Program-made: the position numbers and the translations under genes | Source of the DNA: Escherichia phage AV112 | DNA length: 64,000 nt | Reading direction: 5' to 3' (one strand) | Sequence record: OR352942.1 | Shown here: positions 1 to 64,000 of the stretch, piece after piece | How the letters are laid out: each line of letters opens with the position of its first letter | How positions within the stretch are numbered: the stretch's first letter is position 1 | The notes under the pieces: model-generated | Told to the model about the DNA's origin: nothing | Database searches by the model: none | What the model saw: the letters and a program-made list of their open reading frames with translations, nothing else

Positions 1-1101
1 TTCACCTGTAATAACTTTTTTGATGAAGTGTGCCCTAGCAAAAGCCAGTTTAAATGCTTTTTCAGATTCAAGGATTTTGTTGTCAATACGTTTCTGAACG
101 TAAGTCTTACGGACTTCAACAAAATCTTTGATTAAGTCCACTACGTTATCGTAGACAGCTAATTTACCCTTTTCATTAATCACTGTGATGTTTTGTGAAC
201 GACGTTCGATGAGACTAAAATCTTTCATGATTTTTTCATGACGTAGCTCTTCATCATCAGGAAGCGAGTACTCTTTACGGAACTTCACCTTAAACCCAAA
301 GCCGTGTTCACCGCAATCATCTTCCCATGAGATTAGACCTTTGTCTTCCAACGGGTCAAGAACCTTACTCACATACGTTTCACGGTCGAATTTATATGGG
401 ATTTCAGTTATCTGCATTTGAGTGCGAGATGTGAACTTATATGTTCCGTGAATCTCATAACGCCCATCAACTTCATGTACTTCACCACGGAATTCCGGAA
501 ATTCAACTTTTGGCTTAGTGACATTTTTACCTTGAAGAGCTTGTAATACAGCCTTTTTGACTGATTTAAAACTATGAGGCAGAATATTTGTTGCGTAACC
601 GGTTGCAATACCAGAGACGCCATTCAAAAGAACTGTCGGAATAATAGGAAGATAGAATTTTGGTGGAATGTGTTCTTTATCTTCATGAGCCGGAGCATAT
701 TCAGTATCTTTATATACGTTATAGAAATTTTTACTTACACGAGCAAAAATATAACGAGATGCTGCAGCTTTTTGGACTGTTCGAGAACCAAAGTTGCCTT
801 GGCCATCTAACAGTGGATAGTTGTTGTTCCATGTGTTAGCCATCAATGCACCTGCATCTTGTGCAGAAGATTCACCATGGTGATAACCTAAATCTGCAAC
901 ACCGCCTGCAATTGACGCAAGTTTATGAAATTTTTCTTTATTACCACGAGCCAAATCTAACGCACGATGAACCACAAAACGTTGAACCGGCTTAAATCCA
1001 TCAATCATGTTTGGGATTGCACGGTTTTCAACGGTGTACATCGCATATGCTAAGGCTTCGTTATCAATAATACTTTTTAGATTACGAGAATTCAATTGCA
1101 T
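1..1101 (-). CDS. 52: DNA topoisomerase II medium subunit (GyrA-like), partial; C-terminus lies beyond the window start
   Basis: Minus-strand ORF with ATG at 1099-1101; N-terminus MQLNSRNLKSIIDNEALAYAMYTVENRAIPNMIDGFKPVQR is the GyrA/ParC-type region and matches T4 gp52 as recalled. Confidence 0.9.
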   Translation of the reverse strand, partial: MQLNSRNLKSIIDNEALAYAMYTVENRAIPNMIDGFKPVQRFVVHRALDLARGNKEKFHKLASIAGGVADLGYHHGESSAQDAGALMANTWNNNYPLLDGQGNFGSRTVQKAAASRYIFARVSKNFYNVYKDTEYAPAHEDKEHIPPKFYLPIIPTVLLNGVSGIATGYATNILPHSFKSVKKAVLQALQGKNVTKPKVEFPEFRGEVHEVDGRYEIHGTYKFTSRTQMQITEIPYKFDRETYVSKVLDPLEDKGLISWEDDCGEHGFGFKVKFRKEYSLPDDEELRHEKIMKDFSLIERRSQNITVINEKGKLAVYDNVVDLIKDFVEVRKTYVQKRIDNKILESEKAFKLAFARAHFIKKVITGE

Positions 1102-1105
1102 ATTT

Positions 1106-1246
1106 TCACCATATTAATGAACGAATAACCATTATAACATCTGAAATGAAAAGCACTACTTGGATTAGCCCAAACATCACACCGTAGTACAGAACCGTAA
1201 GCAACAACAAGAGCCCGAAGGCTCCTGCTAAGATTTTCTTAATCAT
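1106..1246 (-). CDS. small hydrophobic membrane peptide (46 aa), below ORF-track cutoff
   Basis: Hand translation MIKKILAGAFGLLLLLTVLYYGVMFGLIQVVLFISDVIMVIRSLIW; ATGA-type overlap with the next small ORF. Confidence 0.3.
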   Translation of the reverse strand: MIKKILAGAFGLLLLLTVLYYGVMFGLIQVVLFISDVIMVIRSLIW

Positions 1247-1392
1247 TGCTCGCCTTTTAATACGTTAAGAAGAGCTAAGACCGCTAAGGTACCTTGTGAC
1301 ACAGCCTGTTGAAATACTGTTGTTTCGCCTGTAACTAAAGTGTTAACGAATAAAAACGACCAACACAGCAATGCAATAATCCATGCTACCAT
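1243..1392 (-). CDS. small hydrophobic membrane peptide (49 aa), below ORF-track cutoff
   Basis: Hand translation MVAWIIALLCWSFLFVNTLVTGETTVFQQAVSQGTLAVLALLNVLKGEQ; stop overlaps downstream ATG. Confidence 0.3.
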   Translation of the reverse strand: MVAWIIALLCWSFLFVNTLVTGETTVFQQAVSQGTLAVLALLNVLKGEQ

Positions 1393-1404
1393 TTTAATTA
1401 CCTC

Positions 1405-1437
1405 AAAAATAAATTAAAGGCCTAGCTTAATAGGCCC
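1405..1437 (-). terminator. rho-independent terminator-like hairpin after the ndd-like gene
   Basis: Minus strand reads GGGCCTATTAAGCTAGGCC followed by TTTAATTTATTTTT. Confidence 0.45.
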
Positions 1438-1444
1438 GTATAAA

Positions 1445-1891
1445 TTAGTAACTCTGCAGAATGAATTTGAAATTATCGGCCAGAAGACGGTTCATTTCAG
1501 TGAGTGTTTGATATTCTGATGTATGATTACGAGTGAATACCAGAGCCAATTGTCCTTTACCATAACCAGTAGTCAGGGGTTTCATGTTCTTAGCTGCAAC
1601 AAAGATTACATCGTATTCAATATTGTTAGTGCCCATAGTACGGGCTAGTTGCGAACGGCCTTGTCGAATGTGAGAAAGAATTGCATCCAACCCTTGTTTA
1701 GAACGTTGGCGTCCTACAAAGAATCGTGCTGCTACTTGTCGCCAATCAGATGAACCTTTAACAAAGAAGTAAAAACCTTCACGAGAACGAAACTCTTTAG
1801 AAACTTCAGAACCGTATTCGCCATTACGAACTACTGCAACAACTTCACCACCAACTGCCAGAAGGTCTTTACGAGTTAAATATTTGGACAT
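1445..1891 (-). CDS. ndd: Ndd-like protein (nucleoid disruption), 148 aa
   Basis: Length and C-terminal motif [38 protein letters not shown] match my recollection of T4 Ndd; position near rIIB is syntenic. Confidence 0.5.
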
Positions 1892-1924
1892 GCTAATTTC
1901 CTCAATTAATTAATGTTTTTGTAA

Positions 1925-1964
1925 TCCATGAGAGCATTATACTCTGCTCTCAAGAGTTTGTACA
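1925..1964 (-). promoter_or_regulatory. PeSL-like early promoter/stem-loop cassette
   Basis: Minus strand TTGTAC-N18-TATAAT with 8-bp inverted repeat TGAGAGCA/TGCTCTCA flanking the -10; same 38-bp unit recurs at 47231-47268. Confidence 0.5.
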
Positions 1965-1967
1965 ATT

Positions 1968-2168
1968 TTATTCGGTTATATCAGAACGTTCAAAAAGCTC
2001 TTCAACAGTTAAACATTCGGTGTCATCCTCAATAAAGAATCGGGTCCAACACGTTGGGGCGATGCAGTTATGAGTTTGCCCGGCTATAGAAGCTACACGA
2101 ATAAGCTGCTGACCATTATTCAGGACAAATTTTTCACCAATTTCAACATCTTTAAAAAGCTTAGCCAT
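1968..2168 (-). CDS. hypothetical protein (66 aa)
   Basis: ORF between two PeSL-like cassettes; no recognisable motif. Confidence 0.4.
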   Translation of the reverse strand: MAKLFKDVEIGEKFVLNNGQQLIRVASIAGQTHNCIAPTCWTRFFIEDDTECLTVEELFERSDITE

Positions 2169-2226
2169 TTTGTATTCCTCATGTTTTGATAGGACTACTA
2201 TACCATAATCCTACCTTGATGTAAAC
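2169..2226 (-). promoter_or_regulatory. PeSL-like early promoter/stem-loop cassette
   Basis: Minus strand GTTTAC-N18-TATAGT, inverted repeat TAGGA/TCCTA, GAGG Shine-Dalgarno before the ATG. Confidence 0.5.
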
Positions 2227-2418
2227 AATTAAATTACATTAAAATATGTTAAAGCCAACCATGTTCCGGTGAACGAACATGCGATGTAAAAACCTGTATC
2301 ACAAATTGTTCTTAGTACAATAATAAGTGCATTTTTCATAAGTACCTCAATGCAATTGAAAATATTATACAAATCATAGGGATACTAAGCAACCATATTC
2401 CGATCCACATTTTAGAGC

Positions 2419-2682
2419 TCATATCTCAACTTCCGCGAGTTCCATATATCCTTTGTTGATAACCTCTTTAAGGTCTTTAGAAAGAATAACACTAAAATGG
2501 TTGTTCATATGTCCATTAACCAGACGAGTTATTTCGGCTTCAGATGACATATAAGGCACGTCTGAGTCCCAATGAGATAGACCCAAATGGGTATAAATCA
2601 TCCCTTCGTCATCTGCAGTGTTGTACATTGAAACAAATTCGCCTGTTACTTTATGTTTTGCATAGAAAAATTTAAATTTCAT
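2419..2682 (-). CDS. hypothetical protein (87 aa)
   Basis: ORF directly downstream of a PeSL-like cassette. Confidence 0.4.
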   Translation of the reverse strand: MKFKFFYAKHKVTGEFVSMYNTADDEGMIYTHLGLSHWDSDVPYMSSEAEITRLVNGHMNNHFSVILSKDLKEVINKGYMELAEVEI

Positions 2683-2738
2683 GATGTTATCCTCTTTTAG
2701 ATAGGACTACTATATCATAGTCCTACTTAGTTGTAAAC
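2683..2738 (-). promoter_or_regulatory. PeSL-like early promoter/stem-loop cassette
   Basis: Minus strand GTTTAC-N18-TATAGT; perfect 8-bp inverted repeat TAGGACTA/TAGTCCTA. Confidence 0.5.
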
Positions 2739-2750
2739 ACTTTTATGAAA

Positions 2751-3371
2751 TTAAAGTTGAAGATACCACCCGTTGTAGTTGCTCTTGCGGACGATTTTCT
2801 TTAGATCTTCATGGTCTCCCACGAACTTTATAGAATAAGAGAAGACGTCAGGTGAGGTTTCTTTGACATCTAATATAATAATGCAATCTGCGACTCGATG
2901 GTTCAAGAAAGGCCCTATATTGATTCCATTACCACCCGGATAATCACCACTGTATCCTGTGGTAACAGAAATCCATTTAGAATCTATCTGGTGTGTCTTG
3001 ACTTCTACACGAATTCCACAATACTTGGGATGGGCTAACACGTCCCATGCATACGTGTACGGGTCTTCTACGTCTTCAATACCTTTATTAACATATCCGT
3101 CTAGCCAATTTGCTACTACATACTCTGCAAAGACCGCAACCTTACAACGTCGAACTACATCTTCTTTGTTTTGGTCAGGATTTTGGCTCAGGGAATACCG
3201 AGCAGTGTCAGCAATCTTCACCTTCATTTCACTAGTCAAAAACTCATTCGACAGGATAAATGTCGGAAGATTCTTCAGTCTCAACAGTCCCAAGTTCGTC
3301 TTTACCATAGATACCTCTGATGTGTAGTTCGCCAAAATAAATGCGGTCACCTTCTTCAAGATATTCTGCAT
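2751..3371 (-). CDS. hypothetical protein; true start probably internal (ATG at 3227, about 159 aa) because the first ATG overlaps the upstream ORF by about 128 nt
   Basis: ORF-track ORF; sits where T4 has denB but I see no diagnostic motif. Confidence 0.4.
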   Translation of the reverse strand: MQNILKKVTAFILANYTSEVSMVKTNLGLLRLKNLPTFILSNEFLTSEMKVKIADTARYSLSQNPDQNKEDVVRRCKVAVFAEYVVANWLDGYVNKGIEDVEDPYTYAWDVLAHPKYCGIRVEVKTHQIDSKWISVTTGYSGDYPGGNGINIGPFLNHRVADCIIILDVKETSPDVFSYSIKFVGDHEDLKKIVRKSNYNGWYLQL

Positions 3372-3531
3372 CTACCGGTGGGATTTCAATAACAACTTCG
3401 TCGCATTCTAACCAGCCGTAGTGTGCATCACCAGGATGTTTTACCAATTTAGCGCAATAAACTGATTTACACTTATGATGACCACGAAGATTAGCAATTT
3501 TGGATTCTGATACGTCAAATGGATGAATCAT
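3244..3531 (-). CDS. hypothetical Cys/His-containing protein (about 95 aa)
   Basis: ATG at 3531 with AGGGG Shine-Dalgarno immediately after the rIIB terminator; sequence MIHPFDVSESKIANLRGHHKCKSVYCAKL. Confidence 0.4.
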   Translation of the reverse strand: MIHPFDVSESKIANLRGHHKCKSVYCAKLVKHPGDAHYGWLECDEVVIEIPPVDAEYLEEGDRIYFGELHIRGIYGKDELGTVETEESSDIYPVE

Positions 3532-3545
3532 AATTACCCCTAAAG

Positions 3546-3570
3546 AAAAAAAGGGGACCAAAGTCCCCAA
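3546..3570 (-). terminator. rho-independent terminator downstream of rIIB
   Basis: Minus strand GGGGAC-tttg-GTCCCC followed by TTTTTTT. Confidence 0.6.
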
Positions 3571-3573
3571 TTA

Positions 3574-4521
3574 TTATTCTGCAAATAATTCAGTAACGTC
3601 TGAAATTACTTCATAACGACAAGTACGCATCTTAGCATCACCATAGTCAACTGGGATGGACACAACATCACGTGGATGAACTTTAACCTTAACAACTTTA
3701 TCTGAGCTAGAACCAAAGTAACGAATATATGATTTAGCACAAACATGTAGACCACGGGAACAAGTTTGTGTATCGTCATCGTTAACACGAGTACGAGGCA
3801 TTGAAACAACTTTACCAGGCGAGTTATCAAATGTGCCGCTATAGCAATCTAAATAGTCTTTACGAACTACTTTCCATGCATAGAAATGCCCATCTTCAGT
3901 GATTTCAATATCGTTTGCAACCAAGAAGTCGAATAAACGTTGTACAGCTTTTTCGCTTGGGTTTTCTAACAGGTTTTCAAGGAATGGCAGATAGAATTTA
4001 AAGTCTTCGCCTTTTTCCATGGAATCAATAATACGGTTAACCAGTCCTGAACGAATTTCTATACCTTGATAAAATAAACTACCACCTTCAATAGTAACAT
4101 TACCGTCAACAAACTTACTAATAGCTTTCTTGATGTTAATAAGTTCGACAGCTTTACTAAGGTTTCCTGCGACCAAATTAGCTTTAATTTCTTCAAAATT
4201 TGCATGACTTGATGGGGTCGCATTGTATGCTACGCGTCCTTCAATAATTGAAATAAATTTAGATGACGCGTTCCATACGATTTCTGGACGATGACCGCCG
4301 ATAATAGGTTCATCATTTTCTGGAACTTCTTCGATTACATAAGAGGCATCGTTTGCTTCAGGGACAACGCCTTCTGCTTTAAAATTCTTAACAATCTTAC
4401 GAAGAGTATCTGTTGAAATGTCGAAGTAATCGGCAATTTCTTTACGAGTCCATTTGCCTGATTCAACCAGGCCATAAGCTTCTAACTGTTCTTCTTGGGA
4501 CAAGCATTTAATATTGTACAT
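3574..4521 (-). CDS. rIIB: rIIB protein (315 aa)
   Basis: Length and N-terminus MYNIKCL resemble T4 rIIB; immediately downstream of rIIA as in T4. Confidence 0.7.
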   Translation of the reverse strand: MYNIKCLSQEEQLEAYGLVESGKWTRKEIADYFDISTDTLRKIVKNFKAEGVVPEANDASYVIEEVPENDEPIIGGHRPEIVWNASSKFISIIEGRVAYNATPSSHANFEEIKANLVAGNLSKAVELINIKKAISKFVDGNVTIEGGSLFYQGIEIRSGLVNRIIDSMEKGEDFKFYLPFLENLLENPSEKAVQRLFDFLVANDIEITEDGHFYAWKVVRKDYLDCYSGTFDNSPGKVVSMPRTRVNDDDTQTCSRGLHVCAKSYIRYFGSSSDKVVKVKVHPRDVVSIPVDYGDAKMRTCRYEVISDVTELFAE

Positions 4522-4530
4522 AATGTTTCC

Positions 4531-6744
4531 TTATTTGGCCGCTTCCACGGCCTTCATGAATTTAACGATTTGAGCGACTTGTTCTTTAGAAAGAGTACCA
4601 CGTCGTCCCATGTAGTCTGACACAATATGATAATTGGTTTCGAATTCAATAACCATTTTATCATCATTATCGTAAGCATTATCTTTAAGCTTATCGAAAA
4701 TTTTAGCACACAATTCTAACTTCTTATTCAGTTCTGTATTAGTAGCACCTGCGAATCGATTCCATCCCCAACGATTATTTACTGTTGAGAGTTTTGCAAA
4801 ATCTTTACTGATTTCTTTGTTTTTAGAGCTAAAATACTTACTAAGGAAGTTAAGCTCTTCATTACGAGTAATATGATTCAAATAAGGCTGTGCTCTACGA
4901 CTTGGTGATACATACTCATCATAATCCACTTTATCGATTAGCGTAATATAGTCATTAATTGATTTTTCGAACAAGCATTCTACTTCACCAAGTTTACGAA
5001 CTTTCTTAGCAATCTGTGGACGAACTACAGTGAACTCTTTAATACCTGACAAATCAGCAATACGGGTCAAGAAATTGGAGTCATAGTTCAACCAACCTTT
5101 ATCTGCGTCAAGACATTCAGCATTAGAACGATTACGAACTATAGCATAACCTTGGATTTTATCAGCTTCACTCGCTGGAATAAAGAGATCTTCTGATACC
5201 CAAACATCGTTTTCATTCTTAAAGAACCGATGAGCACTTGGGGATTTAGGACGAGGCCCATTAGAACGAGTCTTGACTTCAATCCATGGCTTAACGATTT
5301 GTAAAAGCTCTGAAGTCTTGTACATGTTAATGTTGTCGCCATCAAAGATAACTTTAAGGCGTTCCAGAAGTTTCATTGCATCTTCGTCTGTAGGGTCAAC
5401 GAATAGTACGCTTTTACCAAAACCGCGTGGAACTTTACCGGTTAATTTAACCTCGTCTTTAGACATTTCAATTGAATTAAGAGCTCGCATTAATGGAACA
5501 CGTCCCTTAACGTCGTCAATAACAATTTCAACGTTTTTAATGTTAATACCAATCAGACTGTTAATTGAAATAGTTGCAGATGAGCTACCACTTTCACGAA
5601 TACGACGAAGACGAGGGTCTTCAATGATATCGTATACGACGCCGAGATTACACCATTCAGGTCCCATTTTAAAACGTTTGTACAACTCTGAATAAGTTAG
5701 TTGTTCTTTAGAGTATTTCAGTGATTCAATATTAGACCCAGCCTTTTCCATGTATTTACGAGCAGTATAGCCAAGAGAATCAATTTCACGGAACACATGA
5801 CGCGGGTATTTACAATCAATCCATTTCTTAGAATCTTCAGCGAACAATTTAGCATCGATTTCTGCAACGCGTTTATGGATATTTGCTACTGTACGTTTAT
5901 CAAATGACAATGCTTCACGAGACGGGGCTACATCTAGTTCACCCATAGGGAATTTAATATAAGCTGTAGTGCATCGCGTCATCATCCATGTTTGTTCTTT
6001 AATAACACTTCCGATTGGATATACAATACCACCATAAACAGCCATGATATTACCACGTTCACCCCATGGAGCTTCCTTGGCTAAATAAACATCGTCGAAT
6101 TCCGGGAAGTATTTGATATCTTTAACACCACGAACTTCTGCAATATCACCGAGAGGACGCATAACATATGCAATTTCAGATGCGAACTTTTCAAAATCTT
6201 CTGGGTTAACCGGTACAACTACTTCTACACCAGTACGATCATCAGGACCCATCTTATCTACGAAGGTTGGCTTAATCTGTGGACCACTGTCATCTTGATA
6301 AATTACATAACCACGAACTTCACCGTTGTGATAAGACGTAAGGTTAAACGTATCGGTATATGCTAGTGGAGCTTTAGAGCCGAGACCGAATCCACCAATG
6401 AAATCGTTACTCGATGTTTTAGTTGAAGCAAAATATGAGTTATAGATTCCTGGCTCTTCGTCATTACCTCGAATGGTGAAATCACTCATACCAGGACCAA
6501 AGTCTCGAACTACAAAACGTGGGTCTAAACGACCTGGGGCCTGAACAATAAACTTATCAGTGCAACCATTAAGAATTTGACCATCGATACAGTTTGTGAT
6601 TAATTCACGTACACAAGCCAATTCTTTGTTTGTATAAAGGTCATTAGACAAAATCTTATAAACTTTGCTATTGCCTTGAATAGTAAATGCTGTGCTCTTA
6701 CCGCCTGAACCAATAATCGTTTCTTTAGCCGTTTCAATAATCAT
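4531..6744 (-). CDS. rIIA: rIIA protein (737 aa) with N-terminal GHKL-type ATPase fold
   Basis: GHKL-like motifs ELITNCIDG, VRDFGPGM and GGFGLGSKA; size close to T4 rIIA; synteny with rIIB and 39. Confidence 0.8.
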   Translation of the reverse strand: MIIETAKETIIGSGGKSTAFTIQGNSKVYKILSNDLYTNKELACVRELITNCIDGQILNGCTDKFIVQAPGRLDPRFVVRDFGPGMSDFTIRGNDEEPGIYNSYFASTKTSSNDFIGGFGLGSKAPLAYTDTFNLTSYHNGEVRGYVIYQDDSGPQIKPTFVDKMGPDDRTGVEVVVPVNPEDFEKFASEIAYVMRPLGDIAEVRGVKDIKYFPEFDDVYLAKEAPWGERGNIMAVYGGIVYPIGSVIKEQTWMMTRCTTAYIKFPMGELDVAPSREALSFDKRTVANIHKRVAEIDAKLFAEDSKKWIDCKYPRHVFREIDSLGYTARKYMEKAGSNIESLKYSKEQLTYSELYKRFKMGPEWCNLGVVYDIIEDPRLRRIRESGSSSATISINSLIGINIKNVEIVIDDVKGRVPLMRALNSIEMSKDEVKLTGKVPRGFGKSVLFVDPTDEDAMKLLERLKVIFDGDNINMYKTSELLQIVKPWIEVKTRSNGPRPKSPSAHRFFKNENDVWVSEDLFIPASEADKIQGYAIVRNRSNAECLDADKGWLNYDSNFLTRIADLSGIKEFTVVRPQIAKKVRKLGEVECLFEKSINDYITLIDKVDYDEYVSPSRRAQPYLNHITRNEELNFLSKYFSSKNKEISKDFAKLSTVNNRWGWNRFAGATNTELNKKLELCAKIFDKLKDNAYDNDDKMVIEFETNYHIVSDYMGRRGTLSKEQVAQIVKFMKAVEAAK

Positions 6745-6756
6745 ATTTTTCTCTCA

Positions 6757-6957
6757 TCACAAGTTACGTTTAAAAATTTCTGCTACTTCAAGAAGTTCTT
6801 CTTTAGTAGCTGTATCGGTTTGTATTTTATATCGAATTTCTTTAAAGCGTTCTTTAAAGGACTCTGCTGACTCGATATCAAAAAATCTTTGGATAAGCCG
6901 GAATTCCCGGAGCACCGCTTTATCAAAAAGTTCCAAGTCCACGTTATATGTTCTCAT
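6757..6957 (-). CDS. hypothetical small protein (66 aa), rIIA.1 position
   Basis: ORF upstream of rIIA. Confidence 0.4.
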   Translation of the reverse strand: MRTYNVDLELFDKAVLREFRLIQRFFDIESAESFKERFKEIRYKIQTDTATKEELLEVAEIFKRNL

Positions 6958-7049
6958 AATATTCTCTTCAGTAGATTCCTAGGGCACTATTACTAAAGAC
7001 CATATAATCTATCATCTTATGTGTAATAGTGCCTCAGGCGATTCAGGAT

Positions 7050-8150
7050 TTACGCTGTGAAGATTTTATCCCACATCGCAACAACTGCATCTCGGTTATA
7101 CTTTTTCCATACTGCTTCAGCACGTTTAACTCGAGCTTCGTATGTGTCAGTGAATTCTAATACAGCTTTTGTGTAAAGCGCAACTACTTCTTTCTTAGGA
7201 GTAGAGGAATCAATTTCTACACGCACAGTATCTGGGTCGTATTCGAATGTCGCATGAGGATAATCCTTAAAAACTAACTGGATTACAGGGACACCTTTAG
7301 AGATGGCTTCAATAGAACTATTCTCTACTGTACCTGTGTCAGGACACGTATTAATAAGTGCTTTAGCTGTTTTAAGACGTTCCATGATTTCACTGTGTGG
7401 AGCATCAATAATAACAGGATATTTAGCTGGTGGTGCCCATTTACTAGGACAGTATCCTACACCATTTTCGCCTAGTGCTTTAATTGCTTCAAGAGCAACA
7501 TCGGTGCGGCGCATCTTAGTGTCATAACGTTGTGCACTAATAATCAGATCAGTCGCCGGAAGAACTTCAGGTTTCTCATTCAAACAAATAACCGGGTAAT
7601 CTTCGGCTTCAAACAACGGATTTGCTCGCCAATAATCATAATCAATTTTGTCAGTCAGAGCTGAAGTCATATGGCAATATTTACGTTCAAATTCACGGAA
7701 GGCTTTAGTAGGAGCATAACTCTTACCACCGTTCTTATGAATTTGAATAGTCTGGTCCCAAATTTGAACAATGCCACGAGATACCGGTTCAAATGGTGTT
7801 GCCATAAAATTCTTATGAACTTTAGAGAGACCTGCGTCTTTAATTGCCTGAACGGTTAGTTTAGTCGGTTCCATAGTAACAACAAAATCGTATTCATGGA
7901 TGCCGGCTAGTTCAACAATCTTACGAGCCATAGTATAACTCATACCTAGACTGAATTTAGTCAGATGACCAACAGGATGGTGTGTAACTTTCCAGTCACC
8001 AAACGTGTCATTATCAAAGCCGATATAATCAATATCAGCACCAATAGAAACTAAATATTTCAACACATTTAAATGTACTGCTTCAAGGCCACCTTGTACA
8101 CGGTCAGGATTAAATGGGACTGCACGAGATGGGATAAACATAACTTTCAT
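7050..8150 (-). CDS. putative GT-B glycosyltransferase (366 aa), candidate DNA sugar transferase
   Basis: N-terminus MKVMFIPSRAVPFNPDRVQGGLEAVHLNVLKYL resembles the GT4-family start; lies between rIIA and 39. Confidence 0.55.
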   Translation of the reverse strand: MKVMFIPSRAVPFNPDRVQGGLEAVHLNVLKYLVSIGADIDYIGFDNDTFGDWKVTHHPVGHLTKFSLGMSYTMARKIVELAGIHEYDFVVTMEPTKLTVQAIKDAGLSKVHKNFMATPFEPVSRGIVQIWDQTIQIHKNGGKSYAPTKAFREFERKYCHMTSALTDKIDYDYWRANPLFEAEDYPVICLNEKPEVLPATDLIISAQRYDTKMRRTDVALEAIKALGENGVGYCPSKWAPPAKYPVIIDAPHSEIMERLKTAKALINTCPDTGTVENSSIEAISKGVPVIQLVFKDYPHATFEYDPDTVRVEIDSSTPKKEVVALYTKAVLEFTDTYEARVKRAEAVWKKYNRDAVVAMWDKIFTA

Positions 8151-8192
8151 AATTAAGCCTTATTAAAATTAAAATGAAACTCCCGAAGGAGC

Positions 8193-10010
8193 TTAGGACA
8201 TCCATTCTTTACGAAGTTCTGAATCGTCACCCAACAACATTTCAAAGAGTTCTTTCCAATTTTCAGGAAGTTTAACTACGTCGTACACAGGGTTCTGAAT
8301 CATTTCACGATATTCTGACTTTTCAAGGGAGCCTAATCCCTTGATGTATCGAATACTATGCTTAGGAAGTGTATCTTTAGCTTCTTCATACTCAGCTACA
8401 GTATAAAACCATTTTTGAGTTTTGCCAATTTGTGCAATAATTACAGGCGTTTTAACAAAGCGAATACGTCCTTGTTCAAACAATTCAGGCCAATTACTAA
8501 AGAAAGCAAGCAAAGCCGGATAAATACTTCCAAGACCATCATGATCGGCATCGGTCATAATTGCAATATTACGATAGTTCGTATTCTCTGCCTTTTCACC
8601 AAGAATAAGACCTGTGATAGCACAGATATCAAAGAGCTCTTTGTTCTTCATCATATCGGCATATGACATACCCCAGCTATTCATCACCTTACCACGTAAT
8701 GGGAATCCGCCGTGTAGTTCACGGTCACGAACATCAATGAGATAACCAATTGCCGAATCACCTTCTGTTAAAAACAATGTCGTATCTGCATCTTTACCAC
8801 ATTGGTTAGCTTTAATATGCTTATGAACCTTAGCTTTAGTTGCCTTTTTAGCTGCTTTAGTTTCTGCAGCCTTTTCTGCCGCCAATTTACGAGCTAATGC
8901 TGCTTCAACAATAGGCATAATCAAGGCTTCGTTTTTAAGAAGTGCCTGAGCAATTTTCTTAGCATCTAATTGGATATGATTACGAATATCACCATACGTT
9001 GACGTTAAACGTTCTTTAGTCTGAGAATCAAAACGCATGTTGCTCATGTCTCTAATAAACATCAACATTGTGAGGCATTCTTTAACACGAGCTTTAGTGA
9101 CTTCAATACCCTTATATTTCTTTTTAATGCCAGGCAAAAGATGTTCGCAAATATCATCCATTACACATTCAACATGATGACCACCATTTTTAGTATGGAT
9201 GTTATTCACATAAGTTAAATGACGGAAGCCATCTGGTGATGTTGTGAATGCTATAGAGACTTTATCATTTTCTTGAATGATGTTATCTTCACCAAATTGT
9301 TTAGCAAATCGTTTAAAATTACCATCAACCTTTTTACCATTAAATGTGAACTTGATATCAGGATAAACGACTGCCAATGTTTGAAGACGGTCTAAAGTAA
9401 TATCTAAATAAATTTGAGATAAATTATGCTCTTCAAATGAAGAGAAATCAGGAGTGAAGATTACTTTAGTGCCTTTACCTTTAGATTTCTTAGAAGACCA
9501 TGATTTGTTTTCCATTCCGTTTGAACAGTTAACAGTGATTTCATTTTCGCCATCTGACGTGATGCCTGTAAACAACGTAGAGAAGATATTAGTTAAACTA
9601 CTCCCGACGCCGTTCATACCACCAGTCTTGCGTTCAGAGTCGTCACCAAAGTTACCGCCAGCCTTTGGAATAGTCCAGGCTGCTACAGGCCCAGGAATCT
9701 GTTCACCATTTTGGTCGGTGACCATTGCTTGAGGAATACCACGTCCGTTATCTTCCACTGAGACTTGATTATTTTTAATTTGCACATCAATTTTATTTGC
9801 AAACTTAAATGATGTACGAATAGCTTCATCAACCGAGTTGTCAATAATCTCATCGATTAATTTAACCAGACCAGGAACATATTCAACTTGTTGATATTTA
9901 CCAAACAAAAAACGCTCGTGGGCTTCTTTGGCCGAAGAACCAATATACATGCCACTACGTTTCTTAATATGTTCTACATCTGACAATACCTTAATTTCAT
10001 TTTTAATCAT
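8193..10010 (-). CDS. 39: DNA topoisomerase II large subunit (GyrB-like ATPase), unsplit 605-aa form
   Basis: GyrB-type N-terminus with motifs IDEIIDNSVDEA and EDNGRGIP plus a Toprim-like C-terminal half; no separate gene 60. Confidence 0.9.
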   Translation of the reverse strand: MIKNEIKVLSDVEHIKKRSGMYIGSSAKEAHERFLFGKYQQVEYVPGLVKLIDEIIDNSVDEAIRTSFKFANKIDVQIKNNQVSVEDNGRGIPQAMVTDQNGEQIPGPVAAWTIPKAGGNFGDDSERKTGGMNGVGSSLTNIFSTLFTGITSDGENEITVNCSNGMENKSWSSKKSKGKGTKVIFTPDFSSFEEHNLSQIYLDITLDRLQTLAVVYPDIKFTFNGKKVDGNFKRFAKQFGEDNIIQENDKVSIAFTTSPDGFRHLTYVNNIHTKNGGHHVECVMDDICEHLLPGIKKKYKGIEVTKARVKECLTMLMFIRDMSNMRFDSQTKERLTSTYGDIRNHIQLDAKKIAQALLKNEALIMPIVEAALARKLAAEKAAETKAAKKATKAKVHKHIKANQCGKDADTTLFLTEGDSAIGYLIDVRDRELHGGFPLRGKVMNSWGMSYADMMKNKELFDICAITGLILGEKAENTNYRNIAIMTDADHDGLGSIYPALLAFFSNWPELFEQGRIRFVKTPVIIAQIGKTQKWFYTVAEYEEAKDTLPKHSIRYIKGLGSLEKSEYREMIQNPVYDVVKLPENWKELFEMLLGDDSELRKEWMS

Positions 10011-10032
10011 GTTGTCTCCTCGTTATGAAGGT

Positions 10033-10060
10033 ATTCTATCATCCGAAATCTAAAGCAAAA
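10033..10060 (-). promoter_or_regulatory. MotA-dependent middle promoter for gene 39
   Basis: Minus strand tttTGCTTTA (MotA box) - 12 nt - TAGAAT; the MotA box directly abuts the upstream terminator U-run. Confidence 0.55.
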
Positions 10061-10075
10061 AGGGCCGAAGCCCTT
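10055..10075 (-). terminator. UUCG-tetraloop terminator hairpin
   Basis: Minus strand AGGGC-ttcg-GCCCT followed by TTTTT. Confidence 0.55.
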
Positions 10076-10499
10076 ATTTAAATTTAATTTTCTGAAGTGC
10101 ATCAATTGCAGCCAAACGCCCTTGTTCACTTTTAACTGTAATGACCACATCGCCTGATACGATCACCGAACCATCAACAAATTCTATAGAGCCTTTTTTG
10201 AAATCGACAGCTGTATCTGGTTCCGGAACTTCTTCAAAGAATTTAAATTCTGCACCATAAATCAGAATATCACCTTGCATACTATGAATAGTTCGGCCAT
10301 AATCGCCTACGGCTTCTACAGCAATCACCGAAACGCCGTAACCAATCATCTCTTCCACAATAAAATCTTTGGACAATAAAGTAGTATGCAGATTAGTATT
10401 AAGACGTTTACCAGTCGTATTAAGCATTCTCAAGAAATTATCTTCTTGACCTTTGATAATACGATATTTCTTACCAACTTCAAAACCTTTAAAAGCCAT
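10074..10499 (-). CDS. hypothetical protein (141 aa); possible goF-like by position and length
   Basis: ORF immediately upstream of gene 39; no motif recognised. Confidence 0.4.
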   Translation of the reverse strand: MAFKGFEVGKKYRIIKGQEDNFLRMLNTTGKRLNTNLHTTLLSKDFIVEEMIGYGVSVIAVEAVGDYGRTIHSMQGDILIYGAEFKFFEEVPEPDTAVDFKKGSIEFVDGSVIVSGDVVITVKSEQGRLAAIDALQKIKFK

Positions 10500-10501
10500 A
10501 A

Positions 10502-10681
10502 TTAACCCTTCTTAAGTAAGTCGTAAAAACCACCGTTCACATGTTTAGGAGCAGAAACCCGACGAGTAGACAGACGATGACATTCAGGGCAAACATCGGT
10601 TTCTCGTTCAGAAATCCTTTTAATTTTTTCATATTCATGACCACAATCTTCAGATTGACATTTATAGTCGTATAACGGCAT
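10502..10681 (-). CDS. zinc-ribbon protein (59 aa), below ORF-track cutoff
   Basis: Hand translation MPLYDYKCQSEDCGHEYEKIKRISERETDVCPECHRL with two CxxC pairs. Confidence 0.4.
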   Translation of the reverse strand: MPLYDYKCQSEDCGHEYEKIKRISERETDVCPECHRLSTRRVSAPKHVNGGFYDLLKKG

Positions 10682-10683
10682 TA

Positions 10684-11094
10684 TTATTCCTTAAAATGTG
10701 CTTTCAACATTTGATACAAAGACCATGCCTGGTCGTTATTTTCGATAGTAATCGTCATCACCGGAAATTCAGACAATTCGTCAAGTTCATCAGAATCTTG
10801 CTCTTCGGACGCTTGATATGGATTTTCAACTTCATCAAAGAACTCTGCTTCATTCGTGGAGAGCCAGATAAAGTTTTCATCAAGGATATCACCACCTGTT
10901 GCGTATCCAACCGTGCCAGTAGATGTCACAATTTTAGTAGGACGTCCGAGATGGTCAACATCTAAAATTTTAAAAGGTTCCATGCCAAGACGTCGTGCAT
11001 AAATCCCATTATCAGTGTGGTCTTTAATAAACTCTTCTTGGGCACGTTTATCTATAAATTGGTACCATGAGTTAACTCGGAATTTATTAGCCAT
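10684..11094 (-). CDS. hypothetical acidic protein (about 136 aa; start taken at MANKF)
   Basis: ORF-track ORF 10684..11112; ATG at 11094 overlaps the stop of the upstream ORF. Confidence 0.4.
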
Positions 11095-11321
11095 TAGTAA
11101 GTTTCCTTCCAATAAGTTGTACCATTTTCAGTGATTTCACGGAAGATACCATAGATAGGCATTTCATCACCGAGTTTTTCGTAAACGTAAACCACTTCAG
11201 TGTAGCATAAAAATTCTGTCCAGTTTTTCTGTACAACAACTAAATCAGGATTAAACAGAACATCTTCAAACTCATCGATGTTTGAATCAGTAGTTACGTT
11301 TTTAATGATTTGACGTTTCAT
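11094..11321 (-). CDS. hypothetical protein (about 75 aa; start taken at MKRQ)
   Basis: The ORF-track first ATG (11366) lies inside the PeSL cassette; internal ATG at 11321 has a GAGGAG Shine-Dalgarno. Confidence 0.4.
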
Positions 11322-11378
11322 AATATTCTCCTCTTGTTTTGATAGGTCTATAGTATCATAGGCCATAGTTGTTGTACA
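11322..11378 (-). promoter_or_regulatory. PeSL-like early promoter/stem-loop cassette
   Basis: Minus strand TGTACA -35-like, TACTAT -10-like, GAGGAG before the ATG. Confidence 0.4.
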
Positions 11379-11903
11379 TCATTTTAGCAAAATAAAATCA
11401 ACTTGTTCTGCCAATGAACGTCTGAACATTAATTGACAACTTCCGAGGATGAAATCAGGTGCTTCATAGACCGCGATGTAGTATCCTTTAGCTTTCAAGA
11501 GTTCAACATCCACCTGGTCATCAAACCATGCATAAACCGCGTCAACACTTTCAAATCCAAAATAGAGCCCTTTAGCCCAATCTTCACTCAATTCAAATGT
11601 TTGCTCAATTCTATAGTATCTTAAGATATTTTGTTCAAGGAGTTTGTCTTCATTTACTGTAGGACGATTAGGGACATTATAGTTGTCGCCGTGATGGTAG
11701 AAGTTACCTGAGAGTATTCCATGCTTATCAAGGAACTCCCATGTTTCTTCAGAGTTGTCGGTGCCCGTCCAACCGTATGGCGAACGAGGTTCTTTATTCC
11801 AAGAGGTTTCCCAAATTCTGACGGCTTTACCATCTTCGATAGCAATTCCTGGTAATGATTCACGTTGAGTACAAAAACTACGTTCTACGCGGTAAACTAA
11901 CAT
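11379..11903 (-). CDS. hypothetical protein (174 aa)
   Basis: ORF with its own PeSL cassette; no recognisable motif. Confidence 0.45.
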   Translation of the reverse strand: MLVYRVERSFCTQRESLPGIAIEDGKAVRIWETSWNKEPRSPYGWTGTDNSEETWEFLDKHGILSGNFYHHGDNYNVPNRPTVNEDKLLEQNILRYYRIEQTFELSEDWAKGLYFGFESVDAVYAWFDDQVDVELLKAKGYYIAVYEAPDFILGSCQLMFRRSLAEQVDFILLK

Positions 11904-11958
11904 ATTATTCTCCTCTGGTTGATATGGTTATAATATCAAAACCAGAGGAGAAGTAAAC
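11904..11958 (-). promoter_or_regulatory. PeSL-like early promoter/stem-loop cassette
   Basis: Minus strand GTTTAC-N17-TATTAT; perfect 12-bp inverted repeat TCTCCTCTGGTT (11909-11920) / AACCAGAGGAGA (11940-11951) enclosing the -10 and containing the SD. Confidence 0.55.
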
Positions 11959-11962
11959 AACT

Positions 11963-12382
11963 TTATGCAAAAGATGCTGGACAATATTTTTTGATTTGGA
12001 ACTCAGGAACTACCATGAACTGTCCAGCGAAAACGATGTTATAAAGCTTAACACCATCTTCTACCCATTGGTCCGAAATAAAACCAGCAACTTGATTCGT
12101 TGTCCATGGAGACCCGTCAGTTGCAGAAGCAATAGTAAATTCATGGTCTTTTACAACTAAAACAGACCTGCATAGTTTCCATTTGAACGCTTTTTCTTCT
12201 GATTCAATGAATTGGCTTTTAACATAACCAATGTTACCATCGGCGTCACGAACTTTAACTTCGTTACGTCCAAAAACCGGATCACTCACAGAAAGAACTT
12301 CAACCAACTTCCCGGCAACTTTAGAGCGAGAAGCAACAGATACATATACGTAATCACCTGTAGAGAGATTTACAATATTCAT
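11963..12382 (-). CDS. hypothetical protein, member A of a tandem paralogue triplet (139 aa)
   Basis: Shares VSVASRSKVAGKLVEV and FISDQWVEDGVKLYNIVF motifs with the next ORF. Confidence 0.5.
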   Translation of the reverse strand: MNIVNLSTGDYVYVSVASRSKVAGKLVEVLSVSDPVFGRNEVKVRDADGNIGYVKSQFIESEEKAFKWKLCRSVLVVKDHEFTIASATDGSPWTTNQVAGFISDQWVEDGVKLYNIVFAGQFMVVPEFQIKKYCPASFA

Positions 12383-12391
12383 AATAATTCC

Positions 12392-12847
12392 TTAAGCTTT
12401 AAGAGGAGACACATAGCGAGTGATTTCAGATTCTTTAACAACTCGGAAGTCACCTAAGAATACGATATTGTATAACTTTTCGCCATCTTCAACCCATTGG
12501 TCACTAATGAAGCCACACATAGTATCAGTTTTGCTTGGATAACCGTATTCGTCGATGTAATCAAATTCTTTATCGGTTATAAATTCAACGCCTTTGCAAA
12601 GAGCCCATTTGAACTGTACATTAGGTTCAGTAGAAGCAAAATGAGCGCTCACACGAGTTTCCAGGAATTTAGGACTTACGTAAGCGTACTGAGTATCCTG
12701 ACGTCCAAAACTAGGAATGATTCGAACTTTAACTTCTTTAATGCGTCCCATGCCATTTGTGCGAAGTCCGACAACTTCAACCAGACGACCTGCGGCTTTA
12801 GACCGGGATGCAGTTGATACACGCTTAATTTCACCAATAGTAATCAT
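12392..12847 (-). CDS. hypothetical protein, member B of the paralogue triplet (about 151 aa; start at MITIGE)
   Basis: Motifs VSTASRSKAAGRLVEV and FISDQWVEDGEKLYNIVF; ORF-track start 12910 lies inside the promoter cassette. Confidence 0.5.
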   Translation of the reverse strand: MITIGEIKRVSTASRSKAAGRLVEVVGLRTNGMGRIKEVKVRIIPSFGRQDTQYAYVSPKFLETRVSAHFASTEPNVQFKWALCKGVEFITDKEFDYIDEYGYPSKTDTMCGFISDQWVEDGEKLYNIVFLGDFRVVKESEITRYVSPLKA

Positions 12848-12906
12848 AATTTTTCTCTCTTTGTTTAAGTTGAATTCATTATACTCCATCCGTCCTTGGA
12901 TGTACA
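12848..12906 (-). promoter_or_regulatory. PeSL-like early promoter/stem-loop cassette
   Basis: Minus strand TTGTACA-N-TATAAT; inverted repeat CATCC/GGATG; core ATTATACTCCA shared with 13431-, 55878- and 56871-type copies. Confidence 0.5.
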
Positions 12907-12909
12907 ACA

Positions 12910-13404
12910 TTAATTTAGAATATTAACTACTGCACTACGTGGAACCACACTAAAATCACCGGCATGAACAACGTTCAGAAGTTCAACACCGTCTTCAATC
13001 CACTGGTCAGTTACCCATCCATTTACTGGACCATCGAATGGGCGTCGAATTGAAACATATTTACACAATAAATCAGTAGGCTCAATAGGCTTAATCAGAG
13101 TACCGTACATACAAACGATATCCATATCAAAGTGGAGACCATCTTTAACAGGTGCTTCTTCAATCAACAGTTCAAAGTCAGTGCTTGGAAGGGCAGTAGT
13201 AGAAATTGTACCGTATGAATTTTTAATTTCTAAGAATAACCAAGGGCCTTCAACTTGTTTAATGAAGTTAACAATAGTGAAACTATTACCTTGAGTGGCG
13301 CCTAAAATTTCACAAAACTTTTCATAAGCTCGCACTGAAGCACCGTACCAGTTGATTTGTTTTTCGTCTTTCAGGATGTAAGTAGCCGTAGTATTGATAT
13401 TCAT
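12910..13404 (-). CDS. hypothetical protein, member C of the paralogue triplet (about 164 aa; ATG at 13404)
   Basis: C-terminal motif WVTDQWIEDGVELLNVVHAGDFSVV matches the family; the ORF-track start is a TTG inside the cassette. Confidence 0.45.
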   Translation of the reverse strand: MNINTTATYILKDEKQINWYGASVRAYEKFCEILGATQGNSFTIVNFIKQVEGPWLFLEIKNSYGTISTTALPSTDFELLIEEAPVKDGLHFDMDIVCMYGTLIKPIEPTDLLCKYVSIRRPFDGPVNGWVTDQWIEDGVELLNVVHAGDFSVVPRSAVVNILN

Positions 13405-13464
13405 AATGTTTTCCCGTTTGGTTAAGATAGAAAGATTATACTCCAACCATCCTTGGTTGTAAAC
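13405..13464 (-). promoter_or_regulatory. PeSL-like early promoter/stem-loop cassette; member of a roughly 45-70-bp direct-repeat family
   Basis: Minus strand GTTTAC-N18-TATAAT; GTTAAGATAGAAAGATTATACTCCAACC[A/G]TCCTTGGTTGTAAACTG recurs at 55862-55907. Confidence 0.55.
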
Positions 13465-13468
13465 TGTT

Positions 13469-14161
13469 TTATCGCTGTTTTACACTTAACGGGTCAGGAT
13501 TCTCAGGGACATCTTCAAGGCCAAGCGCATAACGCTGAGCATATTTTAACATCAAAATATCTTTAGCACAATCATGAATACTATCATGGGCAACGAATCC
13601 TTTTAGCGTACCCATCGGTAATGGACACATACTTAATCCTCGTGTCAACGAGTAAGCTTCGATTGCCGTACGAATATCGCGTTGAGCCCAGAATTTAACC
13701 GGTTCTAATTTATCAGTATCAATATCTGGTTCAAGAACACCTTCATCACGATAGAGGTCACGAATCAAATCGACCAATATCGGGAAGTCAAAGCTCATAC
13801 CACGGCACCACATCTGTGATTTCCATTGGTCAACTTTATTAGCTCGGCAATAATCTAAAAAGATTTTAATGCCTTCAAGCGTAGTGACATCGTCTTCAGA
13901 CGGAGCCAAGTTTTTACGTGCTTCAGCCGATTGTTCTTTCCACCATTTCATAGTGGATTTAGCAAAAACTCGCTTCCCTTTCTGAGAAGCCAAATTAAAT
14001 TTAATTCGCTTACCTCGTTGAACAAGTTCTTCAAATGATTCAACAACTTCAGGGTCGGAATTATATGCAATAACCGCAAGGTCAATAACAGCCGCTTTTG
14101 ATGTATTGCCGAATGTTTCAAAATCTATAATAACATCAGTGCTCATAATTTTCTCTCTCAA
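13469..14161 (-). CDS. dexA: exonuclease A (DexA), DEDD-type 3'-5' exonuclease
   Basis: Motif VIIDFETFGN at the N-terminus (DEDD exonuclease motif I); size near T4 DexA; directly downstream of dda. Confidence 0.75.
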   Translation of the reverse strand: MREKIMSTDVIIDFETFGNTSKAAVIDLAVIAYNSDPEVVESFEELVQRGKRIKFNLASQKGKRVFAKSTMKWWKEQSAEARKNLAPSEDDVTTLEGIKIFLDYCRANKVDQWKSQMWCRGMSFDFPILVDLIRDLYRDEGVLEPDIDTDKLEPVKFWAQRDIRTAIEAYSLTRGLSMCPLPMGTLKGFVAHDSIHDCAKDILMLKYAQRYALGLEDVPENPDPLSVKQR

Positions 14162-15471
14162 ATAAAATGGACGTCAAACCGACCACGAGTTGTGCCGACA
14201 TACAATAACTGTTTAGCTAATTCTGAATCGGCATAATGGATACACGGTGTATAAACAAAGGCCGTGTCAACAGACATACCCTGGGCCTTATGGAAGGTCG
14301 ATACTGGTAGTGCCTTCACCTTAGTGAACATACGTTTAGCATCCCAGAATTCGCTCCATGGAGCTTTACCACCTTTATTCCAAAATTTGTATGTTTCTGC
14401 GGTCTTAGCCAAAAACAAATTGAATTTATAAAGCTCTTCTTCAGAAGAAATAACCTTTATATCTTCGCGGATGTATTCTTCGTCGTCCCCATATGTTTCT
14501 ACTGTAAGATTCCAGTATCGTATCATATATTCGCCTGAAACACCACGTGCTTTAACAAATGTAGACGTTTCTACAGCATCTCGAATACGAACGAATTGGC
14601 CGTTATTGAAAAGCATTTCGGTAATATTTTTACCATCTAGCTTATATGTCTTAGTAAATGGCTCCTGTAGAACAATGACTTCGTCTTTAATAAATGGTTT
14701 TTCTGTTTCAAGAAGTTTTCGTCGAATAATTGAATTTAACTTGTCCACTGACTTATTTGTGAATGCCATCATTCGATTTTCGAAAAGGTCTTCAGGAGTT
14801 TTAACGACGTTAAAATAGTTCATCATATACGATTTAAGGTCTGTATATCCATGAACACCGTGCCCATCAACTACTTTATCGTAAATCCATTTGCCGTTAC
14901 GAATATCAGTCGCAACATCAATAATTGGTGCGTTGCTACGTTTAACTTCTGTAAGGTTGCATTGCACGAAGTCTTTGTGAGTGAAGAAAGGACTTAGATA
15001 CGCAGTTGATTCGCCTGGGTCTACCGGACGAATCTGGCATCGGTCGCCGATTCCAATTACTGTACACCATTTAGGGATACTAGCTAACATTATTTTAAAC
15101 AGAGAACGGTCGCACATTGACGCTTCATCAAATAACAGTACACGACACAAGGCTAAGTCGGGAACCTTTTTCTGTTCAAACAATACGTTTTCTTCGTATG
15201 TAGTTGGGTTGATTTTAAGAATGCTATGAATAGTCGATGCTTCTTGACCCGCAAGTTTGCTTAGAACCTTTTTAGCAGCATGTGTAGGGGCTGCTAAAAT
15301 AATACCTGATTCTCCAGAAGAAATAAGGGCTTCAACGATGAATCTAGTAAGGGTTGTTTTACCTGTACCGGCAGGCCCATTAATAGTTACGTGATGTTTC
15401 TTTTCTTTAATAGCGTTCATAACAACGTTGAAGGCGTTTTTCTGGCCTTCGGTCAAATCATCAAATGTCAT
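14158..15471 (-). CDS. dda: Dda DNA helicase (SF1B), 437 aa
   Basis: Walker A GPAGTGKTT, Walker B-like LLFDEASM; size and position as in T4. Confidence 0.9.
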   Translation of the reverse strand: MTFDDLTEGQKNAFNVVMNAIKEKKHHVTINGPAGTGKTTLTRFIVEALISSGESGIILAAPTHAAKKVLSKLAGQEASTIHSILKINPTTYEENVLFEQKKVPDLALCRVLLFDEASMCDRSLFKIMLASIPKWCTVIGIGDRCQIRPVDPGESTAYLSPFFTHKDFVQCNLTEVKRSNAPIIDVATDIRNGKWIYDKVVDGHGVHGYTDLKSYMMNYFNVVKTPEDLFENRMMAFTNKSVDKLNSIIRRKLLETEKPFIKDEVIVLQEPFTKTYKLDGKNITEMLFNNGQFVRIRDAVETSTFVKARGVSGEYMIRYWNLTVETYGDDEEYIREDIKVISSEEELYKFNLFLAKTAETYKFWNKGGKAPWSEFWDAKRMFTKVKALPVSTFHKAQGMSVDTAFVYTPCIHYADSELAKQLLYVGTTRGRFDVHFI

Positions 15472-15779
15472 CGTAAAGTCCCTGCAATTGGAATACTAAC
15501 AATACGGCCTGTGTCCAGGATTCGTTGATATAATTTTTGCGTCTCCGCATCTAGTTTAATGTGTTTCATTTCAAGCTTATTAAACCAGAACTTACGCGGA
15601 GTTTCGACCATTCTTAGAACTCCCATTTTTAAATCTGTTTTATACTGTGTTTTCAAAGTATCGAAAACTTTATCTGCAATATCCTTTCTAAAAAATACTG
15701 CAGGACGATGCTCATCAAGTGGAACCGGAACAGTAAATCCTTCCATATCTCGATAAACTATTGCATATACATAAACCAT
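15468..15779 (-). CDS. hypothetical protein (103 aa), dda.1 position
   Basis: ORF overlapping the dda start by 4 nt. Confidence 0.45.
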   Translation of the reverse strand: MVYVYAIVYRDMEGFTVPVPLDEHRPAVFFRKDIADKVFDTLKTQYKTDLKMGVLRMVETPRKFWFNKLEMKHIKLDAETQKLYQRILDTGRIVSIPIAGTLR

Positions 15780-15781
15780 AA

Positions 15782-16528
15782 TTAACCTTTAATCAGTTGG
15801 AATAATGATGCGCTAAGTGGTAAGCCACGTTTCAATTTTAATTTACCAATTAAACCAATCTTTTCAAAACGTTGCAGACCTTGGATAACTTTATCATATG
15901 TATCGAAAAGCGATTCAGCGTCAGTTAATTTAGTTTTAGTTTTCCAGTCAGAGCCTTTAAGAAGAACGTTGAGTTTAGTAAGTTCATGGCCTTCTGCTTG
16001 ATGTGAGCCATTAATGCGTGCTTTCAAAGCAACAATTCTAAGTTTAGATTCGTTAGATAAAGGTTGATTTTTCATCATGTTCGCCATATGCTTAACACGG
16101 TTTTCACGTTTTGCTCGGATTTTTAAAATAGTACCATAAACCTTTTTAATTTGGGCCCATTTCTTCTCGTCGAGATTAAGTTTCTCTACTTTACGGGCAG
16201 AAGGATTAGCGATACGTCTTGCAATGGCATCACGTTTCTCAATAAGTTCTTCTAATGTTAAATCAGAACGAGCCGTGTTATATTTTTTCTTAACTGGGAT
16301 AACATTACCTTTAATGTAGCCGATATCGTTATTAAAACGTTCTAAGGATAATTTCTCACCTTCAACAGAGTTATTGAAAGATTCACCTGAGTAAGCGCAG
16401 ACCTTTTGATCAAGAATGTTTTTAAGGTAATTAAAGTCTAAGTTAAAATCCTTAGAGCGTCTCTTTGCAGAAGCTCTGGTGTGGTCAAGACGACGATTGA
16501 TTTTGTTAATTTTATTATTTGATAACAT
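15782..16528 (-). CDS. srd: Srd-like protein (248 aa), basic/helical
   Basis: Size and position between dda.1 and modA as in T4; highly basic sequence; assignment from synteny. Confidence 0.5.
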   Translation of the reverse strand: MLSNNKINKINRRLDHTRASAKRRSKDFNLDFNYLKNILDQKVCAYSGESFNNSVEGEKLSLERFNNDIGYIKGNVIPVKKKYNTARSDLTLEELIEKRDAIARRIANPSARKVEKLNLDEKKWAQIKKVYGTILKIRAKRENRVKHMANMMKNQPLSNESKLRIVALKARINGSHQAEGHELTKLNVLLKGSDWKTKTKLTDAESLFDTYDKVIQGLQRFEKIGLIGKLKLKRGLPLSASLFQLIKG

Positions 16529-16606
16529 AATATTTTCCTCTGTCTTACGGACGTTAGGTCATTTAGCTGATAGGGTTATAATATCATGCCCTCAGGTAGT
16601 GTACAC
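16529..16606 (-). promoter_or_regulatory. PeSL-like early promoter cassette upstream of srd
   Basis: Minus strand TGTACA -35-like, TATTAT -10, GGA Shine-Dalgarno. Confidence 0.4.
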
Positions 16607-16616
16607 TCTTTTTTCG

Positions 16617-16647
16617 TAAAATGCTTTAATTTTTTATGTGTTATAAT
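16617..16647 (+). promoter_or_regulatory. plus-strand MotA-box middle-promoter-like sequence antisense to modA
   Basis: Plus strand aaaTGCTTTA (16618-16628) - 13 nt - TATAAT (16642-16647). Confidence 0.3.
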
Positions 16648-16680
16648 GGTTCTGAGTTCCATCCGGTTATTCCAATCCGG

Positions 16681-17289
16681 TCAGTAACCGACAATAGACA
16701 GATTCCAGATTGTATAACGTCCATCTTGAATAATAGAATCTACACGCAGTGTAGTCCCTATAGGGAGCATAAATTCACATTCGTCAGATATAAGTCTAGC
16801 ATTAGACCGTCTTGTCGCTTCAGGGAAAGCTCCATTGAACTCACAAGATGGTGCAGCCAGAATCATATTAAGCATATGTTCACGGAAGTTGAAAGCAAAT
16901 GGTGCATCTTTGATGCAGAACATATTAAATGTTCCATAAAAATTATATGAAGCGAAGTTACGTGCTACACCAAACACCGGACTAAAGCTCATTACTCTGT
17001 CAAATTTAATAATACTACCAATGCCTTTATCATCGAGTGTGGCCATAGTTTTCTTAGAGATTCCACGATACATTGTCTCAGGAACAGAAGACGTCCAATT
17101 TCTACGAACAATTGCACTTAAATCTTGTTGGATGCTGTCTGGCTTGTTTTCCATACATTGCCATAGTACACTTTGTTCAATGTCGCTGAATTGCTCATCG
17201 ATTTTGTACTGAAGCATATCTTGATAATCCGGGCATTGAGCACGTCGAACCATTTCTTCAATTTCACACTCGTTATACGGCATAAACAT
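16681..17289 (-). CDS. modA: ADP-ribosyltransferase (ModA-like), 202 aa
   Basis: ART motifs: YRG (Arg), FSPVFGVAR (STS-like), acidic motif near the C-terminus; paralogous to the next ORF; T4 synteny. Confidence 0.65.
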   Translation of the reverse strand: MFMPYNECEIEEMVRRAQCPDYQDMLQYKIDEQFSDIEQSVLWQCMENKPDSIQQDLSAIVRRNWTSSVPETMYRGISKKTMATLDDKGIGSIIKFDRVMSFSPVFGVARNFASYNFYGTFNMFCIKDAPFAFNFREHMLNMILAAPSCEFNGAFPEATRRSNARLISDECEFMLPIGTTLRVDSIIQDGRYTIWNLSIVGY

Positions 17290-17346
17290 TTAGATTTCTC
17301 CTGTGGTTGATAAAGGTATAGTATCATCATCGGAAGAGTTTGTACA
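17290..17346 (-). promoter_or_regulatory. PeSL-like early promoter cassette upstream of modA
   Basis: Minus strand TGTACA ... TACTAT, GGAGA Shine-Dalgarno. Confidence 0.4.
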
Positions 17347-17928
17347 CTAAAAATTCAACATTTTCAAATGAATGATTTTGTATAATCGAGATAAAGGGTC
17401 ATATTCTAAGTCTTCAATTTTCACAATCTCAAATCTAGAGATACCTGAGACCATGTACTCTTGTTCAGATTCAATCATATCTAGGACATCGATACGAGTT
17501 TCTTCCATAACATGCTTAGGGTTCTTTCCGGCAAGTACAATGTTAACCATGTTTTGGTAGTAATCAAAAATGAATGGAGCATTCCTGAGACTAAGAATAG
17601 TGTACGTCTGATATTCCCAGCTCCCGGAGAATTGACGAGCTGTACTGAAATCAGTTGTGAACGATGTTACTCGTCCAGGAGACCAATGACATCCAACAGA
17701 AAGAAGGGAAAGACGTTCTACTTCTTCTGGAGTTACACCGCGGTAGAGTTCTACTGGTACTGTAGAAGTCATATGCTTACGAACAAGATGGTCTAATTCA
17801 TAGTGGAAATCCGGGTCTTCCTTAGAATCAGTGCAAGCCCAGAGAATGTTTTGTTCTTGGCGGGTGAATTTGCTATCAATCAGATTTGTTAGGTATTCAC
17901 GTTCTTGAAGTTCAGATTGACATGTCAT
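17347..17928 (-). CDS. modB: ADP-ribosyltransferase (ModB-like), 193 aa
   Basis: ART motifs YRGV, SFTTDFSTARQF and EQEYMVSG; paralogue of modA. Confidence 0.65.
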   Translation of the reverse strand: MTCQSELQEREYLTNLIDSKFTRQEQNILWACTDSKEDPDFHYELDHLVRKHMTSTVPVELYRGVTPEEVERLSLLSVGCHWSPGRVTSFTTDFSTARQFSGSWEYQTYTILSLRNAPFIFDYYQNMVNIVLAGKNPKHVMEETRIDVLDMIESEQEYMVSGISRFEIVKIEDLEYDPLSRLYKIIHLKMLNF

Positions 17929-17984
17929 GATAGACCTCCATTTAAAGATAAGCCTATCATAACACGAGAGGAGGGAATGTAAAC
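17929..17984 (-). promoter_or_regulatory. early promoter cassette upstream of modB
   Basis: Minus strand GTTTAC-N17-TATGAT, GGAGG Shine-Dalgarno. Confidence 0.45.
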
Positions 17985-18144
17985 TACTTTTTAAGCTTTC
18001 CTACTAAAGGTCCATCAGGGCCGGGTTGTTCTAACATGAATAAGGATGCTTTAAAAAGCAATGTCAGCCCTTTCACCATTCGATACCATGTCTCAAAGTC
18101 TTTTTCCTTGATTTCTAGTAAGAATTTCTCTTTAAATTTCTCTT

Positions 18145-18333
18145 TCATTTCCAAGGACTCCATGGTGGAGGGTCGTCATAATAAGAGGCAAGGTCTTTCA
18201 GGGCTTCAACAGGTAAACTAAAGCCGTGACGTTGTATAATACTATCTAGTTCATCAACAAGTTCACTACGATGCACTTTAGGAGCCTCAACTTCGGGCTC
18301 ATCAAACATACTCATCAAGTCCATATTATTCAC
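18145..18333 (-). CDS. hypothetical acidic protein (62 aa)
   Basis: ORF-track ORF. Confidence 0.35.
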   Translation of the reverse strand: MNNMDLMSMFDEPEVEAPKVHRSELVDELDSIIQRHGFSLPVEALKDLASYYDDPPPWSPWK

Positions 18334-18790
18334 CGAGATAAAAACTAGCAGGTTCAGAGAATGTTTCTAGTGCTACGCCTTTTGTCTTAAAAAATTTCCA
18401 AATAGCTCGTTGCAAATGGATTAAATCTGCTAATGATGTAATAAAGTATTTTTTAGCAAAATACTTATGGTCTCGTTTTTCAAACAAATCTAAACGCTTT
18501 TCTGGATTCACATAAACGGCATTTTCCGTAGATTCATAACCTAAGTCCTTTATGCCTTCTTCAAGACTAAATGGAGAATTTTTAGAATGAGTAATAGCTC
18601 CAACTCGCTCTACACGAATTTTGTAACCTTTAGGAATCTGCAATTTGCAGAATTCTTCTACGATATATTGCGGATTATTTAGACTTTTGTTAATGAGAAT
18701 AGCTATTTCTAGTGGAGTCTTATCTTCTACTGGTATATGTTTAAACGACTTGGCTTCAAGCAAATACATTTTAAATAACATAGCATCCAT
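18326..18790 (-). CDS. hypothetical protein (154 aa); Mrh position
   Basis: ORF between soc and modB where T4 has mrh; no motif recognised. Confidence 0.4.
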   Translation of the reverse strand: MDAMLFKMYLLEAKSFKHIPVEDKTPLEIAILINKSLNNPQYIVEEFCKLQIPKGYKIRVERVGAITHSKNSPFSLEEGIKDLGYESTENAVYVNPEKRLDLFEKRDHKYFAKKYFITSLADLIHLQRAIWKFFKTKGVALETFSEPASFYLGE

Positions 18791-18996
18791 TATAATTTCC
18801 TCGATGGTTCACCCATATAAAGTTTTACAATACGTTCGCCTTCATCTTCGATGAGCTTCTCTTCGTGTTTCTGGAATTCTTTAGCCATATTCTCTTCAAG
18901 AACATCCAGCCAATCTTCCGGACCGACACCATCGTCCCAGCTTTTAAACCATCTTACCACTCTGTTCATTCGCAGCTCCCTGAGCTTGAACCACAA
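18790..18996 (-). CDS. hypothetical protein (68 aa)
   Basis: ORF-track ORF. Confidence 0.35.
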   Translation of the reverse strand: MWFKLRELRMNRVVRWFKSWDDGVGPEDWLDVLEENMAKEFQKHEEKLIEDEGERIVKLYMGEPSRKL

Positions 18997-19166
18997 TCAG
19001 AATAACTTGTCCCAGAATCACCAGGCCAAGACGATACGTATGAATGATTATAATCGGAAGAGCTTGAAGCATTAACCTGTTTTGTTTTTGGACGAACAAC
19101 TTCTTCCATCATTCCGTCGCCGATATATTCCCAACTTTTTTCGTGTGTATCAGGAATAGGCATCAT
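18966..19166 (-). CDS. hypothetical protein with Ser-rich, Cys-containing C-terminus (about 66 aa; start at MMPIPD)
   Basis: The ORF-track ORF 18966..19289 overlaps the upstream gene; internal ATG at 19166 follows its stop with a GAAGG Shine-Dalgarno. Confidence 0.35.
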   Translation of the reverse strand: MMPIPDTHEKSWEYIGDGMMEEVVRPKTKQVNASSSSDYNHSYVSSWPGDSGTSYSDCGSSSGSCE

Positions 19167-19179
19167 ACCTTCGCCTGGT

Positions 19180-19407
19180 TTAACAGCAAACAACTTCTTC
19201 AGCATCGTAAGCATTAATTGTTCCTCGAACAAAACGAACACCACCATCGTCCCAACGGATTTCGGCGTTAAATTTGACGTCTTCACCATCCATCATGAAT
19301 GAGTGTACGACTACATCATCGTAATATCCAAGACCGTATTTCAACGAAACTTCTTGAGCAATCAAAGCACCTAATGTGTTATTAGGTTTAATCCAACGAT
19401 TTAACAT
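19180..19407 (-). CDS. hypothetical protein (about 75 aa; start at MLNRW)
   Basis: ORF-track start 19476 lies in the promoter/terminator region; ATG at 19407 has a GAGGAG Shine-Dalgarno. Confidence 0.4.
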   Translation of the reverse strand: MLNRWIKPNNTLGALIAQEVSLKYGLGYYDDVVVHSFMMDGEDVKFNAEIRWDDGGVRFVRGTINAYDAEEVVCC

Positions 19408-19465
19408 ATTGTTCTCCTCTTGAGTAAGTAAGAATATCTTAACACAGTTTTTAGTGTTTGTAAAC
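19408..19465 (-). promoter_or_regulatory. early promoter cassette
   Basis: Minus strand GTTTAC-N18-TAAGAT; inverted repeat ACAGTTT/AAACTGT. Confidence 0.4.
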
Positions 19466-19472
19466 TGTAGAA

Positions 19473-19498
19473 ACAAAAAAAGGAATCCCGAAGGATTC
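19473..19498 (-). terminator. rho-independent terminator downstream of soc
   Basis: Minus strand AGGAATCC-ttcg-GGATTCCT followed by TTTTTTTG. Confidence 0.65.
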
Positions 19499-19508
19499 CT
19501 TAAATTAT

Positions 19509-19745
19509 TTAACCACTTACTGGTGTAGGGGTAAACATTGCAGCATTCTTAGTTTTCCAATCAGCTGCATCAGAAACTACAGTAGAATATGCTGCCTTTT
19601 CTGATGGAAAGATTTGGTAATGAGAATCTGCAATCCGATGTTCGTTTGAATAAATCTCAAACGGCACAGAAACTTCCATACCTTTAACTTCTTTGCCTTC
19701 ACCAGCAGGATGCGTAAAGGTTTTGATGTTTACATAACCACCCAT
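19509..19745 (-). CDS. soc: small outer capsid protein Soc (78 aa)
   Basis: Sequence GYVNIKTF...YQIFPSEKAAYSTV matches my recollection of T4 Soc; preceded by a late promoter. Confidence 0.8.
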   Translation of the reverse strand: MGGYVNIKTFTHPAGEGKEVKGMEVSVPFEIYSNEHRIADSHYQIFPSEKAAYSTVVSDAADWKTKNAAMFTPTPVSG

Positions 19746-19776
19746 AATTAACTCCTTTGTTGTTTAATTACAGGTG

Positions 19777-19784
19777 TATTTATA
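19777..19784 (-). promoter_or_regulatory. T4-type late promoter (TATAAATA) for soc
   Basis: Plus strand tatttata is TATAAATA on the minus strand, about 32 nt upstream of the soc ATG; the only exact match I found in the window. Confidence 0.6.
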
Positions 19785-19790
19785 ACTTAA

Positions 19791-20312
19791 TCAGTAACCA
19801 TTATCCTGGCGTTCAAAGTTGTGTTGGTTTTTCAAGTAGTAAAGTTTAAAGATTTCTTCAGCGGAAAGACCCAGACCTTGGAACATGTTCAGGACAAAGT
19901 GGAGGATATCAATCATCTCGAATTTAATTTCAAGCTGGTCTTCAGGAGACAGTTCATCGATACGACGATTTCGATATTCAGCATGTTGAGCTTTCCAAGG
20001 CTTCCATACAGAGCTAGCGGCTTTTTCACCATTGCTCATACCACCAAGTGAAGTCAACAGTTCACGGAATTCATCATCAATATAATCTTTCTGATTACGC
20101 AGCCAATCAACAACATCGCCAGCAGTGGCTAATTCATCAGGATGTTTGTTATGTTCAGGCTTGTCATTTGCCAGACGAACCTGTAAAGATTTCTGCATAT
20201 CAAGCATTACCTGCAGAGGGTCTTTATCTTCGTGAATCAGAGCATTAAAATAAGCTTCTTCTGCTTTATCAACACCAGAAATAAGTTGTGAACATTCGTT
20301 AAAGTGTGCCAT
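19791..20312 (-). CDS. 56: dCTP pyrophosphatase (dCTPase/dUTPase, MazG-like), about 173 aa
   Basis: Position next to soc; size close to T4 gp56; ATG at 20312 (MAHF) with AAGGAA Shine-Dalgarno, the ORF-track start being an upstream TTG. Confidence 0.75.
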   Translation of the reverse strand: MAHFNECSQLISGVDKAEEAYFNALIHEDKDPLQVMLDMQKSLQVRLANDKPEHNKHPDELATAGDVVDWLRNQKDYIDDEFRELLTSLGGMSNGEKAASSVWKPWKAQHAEYRNRRIDELSPEDQLEIKFEMIDILHFVLNMFQGLGLSAEEIFKLYYLKNQHNFERQDNGY

Positions 20313-20402
20313 TATTTTTCCTTTCAATTCAGTATAAGAGAGTTTAATTCTAACATTAATTTTATAAAGCGTAATAAATAATAAGGTAACTAAGGAGATA
20401 TT

Positions 20403-20600
20403 ATGTTTAAACTTCCATCGTTAATCAACGCTATTAAAGGCAATAAAAAGAAAACTGCTATCGCTGCAATAGTTGTAGGTGGCATTATTTCATGGAACTT
20501 CGGGATTGCGCCATTGTTAGTTGCCCATGGTGTTATGGTTCCTTCTGTTCCATTGGATACTGTAGTTGATTTGGCCTTTGCTATTATAGGGCTTGTCTAA
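20403..20600 (+). CDS. small two-helix membrane protein (65 aa); only convincing plus-strand gene in the window
   Basis: Strong TAAGGAG Shine-Dalgarno 5 nt before ATG at 20403; hydrophobic sequence; stop converges on and overlaps the gene 61 stop. Confidence 0.45.
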   Translation: MFKLPSLINAIKGNKKKTAIAAIVVGGIISWNFGIAPLLVAHGVMVPSVPLDTVVDLAFAIIGLV

Positions 20601-21619
20601 ATCTTAGAATAACGAGATAATCTCATTTTAGCATGCAACCCACTTGAAATATTCTGTTTCATATATTCTAAAATTTCTTGTGGTGTTGCATTTTCTTTCA
20701 TTACCATATCATTCACATCCTTTGATCTCCACGGAGCTCGGTCCCAGAACATGACACGTTCGCCTGCATCAACTAATCGCTTCATGCGAGCTATAGTATC
20801 CGGATGCCTAGGTTCATTATCCATTACCCATACCCGACGTTCTTTAAATGGTACAACATCTAAATCTATTGAGCCGCCTGTAATAGCGATTGCATTGGGT
20901 ATGAATAAACTATCAATAGGGCCTTCCATTACCCAGACGTCTCCTTCCTTAACACGTTCAACACCATAAATTTTTGTTGCAGACTCAAACGCTTTAATAG
21001 TGATATATTTCTGAGGAGCATCTTTACGAAGTGCACGTCCTTGGAATGACTCAGCCTTCCCGTCTTTATTAAAAATAGGAATCACTAAACGTGGTTCGGG
21101 AATCTCTTTTTTATATGTACCGGGTTGAATCTTGTTGACCAATTTAGGCCATTCTAATGTGAACCATAATCTGTTCCATGATTCTTTAGGAATGCATCGA
21201 GACTTAACATATTTCACAATAGGATGCTCTTCAGGCAGCTTGTCCAGACGAGAACAAGACGGCAAAGAATTTATAGTCTTTTTCTCTGGTTCTGGTTTAT
21301 GTTCAGGAACCTTTTCAATCTTTGGTTCCATTCTAGCTTTTTCTTTACGAACTTCCATTAGATATTCGCGATAAAGCTCTTCATCATACTCTTTTAAGTA
21401 TCCGGAAATTGTATTGTGGTATTGACAATTATAGCAATGTACATTACCAGGAGTACCGCCATAATACCATCCGCGAGCTTTCATTGCATCTGTCTGGGAG
21501 TCGCCACAAACTGGACATCGAAACGTTAATTTAAATGTGCTTGAATTATTGATTTGTCTAAAACGAGGTAGGTGAGAAAACGCACGATAAGCAAATTCAT
21601 TATCTATCCATTCAGCCAT
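20597..21619 (-). CDS. 61: DNA primase (340 aa)
   Basis: N-terminal zinc ribbon CPVCGDS...CYNC and Toprim-like core; size of T4 gp61. Confidence 0.85.
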   Translation of the reverse strand: MAEWIDNEFAYRAFSHLPRFRQINNSSTFKLTFRCPVCGDSQTDAMKARGWYYGGTPGNVHCYNCQYHNTISGYLKEYDEELYREYLMEVRKEKARMEPKIEKVPEHKPEPEKKTINSLPSCSRLDKLPEEHPIVKYVKSRCIPKESWNRLWFTLEWPKLVNKIQPGTYKKEIPEPRLVIPIFNKDGKAESFQGRALRKDAPQKYITIKAFESATKIYGVERVKEGDVWVMEGPIDSLFIPNAIAITGGSIDLDVVPFKERRVWVMDNEPRHPDTIARMKRLVDAGERVMFWDRAPWRSKDVNDMVMKENATPQEILEYMKQNISSGLHAKMRLSRYSKI

Positions 21620-21658
21620 AGTATTCTCCAGAGGCCTTAAATTAATAAGGCCATCATA

Positions 21659-22153
21659 TCACAACTTATTAATATTTACTTTAATTCGCTTTCTTTTCTT
21701 GGAAGGAATTTGTTCTGGACCTTTATTTACGACTGCACCTGTAGTTGTTCCTGATGCAATAGCTTGAGGACTACCGCCTGAATCACCAGCAACCATATCC
21801 TCAAATAAAGGGAGTTCTTTAAATATTTCTTTCTGTTGTTCTTCCGTAATGTTATAGCGTGAAGCTACAGCACTCCAGGCAGACATCATTGAGGCCATTC
21901 CATTAAGACCTGGAACAGTGCTCATCATTCGCTTCATTGAACGAACTGACGCATGAAAAGGTGTATACGCAGCTTTCTCTTCGGGAGTAGAAGGACGTTT
22001 AAGAACACTTCCACGTTCATCGATGATTTTGGCTTCGTATGCTTTCCATTCGGTAAAAGGTTTTTGCATTAGTCGAATAAACTTATATGCATAAACAGAA
22101 TCTATTGCAGTGTTAATAATACCCATAGGTACCTCCTGAGTATATTTAATCAA
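21659..22153 (-). CDS. hypothetical protein (164 aa), 61.1 position
   Basis: ORF-track ORF. Confidence 0.4.
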   Translation of the reverse strand: MIKYTQEVPMGIINTAIDSVYAYKFIRLMQKPFTEWKAYEAKIIDERGSVLKRPSTPEEKAAYTPFHASVRSMKRMMSTVPGLNGMASMMSAWSAVASRYNITEEQQKEIFKELPLFEDMVAGDSGGSPQAIASGTTTGAVVNKGPEQIPSKKRKRIKVNINKL

Positions 22154-22343
22154 TTACAAAGATTGCTTTGTCACCATTTATATCTGTGACTTCATACGTA
22201 GTGCCTTCATACTGCGGAATATTCCAAATTACACCATCATTAGCTTTTACGCTAATATGGTATTGGTGTTTTGAAACAACTTCATAATCTTCAAAACTTG
22301 TAAAAACACTAATTTTAGAACCAGTGCAAATTGCAGTAGTCAT
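22146..22343 (-). CDS. hypothetical protein (65 aa)
   Basis: ORF-track ORF. Confidence 0.35.
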   Translation of the reverse strand: MTTAICTGSKISVFTSFEDYEVVSKHQYHISVKANDGVIWNIPQYEGTTYEVTDINGDKAIFVID

Positions 22344-22344
22344 T

Positions 22345-23004
22345 TTAACCTCGATTCATAAATGCATTAAATATTTGGTCATCAACAGAAATTTCTAATT
22401 CGACTTCAATTGCTTCAGCCTTTTCTTCAGGTGGTAATTCGTATCCACACACTACAATTTTTTCATCGATATCAAAATATACAGAAGCAATATGATTAAT
22501 GTTATTTTCGGTTAAGTCTAAATCAACATCAACATCTTTTTGACCTACACTTAAAGGATAACTAATACGGGTTATTTTATTATCTTTAACAAAGAGTCCA
22601 CCGACATACTCTGTGCTATGTTTGAAGCTTACACGTTTCCGAAATGAAAGATATGATGCATCTTTACCGTGAGCTCGGCTCATAGGACATAATGAATAGC
22701 TAGAATAAGAGATGTCAAATCCTACACCTTCAATATGAGCCAACGTGTCATGATTAAACCAATTATAATCATATGCCAAATCCATTATATTGTAATACGT
22801 GAAAGGCACCGGATTAACATCATACGTTGTACCTTTAAAATCTGCCCAGGCAACGATTTCGTTATCTTTAACAATTACAAAAATTACACCAATATGGTAT
22901 CCATTATTATTTTCGTTCGGCGTTATATTATAACATTGTGCATTAGGAAATTTACCATATTTAAATGGTGCGTTTTTGTGCATGTAATAAATCATATTAT
23001 TCAC
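22345..23004 (-). CDS. hypothetical protein (219 aa)
   Basis: ORF-track ORF. Confidence 0.4.
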   Translation of the reverse strand: MNNMIYYMHKNAPFKYGKFPNAQCYNITPNENNNGYHIGVIFVIVKDNEIVAWADFKGTTYDVNPVPFTYYNIMDLAYDYNWFNHDTLAHIEGVGFDISYSSYSLCPMSRAHGKDASYLSFRKRVSFKHSTEYVGGLFVKDNKITRISYPLSVGQKDVDVDLDLTENNINHIASVYFDIDEKIVVCGYELPPEEKAEAIEVELEISVDDQIFNAFMNRG

Positions 23005-23290
23005 CTGTGATTTCGGTTACGATATCTTTGTTATCGAAATTAGGGTCACAATACAAAACATAATTGTACTGCATGATACCACCAGACTTAAGTTGTTCAA
23101 CAACTTTATTAACCATATTAGGACGGTCTCGTTTAGTGATGTTCATAATATCAGAGAAGATTTGTTGTTCAACATCTTCTTGATTTGCAGTCATTGACCA
23201 CTCACAGAGGTCTTTATCATAACCTGCCGTAACTGGAGCTGGTGCGCATGATACTGCAAGTAAGATTGCTGCCAATGATAACTTTTTCAT
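22997..23290 (-). CDS. sp: Spackle-like periplasmic protein with signal peptide/lipobox (97 aa)
   Basis: Signal peptide MKKLSLAAILLAVSC; motifs AGYDKDLCEWSMT and QYNYVLYCD as I recall for T4 Sp; 97 aa; position between 61 and 41. Confidence 0.55.
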   Translation of the reverse strand: MKKLSLAAILLAVSCAPAPVTAGYDKDLCEWSMTANQEDVEQQIFSDIMNITKRDRPNMVNKVVEQLKSGGIMQYNYVLYCDPNFDNKDIVTEITGE

Positions 23291-23349
23291 TTTAACTCCT
23301 TAGTTGATTTGATAGGACTACTATACCATAGTCCATCTATAATGTAAAC
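23291..23349 (-). promoter_or_regulatory. PeSL-like early promoter/stem-loop cassette upstream of sp
   Basis: Minus strand GTTTAC-N18-TATAGT; inverted repeat TAGGACTA/TAGTCC; GGAG Shine-Dalgarno. Confidence 0.5.
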
Positions 23350-23353
23350 AACT

Positions 23354-23602
23354 TTATTCTTTTTCGCGAATAATAATTACTTGTTGAGGCTGCTGGGCAG
23401 ATTTCTTTTCGGCAACGATAGACCAAATTAAAGTTCCAATCCAACCAATCATCGTCCAGTTAAAGAGTAAAGATATAAAGAAGATTGCTGTTGTGCTTTT
23501 TGTGCCACGAATAAGTGCGATTACCCAAGGCAACATGTAAATGATGATTGAACCAATACCTGCGATTAAAACTGCTACTGAACTAGCTACGAATAATTCC
23601 AT
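23354..23602 (-). CDS. small membrane protein (82 aa, two or three TM helices)
   Basis: Hydrophobic sequence. Confidence 0.4.
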   Translation of the reverse strand: MELFVASSVAVLIAGIGSIIIYMLPWVIALIRGTKSTTAIFFISLLFNWTMIGWIGTLIWSIVAEKKSAQQPQQVIIIREKE

Positions 23603-23663
23603 GTTAATTTCCTCTTGATTTGTTATGTTTATAATATCTTGTTTTAACTTTGGTGTAAACCAA

Positions 23664-24032
23664 TTAATTAAATTTGTTTAAACGTTCAATACACTGGACG
23701 TAGTTATTTGCGATTTGTTTCTGGGTGGGCTCTTTACCAGTTGTTTCAACATAGCGAATGAATGCGATTTCAGTAGCCTGTAGACAATGTTCTTTAACGC
23801 GTTGTTCTTTTGACAATGCTACAGTATCAGAGTCACGATAACGTTGAGCATGGGCATCAGCTTGAATCATTCGATTACCTACAGTAACCGGGTCTTCCAC
23901 TTCAACTTTAGGTTGGTCATACTGTTTAACATTCGGATTGTAAATCAGTTGGCCAACGTTATTAGGGATAAAGCCATGGGCACCACATCCGGTTAATCCA
24001 AATACCATTGCTAAAGCGATTAATTTTTTCAT
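23664..24032 (-). CDS. putative lipoprotein (122 aa)
   Basis: Signal peptide with lipobox LTGC. Confidence 0.45.
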   Translation of the reverse strand: MKKLIALAMVFGLTGCGAHGFIPNNVGQLIYNPNVKQYDQPKVEVEDPVTVGNRMIQADAHAQRYRDSDTVALSKEQRVKEHCLQATEIAFIRYVETTGKEPTQKQIANNYVQCIERLNKFN

Positions 24033-24090
24033 TTCAATTTCCTCTGTAGTTGATAGAAAGATAGTAACACAGTATGTGGTGCTTGTAAAC
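24033..24090 (-). promoter_or_regulatory. PeSL-like early promoter cassette
   Basis: Minus strand GTTTAC-N18-TACTAT; GAGGA Shine-Dalgarno. Confidence 0.45.
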
Positions 24091-24092
24091 AG

Positions 24093-24350
24093 TTATTTTA
24101 AACTTTTGCGAAATTTGCGTTTTTCTTGACGAATCTGTCGTTTAGTCGGACGTACAGCAAATTTAACGAAGTCCACTTTGCCGTGTGGAAACTTTTCAGA
24201 TGCTTCACAGTCCATCATTAGTTCCCATCCTTCCAGAATAAGAGCTTTCCATTGTGTAGTTGATGCAAATTCGTATGTTGATGGTTTAAACACAGTTGAA
24301 TACATATTATCCTCTGAAATCAGCTTCAAAAACTTTCTCGTCATTAACAA
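24093..24350 (-). CDS. hypothetical protein (85 aa)
   Basis: ORF-track ORF. Confidence 0.35.
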   Translation of the reverse strand: MLMTRKFLKLISEDNMYSTVFKPSTYEFASTTQWKALILEGWELMMDCEASEKFPHGKVDFVKFAVRPTKRQIRQEKRKFRKSLK

Positions 24351-24498
24351 ATGCTTTAACTAATGCGTTGTTCACTTCAGCAAGTTGTACCGTAACCCAC
24401 TCGATTTCTTCGCGATCACCTGATAACATAATATCTTTAGTGAACATCTCGCCGCTTTTAAACCAACCTATAAAAGTAACTTTAGTTAATTTGCTCAT
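24307..24498 (-). CDS. dmd: Dmd antitoxin-like protein (about 63 aa; start at MSKLTK)
   Basis: Sequence FIGWFKSGEMFTKDIM...AEVNNALVKAFVNDEKVFEADFRG closely resembles T4 Dmd as recalled; position upstream of 41. Confidence 0.65.
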   Translation of the reverse strand: MSKLTKVTFIGWFKSGEMFTKDIMLSGDREEIEWVTVQLAEVNNALVKAFVNDEKVFEADFRG

Positions 24499-24812
24499 AT
24501 TTCCTCGCAAAATGCCCATTCAGCGTGATAAACTGTAGCACCTTTAGTATCATTCATTTGAACTACGTCTACCGGAGAAATTACTCGATAGAGACGTGGT
24601 TCACCTCCATAAGAGCGTGCTGCTCGTCCTGCATAAATCTTTGCTAAACCGATATCTTCAGTAAAGAATACACGATCCAAGTTTTTCTTACGTCCAGTTT
24701 CAGACAGAACTCCTGTTTCCTCAGGAGGACAAAGCATGTTTTCGATGTTAGCTGAACTACTTGAACCGTGATAAAAAATCTTAAATTCTGCTTTACAATC
24801 GATGGTTTTCAT
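24495..24812 (-). CDS. hypothetical protein (105 aa)
   Basis: ORF directly downstream of a PeSL cassette. Confidence 0.4.
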   Translation of the reverse strand: MKTIDCKAEFKIFYHGSSSSANIENMLCPPEETGVLSETGRKKNLDRVFFTEDIGLAKIYAGRAARSYGGEPRLYRVISPVDVVQMNDTKGATVYHAEWAFCEEI

Positions 24813-24868
24813 TTTGTTCTCCAGTAGTTGATAGGTCTATAATAACACAACTACTGGAGAAGTAAACT
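24813..24868 (-). promoter_or_regulatory. PeSL-like early promoter/stem-loop cassette
   Basis: Minus strand GTTTAC-N17-TATTAT; perfect 12-bp inverted repeat CTCCAGTAGTTG (24819-24830) / CAACTACTGGAG (24848-24859); 31-bp core identical to 58491-58521. Confidence 0.55.
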
Positions 24869-25242
24869 TAAAAACGTAATTTAGATACGTCTGCGTTGAT
24901 TTCGTTTTGGTTTGCGTCGTATGCAATTAAACGAACCGCTTTAGATTGGTCATTCAATGCATAGAAATGATGGAACATTGCTCGAACGATATCACCATTT
25001 ACGAGTTCTACCTGGATAGGAGAACCTTTTTCGAGTTGGAAATGTTCATAAGCTTTGATGGTTCGCAGATAATCAAGTTTTTGATTTCCGGCTCCAACAA
25101 TTTGTACGATACGTTTGCCCATGTTTTCCATACGAGATACAATAGTTTTAGGAGCAAGAATAACGTAGGTTGCCAGCGGAGAAACTACTTCAACAGTTGT
25201 GTTTTCGGTGATTGCAGTAAAAATTGCTTGAGACATATTCAT
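24868..25242 (-). CDS. hypothetical protein (124 aa)
   Basis: ORF-track ORF. Confidence 0.4.
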   Translation of the reverse strand: MNMSQAIFTAITENTTVEVVSPLATYVILAPKTIVSRMENMGKRIVQIVGAGNQKLDYLRTIKAYEHFQLEKGSPIQVELVNGDIVRAMFHHFYALNDQSKAVRLIAYDANQNEINADVSKLRF

Positions 25243-25301
25243 AATGTTTTCCTCTTGGTTTGTGTAAGTACATCATATCATGCCTAGAGGAAGATGTAAA
25301 C
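25243..25301 (-). promoter_or_regulatory. early promoter cassette
   Basis: Minus strand GTTTAC-N18-TATGAT; GAGGA Shine-Dalgarno. Confidence 0.45.
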
Positions 25302-25305
25302 CCCG

Positions 25306-25330
25306 AAAGGAGACCGAAGTCTCCTTTTTG
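25306..25330 (-). terminator. UUCG-tetraloop hairpin immediately downstream of gene 41
   Basis: Minus strand AAAGGAGAC-ttcg-GTCTCCTTT. Confidence 0.5.
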
Positions 25331-26773
25331 TTAAAATTTTAACTCATTGGCTAAGCTATCTAGGTCAGCACGTGTTGCTTTGGCTTTACCTACGCGTTCC
25401 GTACGATTCGCCTCTGCCTGACGCATCTGAGCACCTGCGTTTTCATTTACTGTGTTAGGTGTGTTCATGCCTTCTTGCTCAATCTCAACCCATTTCTGGT
25501 TGCCTTTGCGTACACCCATCAGGAATTTATTCCACTTATTCTTATCGCCGTATCGTGATTTGATTTGTTTGATAAGTTGTTGTTCAGCTTGTGCAAGTTC
25601 TTCGGTTTCAATTACGGCCAACATGAAATCTGCTGTTGCTGGTAAACCTGCTGATTCTGCAATATCACTCATGTTCATATCCGAAGCATCCCATGCTGCA
25701 CGTCCTACTTGAGCTGCAGTCCATAGAACTGTTTCAGATTCTACTGCTAATGCACGAAGTTCTTCTGCGATAGCTTTAACTAATGTGTAGCTATTTTCAG
25801 TGTAAACTCTGATACGACAAGACCCACAAATACCTAAGTAATCAACCATGATTACAGATGGCACAAAGTTCTTCTTGAGTTTCAATTCATTAAGCAATGC
25901 ACGGAATGTATTAGCATTAGCTCCGCCAGTAGGATACTGTTTAACTACTAAACGTCCTAATGTGGATTTTGAACGCCATTTTTCCATCTTGGCTTTATAT
26001 TCAGCATAAGATACGTTACCATCATCAATATCATCAAGTGATACGTCAAGCATGTTTGCATCTATACGCTTAGCGCAAACTTCTTCGGCCATTTCCATGG
26101 AAATATAAAGAACATTATGACCTGTTTGAAGATAATCTGCAGCAAGTGAACAAAGGCCTAAAGATTTACCAACGTTAACACCAGCCATTAAAACGTTTAG
26201 TGTACCAGTTTCAGCACCACCTTTAGTGATTTTATTCAGAATGTTTAATTTGAACGGGACCTTACGTGCTTTGTTCAGATAAGAAAGCCAGCGTGCTTCA
26301 TAGTCTTCCATCCAGTCATGTCCAACATAACTATCAAACGAAATTGAAAGTGCTTGACGCATAATATCAGGAATAGCTCCTACGTCAGGCATTTTCTTGT
26401 TACGTTGTTCTGGAGGTAGTTCAGCATTAGACTGAATCTCAATGATTTTGGACGTAGCGTTATACATCGCTTTTTGCTGGACGTATTTCTCAGTTTCTTT
26501 AACCAACCATTCGTGGTCTTCAGGAGTATCAGCCAATTTTTCAATTAGGTCTGAAGTTCCTTTATATTCAGCTTCAGTTAAAGAACTGTTATCTAAAGCC
26601 ACCTTTAATGCATTTATAGACGGCATTGCATTATATTCGTTAACGTGGCTCTTTATAATTTTAAAGACATTTTTTGCCGGTCCACGCTCAAAATACTCAG
26701 AATCCATATAAGGCCAGACCTTAGAAAAATAAGCCTGGTCATATACTAGATGAGACAAAATAATTTCTACCAC
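25331..26773 (-). CDS. 41: replicative DNA helicase (DnaB-like), 480 aa
   Basis: RecA-like core with Walker A GVNVGKS; size and position as T4 gp41. Confidence 0.9.
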   Translation of the reverse strand: MVEIILSHLVYDQAYFSKVWPYMDSEYFERGPAKNVFKIIKSHVNEYNAMPSINALKVALDNSSLTEAEYKGTSDLIEKLADTPEDHEWLVKETEKYVQQKAMYNATSKIIEIQSNAELPPEQRNKKMPDVGAIPDIMRQALSISFDSYVGHDWMEDYEARWLSYLNKARKVPFKLNILNKITKGGAETGTLNVLMAGVNVGKSLGLCSLAADYLQTGHNVLYISMEMAEEVCAKRIDANMLDVSLDDIDDGNVSYAEYKAKMEKWRSKSTLGRLVVKQYPTGGANANTFRALLNELKLKKNFVPSVIMVDYLGICGSCRIRVYTENSYTLVKAIAEELRALAVESETVLWTAAQVGRAAWDASDMNMSDIAESAGLPATADFMLAVIETEELAQAEQQLIKQIKSRYGDKNKWNKFLMGVRKGNQKWVEIEQEGMNTPNTVNENAGAQMRQAEANRTERVGKAKATRADLDSLANELKF

Positions 26774-26782
26774 GATAACTCC

Positions 26783-27124
26783 TTAAAAGAATTTAAATTT
26801 TTTCTTGGTCCGTTCATTAAAAGCTTGTTGTACTTGCATTGTAACACATTTTTCAACATGCGGTGCAAGTTCTGCTTTTCTGTCCTGGTCAAGAACTGCA
26901 AAGTCCATTACGATTTTACCATCAACCCAGTCTAGTTTTGTAATATAGACTATATGATGAGAACCATCTTCAAGTGTAATCAGAATCTCTTGAATGACAT
27001 TTTCCATTGCTGAACGGATAATTTTAAGAGATTCATTAAACACTCGTTCTTTGCGAATGTCTTCCCCTTCCGAAGAAGGGGATTCATCAACGATTTCTAG
27101 ATTTAAATCATCGAGATTATTCAT
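26783..27124 (-). CDS. 40: gp40-like protein (about 113 aa; start at MNNLDD overlapping the uvsX stop)
   Basis: Position between uvsX and 41 as in T4; call by synteny only. Confidence 0.45.
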   Translation of the reverse strand: MNNLDDLNLEIVDESPSSEGEDIRKERVFNESLKIIRSAMENVIQEILITLEDGSHHIVYITKLDWVDGKIVMDFAVLDQDRKAELAPHVEKCVTMQVQQAFNERTKKKFKFF

Positions 27125-28289
27125 CGAAATCTTCCATTTCGTCAAGGTCATTTTCTATATCTGCTGCAGACGGAGCATCAGAAGTTTTAACCGGAACTTT
27201 AGTTGTTGCTTTGCAATTAATAAGGTCGTTAACAGCGTCATCAACTTCTTTAATAGAAGAGATAGCACCTAGTTTATATTTAGTTTCAATTGCATCTCGG
27301 AAAGGTTTGTGTTTAAACAACGGTCCCCAGAATTCTACACAATCAGTAGCTTTAGCACGCCATGATTTTTCTTCACGAATCATTTCGCCTGTTTCTTCGT
27401 CAAGGAATTCACGAGCATACCACCCGGCTTTAGGCTTAACTACAAAACCAATTTCAGTTGCCATTTCTAACAAGCCACTGAACGGGTCGATACCACCATC
27501 AAAATTAACTGTGATTGGGAAAGTAGATTTTTCTTTAACGGTGCGAGATTTTTCTGCTTTCAACGTGAAGTCATAACCGGTCAATTCTGTACCTTCTTTA
27601 ACCTGACGTTTAGAGATAAAGAATACAGTGTTAGCAGAGTAAAGAATACCTGTACCACCACCCATAATCTCTTTAGGATACAATCCGCCGATTTCCATTG
27701 CTGTATGGTTAATTGCAACACACGGAATATCTTTAATAGTCAGATAAGGAGTCACAATGCGGAACAGAGATTTAAGTGCCTTAGCACGAGACATATCACC
27801 TACAACTTTCTCGTTCAATGCATCTTCGGTTTCTTTCTTAGATGCAGTATTACCGATTGAATCGATAAAGATAATAACTTTATCACCGCGTTCAATCGCG
27901 TCAAGCTGATTAGTCATATCAACTTTAAGTTGTTCGACAGATTGAATCGGAGTATGAACTACACGGTCTAAATCAACACCCATTGAACGAAAATAAGATT
28001 CTGAAGCACCAAATTCTGAATCATAGAACAAACAAATTGCATCTTTATATTTCTTCATATATGCTGCAACCATGGTCAGTCCAAACAACGTTTTAAAGTG
28101 TTTAGAAGGAGCAGCAAAAATAGTTAAGCCTGATTGCAACCCAGCATTCAGTGCACCACCTAATGCAATATTCAACATCGGAATACGAGTAGGGACTTCA
28201 TCACGATTATTAAACAGCTTAGACTTAGTCAAGTCTGCAGTCATTTTAGAAGTAGAAGCTTTAATCAGACGAGATTTTAAATCAGACAT
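27117..28289 (-). CDS. uvsX: UvsX recombinase (RecA/Rad51-like), 390 aa
   Basis: RecA-like core, Walker A-like SKHFKT region, acidic C-terminal tail; size of T4 UvsX. Confidence 0.9.
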   Translation of the reverse strand: MSDLKSRLIKASTSKMTADLTKSKLFNNRDEVPTRIPMLNIALGGALNAGLQSGLTIFAAPSKHFKTLFGLTMVAAYMKKYKDAICLFYDSEFGASESYFRSMGVDLDRVVHTPIQSVEQLKVDMTNQLDAIERGDKVIIFIDSIGNTASKKETEDALNEKVVGDMSRAKALKSLFRIVTPYLTIKDIPCVAINHTAMEIGGLYPKEIMGGGTGILYSANTVFFISKRQVKEGTELTGYDFTLKAEKSRTVKEKSTFPITVNFDGGIDPFSGLLEMATEIGFVVKPKAGWYAREFLDEETGEMIREEKSWRAKATDCVEFWGPLFKHKPFRDAIETKYKLGAISSIKEVDDAVNDLINCKATTKVPVKTSDAPSAADIENDLDEMEDFDE

Positions 28290-28342
28290 TGTATTTTTCC
28301 ATAGGCATCATTATATTTTACTCATGTTTAAAAGATAAGACG

Positions 28343-28370
28343 ATTATATACTAAGGGTTATACAGCATTT
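28343..28370 (-). promoter_or_regulatory. middle-promoter-like sequence for uvsX
   Basis: Minus strand aaaTGCTGTA (one mismatch to the MotA box) - 12 nt - TATAAT. Confidence 0.35.
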
Positions 28371-28382
28371 AAAACTTTAAAC

Positions 28383-28399
28383 AGGCTCTTAACGAGCCC
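28383..28399 (-). terminator. terminator-like hairpin after the P-loop kinase gene
   Basis: Minus strand GGGCTC-gttaa-GAGCC followed by a T-rich run. Confidence 0.4.
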
Positions 28400-28937
28400 A
28401 TTTGATAATTTCTGTAATCAAATTATTACGTTCGCTTGCATTAAATCCTATAACTTTGTTAGCACCATCATGATTAAGTAATTGATACGTTTGGATTTTG
28501 TTATGAATTGCAAACTCTTCAAAATATGAAATGACTGTATTAAAACCGAATGAAGACAAAGTAATAAGGTCGTCTTCAAAACTTTCAGTCATTTCGTTAC
28601 GTGTTAAAATAATTGTGAACACATCATGGTTTTGGCAAAGACGAACATAATCCTGTTCATAAACGTCAAGAACCGAGTCCACATCTTGTCGAATACGTCC
28701 ATAAACCCAGTTACTAATATATCCACGGTCTAACAGATAAATCTTAGTAGGGTCTAAATAATTCAACATCGTTTCGAAACAGCCAACTTCATTTCGAGAT
28801 TTAACATCGAAACGTCCATCAACTGTTCGTTTAGGGAAATCAATCTTTACATATCTTTCACTAATTTCCATTATGTCATTAATGAAAGTTGTTTTACCAG
28901 CATTATCCGGGCCATCTACTAAAATAATTTTAGCCAT
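28389..28937 (-). CDS. P-loop nucleoside/nucleotide kinase (thymidylate-kinase-like), 182 aa
   Basis: Walker A GPDNAGKTT near the N-terminus and LLDRGYIS (DRY-like) motif. Confidence 0.5.
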   Translation of the reverse strand: MAKIILVDGPDNAGKTTFINDIMEISERYVKIDFPKRTVDGRFDVKSRNEVGCFETMLNYLDPTKIYLLDRGYISNWVYGRIRQDVDSVLDVYEQDYVRLCQNHDVFTIILTRNEMTESFEDDLITLSSFGFNTVISYFEEFAIHNKIQTYQLLNHDGANKVIGFNASERNNLITEIIKWAR

Positions 28938-28938
28938 T

Positions 28939-29838
28939 TTATTCCTCGATTACGACATCTTCATATTTAGGTATATTATACGGTGAAGAAATTAAAGCAT
29001 TAAAGTAGATGAACTCACCAAGACCTGGATGGAATACTTCTTCAGGATTTTCGAAATATTGAATCTTCGGTCTTCCTTTAAGAATTTGATAGTACTCAGT
29101 TTTAGTTGGTTTAAAAATTCGAATCAGTGCTTCTTCAGGATACTTATTTCTGTCGAAGCTACTATTTGGATCGGTTATATAAAGCGGTTGACCTAATTGA
29201 ATTGCACATTCAACCACTTGTTCAAAACGATAACACGGGTCACTAATTCGAAATGGATGAAAAATACCATCTAGATGAATAGGAGCCAAATCACCTACAA
29301 GACGCTGCATGATGGAAGGACGTATAACTTTCTGGGTTACGATAATCTTATTACCATCTGCACCTGCGTTAACCAGCACTTCTTTTTGACGTTCATTCAA
29401 CACAGTAGTTTGAAGTGAACGATTAACCGACAACATGTCGGTTTTTAAGAATTCGTCAATGTAAAAACGTGGTTTATTAGGGTCTGCAGTGATATTGAAA
29501 TTGAATTCTACATCAAAAGCGCCGTCATATCCAGTGATATCTGTGATTAGAAAATCACAATCATAATAAGCAATTAATGAATCAACCACAAATTCATTTT
29601 CAGACCAGAAATATTTACGAGTGTTATACGCGTTATCTTTATACCATAATGGAACAAACTTAAATTCTGGGAAAAGACGTTCGCATTCTTTAATATCAGA
29701 TGCATTACGTGGATATGTAATCACATCACCCGGATTAGCACGGTGCAAATGAAGTTGGAAGTTGCCATCCTTAAGGATAGCATACTGTCCAGTTTCATAA
29801 GACCGCATACTCAAGATAGGTACGCGGAAAATAGCCAT
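28939..29838 (-). CDS. hypothetical protein (299 aa) occupying the T4 beta-glucosyltransferase position
   Basis: ORF between uvsX and 42; no similarity to T4 beta-gt that I can recognise. Confidence 0.45.
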   Translation of the reverse strand: MAIFRVPILSMRSYETGQYAILKDGNFQLHLHRANPGDVITYPRNASDIKECERLFPEFKFVPLWYKDNAYNTRKYFWSENEFVVDSLIAYYDCDFLITDITGYDGAFDVEFNFNITADPNKPRFYIDEFLKTDMLSVNRSLQTTVLNERQKEVLVNAGADGNKIIVTQKVIRPSIMQRLVGDLAPIHLDGIFHPFRISDPCYRFEQVVECAIQLGQPLYITDPNSSFDRNKYPEEALIRIFKPTKTEYYQILKGRPKIQYFENPEEVFHPGLGEFIYFNALISSPYNIPKYEDVVIEE

Positions 29839-30554
29839 TAGTCAAGAAATCCTTTAACATAATCAAAATCACGTTCAAACACATGGGCACTTACCATGGT
29901 ATGAGTATAATCACCAACTTCTACACCACATTCGTTAGCGATATAATGAAGTAATTTTCCTTGGAGATAAAAATCCAACTGCATAACAACAGCACAGTTC
30001 TGAGAACGCATATGACAGTGGGTATAAAGCTTACCATCACGAATATAATAAGTCACTGAGTCGGTACATGGATATTCAAGTGTTTCGTCTGAATCAAGCA
30101 AAGCCTGATCAGAACTTTCTAGAATTTGGAACACAACTCTTCGAGAGTTAGGTTTTTCTTTAAGTTCTTTTAGAAGAGTTGGTAACTGGGCCGCAATGCG
30201 AGGACCATAGAAAGTGTTGAAGTTCGCAGGCAAAGCATCTGATTTTGGTTTAGAAATAAATTTAGCGACGTTAGGATATGCCTTAAATGCTTCTTCTGCA
30301 TCAGTACCACCAGAAATCATAAATTTCCAGAAATCTTCAGCATATTCATAAGAGATGCGATTAATACGTGGGTCGGTCATTTTGAATGATGAAGGGGTAT
30401 CAACAACTACTGTCATAGACCCAATTTCATTACAACGTCCAATACGAGAATCAGTTACGAATTCCGGGTTTTCTAAAATTTCACGATTGACGGCTTTAAA
30501 TGCGGATTGAAAATCTGCGGCTTTAATATATTTCATTGTGTTATGTTTTCCCAT
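29838..30554 (-). CDS. 42: dCMP hydroxymethylase (thymidylate-synthase fold), 238 aa
   Basis: Motifs SRRVVFQI and CTDSVTYYIRDGKLYTHCHMRSQN parallel T4 gp42 SRRGIMIY and CTNTVQYLIRD...NMRSND as recalled. Confidence 0.75.
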   Translation of the reverse strand: MGKHNTMKYIKAADFQSAFKAVNREILENPEFVTDSRIGRCNEIGSMTVVVDTPSSFKMTDPRINRISYEYAEDFWKFMISGGTDAEEAFKAYPNVAKFISKPKSDALPANFNTFYGPRIAAQLPTLLKELKEKPNSRRVVFQILESSDQALLDSDETLEYPCTDSVTYYIRDGKLYTHCHMRSQNCAVVMQLDFYLQGKLLHYIANECGVEVGDYTHTMVSAHVFERDFDYVKGFLD

Positions 30555-30738
30555 GTTTACCTCAATACAGTTATTATATACTCAATTCATAAAGCTTATT
30601 TGAATTTCTTAGCGATGTTGATATAACGTAGAGCTTCGGCATCGATACTTCCAAGGACGCTATGAAGGAACGCGTCGACATAGTATTCTAGTTGAACATG
30701 TTCTCTTTAATCACTTTAGCCGCTTTAGTTTCAAACAG

Positions 30739-30757
30739 GCCCATAAGGGCCTTTTTA
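30739..30757. other. GC-rich hairpin with flanking T/A runs in the 42-to-U32 intergenic region
   Basis: GGCCC-ataa-GGGCC followed by TTTTT on the plus strand and preceded by A-run on the minus strand. Confidence 0.3.
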
Positions 30758-30833
30758 AGAATTTGTTCGTTGTTGTTAATTTTAATAGTCAAAATCTCTT
30801 CGTTAAGTTGGTGGTTAAAAGTTTTTCTAGAAA

Positions 30834-31994
30834 TCATTCTGGGTACCTCAAAGCGTCATCAGAGTTAGTTATATCAATAATAGATATAGAGTTTTCCGAT
30901 AACCCATTTTTAGATAACTGACGTTTATAATATCTTTCACAATATGTACACGTCGTCCCACAGATTTCATTAGCACAATCGAAATCTGGATGTTTGAACC
31001 ACCTTTTTTCTAAAAAGCCATCTAACAAAGAGGTTTCAATATTTACCGTATGTGAAAACTCAGTCTCATTTTCAAGAGTGAAAATGGTCTCTAAAGGCTT
31101 CCACAATTCCAACAAATTACCTTCAAATTTTTCAGAAGCATAAGCTTCAAGAACTTTCAAAATGTAGTCTGTGCTACCTGTACGTCCTGAAACTTTGAAT
31201 TGAGTGATACCAATATCATTATAAAGTTTCAAATCTTGAGGACGAACAAAACGAGTTCTCAACCAGTTAAATGGATCTGTATCACGAGCTTTAATACAGT
31301 GCTGCATTGGATATCCATTTAAGGATTTGGCATCATCTACTGTAACATCAGTGCTATGGAAAATATAGCAAGAGTCACGATAACTACAATGTGTTGTATA
31401 CCCTTTACCAGCATTAGAACAGAACTCATTTACAAGAACTTCAAATATTATATTGTTCTTATTACAAAACTCTGCTGCACGCTTCAGGAAAGAAACTGAA
31501 CGGTTCTTATGAATTCCACAGCAGACCTTTTTGATATTATATTGGTCATGCAAGTATTTGATTTGAGTTACAGCATCGACATGTAGAATTGTTGAAACTT
31601 CAATCTCAATGTCTTTATTGACTTCACGAACAATTTCCATAACAACAGGGTTAGCGATAGTAATACGCCAAACGCCTATTGACCAAAGATACTGAACATA
31701 ATCCTGAATAGCTTTCTTCTTCCACTCAACTAGTTCTCTTTTTGAACCAGGATTTATCGTGTTGAGTGTATAGTTAAAGCAAATACCTAATTCGTTACAA
31801 CGTTTAACGTAATCTTCTAACATCTTTTTGTCAACGTCAGGAAGCCTAAAATCAGGTCTGGCTGCTACAAAAGCCATTTCTCTTGTAGAGCCGTATACTT
31901 CGTTTATCAAGCTATTAGGATAAGTTTTATTGAGCTCTACGATTTTATCAAGAAGAGCTAAATCAAAATTCGTTCCGATTTTAAAGGTATTCAT
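30834..31994 (-). CDS. U32-peptidase-family-like protein with C-terminal Cys cluster (386 aa)
   Basis: N-terminal region VYGSTREMAFVAARPDF resembles the U32 start; central NEFCSNAGKGYTTHCSYRDSC resembles the U32 signature; C-terminal CANEICGTTCTYC. Confidence 0.35.
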   Translation of the reverse strand: MNTFKIGTNFDLALLDKIVELNKTYPNSLINEVYGSTREMAFVAARPDFRLPDVDKKMLEDYVKRCNELGICFNYTLNTINPGSKRELVEWKKKAIQDYVQYLWSIGVWRITIANPVVMEIVREVNKDIEIEVSTILHVDAVTQIKYLHDQYNIKKVCCGIHKNRSVSFLKRAAEFCNKNNIIFEVLVNEFCSNAGKGYTTHCSYRDSCYIFHSTDVTVDDAKSLNGYPMQHCIKARDTDPFNWLRTRFVRPQDLKLYNDIGITQFKVSGRTGSTDYILKVLEAYASEKFEGNLLELWKPLETIFTLENETEFSHTVNIETSLLDGFLEKRWFKHPDFDCANEICGTTCTYCERYYKRQLSKNGLSENSISIIDITNSDDALRYPE

Positions 31995-32048
31995 TTTTGC
32001 ATCTCGCGTTAATTGTTGCGATGGTTTTTGCAGGTCTTACTTAAATTA

Positions 32049-32450
32049 TTATAGATTCGGTTTATATGATTTAAATGTTTCGAATTCGCCTTTATTCATA
32101 AGAGCTTTGAATTCGTCAGGACGCATAGCTTTGTCGTCGATAATCCAATCATATACTGGTTTATGTGTTAGCAAATTATGGTACTTCAATCCAATGTTTG
32201 CCAAGTTCTGAATCAGACTTGGGAGAATGTCAATTGCTATACGACCAGGACCGACTGACTTCATACCACGAGCAGTGTAAAGCGTTATGGTATGCCCTGC
32301 ATCATACAGGGCATTAATGGCAGACACCATTTCGACGTCTGGTTTGAAGTTCACGTAATCACGATTGTTATTCCACTCTGTTATACAATCATCGACATCA
32401 AAACAAAGATTAAGCATGTTTTTTACACGGGGCATTAGATTCGTTCCCAT
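32049..32450 (-). CDS. HAD-superfamily phosphatase-like protein (133 aa)
   Basis: Motif I-like FDVDDCIT, motif II-like TLYTARG, motif III-like DWIIDDK. Confidence 0.45.
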   Translation of the reverse strand: MGTNLMPRVKNMLNLCFDVDDCITEWNNNRDYVNFKPDVEMVSAINALYDAGHTITLYTARGMKSVGPGRIAIDILPSLIQNLANIGLKYHNLLTHKPVYDWIIDDKAMRPDEFKALMNKGEFETFKSYKPNL

Positions 32451-34120
32451 TGATGAGTGATATCGCCACCGATTGGACGATAGGAAACACCAGTTTCTTT
32501 ATCAGTTAGTACCCATTTACCAGGATTTTTTGTAATCAGAGTAGCCGTTACAGGTTCTGCTACGTCATAACTAATAGAGCCGTCCTGAAGTACACGGCCC
32601 ATGTTACGTAATTGCTTAGTCAGAAGTTCCATACCTTTATAATATGCGGCTACCGCTTTAAGTGGATTATTCTTGAAATAACCACCTAATGCAATCCAGA
32701 TAATTGCCACTGCCAAATGATGATACTCGTTAAACGAACTCATCTTTCCATATTTGTAAACTAATGGATTGATGTTAATAGTCACATTACAAGTTGTTTC
32801 ATCAATAGTAAACTGTCCCCAGGTCGGATTAGCGTTGAATTCATCATACCCTGAAACAGCATAAAGCACTTTAGCTTCGTCATACAATTTTGGTCCGTAA
32901 ATCTTGGTTTCGCCAAAATATCCACGAGGGTCGATAAACTTGACTTCGCCGTTATCAGTAATCATAGTATTACTGAAGTTCGGGTCACCATGAATAACAG
33001 AGTACTGTCCCTGAGAACGGTTATGATAACGAATAAGGTGTTCTAAAGCTTGTTTCAACATTGGCTTCAGACGCCCAATCTTAGTGTAGTTCACATGTGT
33101 GATTTTACCAAATGAATCAATCAGTGGTTGAATACTTTCACAACGATCAATAACTTTCGTATAGAATTCTTTAGTGAAATCACGACGAACAGTTTCAGGA
33201 CTTACAAAATAAGTGTCTGTGCTGAATTTCAGTGCGTCTAAAATTGCATCAACAATTTGTGGACGAGCAAGACTCGATTTGGATTTAATATATTCAAATG
33301 CTGGCTTACCTTTAATGCGTTCCATTTCAAAGTTATTTTCATTAACAGAAACTAACTGAGGAACTGAATCTGATTTCACTTTAAGATACCATGAAATCTC
33401 ATCTTTCTGAAGAGCTCGGCCCTGTTCGGTTAATGCGAATTTAGTTACAGTTTCTTCACCAATTTCAACGGCATTAAAACTACGATTAAGTTCACGAACT
33501 TCATGAGCTTTTTCAAGTTTAGGCATATCACCTAAATCAATTAGATTCATAAGCTCTGATTTATTGAATGCACTGCCGTAAAGGAATTCTACGAAATCAC
33601 GTCCTTTGCAGTATTCATGAATTTCCTCATCAGTAGAACCCATATAGAATTCCCAGTCTTTGAACTGATAAATTCCTACAACATTACCACCTGTTGAACC
33701 TACGTTAGTGATATTTTCACCGTCGAAATTATATCGACATTCGTCGCCCTTAACATAGATTGCGTTAACATTCCAAGACCACGAACCAAAATCAGGAATA
33801 ATATCACACCAGTTAACAATTACATTATGGCCGTCTAAATCTTTGTGCAATTTAGCAAGAGCATAAGCAGAACCATATGCTTCATCAACTGTACGAATAG
33901 TCACATTGAACCCTTCTTGCTCACAATAAGCTCGAACAGTTTCAGCAAATTTTGAATGAACTACTACAATAATTTCATCTGCGCCAAGGTCAGAATAAAT
34001 TGTATACAAATTGCTCAGAATAGTGTCTTGTTTATAGTTAACAAGCACCTTAGGAATATGATGCGTTATTGGATACAAACGAGTTGCCAGTCCAGCACCA
34101 AGAATAACAGCTTTTTTCAT
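32435..34120 (-). CDS. bifunctional sugar-1-phosphate nucleotidyltransferase / sugar kinase (561 aa)
   Basis: N-terminus MKKAVILGAGLATRL (G-x-G-T-R nucleotidyltransferase motif); C-terminal kinase motifs HGDPNFSN and FIDPRG. Confidence 0.6.
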   Translation of the reverse strand: MKKAVILGAGLATRLYPITHHIPKVLVNYKQDTILSNLYTIYSDLGADEIIVVVHSKFAETVRAYCEQEGFNVTIRTVDEAYGSAYALAKLHKDLDGHNVIVNWCDIIPDFGSWSWNVNAIYVKGDECRYNFDGENITNVGSTGGNVVGIYQFKDWEFYMGSTDEEIHEYCKGRDFVEFLYGSAFNKSELMNLIDLGDMPKLEKAHEVRELNRSFNAVEIGEETVTKFALTEQGRALQKDEISWYLKVKSDSVPQLVSVNENNFEMERIKGKPAFEYIKSKSSLARPQIVDAILDALKFSTDTYFVSPETVRRDFTKEFYTKVIDRCESIQPLIDSFGKITHVNYTKIGRLKPMLKQALEHLIRYHNRSQGQYSVIHGDPNFSNTMITDNGEVKFIDPRGYFGETKIYGPKLYDEAKVLYAVSGYDEFNANPTWGQFTIDETTCNVTININPLVYKYGKMSSFNEYHHLAVAIIWIALGGYFKNNPLKAVAAYYKGMELLTKQLRNMGRVLQDGSISYDVAEPVTATLITKNPGKWVLTDKETGVSYRPIGGDITHQWERI

Positions 34121-34161
34121 GTTGTGGTCCTCATTGGTAAGTAGGAGTATTGTACACTATT

Positions 34162-34305
34162 CTAGTTAAAGCATTCATACTTTGCTTGTAGTCCAATCAT
34201 AATCCATCCGATTATAAGAGTCGGAATCATTACTGGAGCCGTTAAGCTCCAGTAGATAGTCATGACAAGCATCAATAGTAAAAGTCCTATTGTTATTGCT
34301 TTCAT
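34162..34305 (-). CDS. small membrane peptide (47 aa), below ORF-track cutoff
   Basis: Hand translation MKAITIGLLLLMLVMTIYWSLTAPVMIPTLIIGWIMIGLQAKYECFN; ATGA overlap with the SIS gene stop. Confidence 0.35.
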   Translation of the reverse strand: MKAITIGLLLLMLVMTIYWSLTAPVMIPTLIIGWIMIGLQAKYECFN

Positions 34306-34937
34306 TGTTCGCCTCGTAACATGGCACCTAGTGCACCGCCAGGGTGGAACTTAAGGAAGTCATTAGAGGTAAATCCACGTTCAGACGAAAGGTTGATAGC
34401 AAACGTATCGATAAGCGCTAACAACAATGTAGTGGACATGGTCGGAGCCAGAGAATTCTCATCAACCTCTACTGCGATGCCTGTACAGAACGTATAATCA
34501 AAAAGAGCTTCGTATTCTTGTGGAATGTCCGGGTTACAATGCAACAGAATCTGTTTGACGTTCGGACGAATCATTTTAAGATGCTTAGCCACGCCTATCA
34601 TTTCTTCAGTTTTACCAGAACGACTAATATGAATCAACACATCATTAGGCGCAATGAATCCTGCATCACCGTGAGAATAATGTCCAGTGTTCAAGTACAT
34701 ACTCGGGATACCGAGTGAAGCAAATGTCTCAGAAGCTTTAGTTGCAATATTAGCATTCTTACCAACACCTGTAATAATTACTCGGCTTTCATAATTACTA
34801 AGTCCAGGACGTCGAAGAGTTTCTAGAATAGCATTATAACGAGCAGGGTTTTGACTAATTACTTTGGCCATAGCGGCCAAAGAAGAAGCTTGTTTTATGA
34901 TTGCGTCAATAGCGATAGTAATAGGAGTAGTTTTCAT
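34302..34937 (-). CDS. SIS-domain sugar-phosphate isomerase (arabinose-5-phosphate isomerase / GmhA-like), 211 aa
   Basis: SIS-domain features: ITGVGKNANIATKASETFASLG and HISRSGKTEE. Confidence 0.55.
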   Translation of the reverse strand: MKTTPITIAIDAIIKQASSLAAMAKVISQNPARYNAILETLRRPGLSNYESRVIITGVGKNANIATKASETFASLGIPSMYLNTGHYSHGDAGFIAPNDVLIHISRSGKTEEMIGVAKHLKMIRPNVKQILLHCNPDIPQEYEALFDYTFCTGIAVEVDENSLAPTMSTTLLLALIDTFAINLSSERGFTSNDFLKFHPGGALGAMLRGEQ

Positions 34938-34977
34938 ATTTCTCTCATTTAATTAGTTTGCCGTCCATGTCATTATA

Positions 34978-37689
34978 TCAAAAATCGAACATATCGAACA
35001 GAGATGCTTTCTTCTCGTAATCGAGTTTCGCTGCTGATGTGAATCCTTCAAGTGGTTTAATAAATGTCTTCTCAAGGAGAACAGTGTAGTCCATCCAATG
35101 AAGTACGTCGTCTTTAATTAAATCTGTGATTTCAGTACCAGAAGGCCATGCGATACATTTATCACCGAATGGGTTTCCTTCACGTAAAGGCAGAACATAT
35201 ACTTTTTCACCTTCTACAACTTGTGGTGCATCGATATTACCTTTGATAGCACGGTTATACGTCAGAATTCCACGAATATGGAATGGGCATTTAGGACCAG
35301 GGAATCCACCTACATCATATTTAGCAATGTTATTCGCAGAAGATACTGACGCGATGCTAATATAATTCAATTGACGGAATTCTTTTTCAAACTCTTTAAA
35401 ATATTCTTGTAATGATTCTTCGCCTTCCTGAAGCATACGACGAATACATTCTTTAAGAGCTTTCTGTACTGCTTTAGGAGTCGAAGATTTCTGAGTCTCT
35501 AGACCCATGATTTTGAGTTTAGGCTCAGCGTATCTGGTTCCTTCCATATCCCACACGTTTAATGCATAACGTTTCTTACCAGTCCAGAATCCACCAATAC
35601 CTTTAGAACCGAGTGGAGGCCCAGCGATAGCTTCTCGGTCCATGAACATTAAGTGTTGTTTATTGTTCATGTATTCACACATTTCACGGAAACCTCTATC
35701 AATAGCTGGTTCCATACGTTCACGTGCAAACTTATCTAAGAAGTCTACCCAATGGTTGGTATCACGGAATTTAGATTCACCAACCTTATCGATAATTTTA
35801 TCAGCAGATACGTAAATAGAGTCTGTATCACCATAAAGAACGAAAGCTTCACCTTCTGTGCCACAAACTTCATTCAGATATTCATTAACTTTACGTTCAA
35901 TCCACTGTAAAGCCATTTGCCCGAATGTTGTGATTGCAGTAGCATTACGCAAATCGTAATAACGGAACCAAACGTTGCCAAGTGCACCATAAAGTGAGTT
36001 GATAAGCAATTTACGGTTAATTTGGGCAGTCATACCTGCAACTTCAGTACGTTGAGCTCTAAACAACATTTCATTAAGAGATTTAGCAGACAACTTTTTA
36101 ATCTTTTCTTTAATCTCATCACTGAAGTCGAAACGATAATCAACATCTAATGGTTCGTCAACAGAAAGATTAGGATTATGCAATGCCTCTTTAATTATTT
36201 CACCATTACGTTGAGCTGCAAGCATGTAACCTTTATGTTCTTTACGTTGATTAAAGACCTTAGTGATTTCAGTTGGAACAACACCGTCACGGTCTTTATA
36301 ATACATCATGCCGTTAGGAGAACAACTGTACACATCAGAAGGACGTTCAGCAACAGCGTTAATATAATCATGTAATGGAGCTACTTTAAACGTTCCTGCT
36401 ATTGTTTCTGGGCTAATATTCACTTGGCGAATAATACTTGGATACAGAGATGTAAGGTCGAAACTCATTACATATTTGTATCGATTTGGAATAGGTTCCT
36501 TAACAAAAGCGCCGGGATAAGGTTGAACCGGATGAGAACGACCTTGTGGAATCACCTTGTTCTGCTCTTTAAGGCTATTAAAAATAATAGCATCCCATGT
36601 TTTAATTGGGCTAAACACAGATTGAATCTGTATCTTAGCATAATAACCCATGTCCAAACTCAAGTTGATGAACTGACGTTTAGCATCAATTTGCAATACA
36701 CGATACACGTCGATAATGTTATAAGAAATATATCGTTGGTGATTGCTTTCACGAAGCTTAGAAATAGGGCCGTCATATTTCAGTTTACCAACGTTCAATT
36801 CAAATTCTGAAATGTAATCCAGAGAATACGACGGTTGATTGGTAAAAGAGAATTTTTTGTAAAGGTCAATGTAATCAAGAACAGAGATACCGAACAATGT
36901 AATGATTTCACGAGAACCATACATGTTTTCGATAACTTTAACACGAGTTTTACGATGTGGTGATAAACGTTTCGCAGTAGATTCGCCAAAAATATTCTTG
37001 ATTCGGTTATACACATATGGAATATCAAATGACTCAACGTTCCATCCAGTCAAAATGACAGGAGTTTTCTGTTGCCAGAAGTTGAGATATTCCATCAACA
37101 ATTCTTTTTCGTTATCGAACGGCATATAAATGATTTTATCGATAATTTCGGATGGGACTTCATCACCGCCTTGTTCTTGAAGCTTAGCCGCAATTTCGAT
37201 AGACCATTCTTCCACATTCCCGTATGGAGAATTCAAAAGGTCAAATACGTAGAACCTGTCGTCAATTGAGTCATAATGAGTGATAGCATCAATCGGATGT
37301 TTTGCTTGTGACGGCTCAGGGAACCCGTCTGGAGATGTTACTTCGATGTCGAAGTTAGCCACACGAATTTTTGTATGGTCGTATTTGATTTCATAGTTAT
37401 AAGTGTCAGACAAATACGCCAATTTGAAATCGTCCATGCCAAGTGCTTCAAGTCCGATATCTTCCATGCGTTTAATCCATTGGGAGGCATCACGCATATT
37501 GGCGAACAACTTACGAGTACACGGCTTACCGTAGATATCGAAATATTTCGTAGCCTGACTTTCCGGACAATGAGCAAACAGTGATGGTTTATATTCTACT
37601 TCACGAGTACGTTCACGGCCGTTAGAATCGATGTAACGTTCAAAAATTGAATCACCAATCTGTTCAACCGTTAAGTAAAATTCTTTCAT
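34978..37689 (-). CDS. 43: DNA polymerase (family B) with 3'-5' exonuclease, 903 aa
   Basis: Exo motif FDIEV, polymerase motifs SLYPS and YGDTDS; size of T4 gp43. Confidence 0.95.
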   Translation of the reverse strand: MKEFYLTVEQIGDSIFERYIDSNGRERTREVEYKPSLFAHCPESQATKYFDIYGKPCTRKLFANMRDASQWIKRMEDIGLEALGMDDFKLAYLSDTYNYEIKYDHTKIRVANFDIEVTSPDGFPEPSQAKHPIDAITHYDSIDDRFYVFDLLNSPYGNVEEWSIEIAAKLQEQGGDEVPSEIIDKIIYMPFDNEKELLMEYLNFWQQKTPVILTGWNVESFDIPYVYNRIKNIFGESTAKRLSPHRKTRVKVIENMYGSREIITLFGISVLDYIDLYKKFSFTNQPSYSLDYISEFELNVGKLKYDGPISKLRESNHQRYISYNIIDVYRVLQIDAKRQFINLSLDMGYYAKIQIQSVFSPIKTWDAIIFNSLKEQNKVIPQGRSHPVQPYPGAFVKEPIPNRYKYVMSFDLTSLYPSIIRQVNISPETIAGTFKVAPLHDYINAVAERPSDVYSCSPNGMMYYKDRDGVVPTEITKVFNQRKEHKGYMLAAQRNGEIIKEALHNPNLSVDEPLDVDYRFDFSDEIKEKIKKLSAKSLNEMLFRAQRTEVAGMTAQINRKLLINSLYGALGNVWFRYYDLRNATAITTFGQMALQWIERKVNEYLNEVCGTEGEAFVLYGDTDSIYVSADKIIDKVGESKFRDTNHWVDFLDKFARERMEPAIDRGFREMCEYMNNKQHLMFMDREAIAGPPLGSKGIGGFWTGKKRYALNVWDMEGTRYAEPKLKIMGLETQKSSTPKAVQKALKECIRRMLQEGEESLQEYFKEFEKEFRQLNYISIASVSSANNIAKYDVGGFPGPKCPFHIRGILTYNRAIKGNIDAPQVVEGEKVYVLPLREGNPFGDKCIAWPSGTEITDLIKDDVLHWMDYTVLLEKTFIKPLEGFTSAAKLDYEKKASLFDMFDF

Positions 37690-37720
37690 TTAATTTCCTT
37701 TAGACGAGTTATTGTCTTTT
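37690..37720 (-). promoter_or_regulatory. gene 43 translational operator hairpin plus Shine-Dalgarno
   Basis: Minus strand AGAC-AAUAACUC-GUCU followed by AAAGGAAAUUAAAUG; the 8-nt loop equals the wild-type T4 gp43 operator loop as I recall it from the SELEX literature. Confidence 0.55.
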
Positions 37721-37747
37721 GTTTGTTGATGAACTTATTATACTCCA

Positions 37748-37767
37748 AATGGGACCGAAGTCCCATT
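37748..37767 (-). terminator. UUCG-tetraloop hairpin immediately downstream of regA
   Basis: Minus strand ATGGGAC-ttcg-GTCCCAT; a TATAAT -10 (37737-37742) follows. Confidence 0.45.
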
Positions 37768-37770
37768 GCT

Positions 37771-38139
37771 TTAATTACCAATTGTATATTTTGCTTTCAA
37801 AGTCCAGTCATCTTTCTGTTTAAAAGAGATAACACGGAAGTTATTAGTCAGACCAAACAGATCTTCACGAGCAGAGTCTTCAATAACAATCAATCCCCAG
37901 TCTTCAAGCAACTGAGCAATCGAATCACGTCGCTGATAGTCTTCACCATCAATATCAACCTGACGTCCATCCATACGCAGCATTTCTTTAAAGTGGACGA
38001 TATAGTATTTACCTTGCTTTTGGAGGATATGACAAGACTGGTAAAGGACTTTATCCTTGTTATTAGCGATGCCCATACGGGTCAAAGTCTCTTTGACTTT
38101 CAGAAAATCTTCAGGGTTCTTCAATTTAATTTCAATCAT
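37771..38139 (-). CDS. regA: RegA translational repressor (122 aa)
   Basis: 122 aa, identical length to T4 RegA; syntenic between 62 and 43. Confidence 0.8.
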   Translation of the reverse strand: MIEIKLKNPEDFLKVKETLTRMGIANNKDKVLYQSCHILQKQGKYYIVHFKEMLRMDGRQVDIDGEDYQRRDSIAQLLEDWGLIVIEDSAREDLFGLTNNFRVISFKQKDDWTLKAKYTIGN

Positions 38140-38142
38140 TTT

Positions 38143-38706
38143 TTACCATTCCAATGCTATTTTTTTAAATTGTTTTTGTTCTTTCACATTTTTTGTAACT
38201 TCTTTGAGAAACTCATCAGTGACCATGGCCTTCAGTTCTTTAAGGACTATTGGCAACTTGTTATTTTTTTCAAGGAGCCGCTTATACTCAGTAGCATCAT
38301 TCATGTTTATTGTGTAATGTTTCATCAACAGTTTGATAACTAGTAACTCTGAAGTGTCTTCGACTAGTTTAGCCCATTTAGAGAATCGACGACCACGCGG
38401 AATTGCCGCCATCATATAGTTGAAGTGCGCTTCATCACTTAATTCAGAACCGACTAAGTTCATCATGTAAACAGCTGGCATACATTCTGGGAACTGGGAT
38501 AATGAGTTCTCAACCATAAATTTTGAGTAGTCGACCTGAGCAATTGACATAGATTTCTTTTCATTAATAGCATTAATGATTTTAAAGAATTCGTTCTCAG
38601 GTTTTTCTTTAAACATATCAGCACATTTTTGAATCGCATCAGCGTCATTAGACTTCCATGCAATTTGGTGCTCGTTAAGCCGGACGTCATCATCGAATAA
38701 GTTCAT
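38143..38706 (-). CDS. 62: clamp-loader small subunit (187 aa)
   Basis: Length identical to T4 gp62; follows gene 44 with a 2-nt gap. Confidence 0.75.
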
Positions 38707-38707
38707 A

Positions 38708-39670
38708 TTATTTCCAAGTCAGTTCGCATGTCAGTTGAAGAAGCATATACATAACATGTAATTCAATATTACTTGCTAATCCATGAAACTTATTGTTTTC
38801 GCCTGCAATTTCATAAAGCGAAATAATACTTTTACCAGGTGCAACTTGGTCATAACATTCTGAAACTAATTTATCGATGAACCATGAATAATCTGCGGCA
38901 TATTTTGGAGCTAATGCACGAAGCTGTTTGATATCTTTGTTCTTCATTGCTTCGATAACATCAGAGACTGTGCCACGGTCATTAGTTACGATAGACAAAA
39001 TACCCGCATCAAGAACACCTTTAGACGAGTACTGGTCTAATTGGCCAATTGTGCGACGAAAGTCCGGGAAGTTCTTTTTAACCAGAGCTGCAACAACTTT
39101 CATATCAGCGATTTCGATATTTTCGTTCTTACAAATTTCAACCATACGATGAATCATTTTCTTCATCATCGATATTTTATCTTCTTCGGTTGGACGTCCG
39201 AATTCGATAACTCGACAACGACTACGTAATGGTTCAATAATTCCATCGATGTTGTTAGCAGTAATAATAATAGAGCAGTTACTAGAGAATTCTTCCATAA
39301 ACGTACGAAGGTGACGTTGTGATTCGGCGAGGCCACTACGGTCAAATTCATCAATAACAATAACTTTCGGCTTGCCTTCCATTGAGACTGAACGAGCGAA
39401 TGCGGTTAACGGTCCCCGTACAAAATCAATCTTACAATCAGAACCGTTGACGAACATCATTTCGGCATTGATATCATTACATAATGCTTTTGCTACGGTT
39501 GTTTTACCTGTACCAGGAGAAGGAGAGTGCAAAATAATATGAGGAAGTTTTCCTTTAGATACTAAAGACTTGAATGTTTCATGGTCATACGCAGGCAGAA
39601 TACATTCGTCAATGGAAGAAGGACGATATTTCTGTTCTAGAATGTGTTCTTTGGAATTGATAGTAATCAT
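38708..39670 (-). CDS. 44: clamp-loader ATPase (AAA+), 320 aa
   Basis: Walker [11 protein letters not shown], Walker [12 protein letters not shown]-like motif RSRC. Confidence 0.9.
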
Positions 39671-39745
39671 GTAATTTTCCTCATTAACATTAAACTGGAG
39701 GATTTCTCCTCCATAATCATATCACAATAAACGTAAAGCTTTGAC

Positions 39746-40432
39746 TTAGAAGTCGTGAGTAGAATCGGCTTCCATAGCAATAACATAACTTACTTGAGAG
39801 CTTTCAAACTTGGCTGCAACTTTATCACCAGCTCCCCACAACATTACTTTATAGTTACCTGGCTGGATTTTCATATTAGCCATATTGATTACGAAGTTAA
39901 AATTGTTAGAACCGTCATAATCGGTAAGAGTCAAAGAATACTTAGGACGAGTTAGTCCAGAATCTTCAACTTTATTATAGCCATTGATAACAATTTTACC
40001 ATCTTTATTTGTAATAGCAATTGTATCAATCTGAAGACCACGTGAAACTCGAAGCAATTGTTGAAGGTCTTCAGCTTTAATTTCAGTAATCACAGAAGCC
40101 ACTGGGAATTGAATTGGTTTATTAGGAAAAACAATGGTGCTCTTGTCAGCGGCAGGCCAATAAACCGTGGAACGTGTATCTGCAATTTTAATATTACCAT
40201 CGGTGTGCATTGAAATTTCAGCATCATCAGACACTAGACTCAAAATGCTTAAGAAGCTATTCAAATCATAAAGTGCTACGTCAAAATCAATTTCATCGGA
40301 GATATTTGCTTCCGCATAAGTGGTGCCATTAACTGCACGAGTCATAATAAATTTACCTTGACTCAGCAGAATGCCGGAGTTAATAGAGGCAAAGTTTTTC
40401 AGAATAGCGATAGTATCTTTAGACAGTTTCAT
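39746..40432 (-). CDS. 45: sliding clamp (about 228 aa; start at MKLSKD)
   Basis: Size and N-terminus match T4 gp45 as recalled; TATAAACT late-like element upstream. Confidence 0.8.
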   Translation of the reverse strand: MKLSKDTIAILKNFASINSGILLSQGKFIMTRAVNGTTYAEANISDEIDFDVALYDLNSFLSILSLVSDDAEISMHTDGNIKIADTRSTVYWPAADKSTIVFPNKPIQFPVASVITEIKAEDLQQLLRVSRGLQIDTIAITNKDGKIVINGYNKVEDSGLTRPKYSLTLTDYDGSNNFNFVINMANMKIQPGNYKVMLWGAGDKVAAKFESSQVSYVIAMEADSTHDF

Positions 40433-40474
40433 TTTATTTCCTTTCAAGACAATTCAAAGTTTATAACAAATTTA

Positions 40475-40891
40475 TTACGCAGCAACCATTTGCTTTTTAA
40501 TAGCTTCAGGCAGTGATTCAATATATTCTGGAATTTTAGAAGCAACAATTTCGCCAGCTGCAATTAGTTGTTCGTCGGCATCAACACAGTAGAAATCTTC
40601 CAGACGCTCAGAACCATCTTTATCAAGAACGATTTTTCCGCCGGCTTCAATAGAATCTTTATAGTGCTTACGCATCAGATGAATCCACATATCAGATACA
40701 TCATTATCAATAAAACCATAAATCATAAAACGAGTTTCTTGTGGCAAAGATTGGAGTTTTTTAGCACTTGCGTCATCACAATGCAGGACCCATGCTTTAC
40801 GAACACGATTATGGTTATGTGGGTTAGCGTCAGTACGGATAGAAGTAACTTTCAGATCAGCAGCGGTGAAACCTTTAGCAGTAGTAAACAT
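40475..40891 (-). CDS. hypothetical protein (138 aa); RpbA position
   Basis: ORF between 45 and 45.2-like as in T4; no motif recognised. Confidence 0.4.
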   Translation of the reverse strand: MFTTAKGFTAADLKVTSIRTDANPHNHNRVRKAWVLHCDDASAKKLQSLPQETRFMIYGFIDNDVSDMWIHLMRKHYKDSIEAGGKIVLDKDGSERLEDFYCVDADEQLIAAGEIVASKIPEYIESLPEAIKKQMVAA

Positions 40892-40903
40892 ATTATTTCT
40901 CTC

Positions 40904-41104
40904 TTATTCGTAGAAGTCGGTAACTGTCCATGCGGAATTGCGATTAGACATTATTTTATTATACTCATCTTTAAAAGCAGATTTGAGCATTTGTTCAGTA
41001 ACAATATGTTCTTCACCTGAAAACGTATTGGTCAAAACATATTTTTTAATTTCAGGGACAACGAGAAGATGTTGGCCGGTTGAATACTCCATGTTGTTCT
41101 CCAT
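40904..41104 (-). CDS. hypothetical protein (66 aa), 45.2 position
   Basis: ORF-track ORF. Confidence 0.4.
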   Translation of the reverse strand: MENNMEYSTGQHLLVVPEIKKYVLTNTFSGEEHIVTEQMLKSAFKDEYNKIMSNRNSAWTVTDFYE

Positions 41105-41146
41105 TTAATTTGATGTGGTCATTATAACCACATCTTGTTAAAGCGT

Positions 41147-42835
41147 TTATGAAACAGTCATTACCGTAAATCGTCCAACTTTGCTCATTTGAAGATGTTG
41201 TCCATAACGTTGAGGGTCATGGTCTCGATGAGAGATAATGAACACATTAGTATTTTGTAAACTTCCAAGAATGGTATCTATAGCCTTAACAGCCTCAGAA
41301 TCGACAGCACCATCAAAAACCTCATCAAGAATCAGAGTGTTGATTTTAACACCAGAGACCTTTTCAGCAATATCTCGCCATGTAAACAACAATGCGATAT
41401 CGATACGTGCCTTTTCACCTTGACTAAATGAAGCATAACTAAAATCTTCACGACCACGTGATTTTATAGATTCATTGAATTCTTCGTCAATAGAAAACAC
41501 GTAATCAGCTTCCATGATTTTAAGATAATAGTTAATCTGCTTGTTGAACAGAGGCACATATTTTTTAATGATAGCACCTTTAATACCAGAATCTTTTAAC
41601 ATATCTGTGATAATACCACGATGGTATTTTTCAAGAACGATATCAGATTTTGTTTTAATGATTTTATCAAGTTCTTTTTGAAGCAAAGCTATCTCATCAG
41701 CATGGTCGATAAATTCCGCCGAGGCTTGTTCTATTGCAGCTTTAACTTTCTTAGCTTTATCAATAGTGGCAATCATTGCTTGTTTCTTGGTACGAATATC
41801 AGATGCAAGGTCCTGTTTAGTCTTAACATTAGCTCTATATTCGTCCACTAGGACACTCAGATTATCTCTGTGGCATGTAAGTTGCTCGAATGAGTGATTA
41901 CATTCGTGAAGCTTATCGGTAATCTTAGAGACAATAGGATCACCCTGGTGCAACTGCGATGCACAAGTAGGACATGTACCACCATCATGATACATCTTAA
42001 TAACTTTGTTATATGAGTCGATTTTAGATTTAATCAAGAATGCTTCTTGTCCGATCTTGTTGAATGCCTCAGTAGGGTCTTCGTCAAGAACGATATTAAG
42101 TAGACGCTCATTAGCTTCTTCAATTTCTGCTTTTAATGAACGAGCTTCTTTGGCTAGGTCGTCATACATATTCTGTAGACGCGCTACATTATCACCAGAT
42201 AATTTCTTTTGTCGTTCGATATTCTCGTTATAAATCTTAATTTGTTGGATAACACCATCTTTCTTGGCATCGAGAACTTGTCCCTGGGAATTAAGTTCTC
42301 GAACTTGAGACTTATTGATTTTATCCATTTCAGCGAGTGTGCCGACTTCTAAAAGGTCTTCGACAAGTTTTCTGCGAGCAGGGGTGCTAAGAGCCATGAA
42401 AGGGGTATACCCTGCCGTCCCAAGCACAACGATTTGTTTAAAAGACGCGTATGACATTCCGATGCTGCGTTCAAATTCTTCTTGGAAGTCACGACTGCTG
42501 GCAGATTCATCAAGACGAACACCGTCAACGGAGATTTCGAAAATATTGGGCTTTTGGCCACGTTTAATGAAGTATTTTTTACCATCGAATTCCATCCAAA
42601 GCTCAACTAAGAGCTCTTTCTTGTTCGTGCTATTAATGATTTGCCCTTTCTTAACATCACGAAATGGTTTACCGAAAAGTCCGAAAGTAATGGCTTCTAA
42701 CATCGTAGATTTGCCACCACCATTTTTACCAGTGATTAATGTCTTTTGGACTTTATCTAATTGGATATCGATAAAATTTTGCCCAACAGACATTATATTT
42801 TTATAACGAACACGATTTAATTTAAATGTTTTCAC
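41147..42835 (-). CDS. 46: recombination endonuclease subunit (Rad50/SbcC-like ATPase), 562 aa
   Basis: Walker A GKNGGGKST, long coiled-coil with CPTC zinc hook, Walker B/signature LILDEVFD. Confidence 0.9.
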   Translation of the reverse strand: MKTFKLNRVRYKNIMSVGQNFIDIQLDKVQKTLITGKNGGGKSTMLEAITFGLFGKPFRDVKKGQIINSTNKKELLVELWMEFDGKKYFIKRGQKPNIFEISVDGVRLDESASSRDFQEEFERSIGMSYASFKQIVVLGTAGYTPFMALSTPARRKLVEDLLEVGTLAEMDKINKSQVRELNSQGQVLDAKKDGVIQQIKIYNENIERQKKLSGDNVARLQNMYDDLAKEARSLKAEIEEANERLLNIVLDEDPTEAFNKIGQEAFLIKSKIDSYNKVIKMYHDGGTCPTCASQLHQGDPIVSKITDKLHECNHSFEQLTCHRDNLSVLVDEYRANVKTKQDLASDIRTKKQAMIATIDKAKKVKAAIEQASAEFIDHADEIALLQKELDKIIKTKSDIVLEKYHRGIITDMLKDSGIKGAIIKKYVPLFNKQINYYLKIMEADYVFSIDEEFNESIKSRGREDFSYASFSQGEKARIDIALLFTWRDIAEKVSGVKINTLILDEVFDGAVDSEAVKAIDTILGSLQNTNVFIISHRDHDPQRYGQHLQMSKVGRFTVMTVS

Positions 42836-43697
42836 TTAAATTTTTCCTCATGAATTCAGAAACTAAAGCCTGTAAAGAACTTTGTATAGGATATCCTAAA
42901 TTGACTAAATTTTTAGAAAAAGTCACATATTTAGGTTTGTTCATTTTAACCCATTCATCGTAAAGCATATCAAAATTTTCCCAATGATATCCTTTTCTTC
43001 TAGATTTCAAATGAGTGTCTCTAACTTTAGGATTTTTCCAACTGCGTGAAACTCCAGCCGATAATGATTCTCTATATTCGGCTGTTTTAGATATTTTACG
43101 ACAAGCATCCAAATGTTTTTGTTTATTAATAGGGTCACTAAACCACTTTTGGGTCATAATAGAGACGGTTTCTTTAAATTCCTTTGAACTTGTCATAATT
43201 CTGTGTTTCTTTAAATTTTCCGGATTTTTAAACCATGCTTTTAAAGCTTGACTAATCTTAATTCTATTATCCTGATTGGAATAGTATAATGTCATTTTTA
43301 TAGAATTAACTTTACAAACATTTTCGAATTCTAAAGAATACGCCTCGGCTATATTATTTAGTTCATGCGTTGTACAATTTAAATTAAATCGCCCGGTATA
43401 CATTCTTTGAAGCGCGTTAATCATCTTGTGGTTGCCAGTTTTTGCCAAAATGCTATGTGCAATAAAATGGTTATAATGACTTAAATGACACAAGTTCCAT
43501 TTACATGTTTTAAAATCTGGAAAAATAGATTTTGGTAGTATATGGTGAACCTGAGTCAGTCCTTTTACTTTATTAGTTGAATTAGTTTTTATAAAGTTTA
43601 AATACTCATCAAGTCCTTCCCACGAAGGGAAGGAGGTTTTAAGAATTTTATAAATTTGAGTTTCATAATCAGTCTTCGTCATTATACGCGTCCTCAA
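42822..43697 (-). CDS. freestanding HNH homing endonuclease with C-terminal NUMOD-like repeats (291 aa)
   Basis: HNH motif VHHILPKS...WNLCHLSHYNHFIAHS; three repeats of W(F/K)(K/S)(N/D)P...KH; overlaps the gene 46 start. Confidence 0.65.
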   Translation of the reverse strand: MRTRIMTKTDYETQIYKILKTSFPSWEGLDEYLNFIKTNSTNKVKGLTQVHHILPKSIFPDFKTCKWNLCHLSHYNHFIAHSILAKTGNHKMINALQRMYTGRFNLNCTTHELNNIAEAYSLEFENVCKVNSIKMTLYYSNQDNRIKISQALKAWFKNPENLKKHRIMTSSKEFKETVSIMTQKWFSDPINKQKHLDACRKISKTAEYRESLSAGVSRSWKNPKVRDTHLKSRRKGYHWENFDMLYDEWVKMNKPKYVTFSKNLVNLGYPIQSSLQALVSEFMRKNLSENI

Positions 43698-43926
43698 TAC
43701 ACGCTTCAGCCATTTTAAGAATAGAGCCAGGAGTATCGTTGTCCATTATATTAAAGCTAAATTCAACAGCCCAGTCGGTGCAGACATGAACTGCTTTAAC
43801 TTCATTACCTTCAACGCGTAATGGCTCAATCCAATACTTGATAGTGTTCTCGAATCCATCATCATCTTTAACGTCCATTTCAACTTCAAGCCTGAGTCCA
43901 GCATTGTTAAATTCATCTAAAGTCAT
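43669..43926 (-). CDS. hypothetical acidic protein (85 aa)
   Basis: ORF between gene 47 and the HNH gene. Confidence 0.4.
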   Translation of the reverse strand: MTLDEFNNAGLRLEVEMDVKDDDGFENTIKYWIEPLRVEGNEVKAVHVCTDWAVEFSFNIMDNDTPGSILKMAEACIEDAYNDED

Positions 43927-44942
43927 TGTGTTGCCTCAATATAAAGTTCGTTGGAATATTTGACCAGCGCTTCTCTGTCTTCGTCTGAGATATCTGGAAT
44001 CGCGTCAATATATTCTTTAATGATATCTTGAAGAGATTTAATCTCGATTTCCTGGTCGTCATCAGATTCAACACTGTTATCAACTTTAGAAACCATACGA
44101 AGAGAGTGAACTACTTTTTCAAGTTCAGATTCAAACTTAGTCAACTCTGAATCAATTTCTGATACTATAACACGTACGGCTAGATTAGTATAATCAGAAT
44201 AATTGATTTTGCCTTTAAACGGATAAGTGATTCGTCGATGCCATGTTGTTTCGTTAGGAATAAATTCCATACGTTCAACATCAGTGTCAAATACCCAAAA
44301 TCCGCGCGGGTCGTTCTCATCACCTGCAGTAAGGGTCCATGGTGTCCCAATATATTTGACGTTAGCAGCTTCAGAGATTGTGTGGAAGTGGCCGGACCAG
44401 ACTTGTTTATAGGTCTTTAAGAAATCAGGTTCAAGCCCATGAGACTTCATTCCTTTATAGAAATAAAAACCATTCAGTTCCCAGTGCCCAACACAATACG
44501 CTGCGGAAGAAGTCTTGATGTGCTCTAAGATTTCACCTGTATTTTCTTCGCACATCCATGGAACGATATCAATCAGACATCCGTCAAAATCTACAGTAGT
44601 TGGATGCTCGTAAATAGTAAAGTTTTCAAATTGAGTTAACAATTCAGAAACAGTGTTAGGTGTTATTGTATTCTTAAACGCCATGTCATGGTTTCCTATC
44701 GTGACATGAACGTGAATGCCTGCTTTAGAAATCATATCAACGATTTCACGATTGAATTCCATTGTACGATGTGTTATTGCTTTACGGACGTCAAACCAAT
44801 CACCGTACTGAATCCAAGTTTTAATCCCATGTTTCTTAGAGTATTCAATTGCTTGACGAATACCATCACGTTGAATATCTTGAACCCATGGGTCGTCTTG
44901 TTTGACTCCGATATGGAAGTCGCCTAAGTGCAAAATTTTCAT
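43923..44942 (-). CDS. 47: recombination endonuclease subunit (Mre11/SbcD-like phosphoesterase), 339 aa
   Basis: Calcineurin-like motifs LHLGDFH, GDWFD, GNHD; size equals T4 gp47. Confidence 0.9.
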   Translation of the reverse strand: MKILHLGDFHIGVKQDDPWVQDIQRDGIRQAIEYSKKHGIKTWIQYGDWFDVRKAITHRTMEFNREIVDMISKAGIHVHVTIGNHDMAFKNTITPNTVSELLTQFENFTIYEHPTTVDFDGCLIDIVPWMCEENTGEILEHIKTSSAAYCVGHWELNGFYFYKGMKSHGLEPDFLKTYKQVWSGHFHTISEAANVKYIGTPWTLTAGDENDPRGFWVFDTDVERMEFIPNETTWHRRITYPFKGKINYSDYTNLAVRVIVSEIDSELTKFESELEKVVHSLRMVSKVDNSVESDDDQEIEIKSLQDIIKEYIDAIPDISDEDREALVKYSNELYIEATQ

Positions 44943-44966
44943 ATTATTTCCTCATTAGTTAATTCA

Positions 44967-44993
44967 TTCTATCATCCGCTTATAAAGCAAAAA
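44967..44993 (-). promoter_or_regulatory. MotA-dependent middle promoter for gene 47
   Basis: Minus strand tttTGCTTTA - 11 nt - TAGAAT, immediately after the terminator U-run; same architecture as the gene 39 promoter. Confidence 0.55.
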
Positions 44994-45014
44994 AAGGAAC
45001 TCCGAAGAGTTCCT
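44985..45014 (-). terminator. rho-independent UUCG-tetraloop terminator
   Basis: Minus strand AGGAACTC-ttcg-GAGTTCCT followed by TTTTTTG. Confidence 0.65.
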
Positions 45015-45186
45015 ATCCACATAGTACACCATACAGAGGCTCATTTGAACTTTTAAATCGAATGGGCTTGTATGTAATAGTTCCTTCGGCTTTAGCTTTA
45101 TCATAAGACTCTTTAAAACGCCTCATTCTTTCTGCTTTGCCTTTACGGATTTTATCGAAATTTTCAGAGGTCAGGTCGTTCGTCAT
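45013..45186 (-). CDS. small basic protein (57 aa), below ORF-track cutoff
   Basis: Hand translation MTNDLTSENFDKIRKGKAERMRRFKESYDKAKAEGTITYKPIRFKSSNEPLYGVLCG; GAGGTG Shine-Dalgarno. Confidence 0.35.
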   Translation of the reverse strand: MTNDLTSENFDKIRKGKAERMRRFKESYDKAKAEGTITYKPIRFKSSNEPLYGVLCG

Positions 45187-45225
45187 GCATAATCACCTCT
45201 CAGAAAATACCTAAATCGATTTCTC

Positions 45226-45447
45226 TCATCGTTTCCACCATTTCTTAACTTGAAATGAGTCAACCCACACGAGTTGTTTTGGGTCGGCCCTTACAACAGG
45301 TGGACAAATTTCTGTAATAGAACTGTCGTGATATTCCTTTTCAGAGATTTTAACACAAAGAGGACCTCCCAATTTAAGGGTGAACCCTGCGTTCAGCTTA
45401 AGACGTTTAAACTTTGTTTGAACTAGCGCCATTAATGATGTCCTCAA
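45226..45447 (-). CDS. hypothetical protein (73 aa)
   Basis: ORF-track ORF. Confidence 0.35.
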   Translation of the reverse strand: MRTSLMALVQTKFKRLKLNAGFTLKLGGPLCVKISEKEYHDSSITEICPPVVRADPKQLVWVDSFQVKKWWKR

Positions 45448-45730
45448 TAGCCTGACGAGTAGTAACCCACTGGATTTTAATTAACTTGTCATTATATGGT
45501 TGTCGTAGAATATCCCGAGATTTCTTAATAGCATATTCGTAAGCTTCGAAGTTGTTTTGAATTGCTGCTTCTTGAGCATGAGCATAAAGACGGTTTAGTT
45601 CAAAACGATTCTTTTTAAGAATCTTTTCGGATTTTTTACGTGCTTCAGCTTCATTTTTCTTTTGGATTTCTTGTAGCATTTTAGCTACTGCATCTTCTGC
45701 TTCTTTATTTTCAATAATCTCGGTAGTCAT
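45407..45730 (-). CDS. hypothetical helical protein (107 aa)
   Basis: ORF-track ORF. Confidence 0.4.
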   Translation of the reverse strand: MTTEIIENKEAEDAVAKMLQEIQKKNEAEARKKSEKILKKNRFELNRLYAHAQEAAIQNNFEAYEYAIKKSRDILRQPYNDKLIKIQWVTTRQAIEDIINGASSNKV

Positions 45731-45731
45731 A

Positions 45732-45941
45732 TTATCTCATTAAATTAAAATAAAAACGTCCATCCTCTTCAATACGGAACTCATACTCAACCGGAGTCCC
45801 ATTTATCGAAAATGACACGTCATGTGGGTTCAAAGGGTCGATGTCAAAATTAATTTTAAATTCACGACCCAACAGTTTTACCAAATAAGGGATTGCTTCG
45901 TCAAAAGGTTCTTCTAAGTAGTTAGAGATGTCAATTGTCAT
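45732..45941 (-). CDS. hypothetical protein (about 69 aa; start at MTIDIS)
   Basis: The ORF-track ORF 45732..46025 overlaps gene 55; an internal start removes most of the overlap. Confidence 0.35.
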
Positions 45942-46488
45942 CCTCATATAAAAAATCCAAACTAGGCGAATCGCTAACAACTTCCTTCTTTTCAGCCCCA
46001 GGAGCTTTATAAGCGGATTCTTCATAATGCGTCATTTTATCGTAGATGTCTTGAATAAACGTTTCATCTACCAACGCTACCATATCATCGTCATGACTGT
46101 CGTAGACGTTATGAACGAAGTAACTATATTTCTTTGCAACTTCCTTACGTTCTTTTTTGATACGTTGGACAAAAGCATTAAAACAAGCTCGAGTTATGTA
46201 TGCATGTGGGTTATTGTACTTAGTTTCGTCGAAATTATGAAGTCCCTTAATAGAGGCTTCAATCCCATCTGCAATCATCTCCTGCTTCCAAGACTGGGTA
46301 TATCCTGAAAAGTTGAAACGTTTGGACAGGCCTTCGGCGATAAGCATAATTGCTAAACCGATGGTATCATTCTGACGAATAATTTTGTTTGGGTCTTTAT
46401 TATTTAAGAGCTCCTTTTTCCACTCGATTATAGCGGCGAGAAGCTCTTTATTATTCACATAGTTATTTTTAGGTTTTTGTTCAGTCAT
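45931..46488 (-). CDS. 55: late-transcription sigma factor (185 aa)
   Basis: 185 aa, identical length to T4 gp55; helical sigma-like protein; located upstream of gene 47 as in T4. Confidence 0.85.
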
Positions 46489-46552
46489 AAGTACCTCTTA
46501 GCTCAATTCATAGGTCTATTATATCATAATATTTAGAGACCTATCTTAAAGC
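46489..46552 (-). promoter_or_regulatory. promoter/stem-loop cassette upstream of gene 55
   Basis: TATAAT flanked by 8-bp inverted repeat ATAGGTCT/AGACCTAT; TGCTTTA MotA-box-like sequence further upstream. Confidence 0.4.
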
Positions 46553-46643
46553 ACGAGATACTACCAAAGATACGTAACTTTCATAAAGTTGTCGACTTAA
46601 AATTCACCAAACTTTTATTCGGTTATAGTAATTCGAGATAGTT

Positions 46644-46871
46644 TCATTCTATTTCCTTTGCTGCAAATAAGGCAGCATCCAACGAATCAAATTGGTCAAC
46701 GAAATCAATATTCAATGCATCGTCATCCGTAGCATATAACCACCATTGTTTGAATTCGTATTCTAGAATAAATCCAGGACCTTCAATCTGAGGAAGACCT
46801 AGACTATTTGTACTAACTTCATAACCAGCTAGACGCAGGTCATTAATCAAAGTTTCTGTTAATACGTTCAT
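46644..46871 (-). CDS. hypothetical acidic protein (75 aa)
   Basis: ORF-track ORF. Confidence 0.4.
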   Translation of the reverse strand: MNVLTETLINDLRLAGYEVSTNSLGLPQIEGPGFILEYEFKQWWLYATDDDALNIDFVDQFDSLDAALFAAKEIE

Positions 46872-47200
46872 TTTACCGCCTTAACAATTTTCAGGTCAAC
46901 GAATTTTTTCTTACGTTGATTTTTCATACGACGGATAGTCTTTTCAGAGATTTCATGTTTCTGATAAGCTTTAGATTCAACACCAAATGCAGCAACGTCA
47001 AATTCAGAAAGAATATATTGTACTAGAATTTCACGAATAGAATTACGTCCAATTTTCTGGTCGTGTTTTTGCATGATTTCATAAAGACGGAATTCCCACG
47101 CGTCAAGAACTTGAGGAGTAACAATATTGCCGGATTCAAGAAGAGCAACAACTTTATCGAAAGCGAAAGAATTAACTACGTTTTTGATTTTAGTAGACAT
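46868..47200 (-). CDS. hypothetical protein (about 110 aa; start at MSTKIK)
   Basis: ORF-track first ATG (47239) lies in the PeSL cassette; internal ATG has a GAGGAA Shine-Dalgarno. Confidence 0.4.
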   Translation of the reverse strand: MSTKIKNVVNSFAFDKVVALLESGNIVTPQVLDAWEFRLYEIMQKHDQKIGRNSIREILVQYILSEFDVAAFGVESKAYQKHEISEKTIRRMKNQRKKKFVDLKIVKAVK

Positions 47201-47266
47201 ATTATTTTCCTCGGTTATTTTATTATCCAATGAGAGCATTATACTCTGCTCTCAAGAGTTTGTAAA
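47201..47266 (-). promoter_or_regulatory. PeSL-like early promoter/stem-loop cassette; near-identical copy of 1929-1964
   Basis: TGAGAGCATTATACTCTGCTCTCAAGAGTTTGTA shared between the two loci. Confidence 0.5.
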
Positions 47267-47269
47267 TCG

Positions 47270-47482
47270 TTATCCGAACTTTTTAGCGCCTTTCCAGCCT
47301 TCGTACATAACTGCACAAGTCAGTAATACAGCGTGCTGGCATTCTTTGTATTTGTAAATCCAGAACCAGCGTAAAAAGTCTTCATCCTCAACACCGTTGA
47401 GTTTCATGTTGGCAAAGAATTCGGCACGTTCTTCACGAAGTTGCCATGACACAATATTTTCAGGATTCATTTTGTGTTCCAA
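47270..47482 (-). CDS. hypothetical protein (70 aa)
   Basis: ORF-track ORF. Confidence 0.35.
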   Translation of the reverse strand: MEHKMNPENIVSWQLREERAEFFANMKLNGVEDEDFLRWFWIYKYKECQHAVLLTCAVMYEGWKGAKKFG

Positions 47483-47601
47483 GCCCCGTTTTCGTCGATG
47501 AACTTAATCCAGTCATTTACAGACCATTTAGTTGTATCACCCTTTAGATTAACATTTAAAGTATATAATCCCTGCTTAAAAAGCATTCGTTTGATATTCA
47601 T
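47467..47601 (-). CDS. hypothetical small protein (about 44 aa)
   Basis: Internal ATG with GAGGAA Shine-Dalgarno just after the stop of the upstream ORF. Confidence 0.3.
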   Translation of the reverse strand: MNIKRMLFKQGLYTLNVNLKGDTTKWSVNDWIKFIDENGAWNTK

Positions 47602-47608
47602 AATTTCC

Positions 47609-47902
47609 TCAACTGTAACGATAACATTCGTTAGCTTTACGTTTGGCTTCAGTATGAGAAGTATTATAATCATAATCTTCTTTACTGTAAACATCTTTTT
47701 TCAACTTACGAACTTCTTTGCGGAGTTGTCGATTCATTTCGTTCTTGACTTCAGAATCAACGCCTTTCATACGTTTCCATTTATCCGAGCGGAAAATGTT
47801 TTCAACCATGTCTTTGTGGCTAACACCGTCAGGAGCTTTACGTTTACCAAAATAGTCGTAATCACGAACTTTCAAATCTTTACGACGATACGTTTTACCC
47901 AT
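47609..47902 (-). CDS. hypothetical basic protein (about 97 aa; start at MGKTYRR)
   Basis: GAGGT Shine-Dalgarno before the ATG at 47902; Lys/Arg-rich. Confidence 0.4.
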   Translation of the reverse strand: MGKTYRRKDLKVRDYDYFGKRKAPDGVSHKDMVENIFRSDKWKRMKGVDSEVKNEMNRQLRKEVRKLKKDVYSKEDYDYNTSHTEAKRKANECYRYS

Positions 47903-47909
47903 AAGTACC

Positions 47910-48158
47910 TCAGAGGTTGATTGATACAATGCGTTTGATAAAATTCACTTCACTTACTGAAAGGTCTTTAAGACCGATTGATTCTAAACGCTGAGTAAGC
48001 GTCAACATCGGGATATAGTCCCAATGTGTTTTAGACGTTTGATAAGTACGGGCGCCATTAGCAATTTCAACGTTCAAATCAGAAATGGTAATGAATACCA
48101 GACGTTCGTTGTTTACATTAAGAGTTAGAACAACTTTCTTCGAATTCAGACTAATCAT
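47910..48158 (-). CDS. hypothetical protein (about 82 aa; start at MISLNSKK)
   Basis: GAGGAA Shine-Dalgarno before the ATG at 48158; GTTTAC-N17-TAAGAT promoter upstream (48159-48216). Confidence 0.4.
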   Translation of the reverse strand: MISLNSKKVVLTLNVNNERLVFITISDLNVEIANGARTYQTSKTHWDYIPMLTLTQRLESIGLKDLSVSEVNFIKRIVSINL

Positions 48159-48306
48159 TTTGTTTTCCTCTATAGTAGATGGTTTAATCTTAACACATCT
48201 ATTGAGGATGTAAACTGTTTTATGAAAATATTTTCGATTTGAGAGGGGCACAAGGAGATAGTGAAGTGAAGATTCCAATGGATTATATTAGAAATGAGAT
48301 AAAGAA

Positions 48307-48325
48307 GACCAGGCGGCACCTGGTC
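48307..48325 (-). terminator. terminator-like hairpin at the 3' end of the nrdH-like gene
   Basis: Minus strand GACCAGG-tgccg-CCTGGTC followed by a T-rich run. Confidence 0.4.
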
Positions 48326-48647
48326 AATCTTCTATGATATCAGAGTCATATCCTAATGAAATCAAGGACTTTTTAAACTCTGCAATATTCTTTTGTTTCT
48401 TATCATTTAAAAATATGACAGGATAACGAATATTAAGTGAAGTGAATCCTGCACGTTTAGCAAGAGATACGATTAAAGGACGGTCATATTCAATCTTACC
48501 ATTATTAGTGAGGACTTTATAAAATGTATAAGGAGCATTGAGCTCCTTTAAAAGTTTTGTAACAGTATAACATCCTGGACAACGTCCTACTTCTTCAGGG
48601 ATGCCATAGATTTCAATCTTGTTCTTTAAGTTCGAGTTTTGTTCCAC
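48324..48647 (-). CDS. nrdH: glutaredoxin-like redoxin (NrdH position), about 107 aa with putative GTG start
   Basis: C-terminal part of ORF 48324..48776 has KIEIYGIPEEVGRCPGCY (CxxC redox motif); the N-terminal 40 codons overlap another ORF, so a downstream GTG start is proposed. Confidence 0.45.
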   Translation of the reverse strand: MEQNSNLKNKIEIYGIPEEVGRCPGCYTVTKLLKELNAPYTFYKVLTNNGKIEYDRPLIVSLAKRAGFTSLNIRYPVIFLNDKKQKNIAEFKKSLISLGYDSDIIED

Positions 48648-48930
48648 GAGAAATAATTCCTTGGTAAGCCCAATAAGGAGGATTAACAGAATCCTCGCCA
48701 GAGTTTTCTTCAGGAAAATAAACCTGGATAACAAATCCAGATTCATCAAAGGTAAAATAAACTGTAGGTAATTCACCTAACAATTCAGCACGATTATTAA
48801 TTTCTTCGAGTTCTCGTTCGCATCCAGCCCAAAAACTAGGATTTAGACTACATTCATAGAAATAATAGTCATTACCGAACATATCAAAACCATTCCAACT
48901 CTCAACCACATACCGCTCAAAACTAATCAT
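48613..48930 (-). CDS. hypothetical acidic protein (105 aa)
   Basis: ORF-track ORF. Confidence 0.4.
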   Translation of the reverse strand: MISFERYVVESWNGFDMFGNDYYFYECSLNPSFWAGCERELEEINNRAELLGELPTVYFTFDESGFVIQVYFPEENSGEDSVNPPYWAYQGIISRGTKLELKEQD

Positions 48931-48932
48931 AA

Positions 48933-49172
48933 TTAAGCCTTTTTATCAAGAACAGAATTCAGTTTATTAGTAATTTTGTCCAAACGTTCATTGAATTCGC
49001 TGGAAGATAAACCCTTTTCAGGAGAAATTAAACTAATCACGAAAAATACAACAGTAAAAGGAATAAGAAAAATAGCTCCAACTGCCATAAACAAAAAGAA
49101 CGTTACAGTTGTAAGAAAATCAGCTAAACCTTTACGAAATTTATACATATTTACCCTTAATTGATTAACCAA
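48933..49172 (-). CDS. small membrane protein (79 aa)
   Basis: Hydrophobic core FLTTVTFFLFMAVGAIFLIPFTVVFFVISLI. Confidence 0.4.
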   Translation of the reverse strand: MVNQLRVNMYKFRKGLADFLTTVTFFLFMAVGAIFLIPFTVVFFVISLISPEKGLSSSEFNERLDKITNKLNSVLDKKA

Positions 49173-49262
49173 ACATTGATAAACACTAAACTATATTGCG
49201 AATAAAATTCTGGACCAAAACGAAAAATCATATCATTTATAGTATCCATAGTGTAATTCAAT

Positions 49263-49733
49263 TTAATCATGTTTCCACACCCCGTCGGTATTTGTCCAAA
49301 GTCGCTGATTATCTGATCCTCGCCACAGTTTTTTGGTCGGAAGATTTTTCTCATACTTCCCATCAATAATAACATCAACATATTTAAGCATTTCTAGTTG
49401 TTTAATATCTTCAAACTTATATCCTGTCCACAACCAAATGCTTTTATTGGGATAAAGTTTTTTTACTGTTTGAACAATGCAATGAACAACATCTTGGTTA
49501 TCAGGATAGAGAGGGTCTCCTCCAGTTATAGTTAATCCTTCTATATAATCATTATTCAAACATTCAATTAATTGTTCCAGCGTTTCACCGGTGAATGGGA
49601 TACCATTTCTAGCGTTCCATGTTGATTTATTATAACACCCCTCGCATTTATGCAAACAACCTGTAACGAAAAGAACGACCCTGCAACCGGGGCCATTCAC
49701 AAAATCGCAAGGATAAAATCTATCATAATTCAT
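49263..49733 (-). CDS. nrdG: anaerobic ribonucleotide reductase activating protein (radical SAM), 156 aa
   Basis: Cys cluster CLHKCEGC; 156 aa; directly downstream of nrdD. Confidence 0.85.
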   Translation of the reverse strand: MNYDRFYPCDFVNGPGCRVVLFVTGCLHKCEGCYNKSTWNARNGIPFTGETLEQLIECLNNDYIEGLTITGGDPLYPDNQDVVHCIVQTVKKLYPNKSIWLWTGYKFEDIKQLEMLKYVDVIIDGKYEKNLPTKKLWRGSDNQRLWTNTDGVWKHD

Positions 49734-51547
49734 TGGTGTTTAACCCTATGCATGATTTCTTTATTTTTGCCGAGATTAAATCCGCGTTCGTTCGGATTTC
49801 CAAGATAACCGCATGTTCTTCTTATTGTGTTCATCTTTTTAGGATCAGTTTCTCCGCAAACTGAACAAACAAATCCGGTTTCAGTAGGAGTCATTTCATG
49901 AGTACTTCCACATGTAAAACATTTATCTACTGGCATATTAACACCAAAATAATCTAAATGTTGTGCAGCATAATCCCATACAGCCTCAAGACCTTTTAGG
50001 TTATTTTTCATATCAGGAAGTTCAACATAAGAAATGTGACCACCAGTCGCAATGAAATGATATGGCGCTTCACGAGAAATCTTTTCAAACGGAGTAATAT
50101 TTTCTTCTACTGAAACATGGAAACTATTAGTGTACCAGCCTTTATCAGTAACATCTTTTACACTTCCATATTTTTCTGTATCAAGTTTACAGAAGCGATA
50201 ACAAAGGTTTTCAGCAGGAGTAGAATACAAGCTAAAAGCAAAACCGGTTCTTTCAGTCCACTGCTTAAGACGAGCATTCATTTTAGTTAAAATTTCTTGC
50301 CCAATATCACGTCCGGCAAGAATATTCAATTCGTGAATACCAATGTATCCTAAAGACACTGAACTTCTACCGTTTTTAAATAACTCAATTATATCGTCAT
50401 CAGGTTTAAGACGAACCCCGAATGCACCTTCTTGGTAAAGAATAGGAGCAACAGTAGCTTTAACTCCTTTTAAGGAACTAATTCTACACATCAAAGCTTC
50501 AAAACACAAATCCATTCGCTCATTGAACAATTCGATAAATTTCTGTTCATTGAACTGTGTTCCAATATAAGAATCTAACGCAATGCGAGGAAGATTCAGT
50601 GTTACAACACCGAGATTATTACGTCCATCAAGAATTTCATTACCAGTCGAATCTTTCCATACGCTCAAGAAACTACGGCAACCCATTGGAGAAACAGGAA
50701 TAGACGAACCAGTGATAGCTTTATTGTTCTTAACTGAAATAATATCAGGATACATTCTTTTGCTTGCGCATTCTAAAGCAAGCTGTTTAATATCATAGTT
50801 CGGGTCGTCTTTATAAAGATTAACACCCTCTTCAACGAACATAACAAGTTTAGGGAAAATAGGAGTTATTCCATCACGACCAAGGCCTTTAATACGATTT
50901 TTCAGAATTGCTTTCTGAATCATTCGTTCAGTCCAGTCAGTTCCAGTACCAAATGTAATTGTTACAAAAGGCGTTTGTCCGTTTGAACTAAAGAGAGTAT
51001 TTACTTCGTATTCATACGCTTGGAATGCATCATATACGTCTTTTTCTGTTTTAGATTGAGCATAATTCAACGCATCAGCGATTTGCCATTTTTCTGCATC
51101 TTCAATATGTTTTGCATAGGTGCGTTTAACATAAGGAGAAAGAACTTTATCGACATTCGCAAATGTAGTTCCACCATACTGATGCGAAGCAACCTGTGCG
51201 GTAATTTGTGCCATAATTGCAGTAGCAACACCAATCGATTTAGGCGTTTCAATTTGAGCATTGCCTAATTTAAATCCATTCTCAAGCATTCCTTTTAAAT
51301 CTACTAAACAGCAATTAGTAAAAGGCAATGATATACTGTAATCTAAATCATGAAAATGAATTAATCCAACATTATGTGCATTTACAATATGACTTGGAAG
51401 AATACGACAAGCGATATGTTTAGAAACAATACCGGCCATTAAATCTCTTTTTGTTGGAAAGACACGAGAATCTTTGTTGGCGTTTTCGGTATTTAATTCT
51501 TTATCTTTATTTGAAATAAAATTTAAAACATCTTTCTCTAAAGACAT
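49730..51547 (-). CDS. nrdD: anaerobic ribonucleoside-triphosphate reductase (class III), 605 aa
   Basis: C-terminal Cys-rich zinc ribbon CFTCGS...CSVCG and glycyl-radical-type tail RTCGYLG; 605 aa as in T4. Confidence 0.9.
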   Translation of the reverse strand: MSLEKDVLNFISNKDKELNTENANKDSRVFPTKRDLMAGIVSKHIACRILPSHIVNAHNVGLIHFHDLDYSISLPFTNCCLVDLKGMLENGFKLGNAQIETPKSIGVATAIMAQITAQVASHQYGGTTFANVDKVLSPYVKRTYAKHIEDAEKWQIADALNYAQSKTEKDVYDAFQAYEYEVNTLFSSNGQTPFVTITFGTGTDWTERMIQKAILKNRIKGLGRDGITPIFPKLVMFVEEGVNLYKDDPNYDIKQLALECASKRMYPDIISVKNNKAITGSSIPVSPMGCRSFLSVWKDSTGNEILDGRNNLGVVTLNLPRIALDSYIGTQFNEQKFIELFNERMDLCFEALMCRISSLKGVKATVAPILYQEGAFGVRLKPDDDIIELFKNGRSSVSLGYIGIHELNILAGRDIGQEILTKMNARLKQWTERTGFAFSLYSTPAENLCYRFCKLDTEKYGSVKDVTDKGWYTNSFHVSVEENITPFEKISREAPYHFIATGGHISYVELPDMKNNLKGLEAVWDYAAQHLDYFGVNMPVDKCFTCGSTHEMTPTETGFVCSVCGETDPKKMNTIRRTCGYLGNPNERGFNLGKNKEIMHRVKHQ

Positions 51548-52359
51548 AATTCTAATTTATCCTTTTGAAATTCTTCGTCTAAATATGGGTTCCAACCCAT
51601 TTTAAACCTTTTGATGAAATTATCAATTCTAAATTTCGGTAAGTTTAAATCCGCAAAAATAGATGATTTACTTTTAAAATCTGGACCTAAATAATCATAT
51701 AAAATTTCTGCGTATTTTAACCATAATATACAAGTACCAGATTTAATTGCGTTCGGAGTTTTCCAAGGTTTTACACCATACATCGGATTTCCACTTCCTT
51801 TATGCCTGATAGAAGATGAAATTCCAATTTTAATTTTAGCTTCCTTTGTATGCGAAAATCCACGATGCGGATTTTCTTTCCAGTATTTTTTAGAAGCTTC
51901 TGATATTTTCTTTCTGGCTAAATTAGTATGATGCTTTCCATAAAATCCATGATTTTTGCCTTTATTACGATTTCTTTTAATCATGGTTATTGATTGCTTT
52001 TCTCTAGTTTCTTTAGAAGGAGAAATACCATATGTCGTAAATTTGCCATCAGCATATGCTAAATTAAAATACTCTTTATTCCATACATCTTTTTCTATAT
52101 TCTTTTGAAATTCAGCTTCAATGCTAGTTATTTGTTCATCTCCGACTAATTGAAAATATAATATTTCAACTTTCGGCGTTTCTTTCAATAAGGCTTTTTG
52201 AAATTCGGAAGATGACGAAGACGAATAATAAAATTTACCATTTTTATCAATAATATTCGTTCCATCAAAAGTGCAATTGGTTTTACTTCCAATGTAATAA
52301 TATGGTGGGGTTTTAGCATTAATTCTATTAATAAATGATAGTTTATATACTACATTCAT
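51538..52359 (-). CDS. freestanding GIY-YIG homing endonuclease (Seg-like), 273 aa
   Basis: N-terminal VVYKLSF...YYYIGSKTN (GIY-YIG); repeated KNHGFYGKHHT and NPMYGVKPW motifs typical of Seg/I-TevI-type linkers. Confidence 0.65.
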   Translation of the reverse strand: MNVVYKLSFINRINAKTPPYYYIGSKTNCTFDGTNIIDKNGKFYYSSSSSSEFQKALLKETPKVEILYFQLVGDEQITSIEAEFQKNIEKDVWNKEYFNLAYADGKFTTYGISPSKETREKQSITMIKRNRNKGKNHGFYGKHHTNLARKKISEASKKYWKENPHRGFSHTKEAKIKIGISSSIRHKGSGNPMYGVKPWKTPNAIKSGTCILWLKYAEILYDYLGPDFKSKSSIFADLNLPKFRIDNFIKRFKMGWNPYLDEEFQKDKLELCL

Positions 52360-52829
52360 TTTAAACTCTTTCTAAGCTGCTTTTTGAATGAAGCTATTAA
52401 TTGTGTTTTGGTATCAGATTCATTATATTCAAATCCTCTTTGAAGCATCTCGGCCATCATTTCCTCTTTACCTAGTCTTGAGAACTCTTTAGTTTTGTCT
52501 GGAACAAAATTAGGATGGATATTATTATCAGAATAATCTTGTTTCAAATAAGCGAGAAGAGCTTCAAGCCATTCGAGGTAGTCGACATCACGTCCTTTAA
52601 GACCGGAACGGTTGAACTTATGCTTCATTTGACCTTCTGCTGCGTTGCACAGATTACAGAGTAATCCACGAACTCTACCGGCTTTTGGCCCGTTTAATTC
52701 ATGGTCGTGGTCAAGATGGTTACCTTGAACATCAGGGTCTAATTCACGGTGGCAAATAGGACACTTACCGTTCTGTGCATCATAAAATTTTTGTTTTTCT
52801 TCTTTATATTTTGCGCCTGATAATAACAT
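52356..52829 (-). CDS. 49: endonuclease VII (Holliday junction resolvase), 157 aa
   Basis: Zinc motif CPICHRE...HLDHDH...CNLCN; 157 aa as T4 gp49. Confidence 0.85.
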   Translation of the reverse strand: MLLSGAKYKEEKQKFYDAQNGKCPICHRELDPDVQGNHLDHDHELNGPKAGRVRGLLCNLCNAAEGQMKHKFNRSGLKGRDVDYLEWLEALLAYLKQDYSDNNIHPNFVPDKTKEFSRLGKEEMMAEMLQRGFEYNESDTKTQLIASFKKQLRKSLK

Positions 52830-52864
52830 GATAAACCCTTACCTTAAATAGATAAGGGTATTTA

Positions 52865-53290
52865 TTAACTTAAACGTCTTTCTAAATATTCAATGTATTC
52901 TGCGGCTGCTTGCATCAGGTTACCTTCATAGCCGTCGTTATTTTCTTGTCCAGCTAATTTAGCTAATGCATAAGAAATTCGTTCACCTTCGAATTCACCA
53001 AGTTTACTACCTAGCACATCCGCAATATCAGCCGAATCAATTTCTTCGAGTTCATCTATTGAATGGGATTCCCAGAAGCACCAAAGAGAAGTATCACGGT
53101 CATAGATGCAAAGTTTCTCACCTGTGTTCAACATCACTTCGATAATGCCATGGCCGCCATAACCATCTTCGGTAGTAGTACCAATTACCTTGATGATTGT
53201 TCCTTTCTTTAATTCAGGAAACTTGTCTTGTAGTTCTTCATCTTCTTTAACAATCTTGAACCATTTACCGCGAGTTTCAGAAATATTCAT
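52865..53290 (-). CDS. hypothetical acidic protein (141 aa)
   Basis: ORF-track ORF. Confidence 0.4.
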   Translation of the reverse strand: MNISETRGKWFKIVKEDEELQDKFPELKKGTIIKVIGTTTEDGYGGHGIIEVMLNTGEKLCIYDRDTSLWCFWESHSIDELEEIDSADIADVLGSKLGEFEGERISYALAKLAGQENNDGYEGNLMQAAAEYIEYLERRLS

Positions 53291-53291
53291 A

Positions 53292-53489
53292 TCAATATCC
53301 TCTATAAAAGTTGCGATGCGTGCGTTTCGCTTTGCGAAGCTGACGTTTAGTTGGTCGAACCGTAAATGGTCGTCCGGAGAAAAAATTTGGTTCAGTTTTA
53401 ATCAACACATACCAATCGTGTTCGCCACTTTTTAATAAACGGTACAATAATTTAACTTGCATAATAATCTCTTCCCATTTCCAAATCAA
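53292..53489 (-). CDS. hypothetical basic protein (65 aa)
   Basis: ORF-track ORF. Confidence 0.35.
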   Translation of the reverse strand: MIWKWEEIIMQVKLLYRLLKSGEHDWYVLIKTEPNFFSGRPFTVRPTKRQLRKAKRTHRNFYRGY

Positions 53490-53590
53490 TCATATCGTTT
53501 ACTGTAGGTTCATCATAACACGTTTCTTTGTCGTTGTAAACTGTTTCGACGTCTGGCTCGACAGTTTCCCATCGAGCCGAATACCATGGT

Positions 53591-53926
53591 TTAACCCCGG
53601 AGTTTATTGAGCTCTTCATAATCAATCCAGGATTCTAGCCCTGACGGCAGGTCACATTCAATGTTCCACAGAAGCTCTTCGATGGCTTGTAGGCGATTAT
53701 ATTCTTCAACAGTAATAGTAACCATTGTTTCAGGCTTTTTAACCATCATGTCATTCATCAGAATGTACAGGTCTTCACAAACAGCCGGGTCGTCCCATGT
53801 CCATATTTCAGCATCTCGAACTAATGAAGTCGGAATCGAATTTAAAACTTCAAGCTTAGTAGGAGCGTCAGGGCCGAGAAGAGTTGCTACAAATTTATAC
53901 GCTCTGGCGAAATCAATATCATTCAT
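53591..53926 (-). CDS. hypothetical protein (111 aa)
   Basis: ORF-track ORF. Confidence 0.4.
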   Translation of the reverse strand: MNDIDFARAYKFVATLLGPDAPTKLEVLNSIPTSLVRDAEIWTWDDPAVCEDLYILMNDMMVKKPETMVTITVEEYNRLQAIEELLWNIECDLPSGLESWIDYEELNKLRG

Positions 53927-54186
53927 TTAAAATATTCTCGCAGTTGGTCGAATCCACCAATGTGACTTCCGTCAGGAGCAAACACTTGAGGCATAGTCAA
54001 TCCGACTTGTGATTCACGTCCAAGCTTAACCAGAAGCTCAGCAATTTTCTCATCATCAAAAACACCTTTTTCTGGCATAACATTAATGAATTCGAATGGC
54101 TGTTTCTTAACAGTCAGTAATCGTTTCGCATTATCGCAATAAATGCATTTATGAATAGTAGAGTCATACCCGTACACTTTAAACAT
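53923..54186 (-). CDS. nrdC: thioredoxin/glutaredoxin-like protein NrdC (about 87 aa; start at MFKVYG)
   Basis: MFKVYGYDSTIHKCIYCDNAKRLL ... MPQVFAPDGSHIGGFDQLREYFK, near-identical to T4 NrdC as recalled; CxxC motif. Confidence 0.85.
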   Translation of the reverse strand: MFKVYGYDSTIHKCIYCDNAKRLLTVKKQPFEFINVMPEKGVFDDEKIAELLVKLGRESQVGLTMPQVFAPDGSHIGGFDQLREYFK

Positions 54187-54592
54187 TATTTTTCCTTTCA
54201 TCGATTAAATATGCAACGCCAAATACAATACATGTAATAAAACCTGTGATACAGATAGAAACCAACAACACTGTACCAAAGAACCAAATCAAGTTATCTT
54301 TAGTAGTTTGTTTGATATCCATCTCACGAATTTCTATAGCTATTGTATCACCTTTATTCAGAAGCGTATAAAACGACGGTGATACATGCCTGTCAAAAAC
54401 TCGACCTTGTTCATCTTTATAAACTGCAATAAATTCCAGTTTAGAATATTTTCCTGTAGATTGACCTGAAATTAATTCCACTACCTCCACAGGAATTACT
54501 TTAGTTTCCATGTAAGTATTCTGGCTGTTCCAAATGAATGGAATGATGGCAAAAACTAAAGCTACAATAAAACAACGAAGGCTATATCTCAT
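54179..54592 (-). CDS. membrane protein (137 aa)
   Basis: N- and C-terminal hydrophobic helices. Confidence 0.4.
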   Translation of the reverse strand: MRYSLRCFIVALVFAIIPFIWNSQNTYMETKVIPVEVVELISGQSTGKYSKLEFIAVYKDEQGRVFDRHVSPSFYTLLNKGDTIAIEIREMDIKQTTKDNLIWFFGTVLLVSICITGFITCIVFGVAYLIDERKNNV

Positions 54593-54897
54593 TATAATGT
54601 TCTCTCAAATTTGTGGAAGCATTTACGGCATTTCAATTTCAAGTTATCAGTGGTCCAGTTAACCAGTTGGACTTGGATAGTTCCACATTCCGGGCATGGA
54701 TGTTTTGCTGCCGATTTGGCAGCATTTTCACGTCGTTCAACCATTTTCATTATTTCGTTCCATGCCGGAGGAACGAACTCTTCTTCACCGTGGATTTTAT
54801 CTCGCTGAACAAATTCAATCTTTGAACTATCGTCAATAAACTTAACCAAGCTGTGATTAGTGCTCATGTCAATATCCTCTAAAAGACGTAGTTTCAT
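54592..54897 (-). CDS. zinc-ribbon protein (101 aa)
   Basis: CPECG ... CRKC pairs near the C-terminus. Confidence 0.4.
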   Translation of the reverse strand: MKLRLLEDIDMSTNHSLVKFIDDSSKIEFVQRDKIHGEEEFVPPAWNEIMKMVERRENAAKSAAKHPCPECGTIQVQLVNWTTDNLKLKCRKCFHKFERTL

Positions 54898-55847
54898 TAT
54901 AAAACCTCAATGGCATTTCGTAAACCATCCGCTTTTGCATTCAGAGCTTTTAATGATTTAGTTTGTTCTGCAATCTGGGCTTCAACTTCTTTCAGACGAG
55001 ATTTGAGGTATTCGCGTTCTTCTCTTAAGTTATCAACTTTTTCTGCTTTAGGCTCTTTAATAGGCTTAGGTTTATACGTATTAGGGTTCTTCAGTTTAAT
55101 TAGAATGCGTGAACTGTACAGCATTGAACCATTATCTTCGGTTTCGTCATACATTTCCACTACGTCCATCATCTCCACCATCGTGCAGAGTTTATAAGAC
55201 AACGAACGAATAGTTTTGTTGTGCTTATTAATTTCTTTAGAGTTCATGGTGCCTAGATTACGCGAGTAGTAATAAGGAACCTGGATATCAACTGACAATG
55301 ATGCGTTACCATTGCCAGTTGGTTTGAATACTGCAGTAACCCAATCTTTAACATGAACTTTATTTGTACGGCCATCACCGCCAGTGAATAATTTACGAGA
55401 ATGTTTAAAAAGCATATTCACTTGGTTATTGAATTCACAAGCAAATTTATCAGCAAATTTAGTTTCAGGAATGGTAGATAACCAATCAGCTAAATGAGTC
55501 TTTTTAACATCGTTAATAATAGTAAATTCAACCAAATCAGTTTTAGATGTCACAGATTTAATAAAGCTCGGCTTCATAAAGTTTTTAATGTTATCGCGAG
55601 CTACAGTAGAAGATAATAAACGAGAACGTTTGAACCATTGAAGCAGTGTCCCTAATGAATGAGAATACGCATTCTGAGTATCTTTACAGATATGATTTTC
55701 TTGGCCTGTGTATGTACCAAAATCGCGAAGAATACCGCTTACTACAACTCGGTGTGGAACATCAAATCCTAATGAACCAGAAGCACGTTGGGCATGAACG
55801 TTAGCGATAAGACCTGCAAAATAATCAATGTAATGTGAACGTGTCAT
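54897..55847 (-). CDS. hypothetical protein with C-terminal coiled coil (316 aa)
   Basis: C-terminal heptad-rich stretch KVDNLREEREYLKSRLKEVEAQIAEQTKSLKALNAKADGLRNAIEVL. Confidence 0.45.
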   Translation of the reverse strand: MTRSHYIDYFAGLIANVHAQRASGSLGFDVPHRVVVSGILRDFGTYTGQENHICKDTQNAYSHSLGTLLQWFKRSRLLSSTVARDNIKNFMKPSFIKSVTSKTDLVEFTIINDVKKTHLADWLSTIPETKFADKFACEFNNQVNMLFKHSRKLFTGGDGRTNKVHVKDWVTAVFKPTGNGNASLSVDIQVPYYYSRNLGTMNSKEINKHNKTIRSLSYKLCTMVEMMDVVEMYDETEDNGSMLYSSRILIKLKNPNTYKPKPIKEPKAEKVDNLREEREYLKSRLKEVEAQIAEQTKSLKALNAKADGLRNAIEVL

Positions 55848-55905
55848 AATATTTTCCTCTCGTTAAGATAGAAAGATTATACTCCAACCGTCCTTGGTTG
55901 TAAAC
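55848..55905 (-). promoter_or_regulatory. PeSL-like early promoter cassette; direct repeat of 13405-13464
   Basis: GTTAAGATAGAAAGATTATACTCCAACCGTCCTTGGTTGTAAACTG: 45 bp with 1 mismatch to the copy at 13421. Confidence 0.55.
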
Positions 55906-55909
55906 TGAT

Positions 55910-56842
55910 TTATGATTTTAATGCATTCATTGCGTTAAAAAGTTTAGAGTACTGCAACTGGAGCTTGGTAACTACTTGTTGAGCATCACGAAGCTTAGCT
56001 TGTGCTTTGTCAAGTTCAACAGACAGTTGATCCACAGTGCCTTTGATTTGATTATAATAGTAATCTTCGGCAGGAAGAAGGCCGTTAGAGATTTCCAGTT
56101 TAGTCGTCGGTGTGCCGTTAAACATAACAGGTTGTGCTGAAGCTGCATTAATCTTACCGATAGTCGGGGCGACAATAATTGACGCTTCGAACGTTGCATT
56201 TTCCTTTTTAAGATTTTGATAGTATTCAGAGTCTTTGTGCCACCATGGCGCAGGAACCTTTTTACCAATAGATACACGAGCCTGGATAGCGATATGGCCC
56301 TTATTCTTGATAACGTCGATAATATTAAGCTCACGAGAATAAATTGCTTTAATCTGGTGAATATTATCACCTAACACTTCCAACGCTTGGTGGAATACAC
56401 GAGCAACGTTATCATTCTTAGGTTTATACGTAAGAGTGAACTCGTTCTCACTGATAACCATGATTTCTAACTTATCGTAAGTATATTTCAAATGTTTCAT
56501 GTTAATTGCTTGAGGACGAATACGAGAAGCAATGGCCATCAGATTGTTAAGGTTATTCCGGAACTGCTTAGCGAAATATTGTCCTTCACCACCAATACAA
56601 AAATTACGAAGTTTCTGTTTGGCTAATAAACGGCTGAACTCACCGTTTTTAATGAACTCTTTAACGGGTGTGTTAGTAACGCATTCAAATTGAGTAAACT
56701 TACGAGAAGTAATCCCATAATATGAACAGATTTCCTCAATCTCTTCAGGAGTCTTTACAGGCATACGGATAGGATTAGGACCTGGGGTATATGCGTTCGA
56801 GGTAAATTCTTTGATAAGTTCTCTACGTGTAATAGAAGCCAT
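55910..56842 (-). CDS. hypothetical protein with C-terminal coiled coil (310 aa)
   Basis: C-terminal DQLSVELDKAQAKLRDAQQVVTKLQLQYSKLFNAMNALKS. Confidence 0.45.
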   Translation of the reverse strand: MASITRRELIKEFTSNAYTPGPNPIRMPVKTPEEIEEICSYYGITSRKFTQFECVTNTPVKEFIKNGEFSRLLAKQKLRNFCIGGEGQYFAKQFRNNLNNLMAIASRIRPQAINMKHLKYTYDKLEIMVISENEFTLTYKPKNDNVARVFHQALEVLGDNIHQIKAIYSRELNIIDVIKNKGHIAIQARVSIGKKVPAPWWHKDSEYYQNLKKENATFEASIIVAPTIGKINAASAQPVMFNGTPTTKLEISNGLLPAEDYYYNQIKGTVDQLSVELDKAQAKLRDAQQVVTKLQLQYSKLFNAMNALKS

Positions 56843-56897
56843 TTTATATTCCTCATGTTGAAAAATTTATTATACTCCAACCATCCTTGGTTGTACA
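56843..56897 (-). promoter_or_regulatory. PeSL-like early promoter cassette (same repeat family)
   Basis: TATTATACTCCAACCATCCTTGGTTGTACA. Confidence 0.5.
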
Positions 56898-57893
56898 TCA
56901 TTCCTTAAGAAGTTTTACTACTTGAATAAGATTAGCTCGTTCTGTTTTATTTTTACCGTTTAAGCCTGCTAATCGTGAGATTTCATCGTCAGTCTGTTGA
57001 ATAGTTACATTAAGTTCGTTAATCAAAGCTTCAAAGTATTTGATTTGCTCAGCATGTTTTGATTCAAATTTCTGAACCGGAATAACGTCTTGGTTTAGTT
57101 CATCAATAAGGTCTTTAAGAGCATCTTCTTGATTGATATCATATTCAACTTCTTTTATTTCTTCAACGAGCTCGTCTTTATATCTAACGTCTTTTAGTCC
57201 TGGTGCTGGTCCTGAAATCTCTTCTTTAAGAGTACAAACATATCCAATACGGTATCCAATGCCGTCTCGCTTGATATCAACTTCGTCAATAAATCCACAA
57301 TGTTTAAGACCAGAGCCGATTAAGTCAAAATATCCTTGACGACGTCCTTCAAACGTTACACGAACTACTAAGACAGTTTTACCTGCAACCTTTTGAAGCT
57401 CACATTTATAAAAGTTTGTTGAACCTGAATAACGTGGATGAGTTTTAAAGTTCATCTGACGATCTAGGCCCATTTGTAAGCGTGCTGATACGGCCATAAA
57501 ACGTGTTTGGTTCTCGTTAAGATGAGCAACAATCCATTTCAAAGGCATTTTACACTGTTCACGACCGAACAAATCAGTACGTCCTAGATTACGCAGGATG
57601 TTGTTAGAGTTAATCATCGACAGAACATTAAGTTTATTCAGCGCGCTGAAGATTCCATCAGCCATTGATTTTCCGTAACCTTTACACGCTTTAATAAGCG
57701 CTCGCGGTAGATTAGCATAGATTTCAGACGGCATATGAAAATCAAATTTACTAGTCAGTAATTGATGAACTTGGATAGCAATTTGCTCATAATTAAGTGC
57801 TCTGCGATCATTATGATCTTTAAACCACACTTTAATCTGTGAAGCACATAAACCGTTAATTTCATGTTTTACCGCATCAGATGTAATGCTCAT
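56898..57893 (-). CDS. hypothetical protein with C-terminal coiled coil (331 aa)
   Basis: C-terminal EQIKYFEALINELNVTIQQTDDEISRLAGL... Confidence 0.45.
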   Translation of the reverse strand: MSITSDAVKHEINGLCASQIKVWFKDHNDRRALNYEQIAIQVHQLLTSKFDFHMPSEIYANLPRALIKACKGYGKSMADGIFSALNKLNVLSMINSNNILRNLGRTDLFGREQCKMPLKWIVAHLNENQTRFMAVSARLQMGLDRQMNFKTHPRYSGSTNFYKCELQKVAGKTVLVVRVTFEGRRQGYFDLIGSGLKHCGFIDEVDIKRDGIGYRIGYVCTLKEEISGPAPGLKDVRYKDELVEEIKEVEYDINQEDALKDLIDELNQDVIPVQKFESKHAEQIKYFEALINELNVTIQQTDDEISRLAGLNGKNKTERANLIQVVKLLKE

Positions 57894-57955
57894 ATCTATT
57901 TCCTCAGATTGAATTGGAACTCAAAACCATTATAACCCGTCCTTGGGTAAAGCGT
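57894..57955 (-). promoter_or_regulatory. degenerate promoter cassette (MotA-box-like aaaCGCTTTA - 13 nt - TATAAT)
   Basis: Minus strand CGCTTTACCCAAGGACGGGTTATAAT; related to the repeat family. Confidence 0.35.
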
Positions 57956-58483
57956 TTATGCGTGAACCGTCTTTAAACGTTCTTCAAATTTCCGAAGAGT
58001 ACTAATACGTTCTGCTTTCTGTTTTGTATAGTTTGCAATACGTTCTGAAGTGAGAGCGTATCGTTCGTTTACTGTTTCTTTCATGAAGTCAGGGATTTCA
58101 CGAGAAGCTTTAATTTCATCAAACTTATCGAGTACTGCCTGGTCTTCAGCGATTAAATTTTCGTACATCTCGATATCTTTCTTGATGAAGTCGATATCTT
58201 CCTGGGTTACTTTGGATAAACGAGATGCTTTATCCTTTTTGTATTGCTCGTTAGTTTCACGAGACCAGAATAATGTACGTTTTTTGTTAGTGTTTTTGTA
58301 GACTTCCACAATTCCAACTGAATCGATGATAGCAATCCAATTCCAGCGAGATTTGAAAATCTGACCTCCGTCCACGGTAATCTCGTTACCATAAGCAACA
58401 TCATTAAAGAACTTGCTTTGTGCTTCAGATTTAAATTTACCGTCGTTATAATTTACCAGGTTGAAAATATCTTTAGCGTTCAT
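57956..58483 (-). CDS. hypothetical protein (175 aa)
   Basis: ORF-track ORF downstream of a PeSL cassette. Confidence 0.4.
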   Translation of the reverse strand: MNAKDIFNLVNYNDGKFKSEAQSKFFNDVAYGNEITVDGGQIFKSRWNWIAIIDSVGIVEVYKNTNKKRTLFWSRETNEQYKKDKASRLSKVTQEDIDFIKKDIEMYENLIAEDQAVLDKFDEIKASREIPDFMKETVNERYALTSERIANYTKQKAERISTLRKFEERLKTVHA

Positions 58484-58540
58484 GTTTTACCTCCAGTAGT
58501 TGATAGGTCTATAATAACACAACCATAGACCTTGTAAACA
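58484..58540 (-). promoter_or_regulatory. PeSL-like early promoter/stem-loop cassette
   Basis: Minus strand GTTTAC-N17-TATTAT; shares a 31-bp core with 24819-24849 but the downstream stem arm is replaced by ATAGACC, which pairs with GGTCTAT. Confidence 0.55.
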
Positions 58541-58541
58541 A

Positions 58542-58829
58542 CTAAAAGAAACTTTTTTCGGTATTTTTTCCACTGAACCAAACCGACTTCGGGACTTTCT
58601 GTAATTTTTCGGATTTAAGTTTCTCTTCCTGTTCTTTCTTATATGCATCCTTGTCGTACTGGAACAATTCTAAGGCATTCTTTTGTAGACGGTCTAAGGT
58701 AATTAAGGCTTTAGTTTTTCCTTTCAAGGAAGAGTCCTGGCGAACCTCCTCGCTATATTGCATCGTAGAACTAACCATACGATGAGCATACAGTTCGACT
58801 GCGGCTTTAATTTTTTGCATAAAATCCAT
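58542..58829 (-). CDS. hypothetical protein (95 aa)
   Basis: AGAGGA Shine-Dalgarno before the ATG. Confidence 0.4.
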   Translation of the reverse strand: MDFMQKIKAAVELYAHRMVSSTMQYSEEVRQDSSLKGKTKALITLDRLQKNALELFQYDKDAYKKEQEEKLKSEKLQKVPKSVWFSGKNTEKSFF

Positions 58830-58967
58830 AACATATCCTCTTTGATTTGTACACCATTATTTTTAAATATTTCTATGCCCTCAGTAGGTTCCTGGTGTCC
58901 TTCTTTGAGGTAAGCCATATGATTATTCATCTTTATGGCTTTTGTTACCTCAGAACTTCCTATAAGC

Positions 58968-59948
58968 TTATTTCAGTAAAGTAACTTCAGAGATTTCCTC
59001 CCAACCATCTTTATCAGTTGAAATAAAATCTGCTACATAAAGAGCCGTACGTAATGATACATTGCGAAGACGAGATACATTAGCCTTCATCCAGGACAAT
59101 GCTTTATACGTTTCTGCATCTGTCAGACCACGTTTCTGCATCATGTCAGTAGATAATATTACATCTTCAACTCGAACCATAATCTCTTCATTAGAGTGTA
59201 CTCCAAGGTCGAGATACACTGAACGAGATACTAAAGCTTGAAGGTGTGGGGCAAGTTTCGAACCGCGTTCTAACTCTTTATCGATATCAACGTTTGTAAT
59301 GAAAACGATAGTACCTTCAAACTCAAATTCTTTATCAATACCCTTATCATCGAGATAAGATGACGCAGTGCTCCAACAAACTTTGCGTTTATCTCCAGTA
59401 TCTAATGCTGCTTTAAGAAGGTTCAAGATGTCCATATCTGAGAATACGTCAACGTCGTCGATTAAGAGAACGCTGTCTGCATCACGGTTGAGCCAAAGTT
59501 GTTCGTAAAGGCCAATACCGGAGATTTTACCATTAATGCTTTTGTATTTGATGAAACCATTATCATTAGCGTTATTAAGTGCTTTATCCAGAGAATACGT
59601 CTTACCAATACCGGCTGCACCTGAAATAATGAGTGAACGAATTTTGCCATCGATAATGCCATTCGTCATCATGTTCATTACTTTAAAGCGTTTGTTGATA
59701 CGAGTTTTCATATCTTCAGTGCTTTCAACAACTGCAACTGGTGACGTCTCAACTCCTTCCATTACGATGTCTGATTTGAAGACCCATACTCCACGTTCAG
59801 ACCCATCAATCATAACGAAAATTTTACCATCACCTAAGTGGGAACATTCAGGATTAAGCTTTGCTGGGAACCATGTCTTTGTGGCAACATAAGAACCAGA
59901 GATTTCGTTATTACGATAAATACCTTTTTTGATTTGAACGTTGAACAT
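58968..59948 (-). CDS. P-loop (AAA-like) ATPase, about 326 aa (start at MFNVQ)
   Basis: Walker A GAAGIGKT, Walker B LLIDDVD; the second ATG has a GGAG Shine-Dalgarno. Confidence 0.5.
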   Translation of the reverse strand: MFNVQIKKGIYRNNEISGSYVATKTWFPAKLNPECSHLGDGKIFVMIDGSERGVWVFKSDIVMEGVETSPVAVVESTEDMKTRINKRFKVMNMMTNGIIDGKIRSLIISGAAGIGKTYSLDKALNNANDNGFIKYKSINGKISGIGLYEQLWLNRDADSVLLIDDVDVFSDMDILNLLKAALDTGDKRKVCWSTASSYLDDKGIDKEFEFEGTIVFITNVDIDKELERGSKLAPHLQALVSRSVYLDLGVHSNEEIMVRVEDVILSTDMMQKRGLTDAETYKALSWMKANVSRLRNVSLRTALYVADFISTDKDGWEEISEVTLLK

Positions 59949-60015
59949 TTTATTCTCCAATTTACTCATTTCGTTTCGATAGGTCTATAATAACATGTTT
60001 AAAGCAAAAGTAAAC
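59949..60015 (-). promoter_or_regulatory. PeSL-like early promoter cassette
   Basis: Minus strand GTTTAC-N17-TATTAT with GATAGGTCTATAATAAC core. Confidence 0.45.
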
Positions 60016-60017
60016 AA

Positions 60018-60236
60018 TTATTTGCGACGAGATTTTTTGGTAAGAGGTTGAAAGAACACTGCTTTACCTGCTGGGGTTAAGGTGACTCGTAATGCATTAC
60101 CGATTCCTAAGGATGCTTTAACTAGACCTTTAGCTTTCAGTTCACCGAATGCTTGACGTTGGTCTGCATCACGAGTGTTAACCATAAGACCTTTATCACC
60201 TGCTTCACGAATCATTTCTAACATTTTGGTTTTCAT
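60018..60236 (-). CDS. hypothetical basic protein (about 72 aa; start at MKTKM)
   Basis: ORF-track first ATG lies in the PeSL cassette; GAGGAG Shine-Dalgarno before the internal ATG. Confidence 0.4.
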   Translation of the reverse strand: MKTKMLEMIREAGDKGLMVNTRDADQRQAFGELKAKGLVKASLGIGNALRVTLTPAGKAVFFQPLTKKSRRK

Positions 60237-60292
60237 TTTGTTCTCCTCTTGTTTTGATAGGTCTATAATAACATATCCTAAAAGCATGTACA
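60237..60292 (-). promoter_or_regulatory. PeSL-like early promoter cassette
   Basis: TGTACA -35-like, TATTAT -10, GATAGGTCTATAATAAC core. Confidence 0.45.
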
Positions 60293-60314
60293 CTACTTTT
60301 TAAAAATATTTTAA

Positions 60315-60340
60315 CCCCCTAAAGGGACCCGAAGGTCCCC
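60315..60340 (-). terminator. UUCG-tetraloop terminator hairpin
   Basis: Minus strand GGGGACC-ttcg-GGTCCC followed by TTTAGGGGGTT. Confidence 0.5.
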
Positions 60341-60344
60341 ACAT

Positions 60345-60626
60345 TTACTTATCGCACTTAGCAACATAATTAGGCATATCACAGAATACGGAGCGAGTAA
60401 CTACTCGGCCCTTTGACCATGCTTCAGTTGCTTGTCCGGCTGTGCTATTAATATAGCTTGATCTAATGTTCTCAATACCCTGAGAATGTGATGCATTTAC
60501 CGAACCATTAGAAGACCCAGAAGACTGGTTACCACCAGCTCCTGCGCTACCGCTGGCTGCACCCGTGGTAGCACCAACAGAGAATGCCATCATTACTGCG
60601 AATAAACCAATTACTATTTTTTTCAT
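60345..60626 (-). CDS. secreted Gly/Ser-rich protein with signal peptide (93 aa)
   Basis: MKKIVIGLFAVMMAFSVGA signal peptide; low-complexity G/S region; two C-terminal Cys. Confidence 0.45.
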   Translation of the reverse strand: MKKIVIGLFAVMMAFSVGATTGAASGSAGAGGNQSSGSSNGSVNASHSQGIENIRSSYINSTAGQATEAWSKGRVVTRSVFCDMPNYVAKCDK

Positions 60627-60657
60627 ATTTACCTCAAGTTAATGGTTATTTATCTAC

Positions 60658-61647
60658 TTATTTATAGTAAGAATTATGATTTTCGAGATAGACTTGTTCA
60701 AGGAAGTCATCCCAGAAACTCATATCTACTTTTTGTTGCATACCGTTCTTGGCAGCTTGTTCTGATGCATGTTCAACTTGGTCAACGATATCTTCTAGGA
60801 ATTCTTGTACAGTTTTAAACGTATGTTTACCAAGCTTAACATCGAGAATAAATGGAGCATCCTGAAGTGGGTAAACCAGGTCGCCGGTTTTATAAATTTC
60901 TAATAGTTGAAGTCCACCACGACATGCATGACTCAATGCTTTCCAGTCAATACCTTCGTTAGCTTCTGCCTTACGAGCACGTTCACCATAGTTCTCTTCC
61001 AGTTTAACCAGGATGGCATTGAACTCTTTATTGGTTAACGTGTCTTGGAATTTACGGTCTAACAGATTATAGAATGTTTGCTTACCTGTTTTCTCGTTTT
61101 CAGTTTCAACCCACGAAGCAAATTCACCTACAGGCAGAACATTCTTCATATGTGATAAACGAATTACTGCACCATTATCAAAGTATTGTCCCCATTCATT
61201 AGAACGTTTAAGGGCTTGACGAAGAACAGCCAGTCGAGAACCCTTGACACCGTATTTAGAAGCTTGTTTACGGACATACCCTAAATAAGATTTCATGTTA
61301 GTGGTATAGAAACGAGACCTGTTATCTTGAATATACTTCCATACATCAGGCAAATCGGATTTAACTACTAAACTTGGTGGAGTGTGAAGCATATCTAATG
61401 CGACGGTTTCGCCATCTGCAGCTAGTTTAAAGAAATATTTGAGACTATACAACTCATGGTCCACGTCGTCTTTTGTGTTCTTAGAAGATGTGTTATTTGT
61501 GTTCTTGCTCATATGTTCTTTAACGTTACCGGTCAAGATATCACGAGCATGAGGGACATAAATTTCTTTAAAATCGACGTCAGATTCAGGAGTAGACGTT
61601 CCATAAAGGTGGCTACCAAAGTAGCCTTTCATAATTGTTTTCATCAT
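60658..61647 (-). CDS. nucleotidyltransferase-fold (pol-beta superfamily, MNT-like) protein, 329 aa
   Basis: N-terminal GSHLYGTSTPESDVD matches the G-S-x(9-13)-D-x-D NTase motif. Confidence 0.45.
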   Translation of the reverse strand: MMKTIMKGYFGSHLYGTSTPESDVDFKEIYVPHARDILTGNVKEHMSKNTNNTSSKNTKDDVDHELYSLKYFFKLAADGETVALDMLHTPPSLVVKSDLPDVWKYIQDNRSRFYTTNMKSYLGYVRKQASKYGVKGSRLAVLRQALKRSNEWGQYFDNGAVIRLSHMKNVLPVGEFASWVETENEKTGKQTFYNLLDRKFQDTLTNKEFNAILVKLEENYGERARKAEANEGIDWKALSHACRGGLQLLEIYKTGDLVYPLQDAPFILDVKLGKHTFKTVQEFLEDIVDQVEHASEQAAKNGMQQKVDMSFWDDFLEQVYLENHNSYYK

Positions 61648-62117
61648 TTGGCCTTATATTCGAGAGTAGGACAGATTTTTTCTTTACGAGCTTTAAGGTA
61701 TTCACCTATTAATGATTTCTTACGTTCAATAGGCTCAAGACCATTTTTAATTCGTTCTTGGTTTTGTGCAATGAGCTCAATTTCTTTATAATATTTTCTG
61801 TCGTTATATTTGTCTAACAACCAAGACGGACCAATTACCAACCCGGTAGCAATAAAAGCCATGACTGCTACCATTAAAATGCCTACACCAATTGAGGCCG
61901 GAACTAATGTCCATAGACTGCTAAAAACAAAGAATCTAGTTAAAATTTCCTGGCCAATGATTACTACTGCTGCTAAAATAGCAAATCCAATAATTGAAAC
62001 AGACAATACTGGGATTAACGTTTTCCAAAAATAAGCACACAACGTTTTCGGGCGATTCCATGTACTATTGAACGCGGCATAAATTTTAAAGTGCCAAGAG
62101 TTTTCATTGATAATCAT
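61644..62117 (-). CDS. membrane protein (157 aa, about three TM helices)
   Basis: Hydrophobic segments; overlaps the start of the NTase-fold gene by 4 nt. Confidence 0.45.
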   Translation of the reverse strand: MIINENSWHFKIYAAFNSTWNRPKTLCAYFWKTLIPVLSVSIIGFAILAAVVIIGQEILTRFFVFSSLWTLVPASIGVGILMVAVMAFIATGLVIGPSWLLDKYNDRKYYKEIELIAQNQERIKNGLEPIERKKSLIGEYLKARKEKICPTLEYKAK

Positions 62118-62126
62118 AATAATTCC

Positions 62127-62657
62127 TTATTTCAAAGTCGGGATAATAGAATCAAGATAAGCTTTAAGAGCAACTGCTTCATCTTTGTCTAATGTAATGA
62201 TATGTTGACGAAGGTCATCAATTTGACGAATAACTACGACATCGCCATCTTCATAAGAAGGATTAACGCCTAAGACCGTTGTAGAGTCAGGGTTGGCCGG
62301 ATTTGTAATAAAAGCATTACGGCATTTAGCCCATTGAAGTTTGGCCTTTTTGGCTGTTTCAGATTCCACGAATTCTTTCACCTTAGTGACGAATGTTTTC
62401 CAATTATTAATAGAAAAACATTCGTCTTCAGTTTCGATATTAACCCCACTATAAAGTCCATGATAAAAACGAACTTGAAGGTCTTCGTCAATGTTAATTA
62501 CAGATGCATGGCCCGGTGGATTGAGTTTCAAAATCTTGTCCAGTTCCATAGGAAGAATAGTAGCAGCATCATCTTCTTGTGTCAGAACATACACATAACC
62601 ACGTTTTTCGATACATAAATCACCAAACAACTCGGTTGTTTCAATTACAGTTTTCAT
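62127..62657 (-). CDS. hypothetical protein (about 176 aa; start at MKTVIE)
   Basis: ORF-track ORF; the first codon in the track is TTG. Confidence 0.4.
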   Translation of the reverse strand: MKTVIETTELFGDLCIEKRGYVYVLTQEDDAATILPMELDKILKLNPPGHASVINIDEDLQVRFYHGLYSGVNIETEDECFSINNWKTFVTKVKEFVESETAKKAKLQWAKCRNAFITNPANPDSTTVLGVNPSYEDGDVVVIRQIDDLRQHIITLDKDEAVALKAYLDSIIPTLK

Positions 62658-62658
62658 A

Positions 62659-62837
62659 TTATTCACCAATTAAAGTTTCAACAAAATTCACCAAAGCATT
62701 CTGGCAAGCATCAACCTGATTTTCATAAAAGTCTCCGTTATCATTTACCGCATGATAAGCTACATCATTCAAATCTGAATCGGCTTCACGTAAGTCACGG
62801 ATAAGGTCCATCAATTTATTAGCTTGTTCACGGGTCA
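62659..62837 (-). CDS. small acidic protein (about 58 aa), below ORF-track cutoff
   Basis: Hand translation MTREQANKLMDLIRDLREADSDLNDVAYHAVNDNGDFYENQVDACQNALVNFVETLIGE. Confidence 0.3.
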
Positions 62838-62945
62838 TTTTACCATACTCGTTTCAATAAGATTCACTATGCCGTTTACCATGTTATAAGTAAACATCGG
62901 ATAATTGTATTGTACTACAACATAAGCGATAAGCAAAAGTTTCAT

Positions 62946-63003
62946 TTTGTTCTCCATTTGTTTTGGTAGGATTACTATATCATAGTCCTACCAAGACGTA
63001 AAC
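62946..63003 (-). promoter_or_regulatory. PeSL-like early promoter/stem-loop cassette
   Basis: Minus strand GTTTAC-N18-TATAGT; inverted repeat GGTAGGA/TCCTACC; GGAG Shine-Dalgarno. Confidence 0.5.
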
Positions 63004-63236
63004 TACCGATTGTGTTTTAAATGTTGATAAAGTTCTTCAACTTGTTTAGGGTCCAAAACAATTAAGTCATTTTCTTGGCGAAGATAAATCCATCCCTTAT
63101 CCCCAGGGCCATTTTTACAAAACATCACCACCGTATCATCATCTTCAGCGCTTTCAGGTAAAAGTTCAAGTACACCGTCTTCAGATTTTCCAGTATAATC
63201 GTAAAGCATAATGTCCTCACATAATCTCGTTAACAT
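63003..63236 (-). CDS. hypothetical acidic protein (77 aa)
   Basis: ORF-track ORF. Confidence 0.4.
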   Translation of the reverse strand: MLTRLCEDIMLYDYTGKSEDGVLELLPESAEDDDTVVMFCKNGPGDKGWIYLRQENDLIVLDPKQVEELYQHLKHNR

Positions 63237-63396
63237 ACATTTGTAATTCGGTGTGGGCTTCGGCCATCTTTTTCATAGCTTTGTTAATGTCGATGTCTCC
63301 ATCTTCGCATCCATGAGCATTTTCCCAATCAGATACCGCATTAGCGTACTCTTCAATCAAAAACATTAACTTAGAAATTTTTTCTTTACGTGTCAT
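63217..63396 (-). CDS. hypothetical protein (about 59 aa; start at MTRKEK)
   Basis: ORF-track first ATG lies in the PeSL cassette; GGAG Shine-Dalgarno before the internal ATG. Confidence 0.35.
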   Translation of the reverse strand: MTRKEKISKLMFLIEEYANAVSDWENAHGCEDGDIDINKAMKKMAEAHTELQMYVNEIM

Positions 63397-63452
63397 AACG
63401 TTCTCCTCTAGTAAGTAAAGACTACTATAACACAACCTGAGGAGAAGTAAAC
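63397..63452 (-). promoter_or_regulatory. PeSL-like early promoter cassette
   Basis: Minus strand GTTTAC-N17-TATAGT; inverted repeat TCTCCTC/GAGGAGA. Confidence 0.5.
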
Positions 63453-63457
63453 TGCTA

Positions 63458-63492
63458 AACGCAAAAAAGCCCCAACCATAAGGAAGGGGCTA
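63458..63492 (-). terminator. rho-independent terminator-like hairpin
   Basis: Minus strand AGCCCC...GGGGCT followed by TTTTTTG. Confidence 0.45.
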
Positions 63493-63497
63493 GTAAA

Positions 63498-63800
63498 TTA
63501 GATAGATGTAGGCTCTAATTTTATTTTCATGAACTCGGCAAATTGTCTGGCAGTTTTTATGCCTTGTTCATGACATTCAAATGCATCATCACAGGGGCTA
63601 TTTTTGTAATGCTTTGCCATATACTTATAGAATTTTTCAGAATTCTCGACATTTTGAATTTCAAACAAAGTATATACGTTTTTAATCCCTGATTCCATAA
63701 AGTTATCAAAATATGGGTCGGTATACGCAGTACCAACGTTAGGAGTTGTTGCTGCAAAAAACCCCAGCATCGCCATGACAGCTATCGCTCTTAAGGCCAT
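63498..63800 (-). CDS. secreted protein with signal peptide (100 aa)
   Basis: MALRAIAVMAMLGFFAATT signal peptide; strong AGGAGG Shine-Dalgarno. Confidence 0.45.
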   Translation of the reverse strand: MALRAIAVMAMLGFFAATTPNVGTAYTDPYFDNFMESGIKNVYTLFEIQNVENSEKFYKYMAKHYKNSPCDDAFECHEQGIKTARQFAEFMKIKLEPTSI

Positions 63801-63812
63801 ATAGGCCTCCTG

Positions 63813-64000
63813 TTAATTTTGGCCAGTATTTATTTTTCGCCTTTGGACGGCCTTAACATCTGTGAGGTATTTTTCCAGCTTGCGCTTGCGTGTATAATCA
63901 GCTTTAGAACCAGTTTGACGGATATCCTCGTTTAAATGAGAAATAGAATGTCCTAATTCTCTTCGGATTTCATCCAATTGGGTTACAGTAAGATTACGAA
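63813..64000 (-). CDS. hypothetical protein, C-terminal fragment (N-terminus beyond window end)
   Basis: Open minus-strand frame running to the window edge, ending ...[20 protein letters not shown]. Confidence 0.35.

Follow-up and report, generated by a model that had tools for sequence, protein, structure and literature searches.

Does an identical core sequence that occurs twice in a phage genome, each time with a different stem partner, mean that a hairpin is maintained and not a particular sequence? The question is raised by a stretch of 64,000 nucleotides from Escherichia phage AV112 (sequence record OR352942.1), hereafter called the window, which we identified as Mosigvirus DNA, that of an RB69-like T4-type coliphage. 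One copy of the core (site 1) lies in the gene order gene 41/ORF041c/ORF040c/dmd, in a region whose identity is 100% to Escherichia phage AV113 and 98.7% to RB69; the other (site 2) lies between nrdC.9 and nrdC.8. The minus strand carries every gene around both sites. RB69ORF041c (24868..25242, minus strand) ends in a TAA stop codon (24868..24870) that directly abuts the -35 hexamer of site 1 (acgtttttaa), and the downstream gene, RB69ORF040c (24495..24812, minus strand), encodes 105 amino acids and is overlapped at its 3' end by dmd. At site 2, nrdC.9 (58542..58829, minus strand; DUF7203) ends in a TAG stop codon (58542..58544) placed 2 nt before the -35 hexamer (aaaaaagtttcttttag), and the downstream gene is nrdC.8 (57956..58483, minus strand), with its ATG at 58481-58483. 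A Pfam search with the four flanking proteins gave no match for ORF040c and ORF041c and was uninformative.

The repeated core was exactly as the original prediction had described it. The 31-mer CTCCAGTAGTTGATAGGTCTATAATAACACA is present without a mismatch at 24819-24849 and 58491-58521, no third copy was found in the window when up to 3 mismatches were allowed, and the number of matches expected in shuffled sequence was 0. The identical block is in fact 33 nt long (24819-24851 and 58491-58523). A GTTTAC hexamer stands at the same distance from the block in both copies, so that the minus strand reads GTTTAC, 17 nt, TATTAT, and then a leader, an SD and an ATG at each site. In full, the minus-strand order at site 1 is TAA, GTTTAC, 17 nt, TATTAT, agaccta and tcaactactGGAGaacaaaATG (RB69ORF040c, then dmd), and that at site 2 is TAG, tt, GTTTAC, 17 nt, TATTAT, the leader of site 1 and GGAGGtaaaacATG (nrdC.8). 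Between the -35 hexamer and the SD, the two sites differ solely in the first 10 nt downstream of that hexamer, TTCTCCAGTA versus AAGGTCTATG.

We found that a consensus scanner detects both minus-strand promoters, each with a TG-extended -10. At site 1, the putative T4-type early promoter has its -35 GTTTAC at 24862..24867 and its -10 TATTAT, with TGT in front, at 24839..24844. At site 2, the -35 GTTTAC (58534..58539) is in register with a TGT-extended -10 TATTAT (58511..58516) that lies partly within the stem and loop described below. From sigma-70 promoter geometry we infer promoter activity at both sites and transcription starts at 24832 (an A, the 7th nucleotide after the -10) and 58504; the leader is about 20 nt long in both cassettes. 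The SD is GGAG at site 1 (GGAG-N6-ATG) and GGAGG at site 2 (58490..58494; GGAGG-N6-ATG). Two other records agree with this assignment: in T4, the orthologous nrdC.9/nrdC.8 junction has annotated -35 and -10 signals, and in the Mosigvirus SA35RD the depositors marked the site 2 orthologue with a "T4 early promoter" and, overlapping it, a predicted terminator hairpin. A scan of IMG/VR for the leader common to both sites returned 4 loci only, all of them Mosigvirus-like. A promoter on the plus strand was rejected, because the minus strand carries all the genes and has the -35, TG, -10, SD and ATG in register; the plus-strand TATAAT that had been proposed as the -10 is the reverse complement of part of the real minus-strand -10 region. 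The plus strand of site 2 does hold a TTTACC-18-TATAAT arrangement, but there is no gene for it to serve.

At each site, the variable 10 nt supply a 5' arm, and the stretch of the shared block with which it pairs is a different one. At site 1, CTCCAGTAGTTG (24819-24830) pairs with CAACTACTGGAG (24848-24859) over 12 bp, as originally proposed, and the stem extends to 14 bp with the flanking TT/AA. On the minus strand, the 5' arm TTCTCCAGTAGTTG (24848..24861) lies in the spacer that separates the -35 from the -10, upstream of the putative start, and the 3' arm CAACTACTGGAGAA (24817..24830) lies in the leader and holds the SD GGAG (24819-24822). At site 2, AGGTCTAT (58505-58512) pairs with ATAGACCT (58525-58532) over 8 bp. 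This stem exists as had been claimed, although its ATAGACC is at 58525-58531, 2 nt away from the position given for it (58523-58529 reads CCATAGA). As minus-strand RNA, the site 2 stem reaches 11 bp including two G·U pairs: the 5' arm AGGTCTAT(GGT) (58522..58532, minus strand) lies in the spacer and contributes 8 Watson-Crick and 3 extension pairs, two of them G·U, and the 3' arm (ATT)ATAGACCT (58505..58515, minus strand) covers the end of the -10 and the discriminator and stops just before the putative start at 58504. The two stems are thus not equivalent stems around the same -10, as had been supposed: the spacer of site 1 pairs with the SD-bearing leader, and that of site 2 pairs with the end of the -10 and the discriminator.

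Folding of the minus-strand RNA was more favorable than that of 200/200 dinucleotide shuffles at both sites (z = -5.65 at site 1 and -3.43 at site 2). The 14-bp stem of site 1 is far beyond chance. The 8-bp stem of site 2 is marginal when taken alone, its length being one that about 5.6% of mismatched spacer/downstream pairs attain. A known RNA family was set aside, because Rfam 15 contained nothing at the gathering score and only chance-level matches (26 bits versus a gathering score of 66, and 17 versus 105). Because both 5' arms lie upstream of the putative starts 24832 and 58504, the hairpins can form only in RNA that comes from upstream or in single-stranded DNA.

The published interpretation of PeSL stems, the elements of T4-type phages discussed below, is that of a terminator or attenuator; the experiment was done only on a GC-rich stem of phage phi1, PeSL211/210, which cut lacZ expression about as strongly as rrnB T1 (PMC2839356). 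If the stems stopped or attenuated upstream transcription, each small gene would be insulated and served by its own promoter only. The SA35RD depositors also listed a rho-independent terminator, predicted with WebGeSTer, at the site 2 orthologue, and in Gapriverviruses the region upstream of ORF040c, orthologous to site 1, has a GC-rich hairpin followed by a T-run and enclosing the -35. In the window, however, both stems are AT-rich, no T/U run follows either of them (the sequence directly after is CAAAAUG at site 1 and AUCAACUAC at site 2), and the consensus scan gave no terminator-like match at either cassette, so that an intrinsic terminator was set aside. A true intrinsic terminator stands nearby and looks quite different: the hairpin GGAGACttcgGTCTCC after gene 41 (25309-25324, minus strand), 430 bp upstream of site 1, is followed by TTT (GGAGACttcgGTCTCC-TTT). 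We therefore regard insulation of each gene by a terminator or attenuator as unlikely for the two sites.

We then analyzed the early-promoter cassettes of the whole window (n = 20 in 64 kb) and those of T4 as an independent genome (n = 25). In the census, the longest perfect complement between the spacer of each cassette and its own downstream region was compared with derangements, in which spacers and downstream regions are mismatched. In the window, the mean complement was 6.50 nt versus 4.88 nt for mismatched pairs, a value that 0/3000-5000 derangements reached, and stems of at least 7 bp were present in 8/20 cassettes versus 8.7% of mismatched pairs (0/3000 derangements). T4 gave a similar picture, with a mean of 6.32 nt versus 4.54 nt and stems of at least 7 bp in 10/25 cassettes versus 4.7% (0/3000 derangements). 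The T4 stems include those of the dmd promoter (10 bp) and the regB promoter (spacer to SD) and two of 14 bp. In both genomes, the commonest class is a hairpin that bridges the -10, and site 2 belongs to this class. The specific complementarity of early-promoter spacers to their own downstream sequence, measured in two genomes, is the more useful, quantitative by-product of the analysis.

The census bears on whether the site 2 stem is merely chance, or a by-product of recombination and a palindromic TATA-rich -10, with only the promoter and leader sequence being functional. Stems of 7 to 14 bp bridging the -10 occur in about 40% of cassettes in the two genomes, versus 5 to 9% expected, and this speaks against chance, as does the Gaprivervirus orthologue of site 2, in which an unrelated 8-bp stem occupies the equal position. 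The Mosigvirus alignment of site 2 can be read both ways: the 8 core pairs never vary, and hence there is no covariation signal, and all the variation that does occur is found in the loop or converts the two G·U pairs to A-U or G-C. The changes are one-sided only and cannot be distinguished from shuffles (395/500). The frequency with which mismatched pairs reach 8 bp favors chance, and so does the SD of site 2, which is not masked beyond chance (see below). On balance, we consider it very improbable that the site 2 stem has arisen by chance or as a by-product, and the assignment of site 2 to the class bridging the -10 is the one we follow.

Comparison among phages provided further evidence. 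At the nrdC.9/nrdC.8 junction, four genera have four different stems. The Mosigvirus stem is AGGTCTAT/ATAGACCT around the -10, and that of T4 is GTTCCTC/GAGGAAC from the spacer to the SD; Dhakavirus has CTCCAGTAG/CTACTGGAG, also from the spacer to the SD (9/9 in CLBP2 and 8/9 in JS10), and Gaprivervirus has AGTATGGG/CCCATACT around the -10. In T4, the denV cassette is closely paralogous to site 1, and its leader CTACAGGAG and spacer CTCCTGTAG, compared with CTACTGGAG and CTCCAGTAG at site 1, show a compensatory swap of an A-U pair to a U-A pair in the stem. In the Gaprivervirus hairpin upstream of ORF040c, likewise, VR7 differs from MN01/SP18 by a swap of G-C to C-G. Covariation in relatives, the check that had been suggested originally, thus yields compensatory exchanges outside Mosigvirus (denV, and VR7 versus MN01) and none within it, where the variation is too small to serve as proof. 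Within Mosigvirus, the site 1 stem has two uncompensated substitutions, CAACT to CACCT in RB69 and CTACTGG to CTACCGG in ST0/JM17, so strict maintenance does not extend to every pair. In LF82-1 and QL01, the leader of site 1 is kept without the long stem between spacer and SD; there is only a 4- to 5-bp CTCC/GGAG match, and the cassettes of these two phages sit right after the gene 41 terminator.

Taken at the level of the cassette family and across genera, these sequence comparisons support the original prediction that a hairpin, not a particular sequence, is maintained: the permutation tests in the window and in T4, the replacement of the stem in four genera and the denV swap all point in this direction, and the two uncompensated changes at site 1 do not. 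For site 2 alone, the same comparisons suggest it weakly.

The position of the 3' arm at site 1 suggested a consequence for translation. In predicted ensembles, the probability that the site 1 SD is unpaired was 0.00 in read-through RNA and 0.74 in RNA from its own promoter, and 0/40 controls with shuffled upstream sequence were as low. The predicted masking persists in the ensembles of RB69, ST0, JM17, T4 denV, CLBP2 and JS10. At site 2, the corresponding value of 0.12 is within chance, with 33% of shuffles as low. When 44 cassettes from both genomes were averaged, the value was 0.37 with the native upstream sequence and 0.37 with shuffled sequence (p = 0.86). The shuffled-upstream control thus rejects SD masking as a general property of the cassettes, and the equality of the native and shuffled averages makes it a minority class.

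Two other cassettes of the window clearly fall into this subset. The cassette at 11904..11958 (minus strand) has the same architecture as site 1 with a different sequence: its spacer TTCTCCTCTGGTT pairs with the leader AACCAGAGGAGAA over 13 bp, folding z values of -5.37 and -6.9 were obtained, and the predicted probability of an unpaired SD rises from 0.00 in read-through RNA to 0.48 in RNA from its own promoter. In the third, at 63397..63452 (minus strand), the spacer TTCTCCTC pairs with GAGGAGAA, and the predicted values are 0.00 and 0.74.

We infer that site 1 may act at the RNA level and that this would have a translational consequence. Host sigma-70 RNA polymerase would begin transcription some 7 nt past the -10. 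In read-through RNA that starts at the promoters of ORF041c and gene 41, the SD of ORF040c would be buried in the 14-bp helix, and in RNA from the site 1 promoter, which would have no 5' arm, the SD would be free. The stop codon of ORF041c is 8 nt before the arm, so a ribosome terminating there could open the helix transiently, and translational coupling between ORF041c and ORF040c is a possible refinement. At site 2, the hairpin could serve as an attenuator, a 3'-end stabilizer or an insulator of read-through RNA.

Neither element is new. The two sites are RB69-like examples of the published PeSL cassettes (Arbiol et al. 2010, PMC2839356; Comeau et al. 2014, PMC4122927), and by itself the finding adds little, since known cassettes are rediscovered in an RB69-like phage, although RB69-type (Mosigvirus) phages were not analyzed in those papers. 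As in PeSL, both sites have an upstream stop codon in an AT-rich tract, an intergenic, sigma-70-type early promoter oriented with the downstream gene, and the SD and ATG of that gene at the 3' end; the predicted promoter GTTTAC-N17-TATTAT fits the T4/PST form TTTACW-N17-TAYWAT (PMC4122927). The stem-loop is within or overlaps the promoter (14 bp at site 1 and 8 to 11 bp at site 2), and its position is variable, in keeping with the five stem positions relative to the promoter with which PeSL was defined (PMC2839356). The cassettes are also present in many copies (20 in 64 kb), small genes without a known function lie beside them, and the indel junctions that separate close relatives are located at cassettes. 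There are differences. The RB49/phi1 stems have the form G(n)-loop-C(n), and the one tested acted as a terminator, whereas the stems in the window are AT-rich without a T-run; the PST/T4 stems are "just upstream" of the promoter, whereas those in the window run from the spacer across the -10 to the discriminator or the SD. Neither PMC2839356 nor PMC4122927 takes up SD masking, and an SD-masking subclass nested around early promoters, as predicted here, may go beyond the literature, although older T4 literature may describe it. On all this evidence, we think it probable that both sites are early-promoter cassettes of the PeSL kind found in T-even phages, with the SD of site 1 buried in read-through RNA and the site 2 stem bridging the -10.

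A closer functional parallel to site 1 is provided by the T4 genes e, soc, 49 and I-TevI, in which the promoter is nested in the sequence for the 5' strand of a helix covering the SD (PMC3014915 section 29), so that long transcripts are translationally silent and promoter-proximal ones are translated (PMC3014915 section 29, PMC2988022). Site 1 and the cassettes at 11958 and 63452 are predicted to share this nested-promoter geometry exactly. Burial of the SD in upstream RNA is predicted at site 1 and is not found at site 2, and the transcript from the site 1 promoter, with its putative start at 24832, would be without the 5' strand. Of the nested-promoter genes with a masked SD, it has been stated that every one is a late gene (PMC2988022), and their late promoters are TATAAATA; in contrast, sites 1 and 2 have the early sigma-70 elements GTTTAC/TATTAT and no TATAAATA. 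With an early promoter instead of TATAAATA, site 1 would work like this family without being a member of it.

The early-promoter boxes repeated around T-even internal-protein (IP) loci (Repoila et al. 1994, following the account in PMC2839356) are a further relative. They too have T4 early promoters and weaker, AT-rich stem-loops of variable size, and the denV/ipII cassette of T4 (L013), the close paralogue of site 1 with TACTATAGACCTATCAACTACAGGAG, sits in such a locus. They were described for IP loci only, whereas the type seen in the window is found at gene 41-dmd, at nrdC and throughout the early regions.

If the three masked cassettes reflect a wider design, T-even spacers would routinely carry an arm complementary to their own downstream sequence, with the fold set by the transcription start, and about one-sixth of the cassettes (site 1, 11958 and 63452, the T4 regB promoter and others) would mask the SD in read-through RNA only, forming an early-only gate. 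We offer this as a tentative proposal that may well turn out to be wrong. If true, the early-only translation gate would be the mirror image of the late-only gate of e, soc, 49 and I-TevI. The minority stems would bury the ribosome-binding site in read-through RNA only, a design that the reviews (PMC3014915, PMC2988022) document for late genes only, and it would be a simple, testable way to make an early gene's translation depend on the promoter of that gene. Still more speculatively, the repeats bridging the -10 might be the cis element that causes early promoters to be shut off abruptly, a shut-off that is still unexplained.

The leader of site 1 also resembles a RegB/S1 cleavage site. The consensus for such sites in early SDs is GG*AGRAYARAA, and secondary structure is reported to protect against RegB (PMC3014915). 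The site 1 sequence GGAGAACAAAA matches the consensus at 11/11 positions and the site 2 sequence GGAGGTAAAAC at 8/11. The match is a property of the leader and not of the stem, and we treat the candidate RegB site at site 1 as a lead, not a finding. The RegB gene itself is absent within the window. If the proposed gate exists, it and the perfect RegB site within that SD would together limit synthesis to the opening minutes of infection.

The inverted repeats might alternatively act in DNA, as hairpins in the single-stranded intermediates of recombination or replication or as targets of a structure-specific protein, and so promote the exchanges between cassettes that shuffle small genes, the RNA structure being incidental. 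The PeSL authors speculated on a recombination protein that binds the stem (PMC2839356). Strand asymmetry was tried as proof of RNA-level action, and neither test was significant: a comparison of sense and antisense MFE showed no RNA-strand bias (p = 0.79), and a comparison of G·U with A·C extension showed no sense-strand excess of wobble pairs (combined p = 0.20), results that are consistent with an element in DNA. Deletion and replacement junctions between relatives do lie inside cassettes. However, they fall at a common core or SD (AGAGGA|GAACAAAATG; TATTATAGACCTATC) and at the -35, not at the stems. The stem arms differ between cassettes, which makes sequence-specific binding impossible, and the loops are 12 to 17 nt when only Watson-Crick pairs are counted. 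Loops of 12 to 17 nt are unfavorable for cruciform extrusion. Moreover, T4 recombination requires short patches of homology only (PMC2839356), so that stems would be unnecessary for it. These considerations make a role of the repeats at the DNA level improbable.

In the explanation we favor, the conserved cores of the cassettes double as homology patches: neighboring cassettes recombine there, and the small genes between them are deleted or swapped. Upstream of ORF041c, a cassette at 25272..25324 (minus strand) has GTTTAC-18-TATGAT at 25272-25301, and its spacer TTCCTCT can pair with AGAGGAA in its own SD region, which lies further downstream, beyond 25272..25324. Two further cassettes at 59987..60293 (minus strand), with -35 hexamers starting at 60293 and 60015, have the core TGTTATTATAGACCTATC in common. 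ORF041c is missing from some Mosigviruses. EP02SG corresponds to the window minus ORF041c and one cassette, the deletion running from the SD of the 25301 cassette to the SD of site 1 with its junction in the SD regions (AGAGGA|GAACAAAATG). In LF82-1, ORF041c is absent and the crossover is at the -35. In L003, a metagenomic Mosigvirus, the promoter at 60293 is fused to the gene of the 60015 cassette through the common TATTATAGACCTATC core. The EP02SG, LF82-1 and L003 junctions are cassette-to-cassette exchanges of the kind predicted by the PeSL model, and as fresh examples they support a role of the cassettes in gene shuffling.

The early-promoter cassette upstream of ORF040c (site 1, 24817-24867) was compared with its counterparts in RB69, ST0 and JM17 over window positions 24800-24895, and natural variants were found in all three phages. 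The RB69 variant has a spacer of 16 nt (1 nt shorter) and CACCT in place of CAACT, and ST0 and JM17 have CTACTGG changed to CTACCGG. None of these changes is compensated, and the Shine-Dalgarno sequence (SD) is still fully paired in the predicted read-through RNA, which starts at an upstream promoter.

RegB cleaves the SD of its own mRNA. The T4 regB promoter (KJ477684.1; -35 at genome position 62786) has a spacer-to-SD stem in which TTCCTCTT pairs with AAGAGGA, and the predicted unpaired probability of the regB SD is 0.00 in the read-through RNA compared with 0.94 in the promoter's own transcript. In AV112, the regB gene would lie just beyond the window. The SD context of site 1, GGAGAACAAAA (24812-24822, minus strand), is a candidate RegB site, since all 11 of its positions fit the published RegB/S1 strong-site consensus, GG*AGRAYARAA (PMC3014915). 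This 11-mer was found again downstream of cassettes 63003 and 60293 (named by the -35 start coordinate).

Some differences between related phages and the window are natural cassette-to-cassette rearrangements. Relative to window positions 24790-25340, EP02SG has lost ORF041c, the next gene upstream of site 1, by a deletion running between the SDs of two neighbouring cassettes, and in LF82-1 the crossover differs from that of EP02SG and is placed at the -35. Compared with window 59987-60293, a metagenomic Mosigvirus sequence (L003:6709) has lost the small ORF that separates cassettes 60293 and 60015.

Upstream of the ORF040c orthologue, the Gaprivervirus phages MN01, SP18 and VR7 have a GC-rich hairpin and a T-run, with the -35 hexamer in the loop. 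The hairpin is GGGGC-ttaca-GCCCC in MN01 and SP18, while it is GGGGG-tgtaca-CCCCC in VR7, a compensatory change. This hairpin is a true terminator/promoter composite, the RB49-type form of the published promoter-early stem-loop (PeSL) cassettes.

Like site 1 and site 2 (58490-58539, at the nrdC.9/nrdC.8 junction), the minus-strand early-promoter cassettes at 55876-55905 and 13435-13464 form a repeated pair, nearly identical over about 44 bp at a separation of 42 kb. Their common sequence, GTTTACAACCAAGGA[C/T]GGTTGGAGTATAATCTTTCTATCTTAAC, has a small stem within the spacer (CAACC/GGTTG), and the only mismatch between the copies is in the loop. A further minus-strand subfamily (2197-2226, 2709-2738, 23320-23349 and 62974-63003) shares GGACTATG[AG]-TATAGT-AGTCCTATC, in which the -10 forms the centre of an inverted repeat. 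Opposite AGTCC, cassette 2738 has GGACT, whereas cassette 2226 has GGATT and so forms a G·U pair in the sense RNA.

In the AV113 record (OR352943.1, 119500-126000; window about 55500-62000), nearly all nrdC.N genes are named "thioredoxin." The label seems to have been copied from nrdC and not to reflect what these proteins do. In RB69 the same genes are named NrdC.8, NrdC.9 and so on, as conserved hypothetical proteins, and DUF7203 was the sole Pfam match of nrdC.9. A plus-strand sequence resembling a promoter, TTTACC-18-TATAAT (58486-58515), runs antisense to the nrdC.8 start; it fits at 10 of 12 positions and lacks the TG. No plus-strand ORF follows it, so the match probably arises only because the -10 is palindromic and TATA-rich. 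Inside the ORF040c coding sequence, the scanner flagged a hairpin resembling a terminator, CTCCTGAGGAAACAGGAG, with a T-rich tail after it (24710-24727, minus strand).

Follow-up and report, generated by a model that had tools for sequence, protein, structure and literature searches.

The genes at positions 28389-34937, together with a separate glycosyltransferase gene and a dCTPase gene (Table 1), very probably constitute the Mosigvirus gene cluster for DNA containing arabinosylated 5-hydroxycytosine. This chemical assignment is based on the near-identity of the encoded proteins to those of phages RB69, HY126, Bas46, and Bas47. The cluster as such is already known from RB69-like phages, in which it replaces cytosine by arabinose-bearing 5-hydroxycytosine. 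It was first noted in RB69 by Thomas et al. 2018 (PMC6024577), and the pathway has been established experimentally in RB69 and HY126 (Lee et al. NAR 2026, PMC13326640; He et al. Nat Chem Biol 2026). All cytosines are arabinosylated in near-identical phages (PMC13326640, PMC13390438).

Positions refer to the window, which is the whole stretch of 64,000 nucleotides that was analysed. DNA identity to Escherichia phage AV113, a Mosigvirus, is 100%, and at least 80% of the region is present in 151 phage records. The open reading frames (ORFs) named in the original prediction all exist; they are encoded on the minus strand and lie between uvsX (27117-28289) and gene 43 (34978-37689). Nine cluster proteins are 97-100% identical to their counterparts in RB69 (gp45-gp55) and HY126. 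RB69, which belongs to the same genus, has the same gene order and gene content (gp45-gp55 plus gp3; 97.7-99.7% protein identity), and its second transferase gene likewise lies between rIIA and gene 39. The 299-aa and 561-aa proteins are encoded by intact single ORFs here, whereas both genes are split in the RB69 reference record through sequencing errors. The HY126 Afh pathway, with gene assignments as given in PMC13326640, shows no difference of substance (97-100% protein identity), and solved HY126 structures match three of the cluster proteins: the hydroxylase (9iqc/9ir2/9iqu), the phosphatase (9iqw), and the glycosyltransferase (9iqz/9ir0). The U32-like protein and the P-loop kinase are the only cluster members outside the tested pathway roles.

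Table 1. Features of the arabinosyl-5-hydroxycytosine cluster and associated genes
Feature	Position	Strand	RB69 equivalent	Basis
Predicted second arabinosyltransferase (GT-B)	7050..8150	-	gp3/ORF003c	PDB 9iqz/9ir0; phrog_8302
dCTP pyrophosphatase gp56, removes dCTP and supplies dCMP	19791..20312	-		Annotation; Pfam dUTPase_2/PRA-PH
P-loop nucleotide kinase, thymidylate-kinase type	28389..28937	-	gp45	Walker A; phrog_761
Compact GT-B glycosyltransferase (299 aa, GT1), predicted first arabinosyltransferase	28939..29838	-	gp46:47	GT-B fold
Predicted 5-hydroxy-dCMP synthase, ThyA superfamily, flavin/O2 dependent	29838..30554	-	gp48	Residue signature; 9iqc identity
Remnant of 79-aa gene	30574..30837	-	ORF049c type	DNA alignment with Bas46; phrog_8601
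U32-family Fe-S-type protein	30834..31994	-	gp50	Pfam U32; AF2 fold; Cys alignment; neighbourhoods
HAD-like Mg-dependent phosphatase, AfhF type	32049..32450	-	gp51	TIGR01689; PDB 9iqw
Bifunctional Ara5P 1-kinase/UDP-arabinose pyrophosphorylase, AfhE type	32435..34120	-	gp52:53	Profiles; motifs
47-aa hydrophobic small ORF	34162..34305	-	ORF054c	Annotated in AV113
D-arabinose-5-phosphate isomerase, SIS domain	34302..34937	-	gp55	Pfam, NCBIfam, and PDB matches

Sugar-nucleotide branch

Profile searches bear out the predicted isomerase, which matches Pfam SIS (E=1.7e-10), the NCBIfam KpsF/GutQ (E=2e-32) and KdsD (E=1e-30) profiles, and PDB entries 3etn, 5uqi, and 2xhz, and which is 99% identical to the RB69 protein and 100% identical to that of HY126. 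The bifunctional nucleotidyltransferase/kinase is also as predicted. Its N terminus matches NTP_transferase (E=8.5e-10, residues 3-99), its C terminus has weak APH/Fructosamin_kin/EcKL matches (residues 308-409), and its sequence contains the motifs GAGLATRL and HGDPNFSN/IDP; identity is 97% to HY126 and 99.5-99.7% to RB69. The AfhE-type function is taken from the passage of PMC13326640 that cites He et al. 2026 for it. The HAD-like protein is an Ara-1,5-bisphosphate phosphatase, and its true start is probably 32435 rather than 32450. A Pfam search with it returned zero matches, although the predicted family was recovered through TIGR01689 (capsule-biosynthesis phosphatase, E=4e-13) and PDB entries 9iqw (E=6e-86) and 1xpj (E=5e-10), and the protein is 98% identical to both the HY126 and RB69 proteins. 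Of the domains named in the original prediction, SIS, NTP_transferase, Peptidase_U32, and a weak APH were found, while Pfam matched neither the HAD-like protein nor the glycosyltransferase at 7050-8150. The 47-aa ORF is conserved in HY126 (100%), RB69 (98%), Entb_45 (64%), and JS98 (57%).

Based on steps demonstrated in near-identical phages, the isomerase would convert Ru5P to Ara5P, the bifunctional enzyme would convert Ara5P to Ara-1,5-P2, the phosphatase would remove the 5-phosphate to yield Ara-1-P, and the N-terminal domain of the bifunctional enzyme would form UDP-arabinofuranose. Only AfhE and AfhF are required to convert Ara5P to UDP-Araf (PMC13326640). The proposal of a self-contained route from a pentose phosphate to NDP-arabinose and the transferases is upheld by near-identity to the RB69/HY126 pathway.

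Base branch and DNA arabinosylation

The enzyme in the gene 42 position had been read as a dCMP hydroxymethylase, and this part of the original prediction has to be abandoned. The protein matches Pfam Thymidylat_synt (E=2e-15), but it shares just 25% identity with T4 gp42 and carries the signature D169N, N177D, L143E, in which Asn replaces Asp169 (MRSQN compared with MRSND in T4 and QRSCD in E. coli). It is 99% identical both to the HY126 enzyme (9iqc/9ir2/9iqu) and to RB69 gp48. RB69 gp48 makes 5-hydroxy-dCMP with the help of O2 and a flavin; LC-MS, comparison with an authentic standard, and labelling with 18O2 established 5hodC as its product, and D169N is the signature of every tested 5ho-dCMP synthase (PMC13326640). 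Judging from its sequence, the protein encoded here is a flavin/O2-dependent 5-hydroxy-dCMP synthase and not a dCMP hydroxymethylase, and the arabinose would therefore be ether-linked to 5-hydroxycytosine rather than to hydroxymethylcytosine (hmC). The comparison with arabinosyl-hmC of RB69-like phages was thus right about the phage group and the sugar and wrong about the acceptor.

By analogy with the near-identical phages, gp56, which is counted among the pathway members (PMC13326640), would convert dCTP to dCMP, and the ThyA-like enzyme would hydroxylate dCMP at C5 with O2 and flavin. A dNMP kinase encoded outside the window and host enzymes would then provide 5ho-dCTP for polymerisation into DNA. 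The substrate of the P-loop kinase in the cluster may be a modified dNMP. This protein has the Walker A motif GPDNAGKT, and phrog_761 "thymidylate kinase" (E=7e-45) is its sole clear match, next to weak ones to dTMP-kinase/AAA. Its gene always adjoins or is near the GT1 gene in related phages.

The 299-aa GT-B enzyme is predicted to be the first (base-proximal) arabinosyltransferase and would add arabinose to the 5-OH, after which the 366-aa GT-B enzyme is predicted to add a second arabinose. The gene for the latter sits between rIIA and topoisomerase gene 39, and its GT-B assignment holds, as it is near-identical to the HY126 glycosyltransferase (9iqz/9ir0, E=1.9e-252). Single transferases of Acinetobacter phage DLP3 showed no activity on 5hoC DNA (PMC13326640). 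As predicted, there is no alpha-gt between gp47 (43926-44942) and gp55 (45943-46488), where only small ORFs are found, and no homologue of T4 alpha-gt or beta-gt was detected in the whole window (tblastn, best E>1). The claim that the module occupies the T4 slot of beta-gt and imm is correct in that beta-gt is absent and the glucosylation genes are replaced, but imm is retained and relocated to 23357-23602 (65% identity to T4 Imm).

The T4 glucosyl-hydroxymethylcytosine system (gp42, alpha-gt, beta-gt, gp56, gp1) follows the same logic in the same slot between uvsX and gene 43: it has a dCTPase, an enzyme of the ThyA superfamily whose substrate is dCMP, and transferases of the GT-B type that use a UDP-sugar. 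The two systems differ in the base, which is 5-hydroxycytosine made by O2/flavin chemistry here and 5-hydroxymethylcytosine made by folate chemistry in T4, and in the sugar, which is arabinofuranose from phage enzymes here and glucose from host UDP-glucose in T4. DLP3 (gp76-gp83) and Rhizobium phage RL38J1, which make glycosyl-5hoC (PMC13326640), share the D169N ThyA-like hydroxylase and GT-B transferases, and the isomerase, AfhE-like, HAD, and kinase genes also recur in DLP3. However, neither has a U32 gene. In DLP3, an additional pair of transferases gives tri-arabinosyl, and RL38J1 uses hexoses and has a UDP-galactopyranose mutase.

Two other readings of the cluster as a whole have very little to recommend them. 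Arabinosylation of hmC, proposed for RB69 by Thomas et al. 2018 (PMC6024577), would fit the gene 42 slot, membership in the thymidylate synthase superfamily, and the presence of the dCMP-specifying Asp177 and of Glu143, which are shared with hydroxymethylases. In addition to the D169N signature and the low gp42 identity, it is already contradicted by the RB69 gp48 product and by NMR/MS of RB69 DNA, in which the sugar is ether-linked directly at C5; the older assignment has since been revised (PMC13326640, PMC13390438) and is called erroneous in PMC13390438. We consider it very improbable. Even less credible is an auxiliary metabolic cassette for the host envelope (KDO, capsule, or LPS arabinose) instead of phage DNA. 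The KdsD/GutQ/KpsF type of the isomerase, the capsule-biosynthesis family of the phosphatase, and public annotations such as "capsular polysaccharide biosynthesis protein" point that way, but DNA replication genes surround the module, its translation is coupled to that of the base-modifying enzyme and of a GT-B transferase, the HY126 glycosyltransferase of known structure is the second transferase, and the near-identical phages have fully arabinosylated cytosines.

The U32-like protein

The original prediction could not tie three components to a described pathway. The HAD-like protein (AfhF type) and the 299-aa protein do have places in one, and the U32-like protein does not. Its family assignment is sound: Peptidase_U32 is matched with E=6e-11 and 42 bits (cut-off 22.4), and the best PDB fold match of its AF2 model (pLDDT 92) is the U32 structure 5d88. 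Identity to the Entb_45 protein is 87%, which ties with the HAD phosphatase as the highest in the cluster (the other five proteins, 68-82%). The protein has ten invariant Cys residues. Residues among them align with Fe-S ligands of UbiU, UbiV, and TrhP (ligand identities from bioRxiv 10.1101/587956), with C203/C209 aligning with UbiU cluster ligands C169/C176.

UbiU/UbiV, TrhP (ho5U34 in tRNA), and RlhA (ho5C2501 in 23S rRNA) share the U32 domain and fold and Cys in the Fe-S ligand region with gp50, and the ho5C made through RlhA is the same pyrimidine C5 hydroxylation chemistry that we propose for gp50. These proteins are required for hydroxylation, although direct in vitro hydroxylase activity was not demonstrated (PMC10990095, PMC6599085, PMC5727448). 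The oxygen donor of U32 hydroxylases is prephenate (PMC10990095), and the clade of gp50 is genomically coupled to prephenate-forming enzymes. In 56 records of T4-like phages from >10 host genera, a CM_2 chorismate mutase gene directly follows the U32 gene, and this adjacency is kept even in the rearranged Thanatos cluster. At 31 distinct distant viral U32 loci, a GT1 homologue is present in 18, usually immediately upstream, an AfhE-like gene in 12, a SIS gene in 9, and a chorismate mutase or DAHP-synthase-chorismate mutase fusion in 6, while a D169N ThyA-like gene was found in none (0/31, within flanks of about 7-10 kb). The U32 gene is missing from 57/57 records of phages of Acinetobacter, a strict aerobe, that carry GT1. 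The phage analysed here carries nrdD/nrdG, which encode anaerobic ribonucleotide reductase. From the repeated linkage to chorismate mutase/DAHP synthase and GT1 homologues, we infer that the U32-like protein hydroxylates cytosine at C5 in a reaction that depends on prephenate and not on O2.

Several observations count against this reading or set the protein apart from the known ones. Only 2 of the 4 canonical Cys ligands align cleanly, the spacing is C-x10-C-x5-C-x23-C rather than the usual C-x6-C-x15-C-x3/4-C, and the C terminus bears an invariant motif, C-x4-C-x3-C-x2-C, that is additional to those of the known proteins. Identity to these is just 18-19%, and the NCBIfam UbiU/TrhP equivalog models score far under their cut-offs (19 bits versus 440). 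The substrate would presumably be DNA or a deoxynucleotide, as opposed to RNA or quinone. Dhakaviruses, for instance JS98, lack a U32 gene and infect E. coli, and no chorismate mutase was found in this window. The ORF049c-type gene, unlike that of RB69, is frameshifted by a 2-bp insertion that leaves a 49-aa ORF (30688-30837; DNA alignment with Bas46), and its remnant does not match the CM_2 profile.

A role in the sugar branch or as a reductase, for example, in tailoring arabinose or an intermediate, is unlikely but deserves some weight, and PMC13326640 (Table 1) labels gp50 a "sugar or heterocycle reductase" as a guess. The gene lies between the phosphatase and ThyA-like genes inside a sugar/nucleotide cluster, its neighbours in distant phages include AfhE-like, SIS, epimerase/RmlD-like, and UDP-galactopyranose mutase genes, and the TIM barrel of the U32 fold is frequent in sugar enzymes. 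On the other hand, AfhE and AfhF suffice for UDP-Araf, DLP3 and other Acinetobacter phages lack a U32 gene and still make the same arabinosyl-5hoC, the recurrent partners supply the prephenate pathway, U32 proteins have no known sugar chemistry, and the invariant Cys suit an Fe-S redox enzyme. That the protein is a genuine collagenase-type peptidase, as its Pfam family name and records reading "peptidase" or "collagenase-like protease" imply, is barely plausible. We know of no catalytic peptidase residues defined for the U32 family, and the gene neighbourhood is nucleotide/DNA-modification metabolism throughout. The studied U32 proteins (UbiU/V, TrhP, RlhA) are Fe-S proteins needed for O2-independent hydroxylations (PMC10990095, PMC6599085, PMC5727448).

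The hydroxylase role does not appear in the cluster literature covered, and He et al. 2026 or Mahler et al. 2025 may already assign a role to gp50. As a prephenate-dependent hydroxylase, the U32-like protein would draw on prephenate from the host, since the phage itself lacks a chorismate mutase. It would serve as an oxygen-independent back-up that provides 5-hydroxycytosine when O2 is lacking, in parallel with TrhP/TrhO in tRNA hydroxylation and UbiUV/UbiIHF in ubiquinone synthesis.

The arabinosyl-hydroxycytosine cluster

The region from 28389 to 34937 contains nine tightly packed minus-strand ORFs between uvsX and DNA polymerase gene 43, several of which have overlapping stop and start codons (see the table below). 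By megablast, this region is 100% identical to AV113 (OR352943.1, Mosigvirus), of which the window corresponds to positions 64000-127999, and 97.5 to 99.3% identical to the 29 Mosigvirus records ranked next among the matches listed; at least 80% of the region is present in 151 phage records. Every cluster protein is 97.7 to 99.7% identical to its counterpart among RB69 gp45-gp55 and 97 to 100% identical to that of phage HY126. For three window proteins, nearly identical HY126 structures have been solved: the ThyA homologue (PDB 9iqc/9ir2/9iqu; 99% identity to 9iqc and to RB69 gp48), the phosphatase (9iqw), and the 366-aa glycosyltransferase (9iqz/9ir0, E=1.9e-252). A GT-B transferase gene adjoins the hydroxylase gene and a second GT-B gene lies between rIIA and gene 39, the two arrangements looked for in an arabinosyl-5-hydroxycytosine (ara-5hoC) cluster. 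Based on profile matches, PDB matches, and 97 to 100% identity to RB69 and HY126 proteins, the UDP-arabinofuranose branch is complete, with an arabinose 5-phosphate (Ara5P) isomerase, a bifunctional kinase/nucleotidyltransferase, and a HAD phosphatase. Judged by protein sequence, this cluster is the equivalent of RB69 gp45-gp55, and the original prediction was right about both the phage group (RB69-like) and the kind of system. The system is already known and experimentally characterized in phages with 97 to 100% protein identity, and no new system is added here.

Coordinates of the cluster genes and of other window features discussed in the text
Feature	Position	Strand	Match or remark
Second glycosyltransferase (366 aa)	7050-8150		PDB 9iqz/9ir0
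Rejected chorismate mutase candidate	15785-16558		Domain E=0.057
dCTPase gp56	19791-20312		
AdfA-like protein (219 aa)	22345-23004	-	Pfam AdfA, E=5e-120
imm	23357-23602	-	65% identical to T4 Imm
uvsX	27117-28289		
P-loop kinase (RB69 gp45)	28389-28937	-	phrog_761 'thymidylate kinase'
First glycosyltransferase, GT1 (299 aa)	28939-29838	-	GT-B protein
ThyA-like protein (RB69 gp48)	29838-30554	-	Thymidylat_synt
ORF049c-type gene	30574-30837	-	Frameshifted; remaining ORF 30688-30837
U32 protein (RB69 gp50)	30834-31994	-	Peptidase_U32, Pfam 42.4 bits (cut-off, 22.4)
HAD-like protein (AfhF)	32049-32450	-	TIGR01689; PDB 9iqw, 1xpj
Bifunctional protein (AfhE, 561 aa)	32435-34120	-	NTP_transferase; C-terminal half, weak APH-like kinase matches
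ORF054c-type ORF (47 aa)	34162-34305	-	Hydrophobic
SIS isomerase	34302-34937	-	Pfam SIS E=1.7e-10; KpsF/GutQ E=2e-32; KdsD E=1e-30
DNA polymerase gene 43	34978-37689		
gp47	43926-44942		
gp55	45943-46488		
nrdG and nrdD	49263-51547	-	nrdG 49263-49733; nrdD 49730-51547
Homing endonuclease ORF	51538-52359	-	
'Thioredoxin' genes	~53.9-61.6 kb		AV113 annotation

The domains that had been proposed for these proteins were recovered by Pfam in the case of SIS, NTP_transferase, Peptidase_U32 and, weakly, APH, but Pfam detected nothing for the HAD-like protein, the 299-aa and 366-aa glycosyltransferases, or the P-loop kinase, and these four were identified through NCBIfam, PHROGs, PDB, or fold search. 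In PDB sequence searches, the U32 and 299-aa proteins had no match and the P-loop kinase had chance-level matches only (E of at least 0.058). The cluster also holds a short hydrophobic ORF of the RB69 ORF054c type between the isomerase and bifunctional genes, which is conserved in JS98 (57%) and Entb_45 (64%).

The base that receives the sugar is predicted to differ from the hydroxymethylcytosine first proposed. In RB69 DNA, mono- and di-arabinosylated 5-hydroxycytosine were identified by LC-MS, NMR, and 18O2 labeling (Lee et al., NAR 2026, PMC13326640), with the sugar joined by an ether link straight to C5, and RB69 gp48, a flavin-binding thymidylate synthase homologue, converts dCMP and O2 to 5-hydroxy-dCMP (PMC13326640). 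The gene that had been read as the dCMP hydroxymethylase gene 42 encodes a protein that is only 25% identical to T4 gp42 and that aligns as MRSQN with QRSCD of E. coli ThyA and MRSND of T4 gp42, an Asp169-to-Asn change that is the signature of every 5-hydroxy-dCMP synthase tested by Lee et al. (PMC13326640). Asp177 and Glu143 are also present in the alignment (MRSQN...LD and LEYPC). This gene holds the gene 42 position, with a chemistry predicted from these residues to be different. For the sugar branch, HY126 AfhE converts Ara5P to Ara-1,5-P2 and later forms UDP-arabinose, and the HAD protein AfhF removes the 5-phosphate between these two steps (He et al., Nat Chem Biol 2026, as summarized in PMC13326640). 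Mono- and di-arabinosyl-5-hydroxycytosine replace cytosine in the virion DNA of RB69, Bas46/47, HY126, and NP, according to the literature; the same modification was confirmed in another Mosigvirus, and the 2018 assignment of arabinosyl-hydroxymethylcytosine (PMC6024577) has been called erroneous (PMC13390438). Ara-5hoC is the probable product for AV113-type DNA, as assigned from these near-identical phages.

Compared with the glucosyl-hydroxymethylcytosine system of T4, which has alpha- and beta-glucosyltransferases and a gp42 that retains Asp169, the window lacks both transferases and its enzyme, at 25% identity, has Asn. A tblastn search of the whole window with T4 alpha-gt and beta-gt detected no homologue (best E=1.4-2.7), and the interval from gp47 to gp55 contains only small ORFs, none longer than 324 bp, in agreement with the lack of alpha-gt first noted at that site. 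The sugar module had been placed where T4 has beta-gt and imm. A beta-gt homologue is indeed absent, but imm is retained. T4 has imm between genes 42 and 43; here it lies close to sp and gene 61, displaced and not replaced by the module. Also in this part of the window is a gene labeled 'hypothetical' in AV113 whose product matches Pfam AdfA (anti-DarT factor A) over its full length, making it an anti-defense gene.

The P-loop kinase gene is always beside or near GT1 in related phages. A T4 gp1-type dNMP kinase of RB69 already phosphorylates 5-hydroxy-dCMP (PMC13326640); speculatively, pairing the transferase with a kinase of its own would be consistent with addition of the sugar to the mononucleotide. 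The cluster explains the resistance of Mosigvirus DNA to many restriction enzymes and CRISPR tools, as well as its recognition by some type IV systems, and both have already been published.

The U32 protein and its partners in T4-like phages

Of three components that the original prediction could not tie to a described pathway, the HAD-like and 299-aa proteins have been placed by the literature, which leaves the U32-like protein. The text of PMC13326640 makes no mention of U32, chorismate, or prephenate, and does not remark that gp50 shares the U32 family with RlhA and TrhP. Full-text searches of literature other than He et al. (2026) and Mahler et al. (2025) gave nothing relevant that connects phage 5-hydroxycytosine with U32, prephenate, or chorismate mutase. 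The structural model (pLDDT 92.2, from 57 sequences) has the U32 structure 5d88 as its top match in a Foldseek search of the PDB, the remainder being generic TIM barrels. Ten cysteines are invariant among the homologues: C158, C177, C192, C203, C209, C233, and the C-terminal C340-x4-C-x3-C-x2-C352. C203 and C209 align with UbiU C169/C176, TrhP C170/C177, and UbiV C180, which are experimentally defined [4Fe-4S] ligands (bioRxiv 10.1101/587956). C192 and C233 are nearby, with spacing unlike the canonical C-x6-C-x15/16-C-x3/4 or x38-C. The NCBIfam UbiU model scores 19.4 bits on the U32 protein (cut-off, 440), and the TrhP model gives only a faint match, far below threshold, in homologues. Because the cysteine spacing differs and the NCBIfam scores are so far below threshold, these comparisons set the phage U32 proteins apart as a separate phage-borne subfamily, outside the characterized UbiU, UbiV, TrhP, and RlhA.

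Matches to the U32 gene, each with 80% identity or more, come from 221 phage records, and the hosts are all Enterobacterales or Shewanella. GT1 is found in 348 records, 57 of them from Acinetobacter phages, and there is no U32 match in Acinetobacter phages; the DLP3 cluster of PMC13326640 also lacks U32. Between Escherichia phages and Enterobacter phages (Entb_45), the U32 protein is 87% identical and ties with the HAD phosphatase as most conserved, the other five proteins being 68 to 82% identical. U32 does not simply accompany every facultatively anaerobic host, since the E. coli Dhakavirus JS98 has neither U32 nor the isomerase. The JS98 locus (L010) does encode the hydroxylase, GT1, the kinase, the HAD protein, and the bifunctional protein, and at the isomerase position there is a 166-aa ORF (3159-3659) with no NCBIfam match.

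In 56 T4-like records from more than 10 host genera, an AroQ chorismate mutase of 75 to 97 aa is encoded directly after the U32 gene and often overlaps its stop codon. The hosts include Klebsiella, Serratia, Yersinia, Enterobacter, Edwardsiella, Erwinia, Proteus, Pectobacterium, Providencia, Morganella, Kosakonia, and Shewanella, and E. coli phage EcS1 has the pair as well; in Shewanella phage Thanatos, the cluster is rearranged and the pair is still together. These mini chorismate mutases score 35 to 41 bits with CM_2 (cut-off, 27) and keep 6 of 8 EcCM active-site residues. Mosigviruses, including the window, have no chorismate mutase, and a Mosigvirus U32 protein would draw on host PheA/TyrA for prephenate. 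No CM_2 ORF lies beside U32 in the window, where the next ORF is of the unrelated ORF049c type (family phrog_8601). This gene encodes 79 aa in RB69 and Bas46 and is frameshifted here by a 2-bp insertion (AG) that leaves a 49-aa ORF; it is also shortened in HY126 and some other Mosigviruses. We considered whether it is a diverged chorismate mutase, but it has no CM_2 match and no convincing alignment, and Yersinia TG1 and Serratia 92A1 have both genes side by side, which shows the two to be distinct. The only HMM match to chorismate mutase in the window was weak, biased, and helical, and was dismissed.

U32 loci in uncultured viruses

Homologues of the U32 protein with 40 to 58% identity are common in metagenomic viral contigs beyond the T4-like phages. 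After clustering at 90% identity, 31 distinct distant loci were scored with purpose-built HMMs. A GT1 homologue is present at 18 of the 31, usually immediately upstream of U32 with overlapping ends, an AfhE-like bifunctional gene at 12, an SIS isomerase at 9, and a chorismate mutase at 6, either stand-alone just downstream or as a DAHP synthase fusion (CM_2, 39 to 86 bits; DAHP_synth_1, 85 to 125 bits). A further locus (L013) has a DAHP synthase adjoining U32, and at least one of these partner genes is present at 23 of 31. The search for ThyA-like genes covered the U32 flanks, and no D169N ThyA-like gene was found within ~9 kb of U32 at any of the 31 loci. The sole thymidylate synthase near a distant U32 (L043) retains Asp169 and Asn177 and is an ordinary ThyA. 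One locus (L024) has, in order, a gp45-like kinase, GT1, U32, a TAGT-like glycosyltransferase, dUTPase, and UDP-galactopyranose mutase.

The chorismate mutase or DAHP synthase-chorismate mutase genes beside U32 (L052, 7399-8430; L055, 7290-8354; L056, 7323-8384; L066, 10076-11194; L058, 10107-10433; L060, 9953-10420) are phage-borne shikimate-pathway genes of uncultured viruses, some with genomes of 190 to 290 kb. Another metagenomic contig (L008, 13227-14360) carries two divergent U32 paralogues, 22% identical and ~4 kb apart, among dNK, NT5C, nucleoside deoxyribosyltransferase, and radical SAM genes.

A possible hydroxylase role for the U32 protein

Prephenate is the oxygen donor in UbiU/UbiV-dependent, O2-independent hydroxylations, a feature suggested to extend to U32 proteins in general (PMC10990095). 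In tRNA, ho5U is formed through TrhP, which depends on prephenate, and its O2-dependent partner TrhO (PMC6599085), and RlhA forms 5-hydroxycytidine in 23S rRNA (PMC5727448). No homologue of the ThyA-like synthase is used in the known tRNA and rRNA pyrimidine hydroxylation pathways (PMC13326640). We propose, at an even chance of being correct, that the phage U32 protein is a prephenate-dependent, O2-independent C5 hydroxylase of cytosine or another pyrimidine, a back-up in RB69-like phages and the sole hydroxylase in many uncultured phages. We favor this role because the U32 clade is tied to prephenate producers in three ways (mini chorismate mutase, stand-alone chorismate mutase, and DAHP synthase fusion) and also to a glycosyltransferase that needs a hydroxylated base, because it occurs where the flanks lack the O2-dependent hydroxylase and has no match in phages of strict aerobes, and because it ties as the most conserved cluster protein in a phage that carries the anaerobic ribonucleotide reductase genes nrdD/nrdG. 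Against it are the imperfect match of the cysteine motif and the fact that E. coli Dhakaviruses such as JS98 manage without U32. The chief alternative is that the protein serves in sugar tailoring or as a reductase, and gp50 is listed as a 'sugar or heterocycle reductase', from fold hits, in PMC13326640. This rival is weakened, as AfhE and AfhF suffice for UDP-arabinofuranose synthesis and phages without U32 produce the same modification.

A hydroxylase role would make the U32 protein of RB69-like phages a reserve for the O2- and flavin-dependent ThyA-like 5-hydroxy-dCMP synthase during anaerobic infection in the gut. In many uncultured phages that have U32 and a GT1 homologue, often with a chorismate mutase or DAHP synthase, and that lack a ThyA-like hydroxylase in the vicinity, the hydroxyl to be glycosylated would come from this protein alone.

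Elsewhere in the window, a homing endonuclease ORF is inserted after nrdD, ahead of endonuclease VII, and some 12 genes in a row, widely differing in size, are all named 'thioredoxin' in the AV113 GenBank record, which looks like an annotation-propagation error.

The role of the U32 protein is of interest in phages that inhabit the gut, encode an anaerobic ribonucleotide reductase, and break down dCTP. If the proposed role is true, the protein would be the first member of the U32 family to act in DNA modification, would add a second route, reached convergently, to 5-hydroxycytosine DNA, and would carry the newly recognized 'organic O donor' chemistry over from RNA and quinones to DNA. It would explain full cytosine replacement without O2, as the published hydroxylase needs molecular oxygen, and U32 together with GT1, with or without chorismate mutase, would be a marker for glycosylated hydroxypyrimidine DNA in phages of anaerobes.

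Follow-up and report, generated by a model that had tools for sequence, protein, structure and literature searches.

The gene at positions 28939..29838 on the minus strand of the stretch of Escherichia phage AV112 DNA analysed here (OR352942.1; 64,000 nucleotides, below called the window) encodes a 299-aa protein, GT299, which is predicted to be the first arabinofuranosyltransferase acting on 5-hydroxycytosine (5hoC). By its model it is a compact GT-B-fold protein, and it is the orthologue of RB69 gp46:47, DLP3 gp79 and Thanatos TH1_063. The literature of 2026 already describes both the family and the role proposed for it, so the finding is known and the gene itself is no discovery. The original prediction, which proposed a second, divergent transferase or a new modification enzyme, was thus borne out in part: the protein is a predicted transferase with a GT-B fold, but its family and role were already in print and the reading as a divergent beta-glucosyltransferase (beta-gt) was rejected.

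GT299 is a real gene. The 299-aa ORF had been placed at 28939–29838, and these positions proved to be the exact extent of an ATG-initiated ORF that tblastn recovered over its whole length in 348 of 50,697 phage records, with identities from 24% to 100%. Homologues align from the first residue onward, which confirms the start codon, whereas the plus-strand ORFs within the same interval were all 55 aa or shorter and unsupported. The window stretch 28000–31000 was spanned over at least 80% by 151 phage records, and its source is an RB69-like Mosigvirus. GT299 was matched by 138 protein clusters at E ≤ 1e-3, and an exhaustive profile search of 1.84 billion representatives gave 230 clusters in total; the family is therefore small and, as far as seen, restricted to phages. 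The phages in whose records GT299 was present had as hosts Escherichia, Shigella, Acinetobacter, Klebsiella, Serratia, Enterobacter, Proteus, Yersinia and Shewanella.

Neither Pfam nor NCBIfam contained a match to GT299, no glycosyltransferase Pfam model was matched by any of 60 diverse homologues even at E-values up to 5, and the family profile found nothing among the PDB sequences (best E 0.62). The same 60 homologues have 28 invariant residues in common. The corresponding PHROG was phrog_3891 (E 1e-155), listed as 'function unknown' in PHROGs, and in databases the protein is named 'hypothetical protein' or 'RNA polymerase binding protein', with 'glycosyltransferase' in one record. The RNA polymerase label is carried by UniRef/GenBank entries of the family from Mosigvirus, LC53 and IME341, for example; it had no support in our analysis and looks like a propagated misannotation. 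The isoelectric point of GT299 was 5.1 (family median, 5.2), but UvsX is acidic too, so that an acidic value does not discriminate between DNA and a nucleotide as acceptor.

The structure was modelled by AlphaFold with the 60-sequence alignment, as the single-sequence prediction was unusable (pLDDT 35). The alignment-based model (pLDDT 95.2, pTM 0.90) was composed of two alternating beta/alpha domains, both Rossmann-like beta/alpha/beta, with a cleft between them, which is the arrangement of the GT-B superfamily. Structure prediction and a Foldseek search had been called for by the original prediction, and a GT-B fold was what they returned; its statement that the ORF could not be matched to beta-gt or any known fold held for the sequence, with no Pfam or NCBIfam match, but not for the fold, which an alignment makes recognisable. 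The top Foldseek matches were non-hydrolysing UDP-GlcNAc 2-epimerases and MshA (E about 1e-6); among predicted viral structures, other viral glycosyltransferases were the best matches outside the family. The BFVD model of RB69 ORF047c (182 aa) superposed on the N-terminal part of GT299 and that of ORF046c (116 aa) on its C-terminal part, with a TM score of 0.98. The model thus describes a compact GT-B protein that is an orphan in sequence; a retaining or inverting chemistry is more than its fold alone settles. In the alignment, R197, D200, K246 and H270-P271-G272 of the C-terminal domain were invariant and E275 was 83% conserved; they are candidates for the residues that bind the nucleotide sugar. 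The mean frequency of the top residue in the family was 0.59 in the N-terminal (acceptor) domain versus 0.50 in the C-terminal (donor) domain, which fits an acceptor that is shared and sugars that vary.

Judged by its sequence, GT299 is a clear member of the RB69 gp46:47/DLP3 gp79 family, and we saw no substantial difference from either protein. The window protein was 99% identical to RB69 gp46:47 over residues 1–299; in the RB69 record the ORF is split into two pieces (ORF047c and ORF046c) by a sequencing error, while in the window it is intact. TH1_063 of Thanatos, a protein of 300 aa, was 47.5% identical to GT299 and has the same synteny. More distant enzymes were clearly different. The GT4-type GT-B enzymes compared (sucrose-phosphate synthase 6kih, BshA 6n1x, MshA 3c4q, PimA 2gej and WaaG 8b5s) were 7–12% identical to GT299, which is about 60–100 residues shorter and whose proposed acceptor, a modified nucleobase, is unlike theirs. 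The GT4/Glycos_transf_1 family HMM gave no significant match to GT299 or to the 60 homologues, and the E-X7-E motif was not conserved in the family: the window protein has E267-x7-E275, but position 267 is variable, and only E275 and the invariant H270 are conserved in this region.

T4 beta-gt has a GT-B architecture and glycosylates the oxygen attached at cytosine C5. Its gene lies between gene 42 and uvsX, as does GT299 (Thomas 2018, PMC6024577), so the placement of the ORF in the beta-gt position was correct. Neither sequence nor close structural similarity placed GT299 in the T4 beta-gt family, and the divergent beta-gt was rejected as the primary reading on this ground. T4 alpha-glucosyltransferase (PDB 1y6f) was 12% identical to GT299, is longer (394 versus 299 aa) and uses another sugar and another acceptor.

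All large ORFs of the GT299 region are carried by the minus strand, and the order from the DNA polymerase gene (34978–37689, minus strand) to the UvsX gene (27117–28289, minus strand) is the direction of transcription. Downstream of the polymerase gene lies a gene for a SIS-domain protein (34302..34937, minus strand; Pfam SIS, phrog_5670), which by these matches and the literature is a predicted arabinose-5-phosphate isomerase homologous to RB69 gp55. It is followed by the gene of a 561-aa homologue of AfhE and RB69 gp52:53 (32435..34120, minus strand), with an N-terminal Pfam NTP_transferase domain and a kinase-like C-terminal part, a putative bifunctional sugar kinase and UDP-arabinose pyrophosphorylase according to the literature. 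Between these two genes we noticed a conserved hydrophobic 47-aa ORF (34162–34305, minus strand), which overlaps the end of the isomerase gene and is annotated in HY126; its copy in KLB31 is annotated with a transmembrane domain. The next gene encodes a 133-aa HAD-type phosphatase (32049..32450, minus strand; phrog_1238), the homologue of AfhF and RB69 gp51, which would convert Araf-1,5-P2 to Araf-1-P as described for HY126 AfhF (PMC13326640). A 386-aa peptidase-U32-family protein homologous to RB69p050 comes after it (30834..31994, minus strand; Pfam PF01136, E 6e-11, and a weak UbiU match).

The gene immediately upstream of GT299 (29838..30554, minus strand; Pfam Thymidylat_synt) had been taken for gene 42. 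Its 238-aa ThyA-family product is not a hydroxymethylase: the closest solved relative is the ThyA-like enzyme of HY126 (9iqc; E 6e-162 over 238/238 residues in the PDB search), and RB69 gp48 is a 5-hydroxy-dCMP synthase that depends on flavin and O2 (PMC13326640). By sequence, there is essentially no difference between the window protein and the HY126 enzyme that was crystallised (9iqc/9ir2/9iqu). Many GenBank records still name its homologue thymidylate synthase or dCMP hydroxymethylase. The assumption that the ORF directly adjoins uvsX was also mistaken, since the gene of a 182-aa P-loop, thymidylate-kinase-like nucleotide kinase intervenes (28389..28937, minus strand; RB69p045 homologue, phrog_761 with E 7e-45, weak TIGR00041 and AAA matches). 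The TAA stop codon of the ThyA homologue overlaps the ATG of GT299 in a TAATG junction; the kinase gene starts 1 nt past the GT299 stop codon, and its ribosome-binding site, GAGGAA, lies within the 3′ end of GT299. Promoter and terminator scans of 27000–35200 gave no excess over shuffled sequence (24 versus 31 expected and 5 versus 4.6, respectively), and our claim of a transcription unit is limited to the overlapping and abutting codons of the cluster genes.

Our analysis itself established the ORF, its fold, its orthology to RB69 gp46:47, its gene context and its distribution; what is said here about the modification chemistry and about the activities of the enzymes encoded nearby comes from published papers. 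Lee et al. (NAR 2026, PMC13326640) showed that RB69 DNA carries beta-D-Araf-(1,3)-alpha-D-Araf O-linked directly to cytosine C5, so that the modified base is an arabinosylated 5-hydroxycytosine and not hmC as first believed. RB69 gp48, the 'gene 42' homologue, was found experimentally to be a flavin-dependent 5-hydroxy-dCMP synthase using O2; gp159, a gp1-type dNMPK, turns 5hodCMP into 5hodCDP, and 5hodC is readily incorporated into E. coli DNA (PMC13326640). The sugar-activation genes were assigned through homology to AfhE and AfhF of HY126, of which AfhE is reported to be a UDP-arabinose pyrophosphorylase (PMC13326640). In the same paper RB69 gp46:47 and DLP3 gp79 are called 'arabinosyltransferase 1' as a predicted role; the later glycosyltransferases act on RB69 DNA in vitro, whereas the DLP3 glycosyltransferases assayed individually were inactive on 5hoC-DNA ('data not shown') and DLP3 gp76 and gp77 needed each other. 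The authors could not say if the first arabinosylation takes place on the mononucleotide or on DNA (PMC13326640). Literature that we found, which did not include He et al. 2026 (Nat Chem Biol) and Mahler et al. 2025 (Cell Host Microbe), held no report of transfer activity for GT299 or an orthologue, and papers citing those two said nothing specific about the protein.

In the mechanism that we propose, the ThyA-like enzyme would produce 5-hydroxy-dCMP, which would be phosphorylated and then incorporated instead of dC. Three enzymes encoded just upstream, the HAD phosphatase, the SIS isomerase and the 561-aa kinase/pyrophosphorylase, would supply UDP-Araf. GT299 would move D-arabinofuranose from UDP-Araf to the C5 hydroxyl and so form the alpha-linked, base-proximal arabinose, to which GT366, described below, would then add the second, beta-1,3-linked one. 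We hold it to be probable that GT299 is the first transferase on 5hoC, and infer UDP-Araf as its donor. The fuller statement, in which DNA is the acceptor and is glycosylated after replication, is one towards which we lean only slightly; it is favoured by analogy with the T4 glucosyltransferases and by the action of the later glycosyltransferases on RB69 DNA in vitro.

Gene neighbourhoods were compared in 58 IMG/VR loci together with HY126 and Thanatos, which were searched with the module proteins of the window. A ThyA-type homologue lay immediately upstream of the GT299 homologue in all loci with upstream sequence except four (L049, L052, L053 and L055), and the same order was present in HY126 (where the 299-aa protein is XAN60474.1), Thanatos, KLB31 and X20/LC53. 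Almost everywhere in this set, a TMK-like kinase adjoined the GT299 homologue or was located within the cluster. The ThyA/GT299/kinase triad was kept even in distant metagenomic phages, with GT299 homologues of about 38% identity and about 350 aa, and in these no SIS, NTP-transferase or HAD genes were found within 10 kb. Since the triad persists without the sugar genes, the tightest partner of GT299 is the hydroxylase and not the sugar module. The window gene itself lies within the modification cluster. One of the distant metagenomic phages (L035) has a gene for a Flavodoxin_2 (FMN-reductase-like) protein at 8790–9293 on the plus strand, directly upstream of the triad, a neighbour that fits a flavin-dependent hydroxylase in need of reduced flavin. 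No sugar-activation genes were present within 10 kb in L035, so an NDP-sugar of the host may be used there.

GT366 (7050..8150, minus strand), a 366-aa homologue of RB69 ORF003c/gp3, is flanked by rIIA and the gp39 topoisomerase gene, about 21 kb from GT299, and is the predicted second arabinosyltransferase (Thomas 2018; Lee 2026). It had no Pfam match, yet it matched PDB 9iqz/9ir0, entitled 'phage HY126 glycosyltransferase (with UDP)', with E 2e-252. Unlike GT299, proteins of this type are confined to di- and tri-arabinosylating phages and are predicted to add the beta-linked outer sugars. We considered GT299 and GT366 as recent paralogues and rejected this, as they have no similarity (BLASTP E 0.76). 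GT366 was present in only 211 records: Escherichia and Shigella phages of the Mosigvirus type had a single copy, and the listed Acinetobacter phages had it in two places per record, while no Serratia or Shewanella record had it. According to the cited literature LC53 is mono-arabinosylated and Bas46 di-arabinosylated; Thanatos is mono-arabinosylated with a single arabinosyltransferase, and DLP3 is tri-arabinosylated with two extra glycosyltransferases (Lee et al., PMC13326640). The number of sugars follows the copy number of GT366, with 1, 2 and 3 sugars going with 0, 1 and 2 copies. The GT299 block is present in LC53, and GT299 occurred in mono-arabinosylated phages (LC53, Thanatos), in di-arabinosylated ones (RB69, HY126 and other Mosigvirus) and in DLP1-type Acinetobacter phages, relatives of the tri-arabinosylated DLP3. 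This presence in all three classes makes GT299 their common denominator.

Fusions of GT299 to other domains were also found. At least eight representative clusters carried a C-terminal P-loop dNMP-kinase domain (P0228, P0233, P0259, P0261, P0223, P0215, P0238 and P0251), and one cluster had the reverse order, with the kinase before GT299 (P0235), which indicates that the fusion arose independently. The fused kinase-like domain has the motif EGFDRIGKD[ST]; that of P0228 matched Pfam Thymidylate_kin (E 1e-4), and similarity to the 182-aa kinase of the window was weak (E 2e-5 in a 10-sequence search). That both orders exist implies that the clustered kinase and the transferase are connected, functionally or physically. 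At least eight further clusters had an HAD phosphatase-like domain with the motif DFDGIF...GDD.YD fused to the N-terminus (P0139, P0149, P0152, P0154, P0170, P0179, P0201 and P0222). Such an HAD–GT299 fusion is located between the ThyA homologue and the SIS/NTP-transferase genes in L051 (9452–11107); this position and the fusions themselves tie GT299 to the sugar branch. A free-standing homologue of the fused HAD domain occupied an AfhF-like position in L048, whereas similarity between this domain and the 133-aa HAD protein of the window was not detectable.

Several observations speak against GT299 as the first transferase. Non-hydrolysing UDP-GlcNAc 2-epimerases share its fold and stand at the top of the Foldseek list, and none of the 60 members has a recognisable glycosyltransferase family or a conserved GT4 EX7E motif. 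These points suit an epimerase-like modifier of nucleotide sugars, or a non-catalytic accessory protein binding UDP-sugar or DNA, with all transfers left to the GT366 family; but phages that add a single arabinose also require a transferase, and they lack genes of the GT366 type; we regard this explanation as very improbable. A different activity was reported for the syntenic orthologue TH1_063: the His-tagged protein converted UTP and xylose-1-P to UDP-xylose in an in vitro LC-MS assay and showed no transfer to DNA, dCMP or dCTP, all three of them acceptors without a 5-OH group (PMC12838424), unlike the role proposed for GT299. If this applied to the whole family, GT299 would be a UDP-pentose pyrophosphorylase making the activated sugar. 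This seems highly unlikely, because the fold is GT-B and not that of a nucleotidyltransferase, GT299 has no NTP_transferase Pfam match, and a real NTP_transferase domain is found in the 561-aa neighbour, whose HY126 homologue AfhE is the reported UDP-arabinose pyrophosphorylase; the fold and the domain of the neighbour were our reasons for rejecting a UDP-xylose pyrophosphorylase as the primary reading. In addition, the control of the Thanatos assay was a no-enzyme reaction, so that co-purified E. coli enzymes could be responsible, and GT299 homologues also occur in phages without nearby sugar-activation genes. Lee et al. reinterpreted TH1_063 as the single arabinosyltransferase of a mono-arabinosylated phage (PMC13326640).

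In a rival account GT299 is still the first arabinosyltransferase, but it works ahead of replication or depends on the neighbouring kinase for its action. In the pre-replicative version, GT299 would arabinosylate 5-hydroxy-dCMP, the TMK-like kinase would phosphorylate the bulky Ara-5ho-dCMP, which a T4-gp1-type dNMP kinase may refuse, and the polymerase would insert the glycosylated nucleotide; alternatively, the kinase-like protein would be an obligate subunit of the transferase. Such a coupling is suggested by the near-universal adjacency of the kinase gene in the family, including the distant metagenomic phages without sugar genes within 10 kb, and by the independent fusions in both orders, although fusion and adjacency indicate functional linkage and not consecutive steps. 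5-Hydroxycytosine in DNA is a substrate of the host endonuclease III and Fpg, so exposing the bare base there would be risky, which counts for modification of the nucleotide. RB69 gp159 already phosphorylates 5hodCMP, so the clustered kinase would have no unique role in RB69, but it may be the sole 5hodCMP kinase in phages that are not T4-like. The inactivity of the individually tested DLP3 glycosyltransferases on 5hoC-DNA and the mutual dependence of gp76 and gp77 point in the same direction; the negative result was given as 'data not shown', however, and its causes could be trivial. Both the T4 paradigm and the action of the later glycosyltransferases on DNA favour glycosylation of DNA, and the ready incorporation of 5hodC into E. 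coli DNA also weighs against the rival. We consider it a possible but rather unlikely course of events. If true, it would be a pre-replicative, nucleotide-level route to hypermodified DNA, unlike that of T4, and the phage would never expose bare 5-hydroxycytosine, an oxidative lesion, in its DNA. Glycosylation of DNA by GT299 after replication is still the reading that we prefer.

The U32-family gene of the cluster (window 30834–31994, minus strand; also L061 5983–7394 and L002 7462–8852) encodes a protein for which Lee et al. give only the label 'sugar or heterocycle reductase' (PMC13326640). In each of the 221 phage records with a homologue, the identity was 80% or more; between Thanatos and the window, U32 was 82% identical, while the polymerase was 67% and UvsX 75% identical. 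No Acinetobacter phage was among the matches, and the gene was not found within 10 kb of the cluster in Acinetobacter phages, Pseudomonas phage PspYZU05 or JS98-like coliphages. In the four loci lacking the ThyA homologue (L049, L052, L053 and L055), a U32 gene was present within about 2 kb downstream of GT299 and was directly adjacent in three of them. In many genera a gene for a type II chorismate mutase (Pfam CM_2, E 1.3e-9, above the curated cut-off) was located directly between the U32 and ThyA homologue genes, downstream of U32; KLB31, Thanatos (TH1_066), PEi20 and Yersinia, Pectobacterium and Proteus phages were among those that had it.

RlhA and TrhP are U32-family proteins. Prephenate is the hydroxyl donor of both TrhP and RlhA, the latter forming 5-hydroxycytidine in 23S rRNA, while the alternative tRNA enzyme TrhO uses O2 (PMC13602947). 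Chorismate mutase makes prephenate, so that the U32 protein and the mutase look like an O2-independent cytosine C5-hydroxylase, and by analogy with RlhA and TrhP they may back up the O2-dependent flavin enzyme. This idea was not stated in the literature found, which did not cover He 2026 and Mahler 2025. The slot of the mutase gene in Mosigvirus (window 30555–30837, minus strand) contained only a 49-aa ORF (30688–30837) without a CM_2 match. The phage mutase seems to have been lost or replaced in Mosigvirus, and any U32 enzyme there would then depend on prephenate from the host. Besides several internal cysteines, the U32 protein of the window has a cysteine cluster at its C-terminus, DFDCANEICGTTCTYC (CX4CX3CX2C), which by analogy may be an Fe-S site of the kind present in RlhA. 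An Fe-S site is also carried by UbiU/UbiV.

Bare 5-hydroxycytosine is a substrate of base-excision repair, so the addition of the first sugar is probably an essential step. DNA with arabinosyl-5-hydroxycytosine shields RB69-like phages from restriction enzymes, the DNA glycosylase Brig1 and type I CRISPR-Cas (PMC13216743). These phages are common candidates for phage therapy, and the enzyme that adds the base-proximal sugar, which is probably GT299, would perform the committed step of this protection. The practical value of the analysis is a correct annotation of GT299 and two leads, the coupling between the glycosyltransferase and the kinase and a possible anaerobic hydroxylase.
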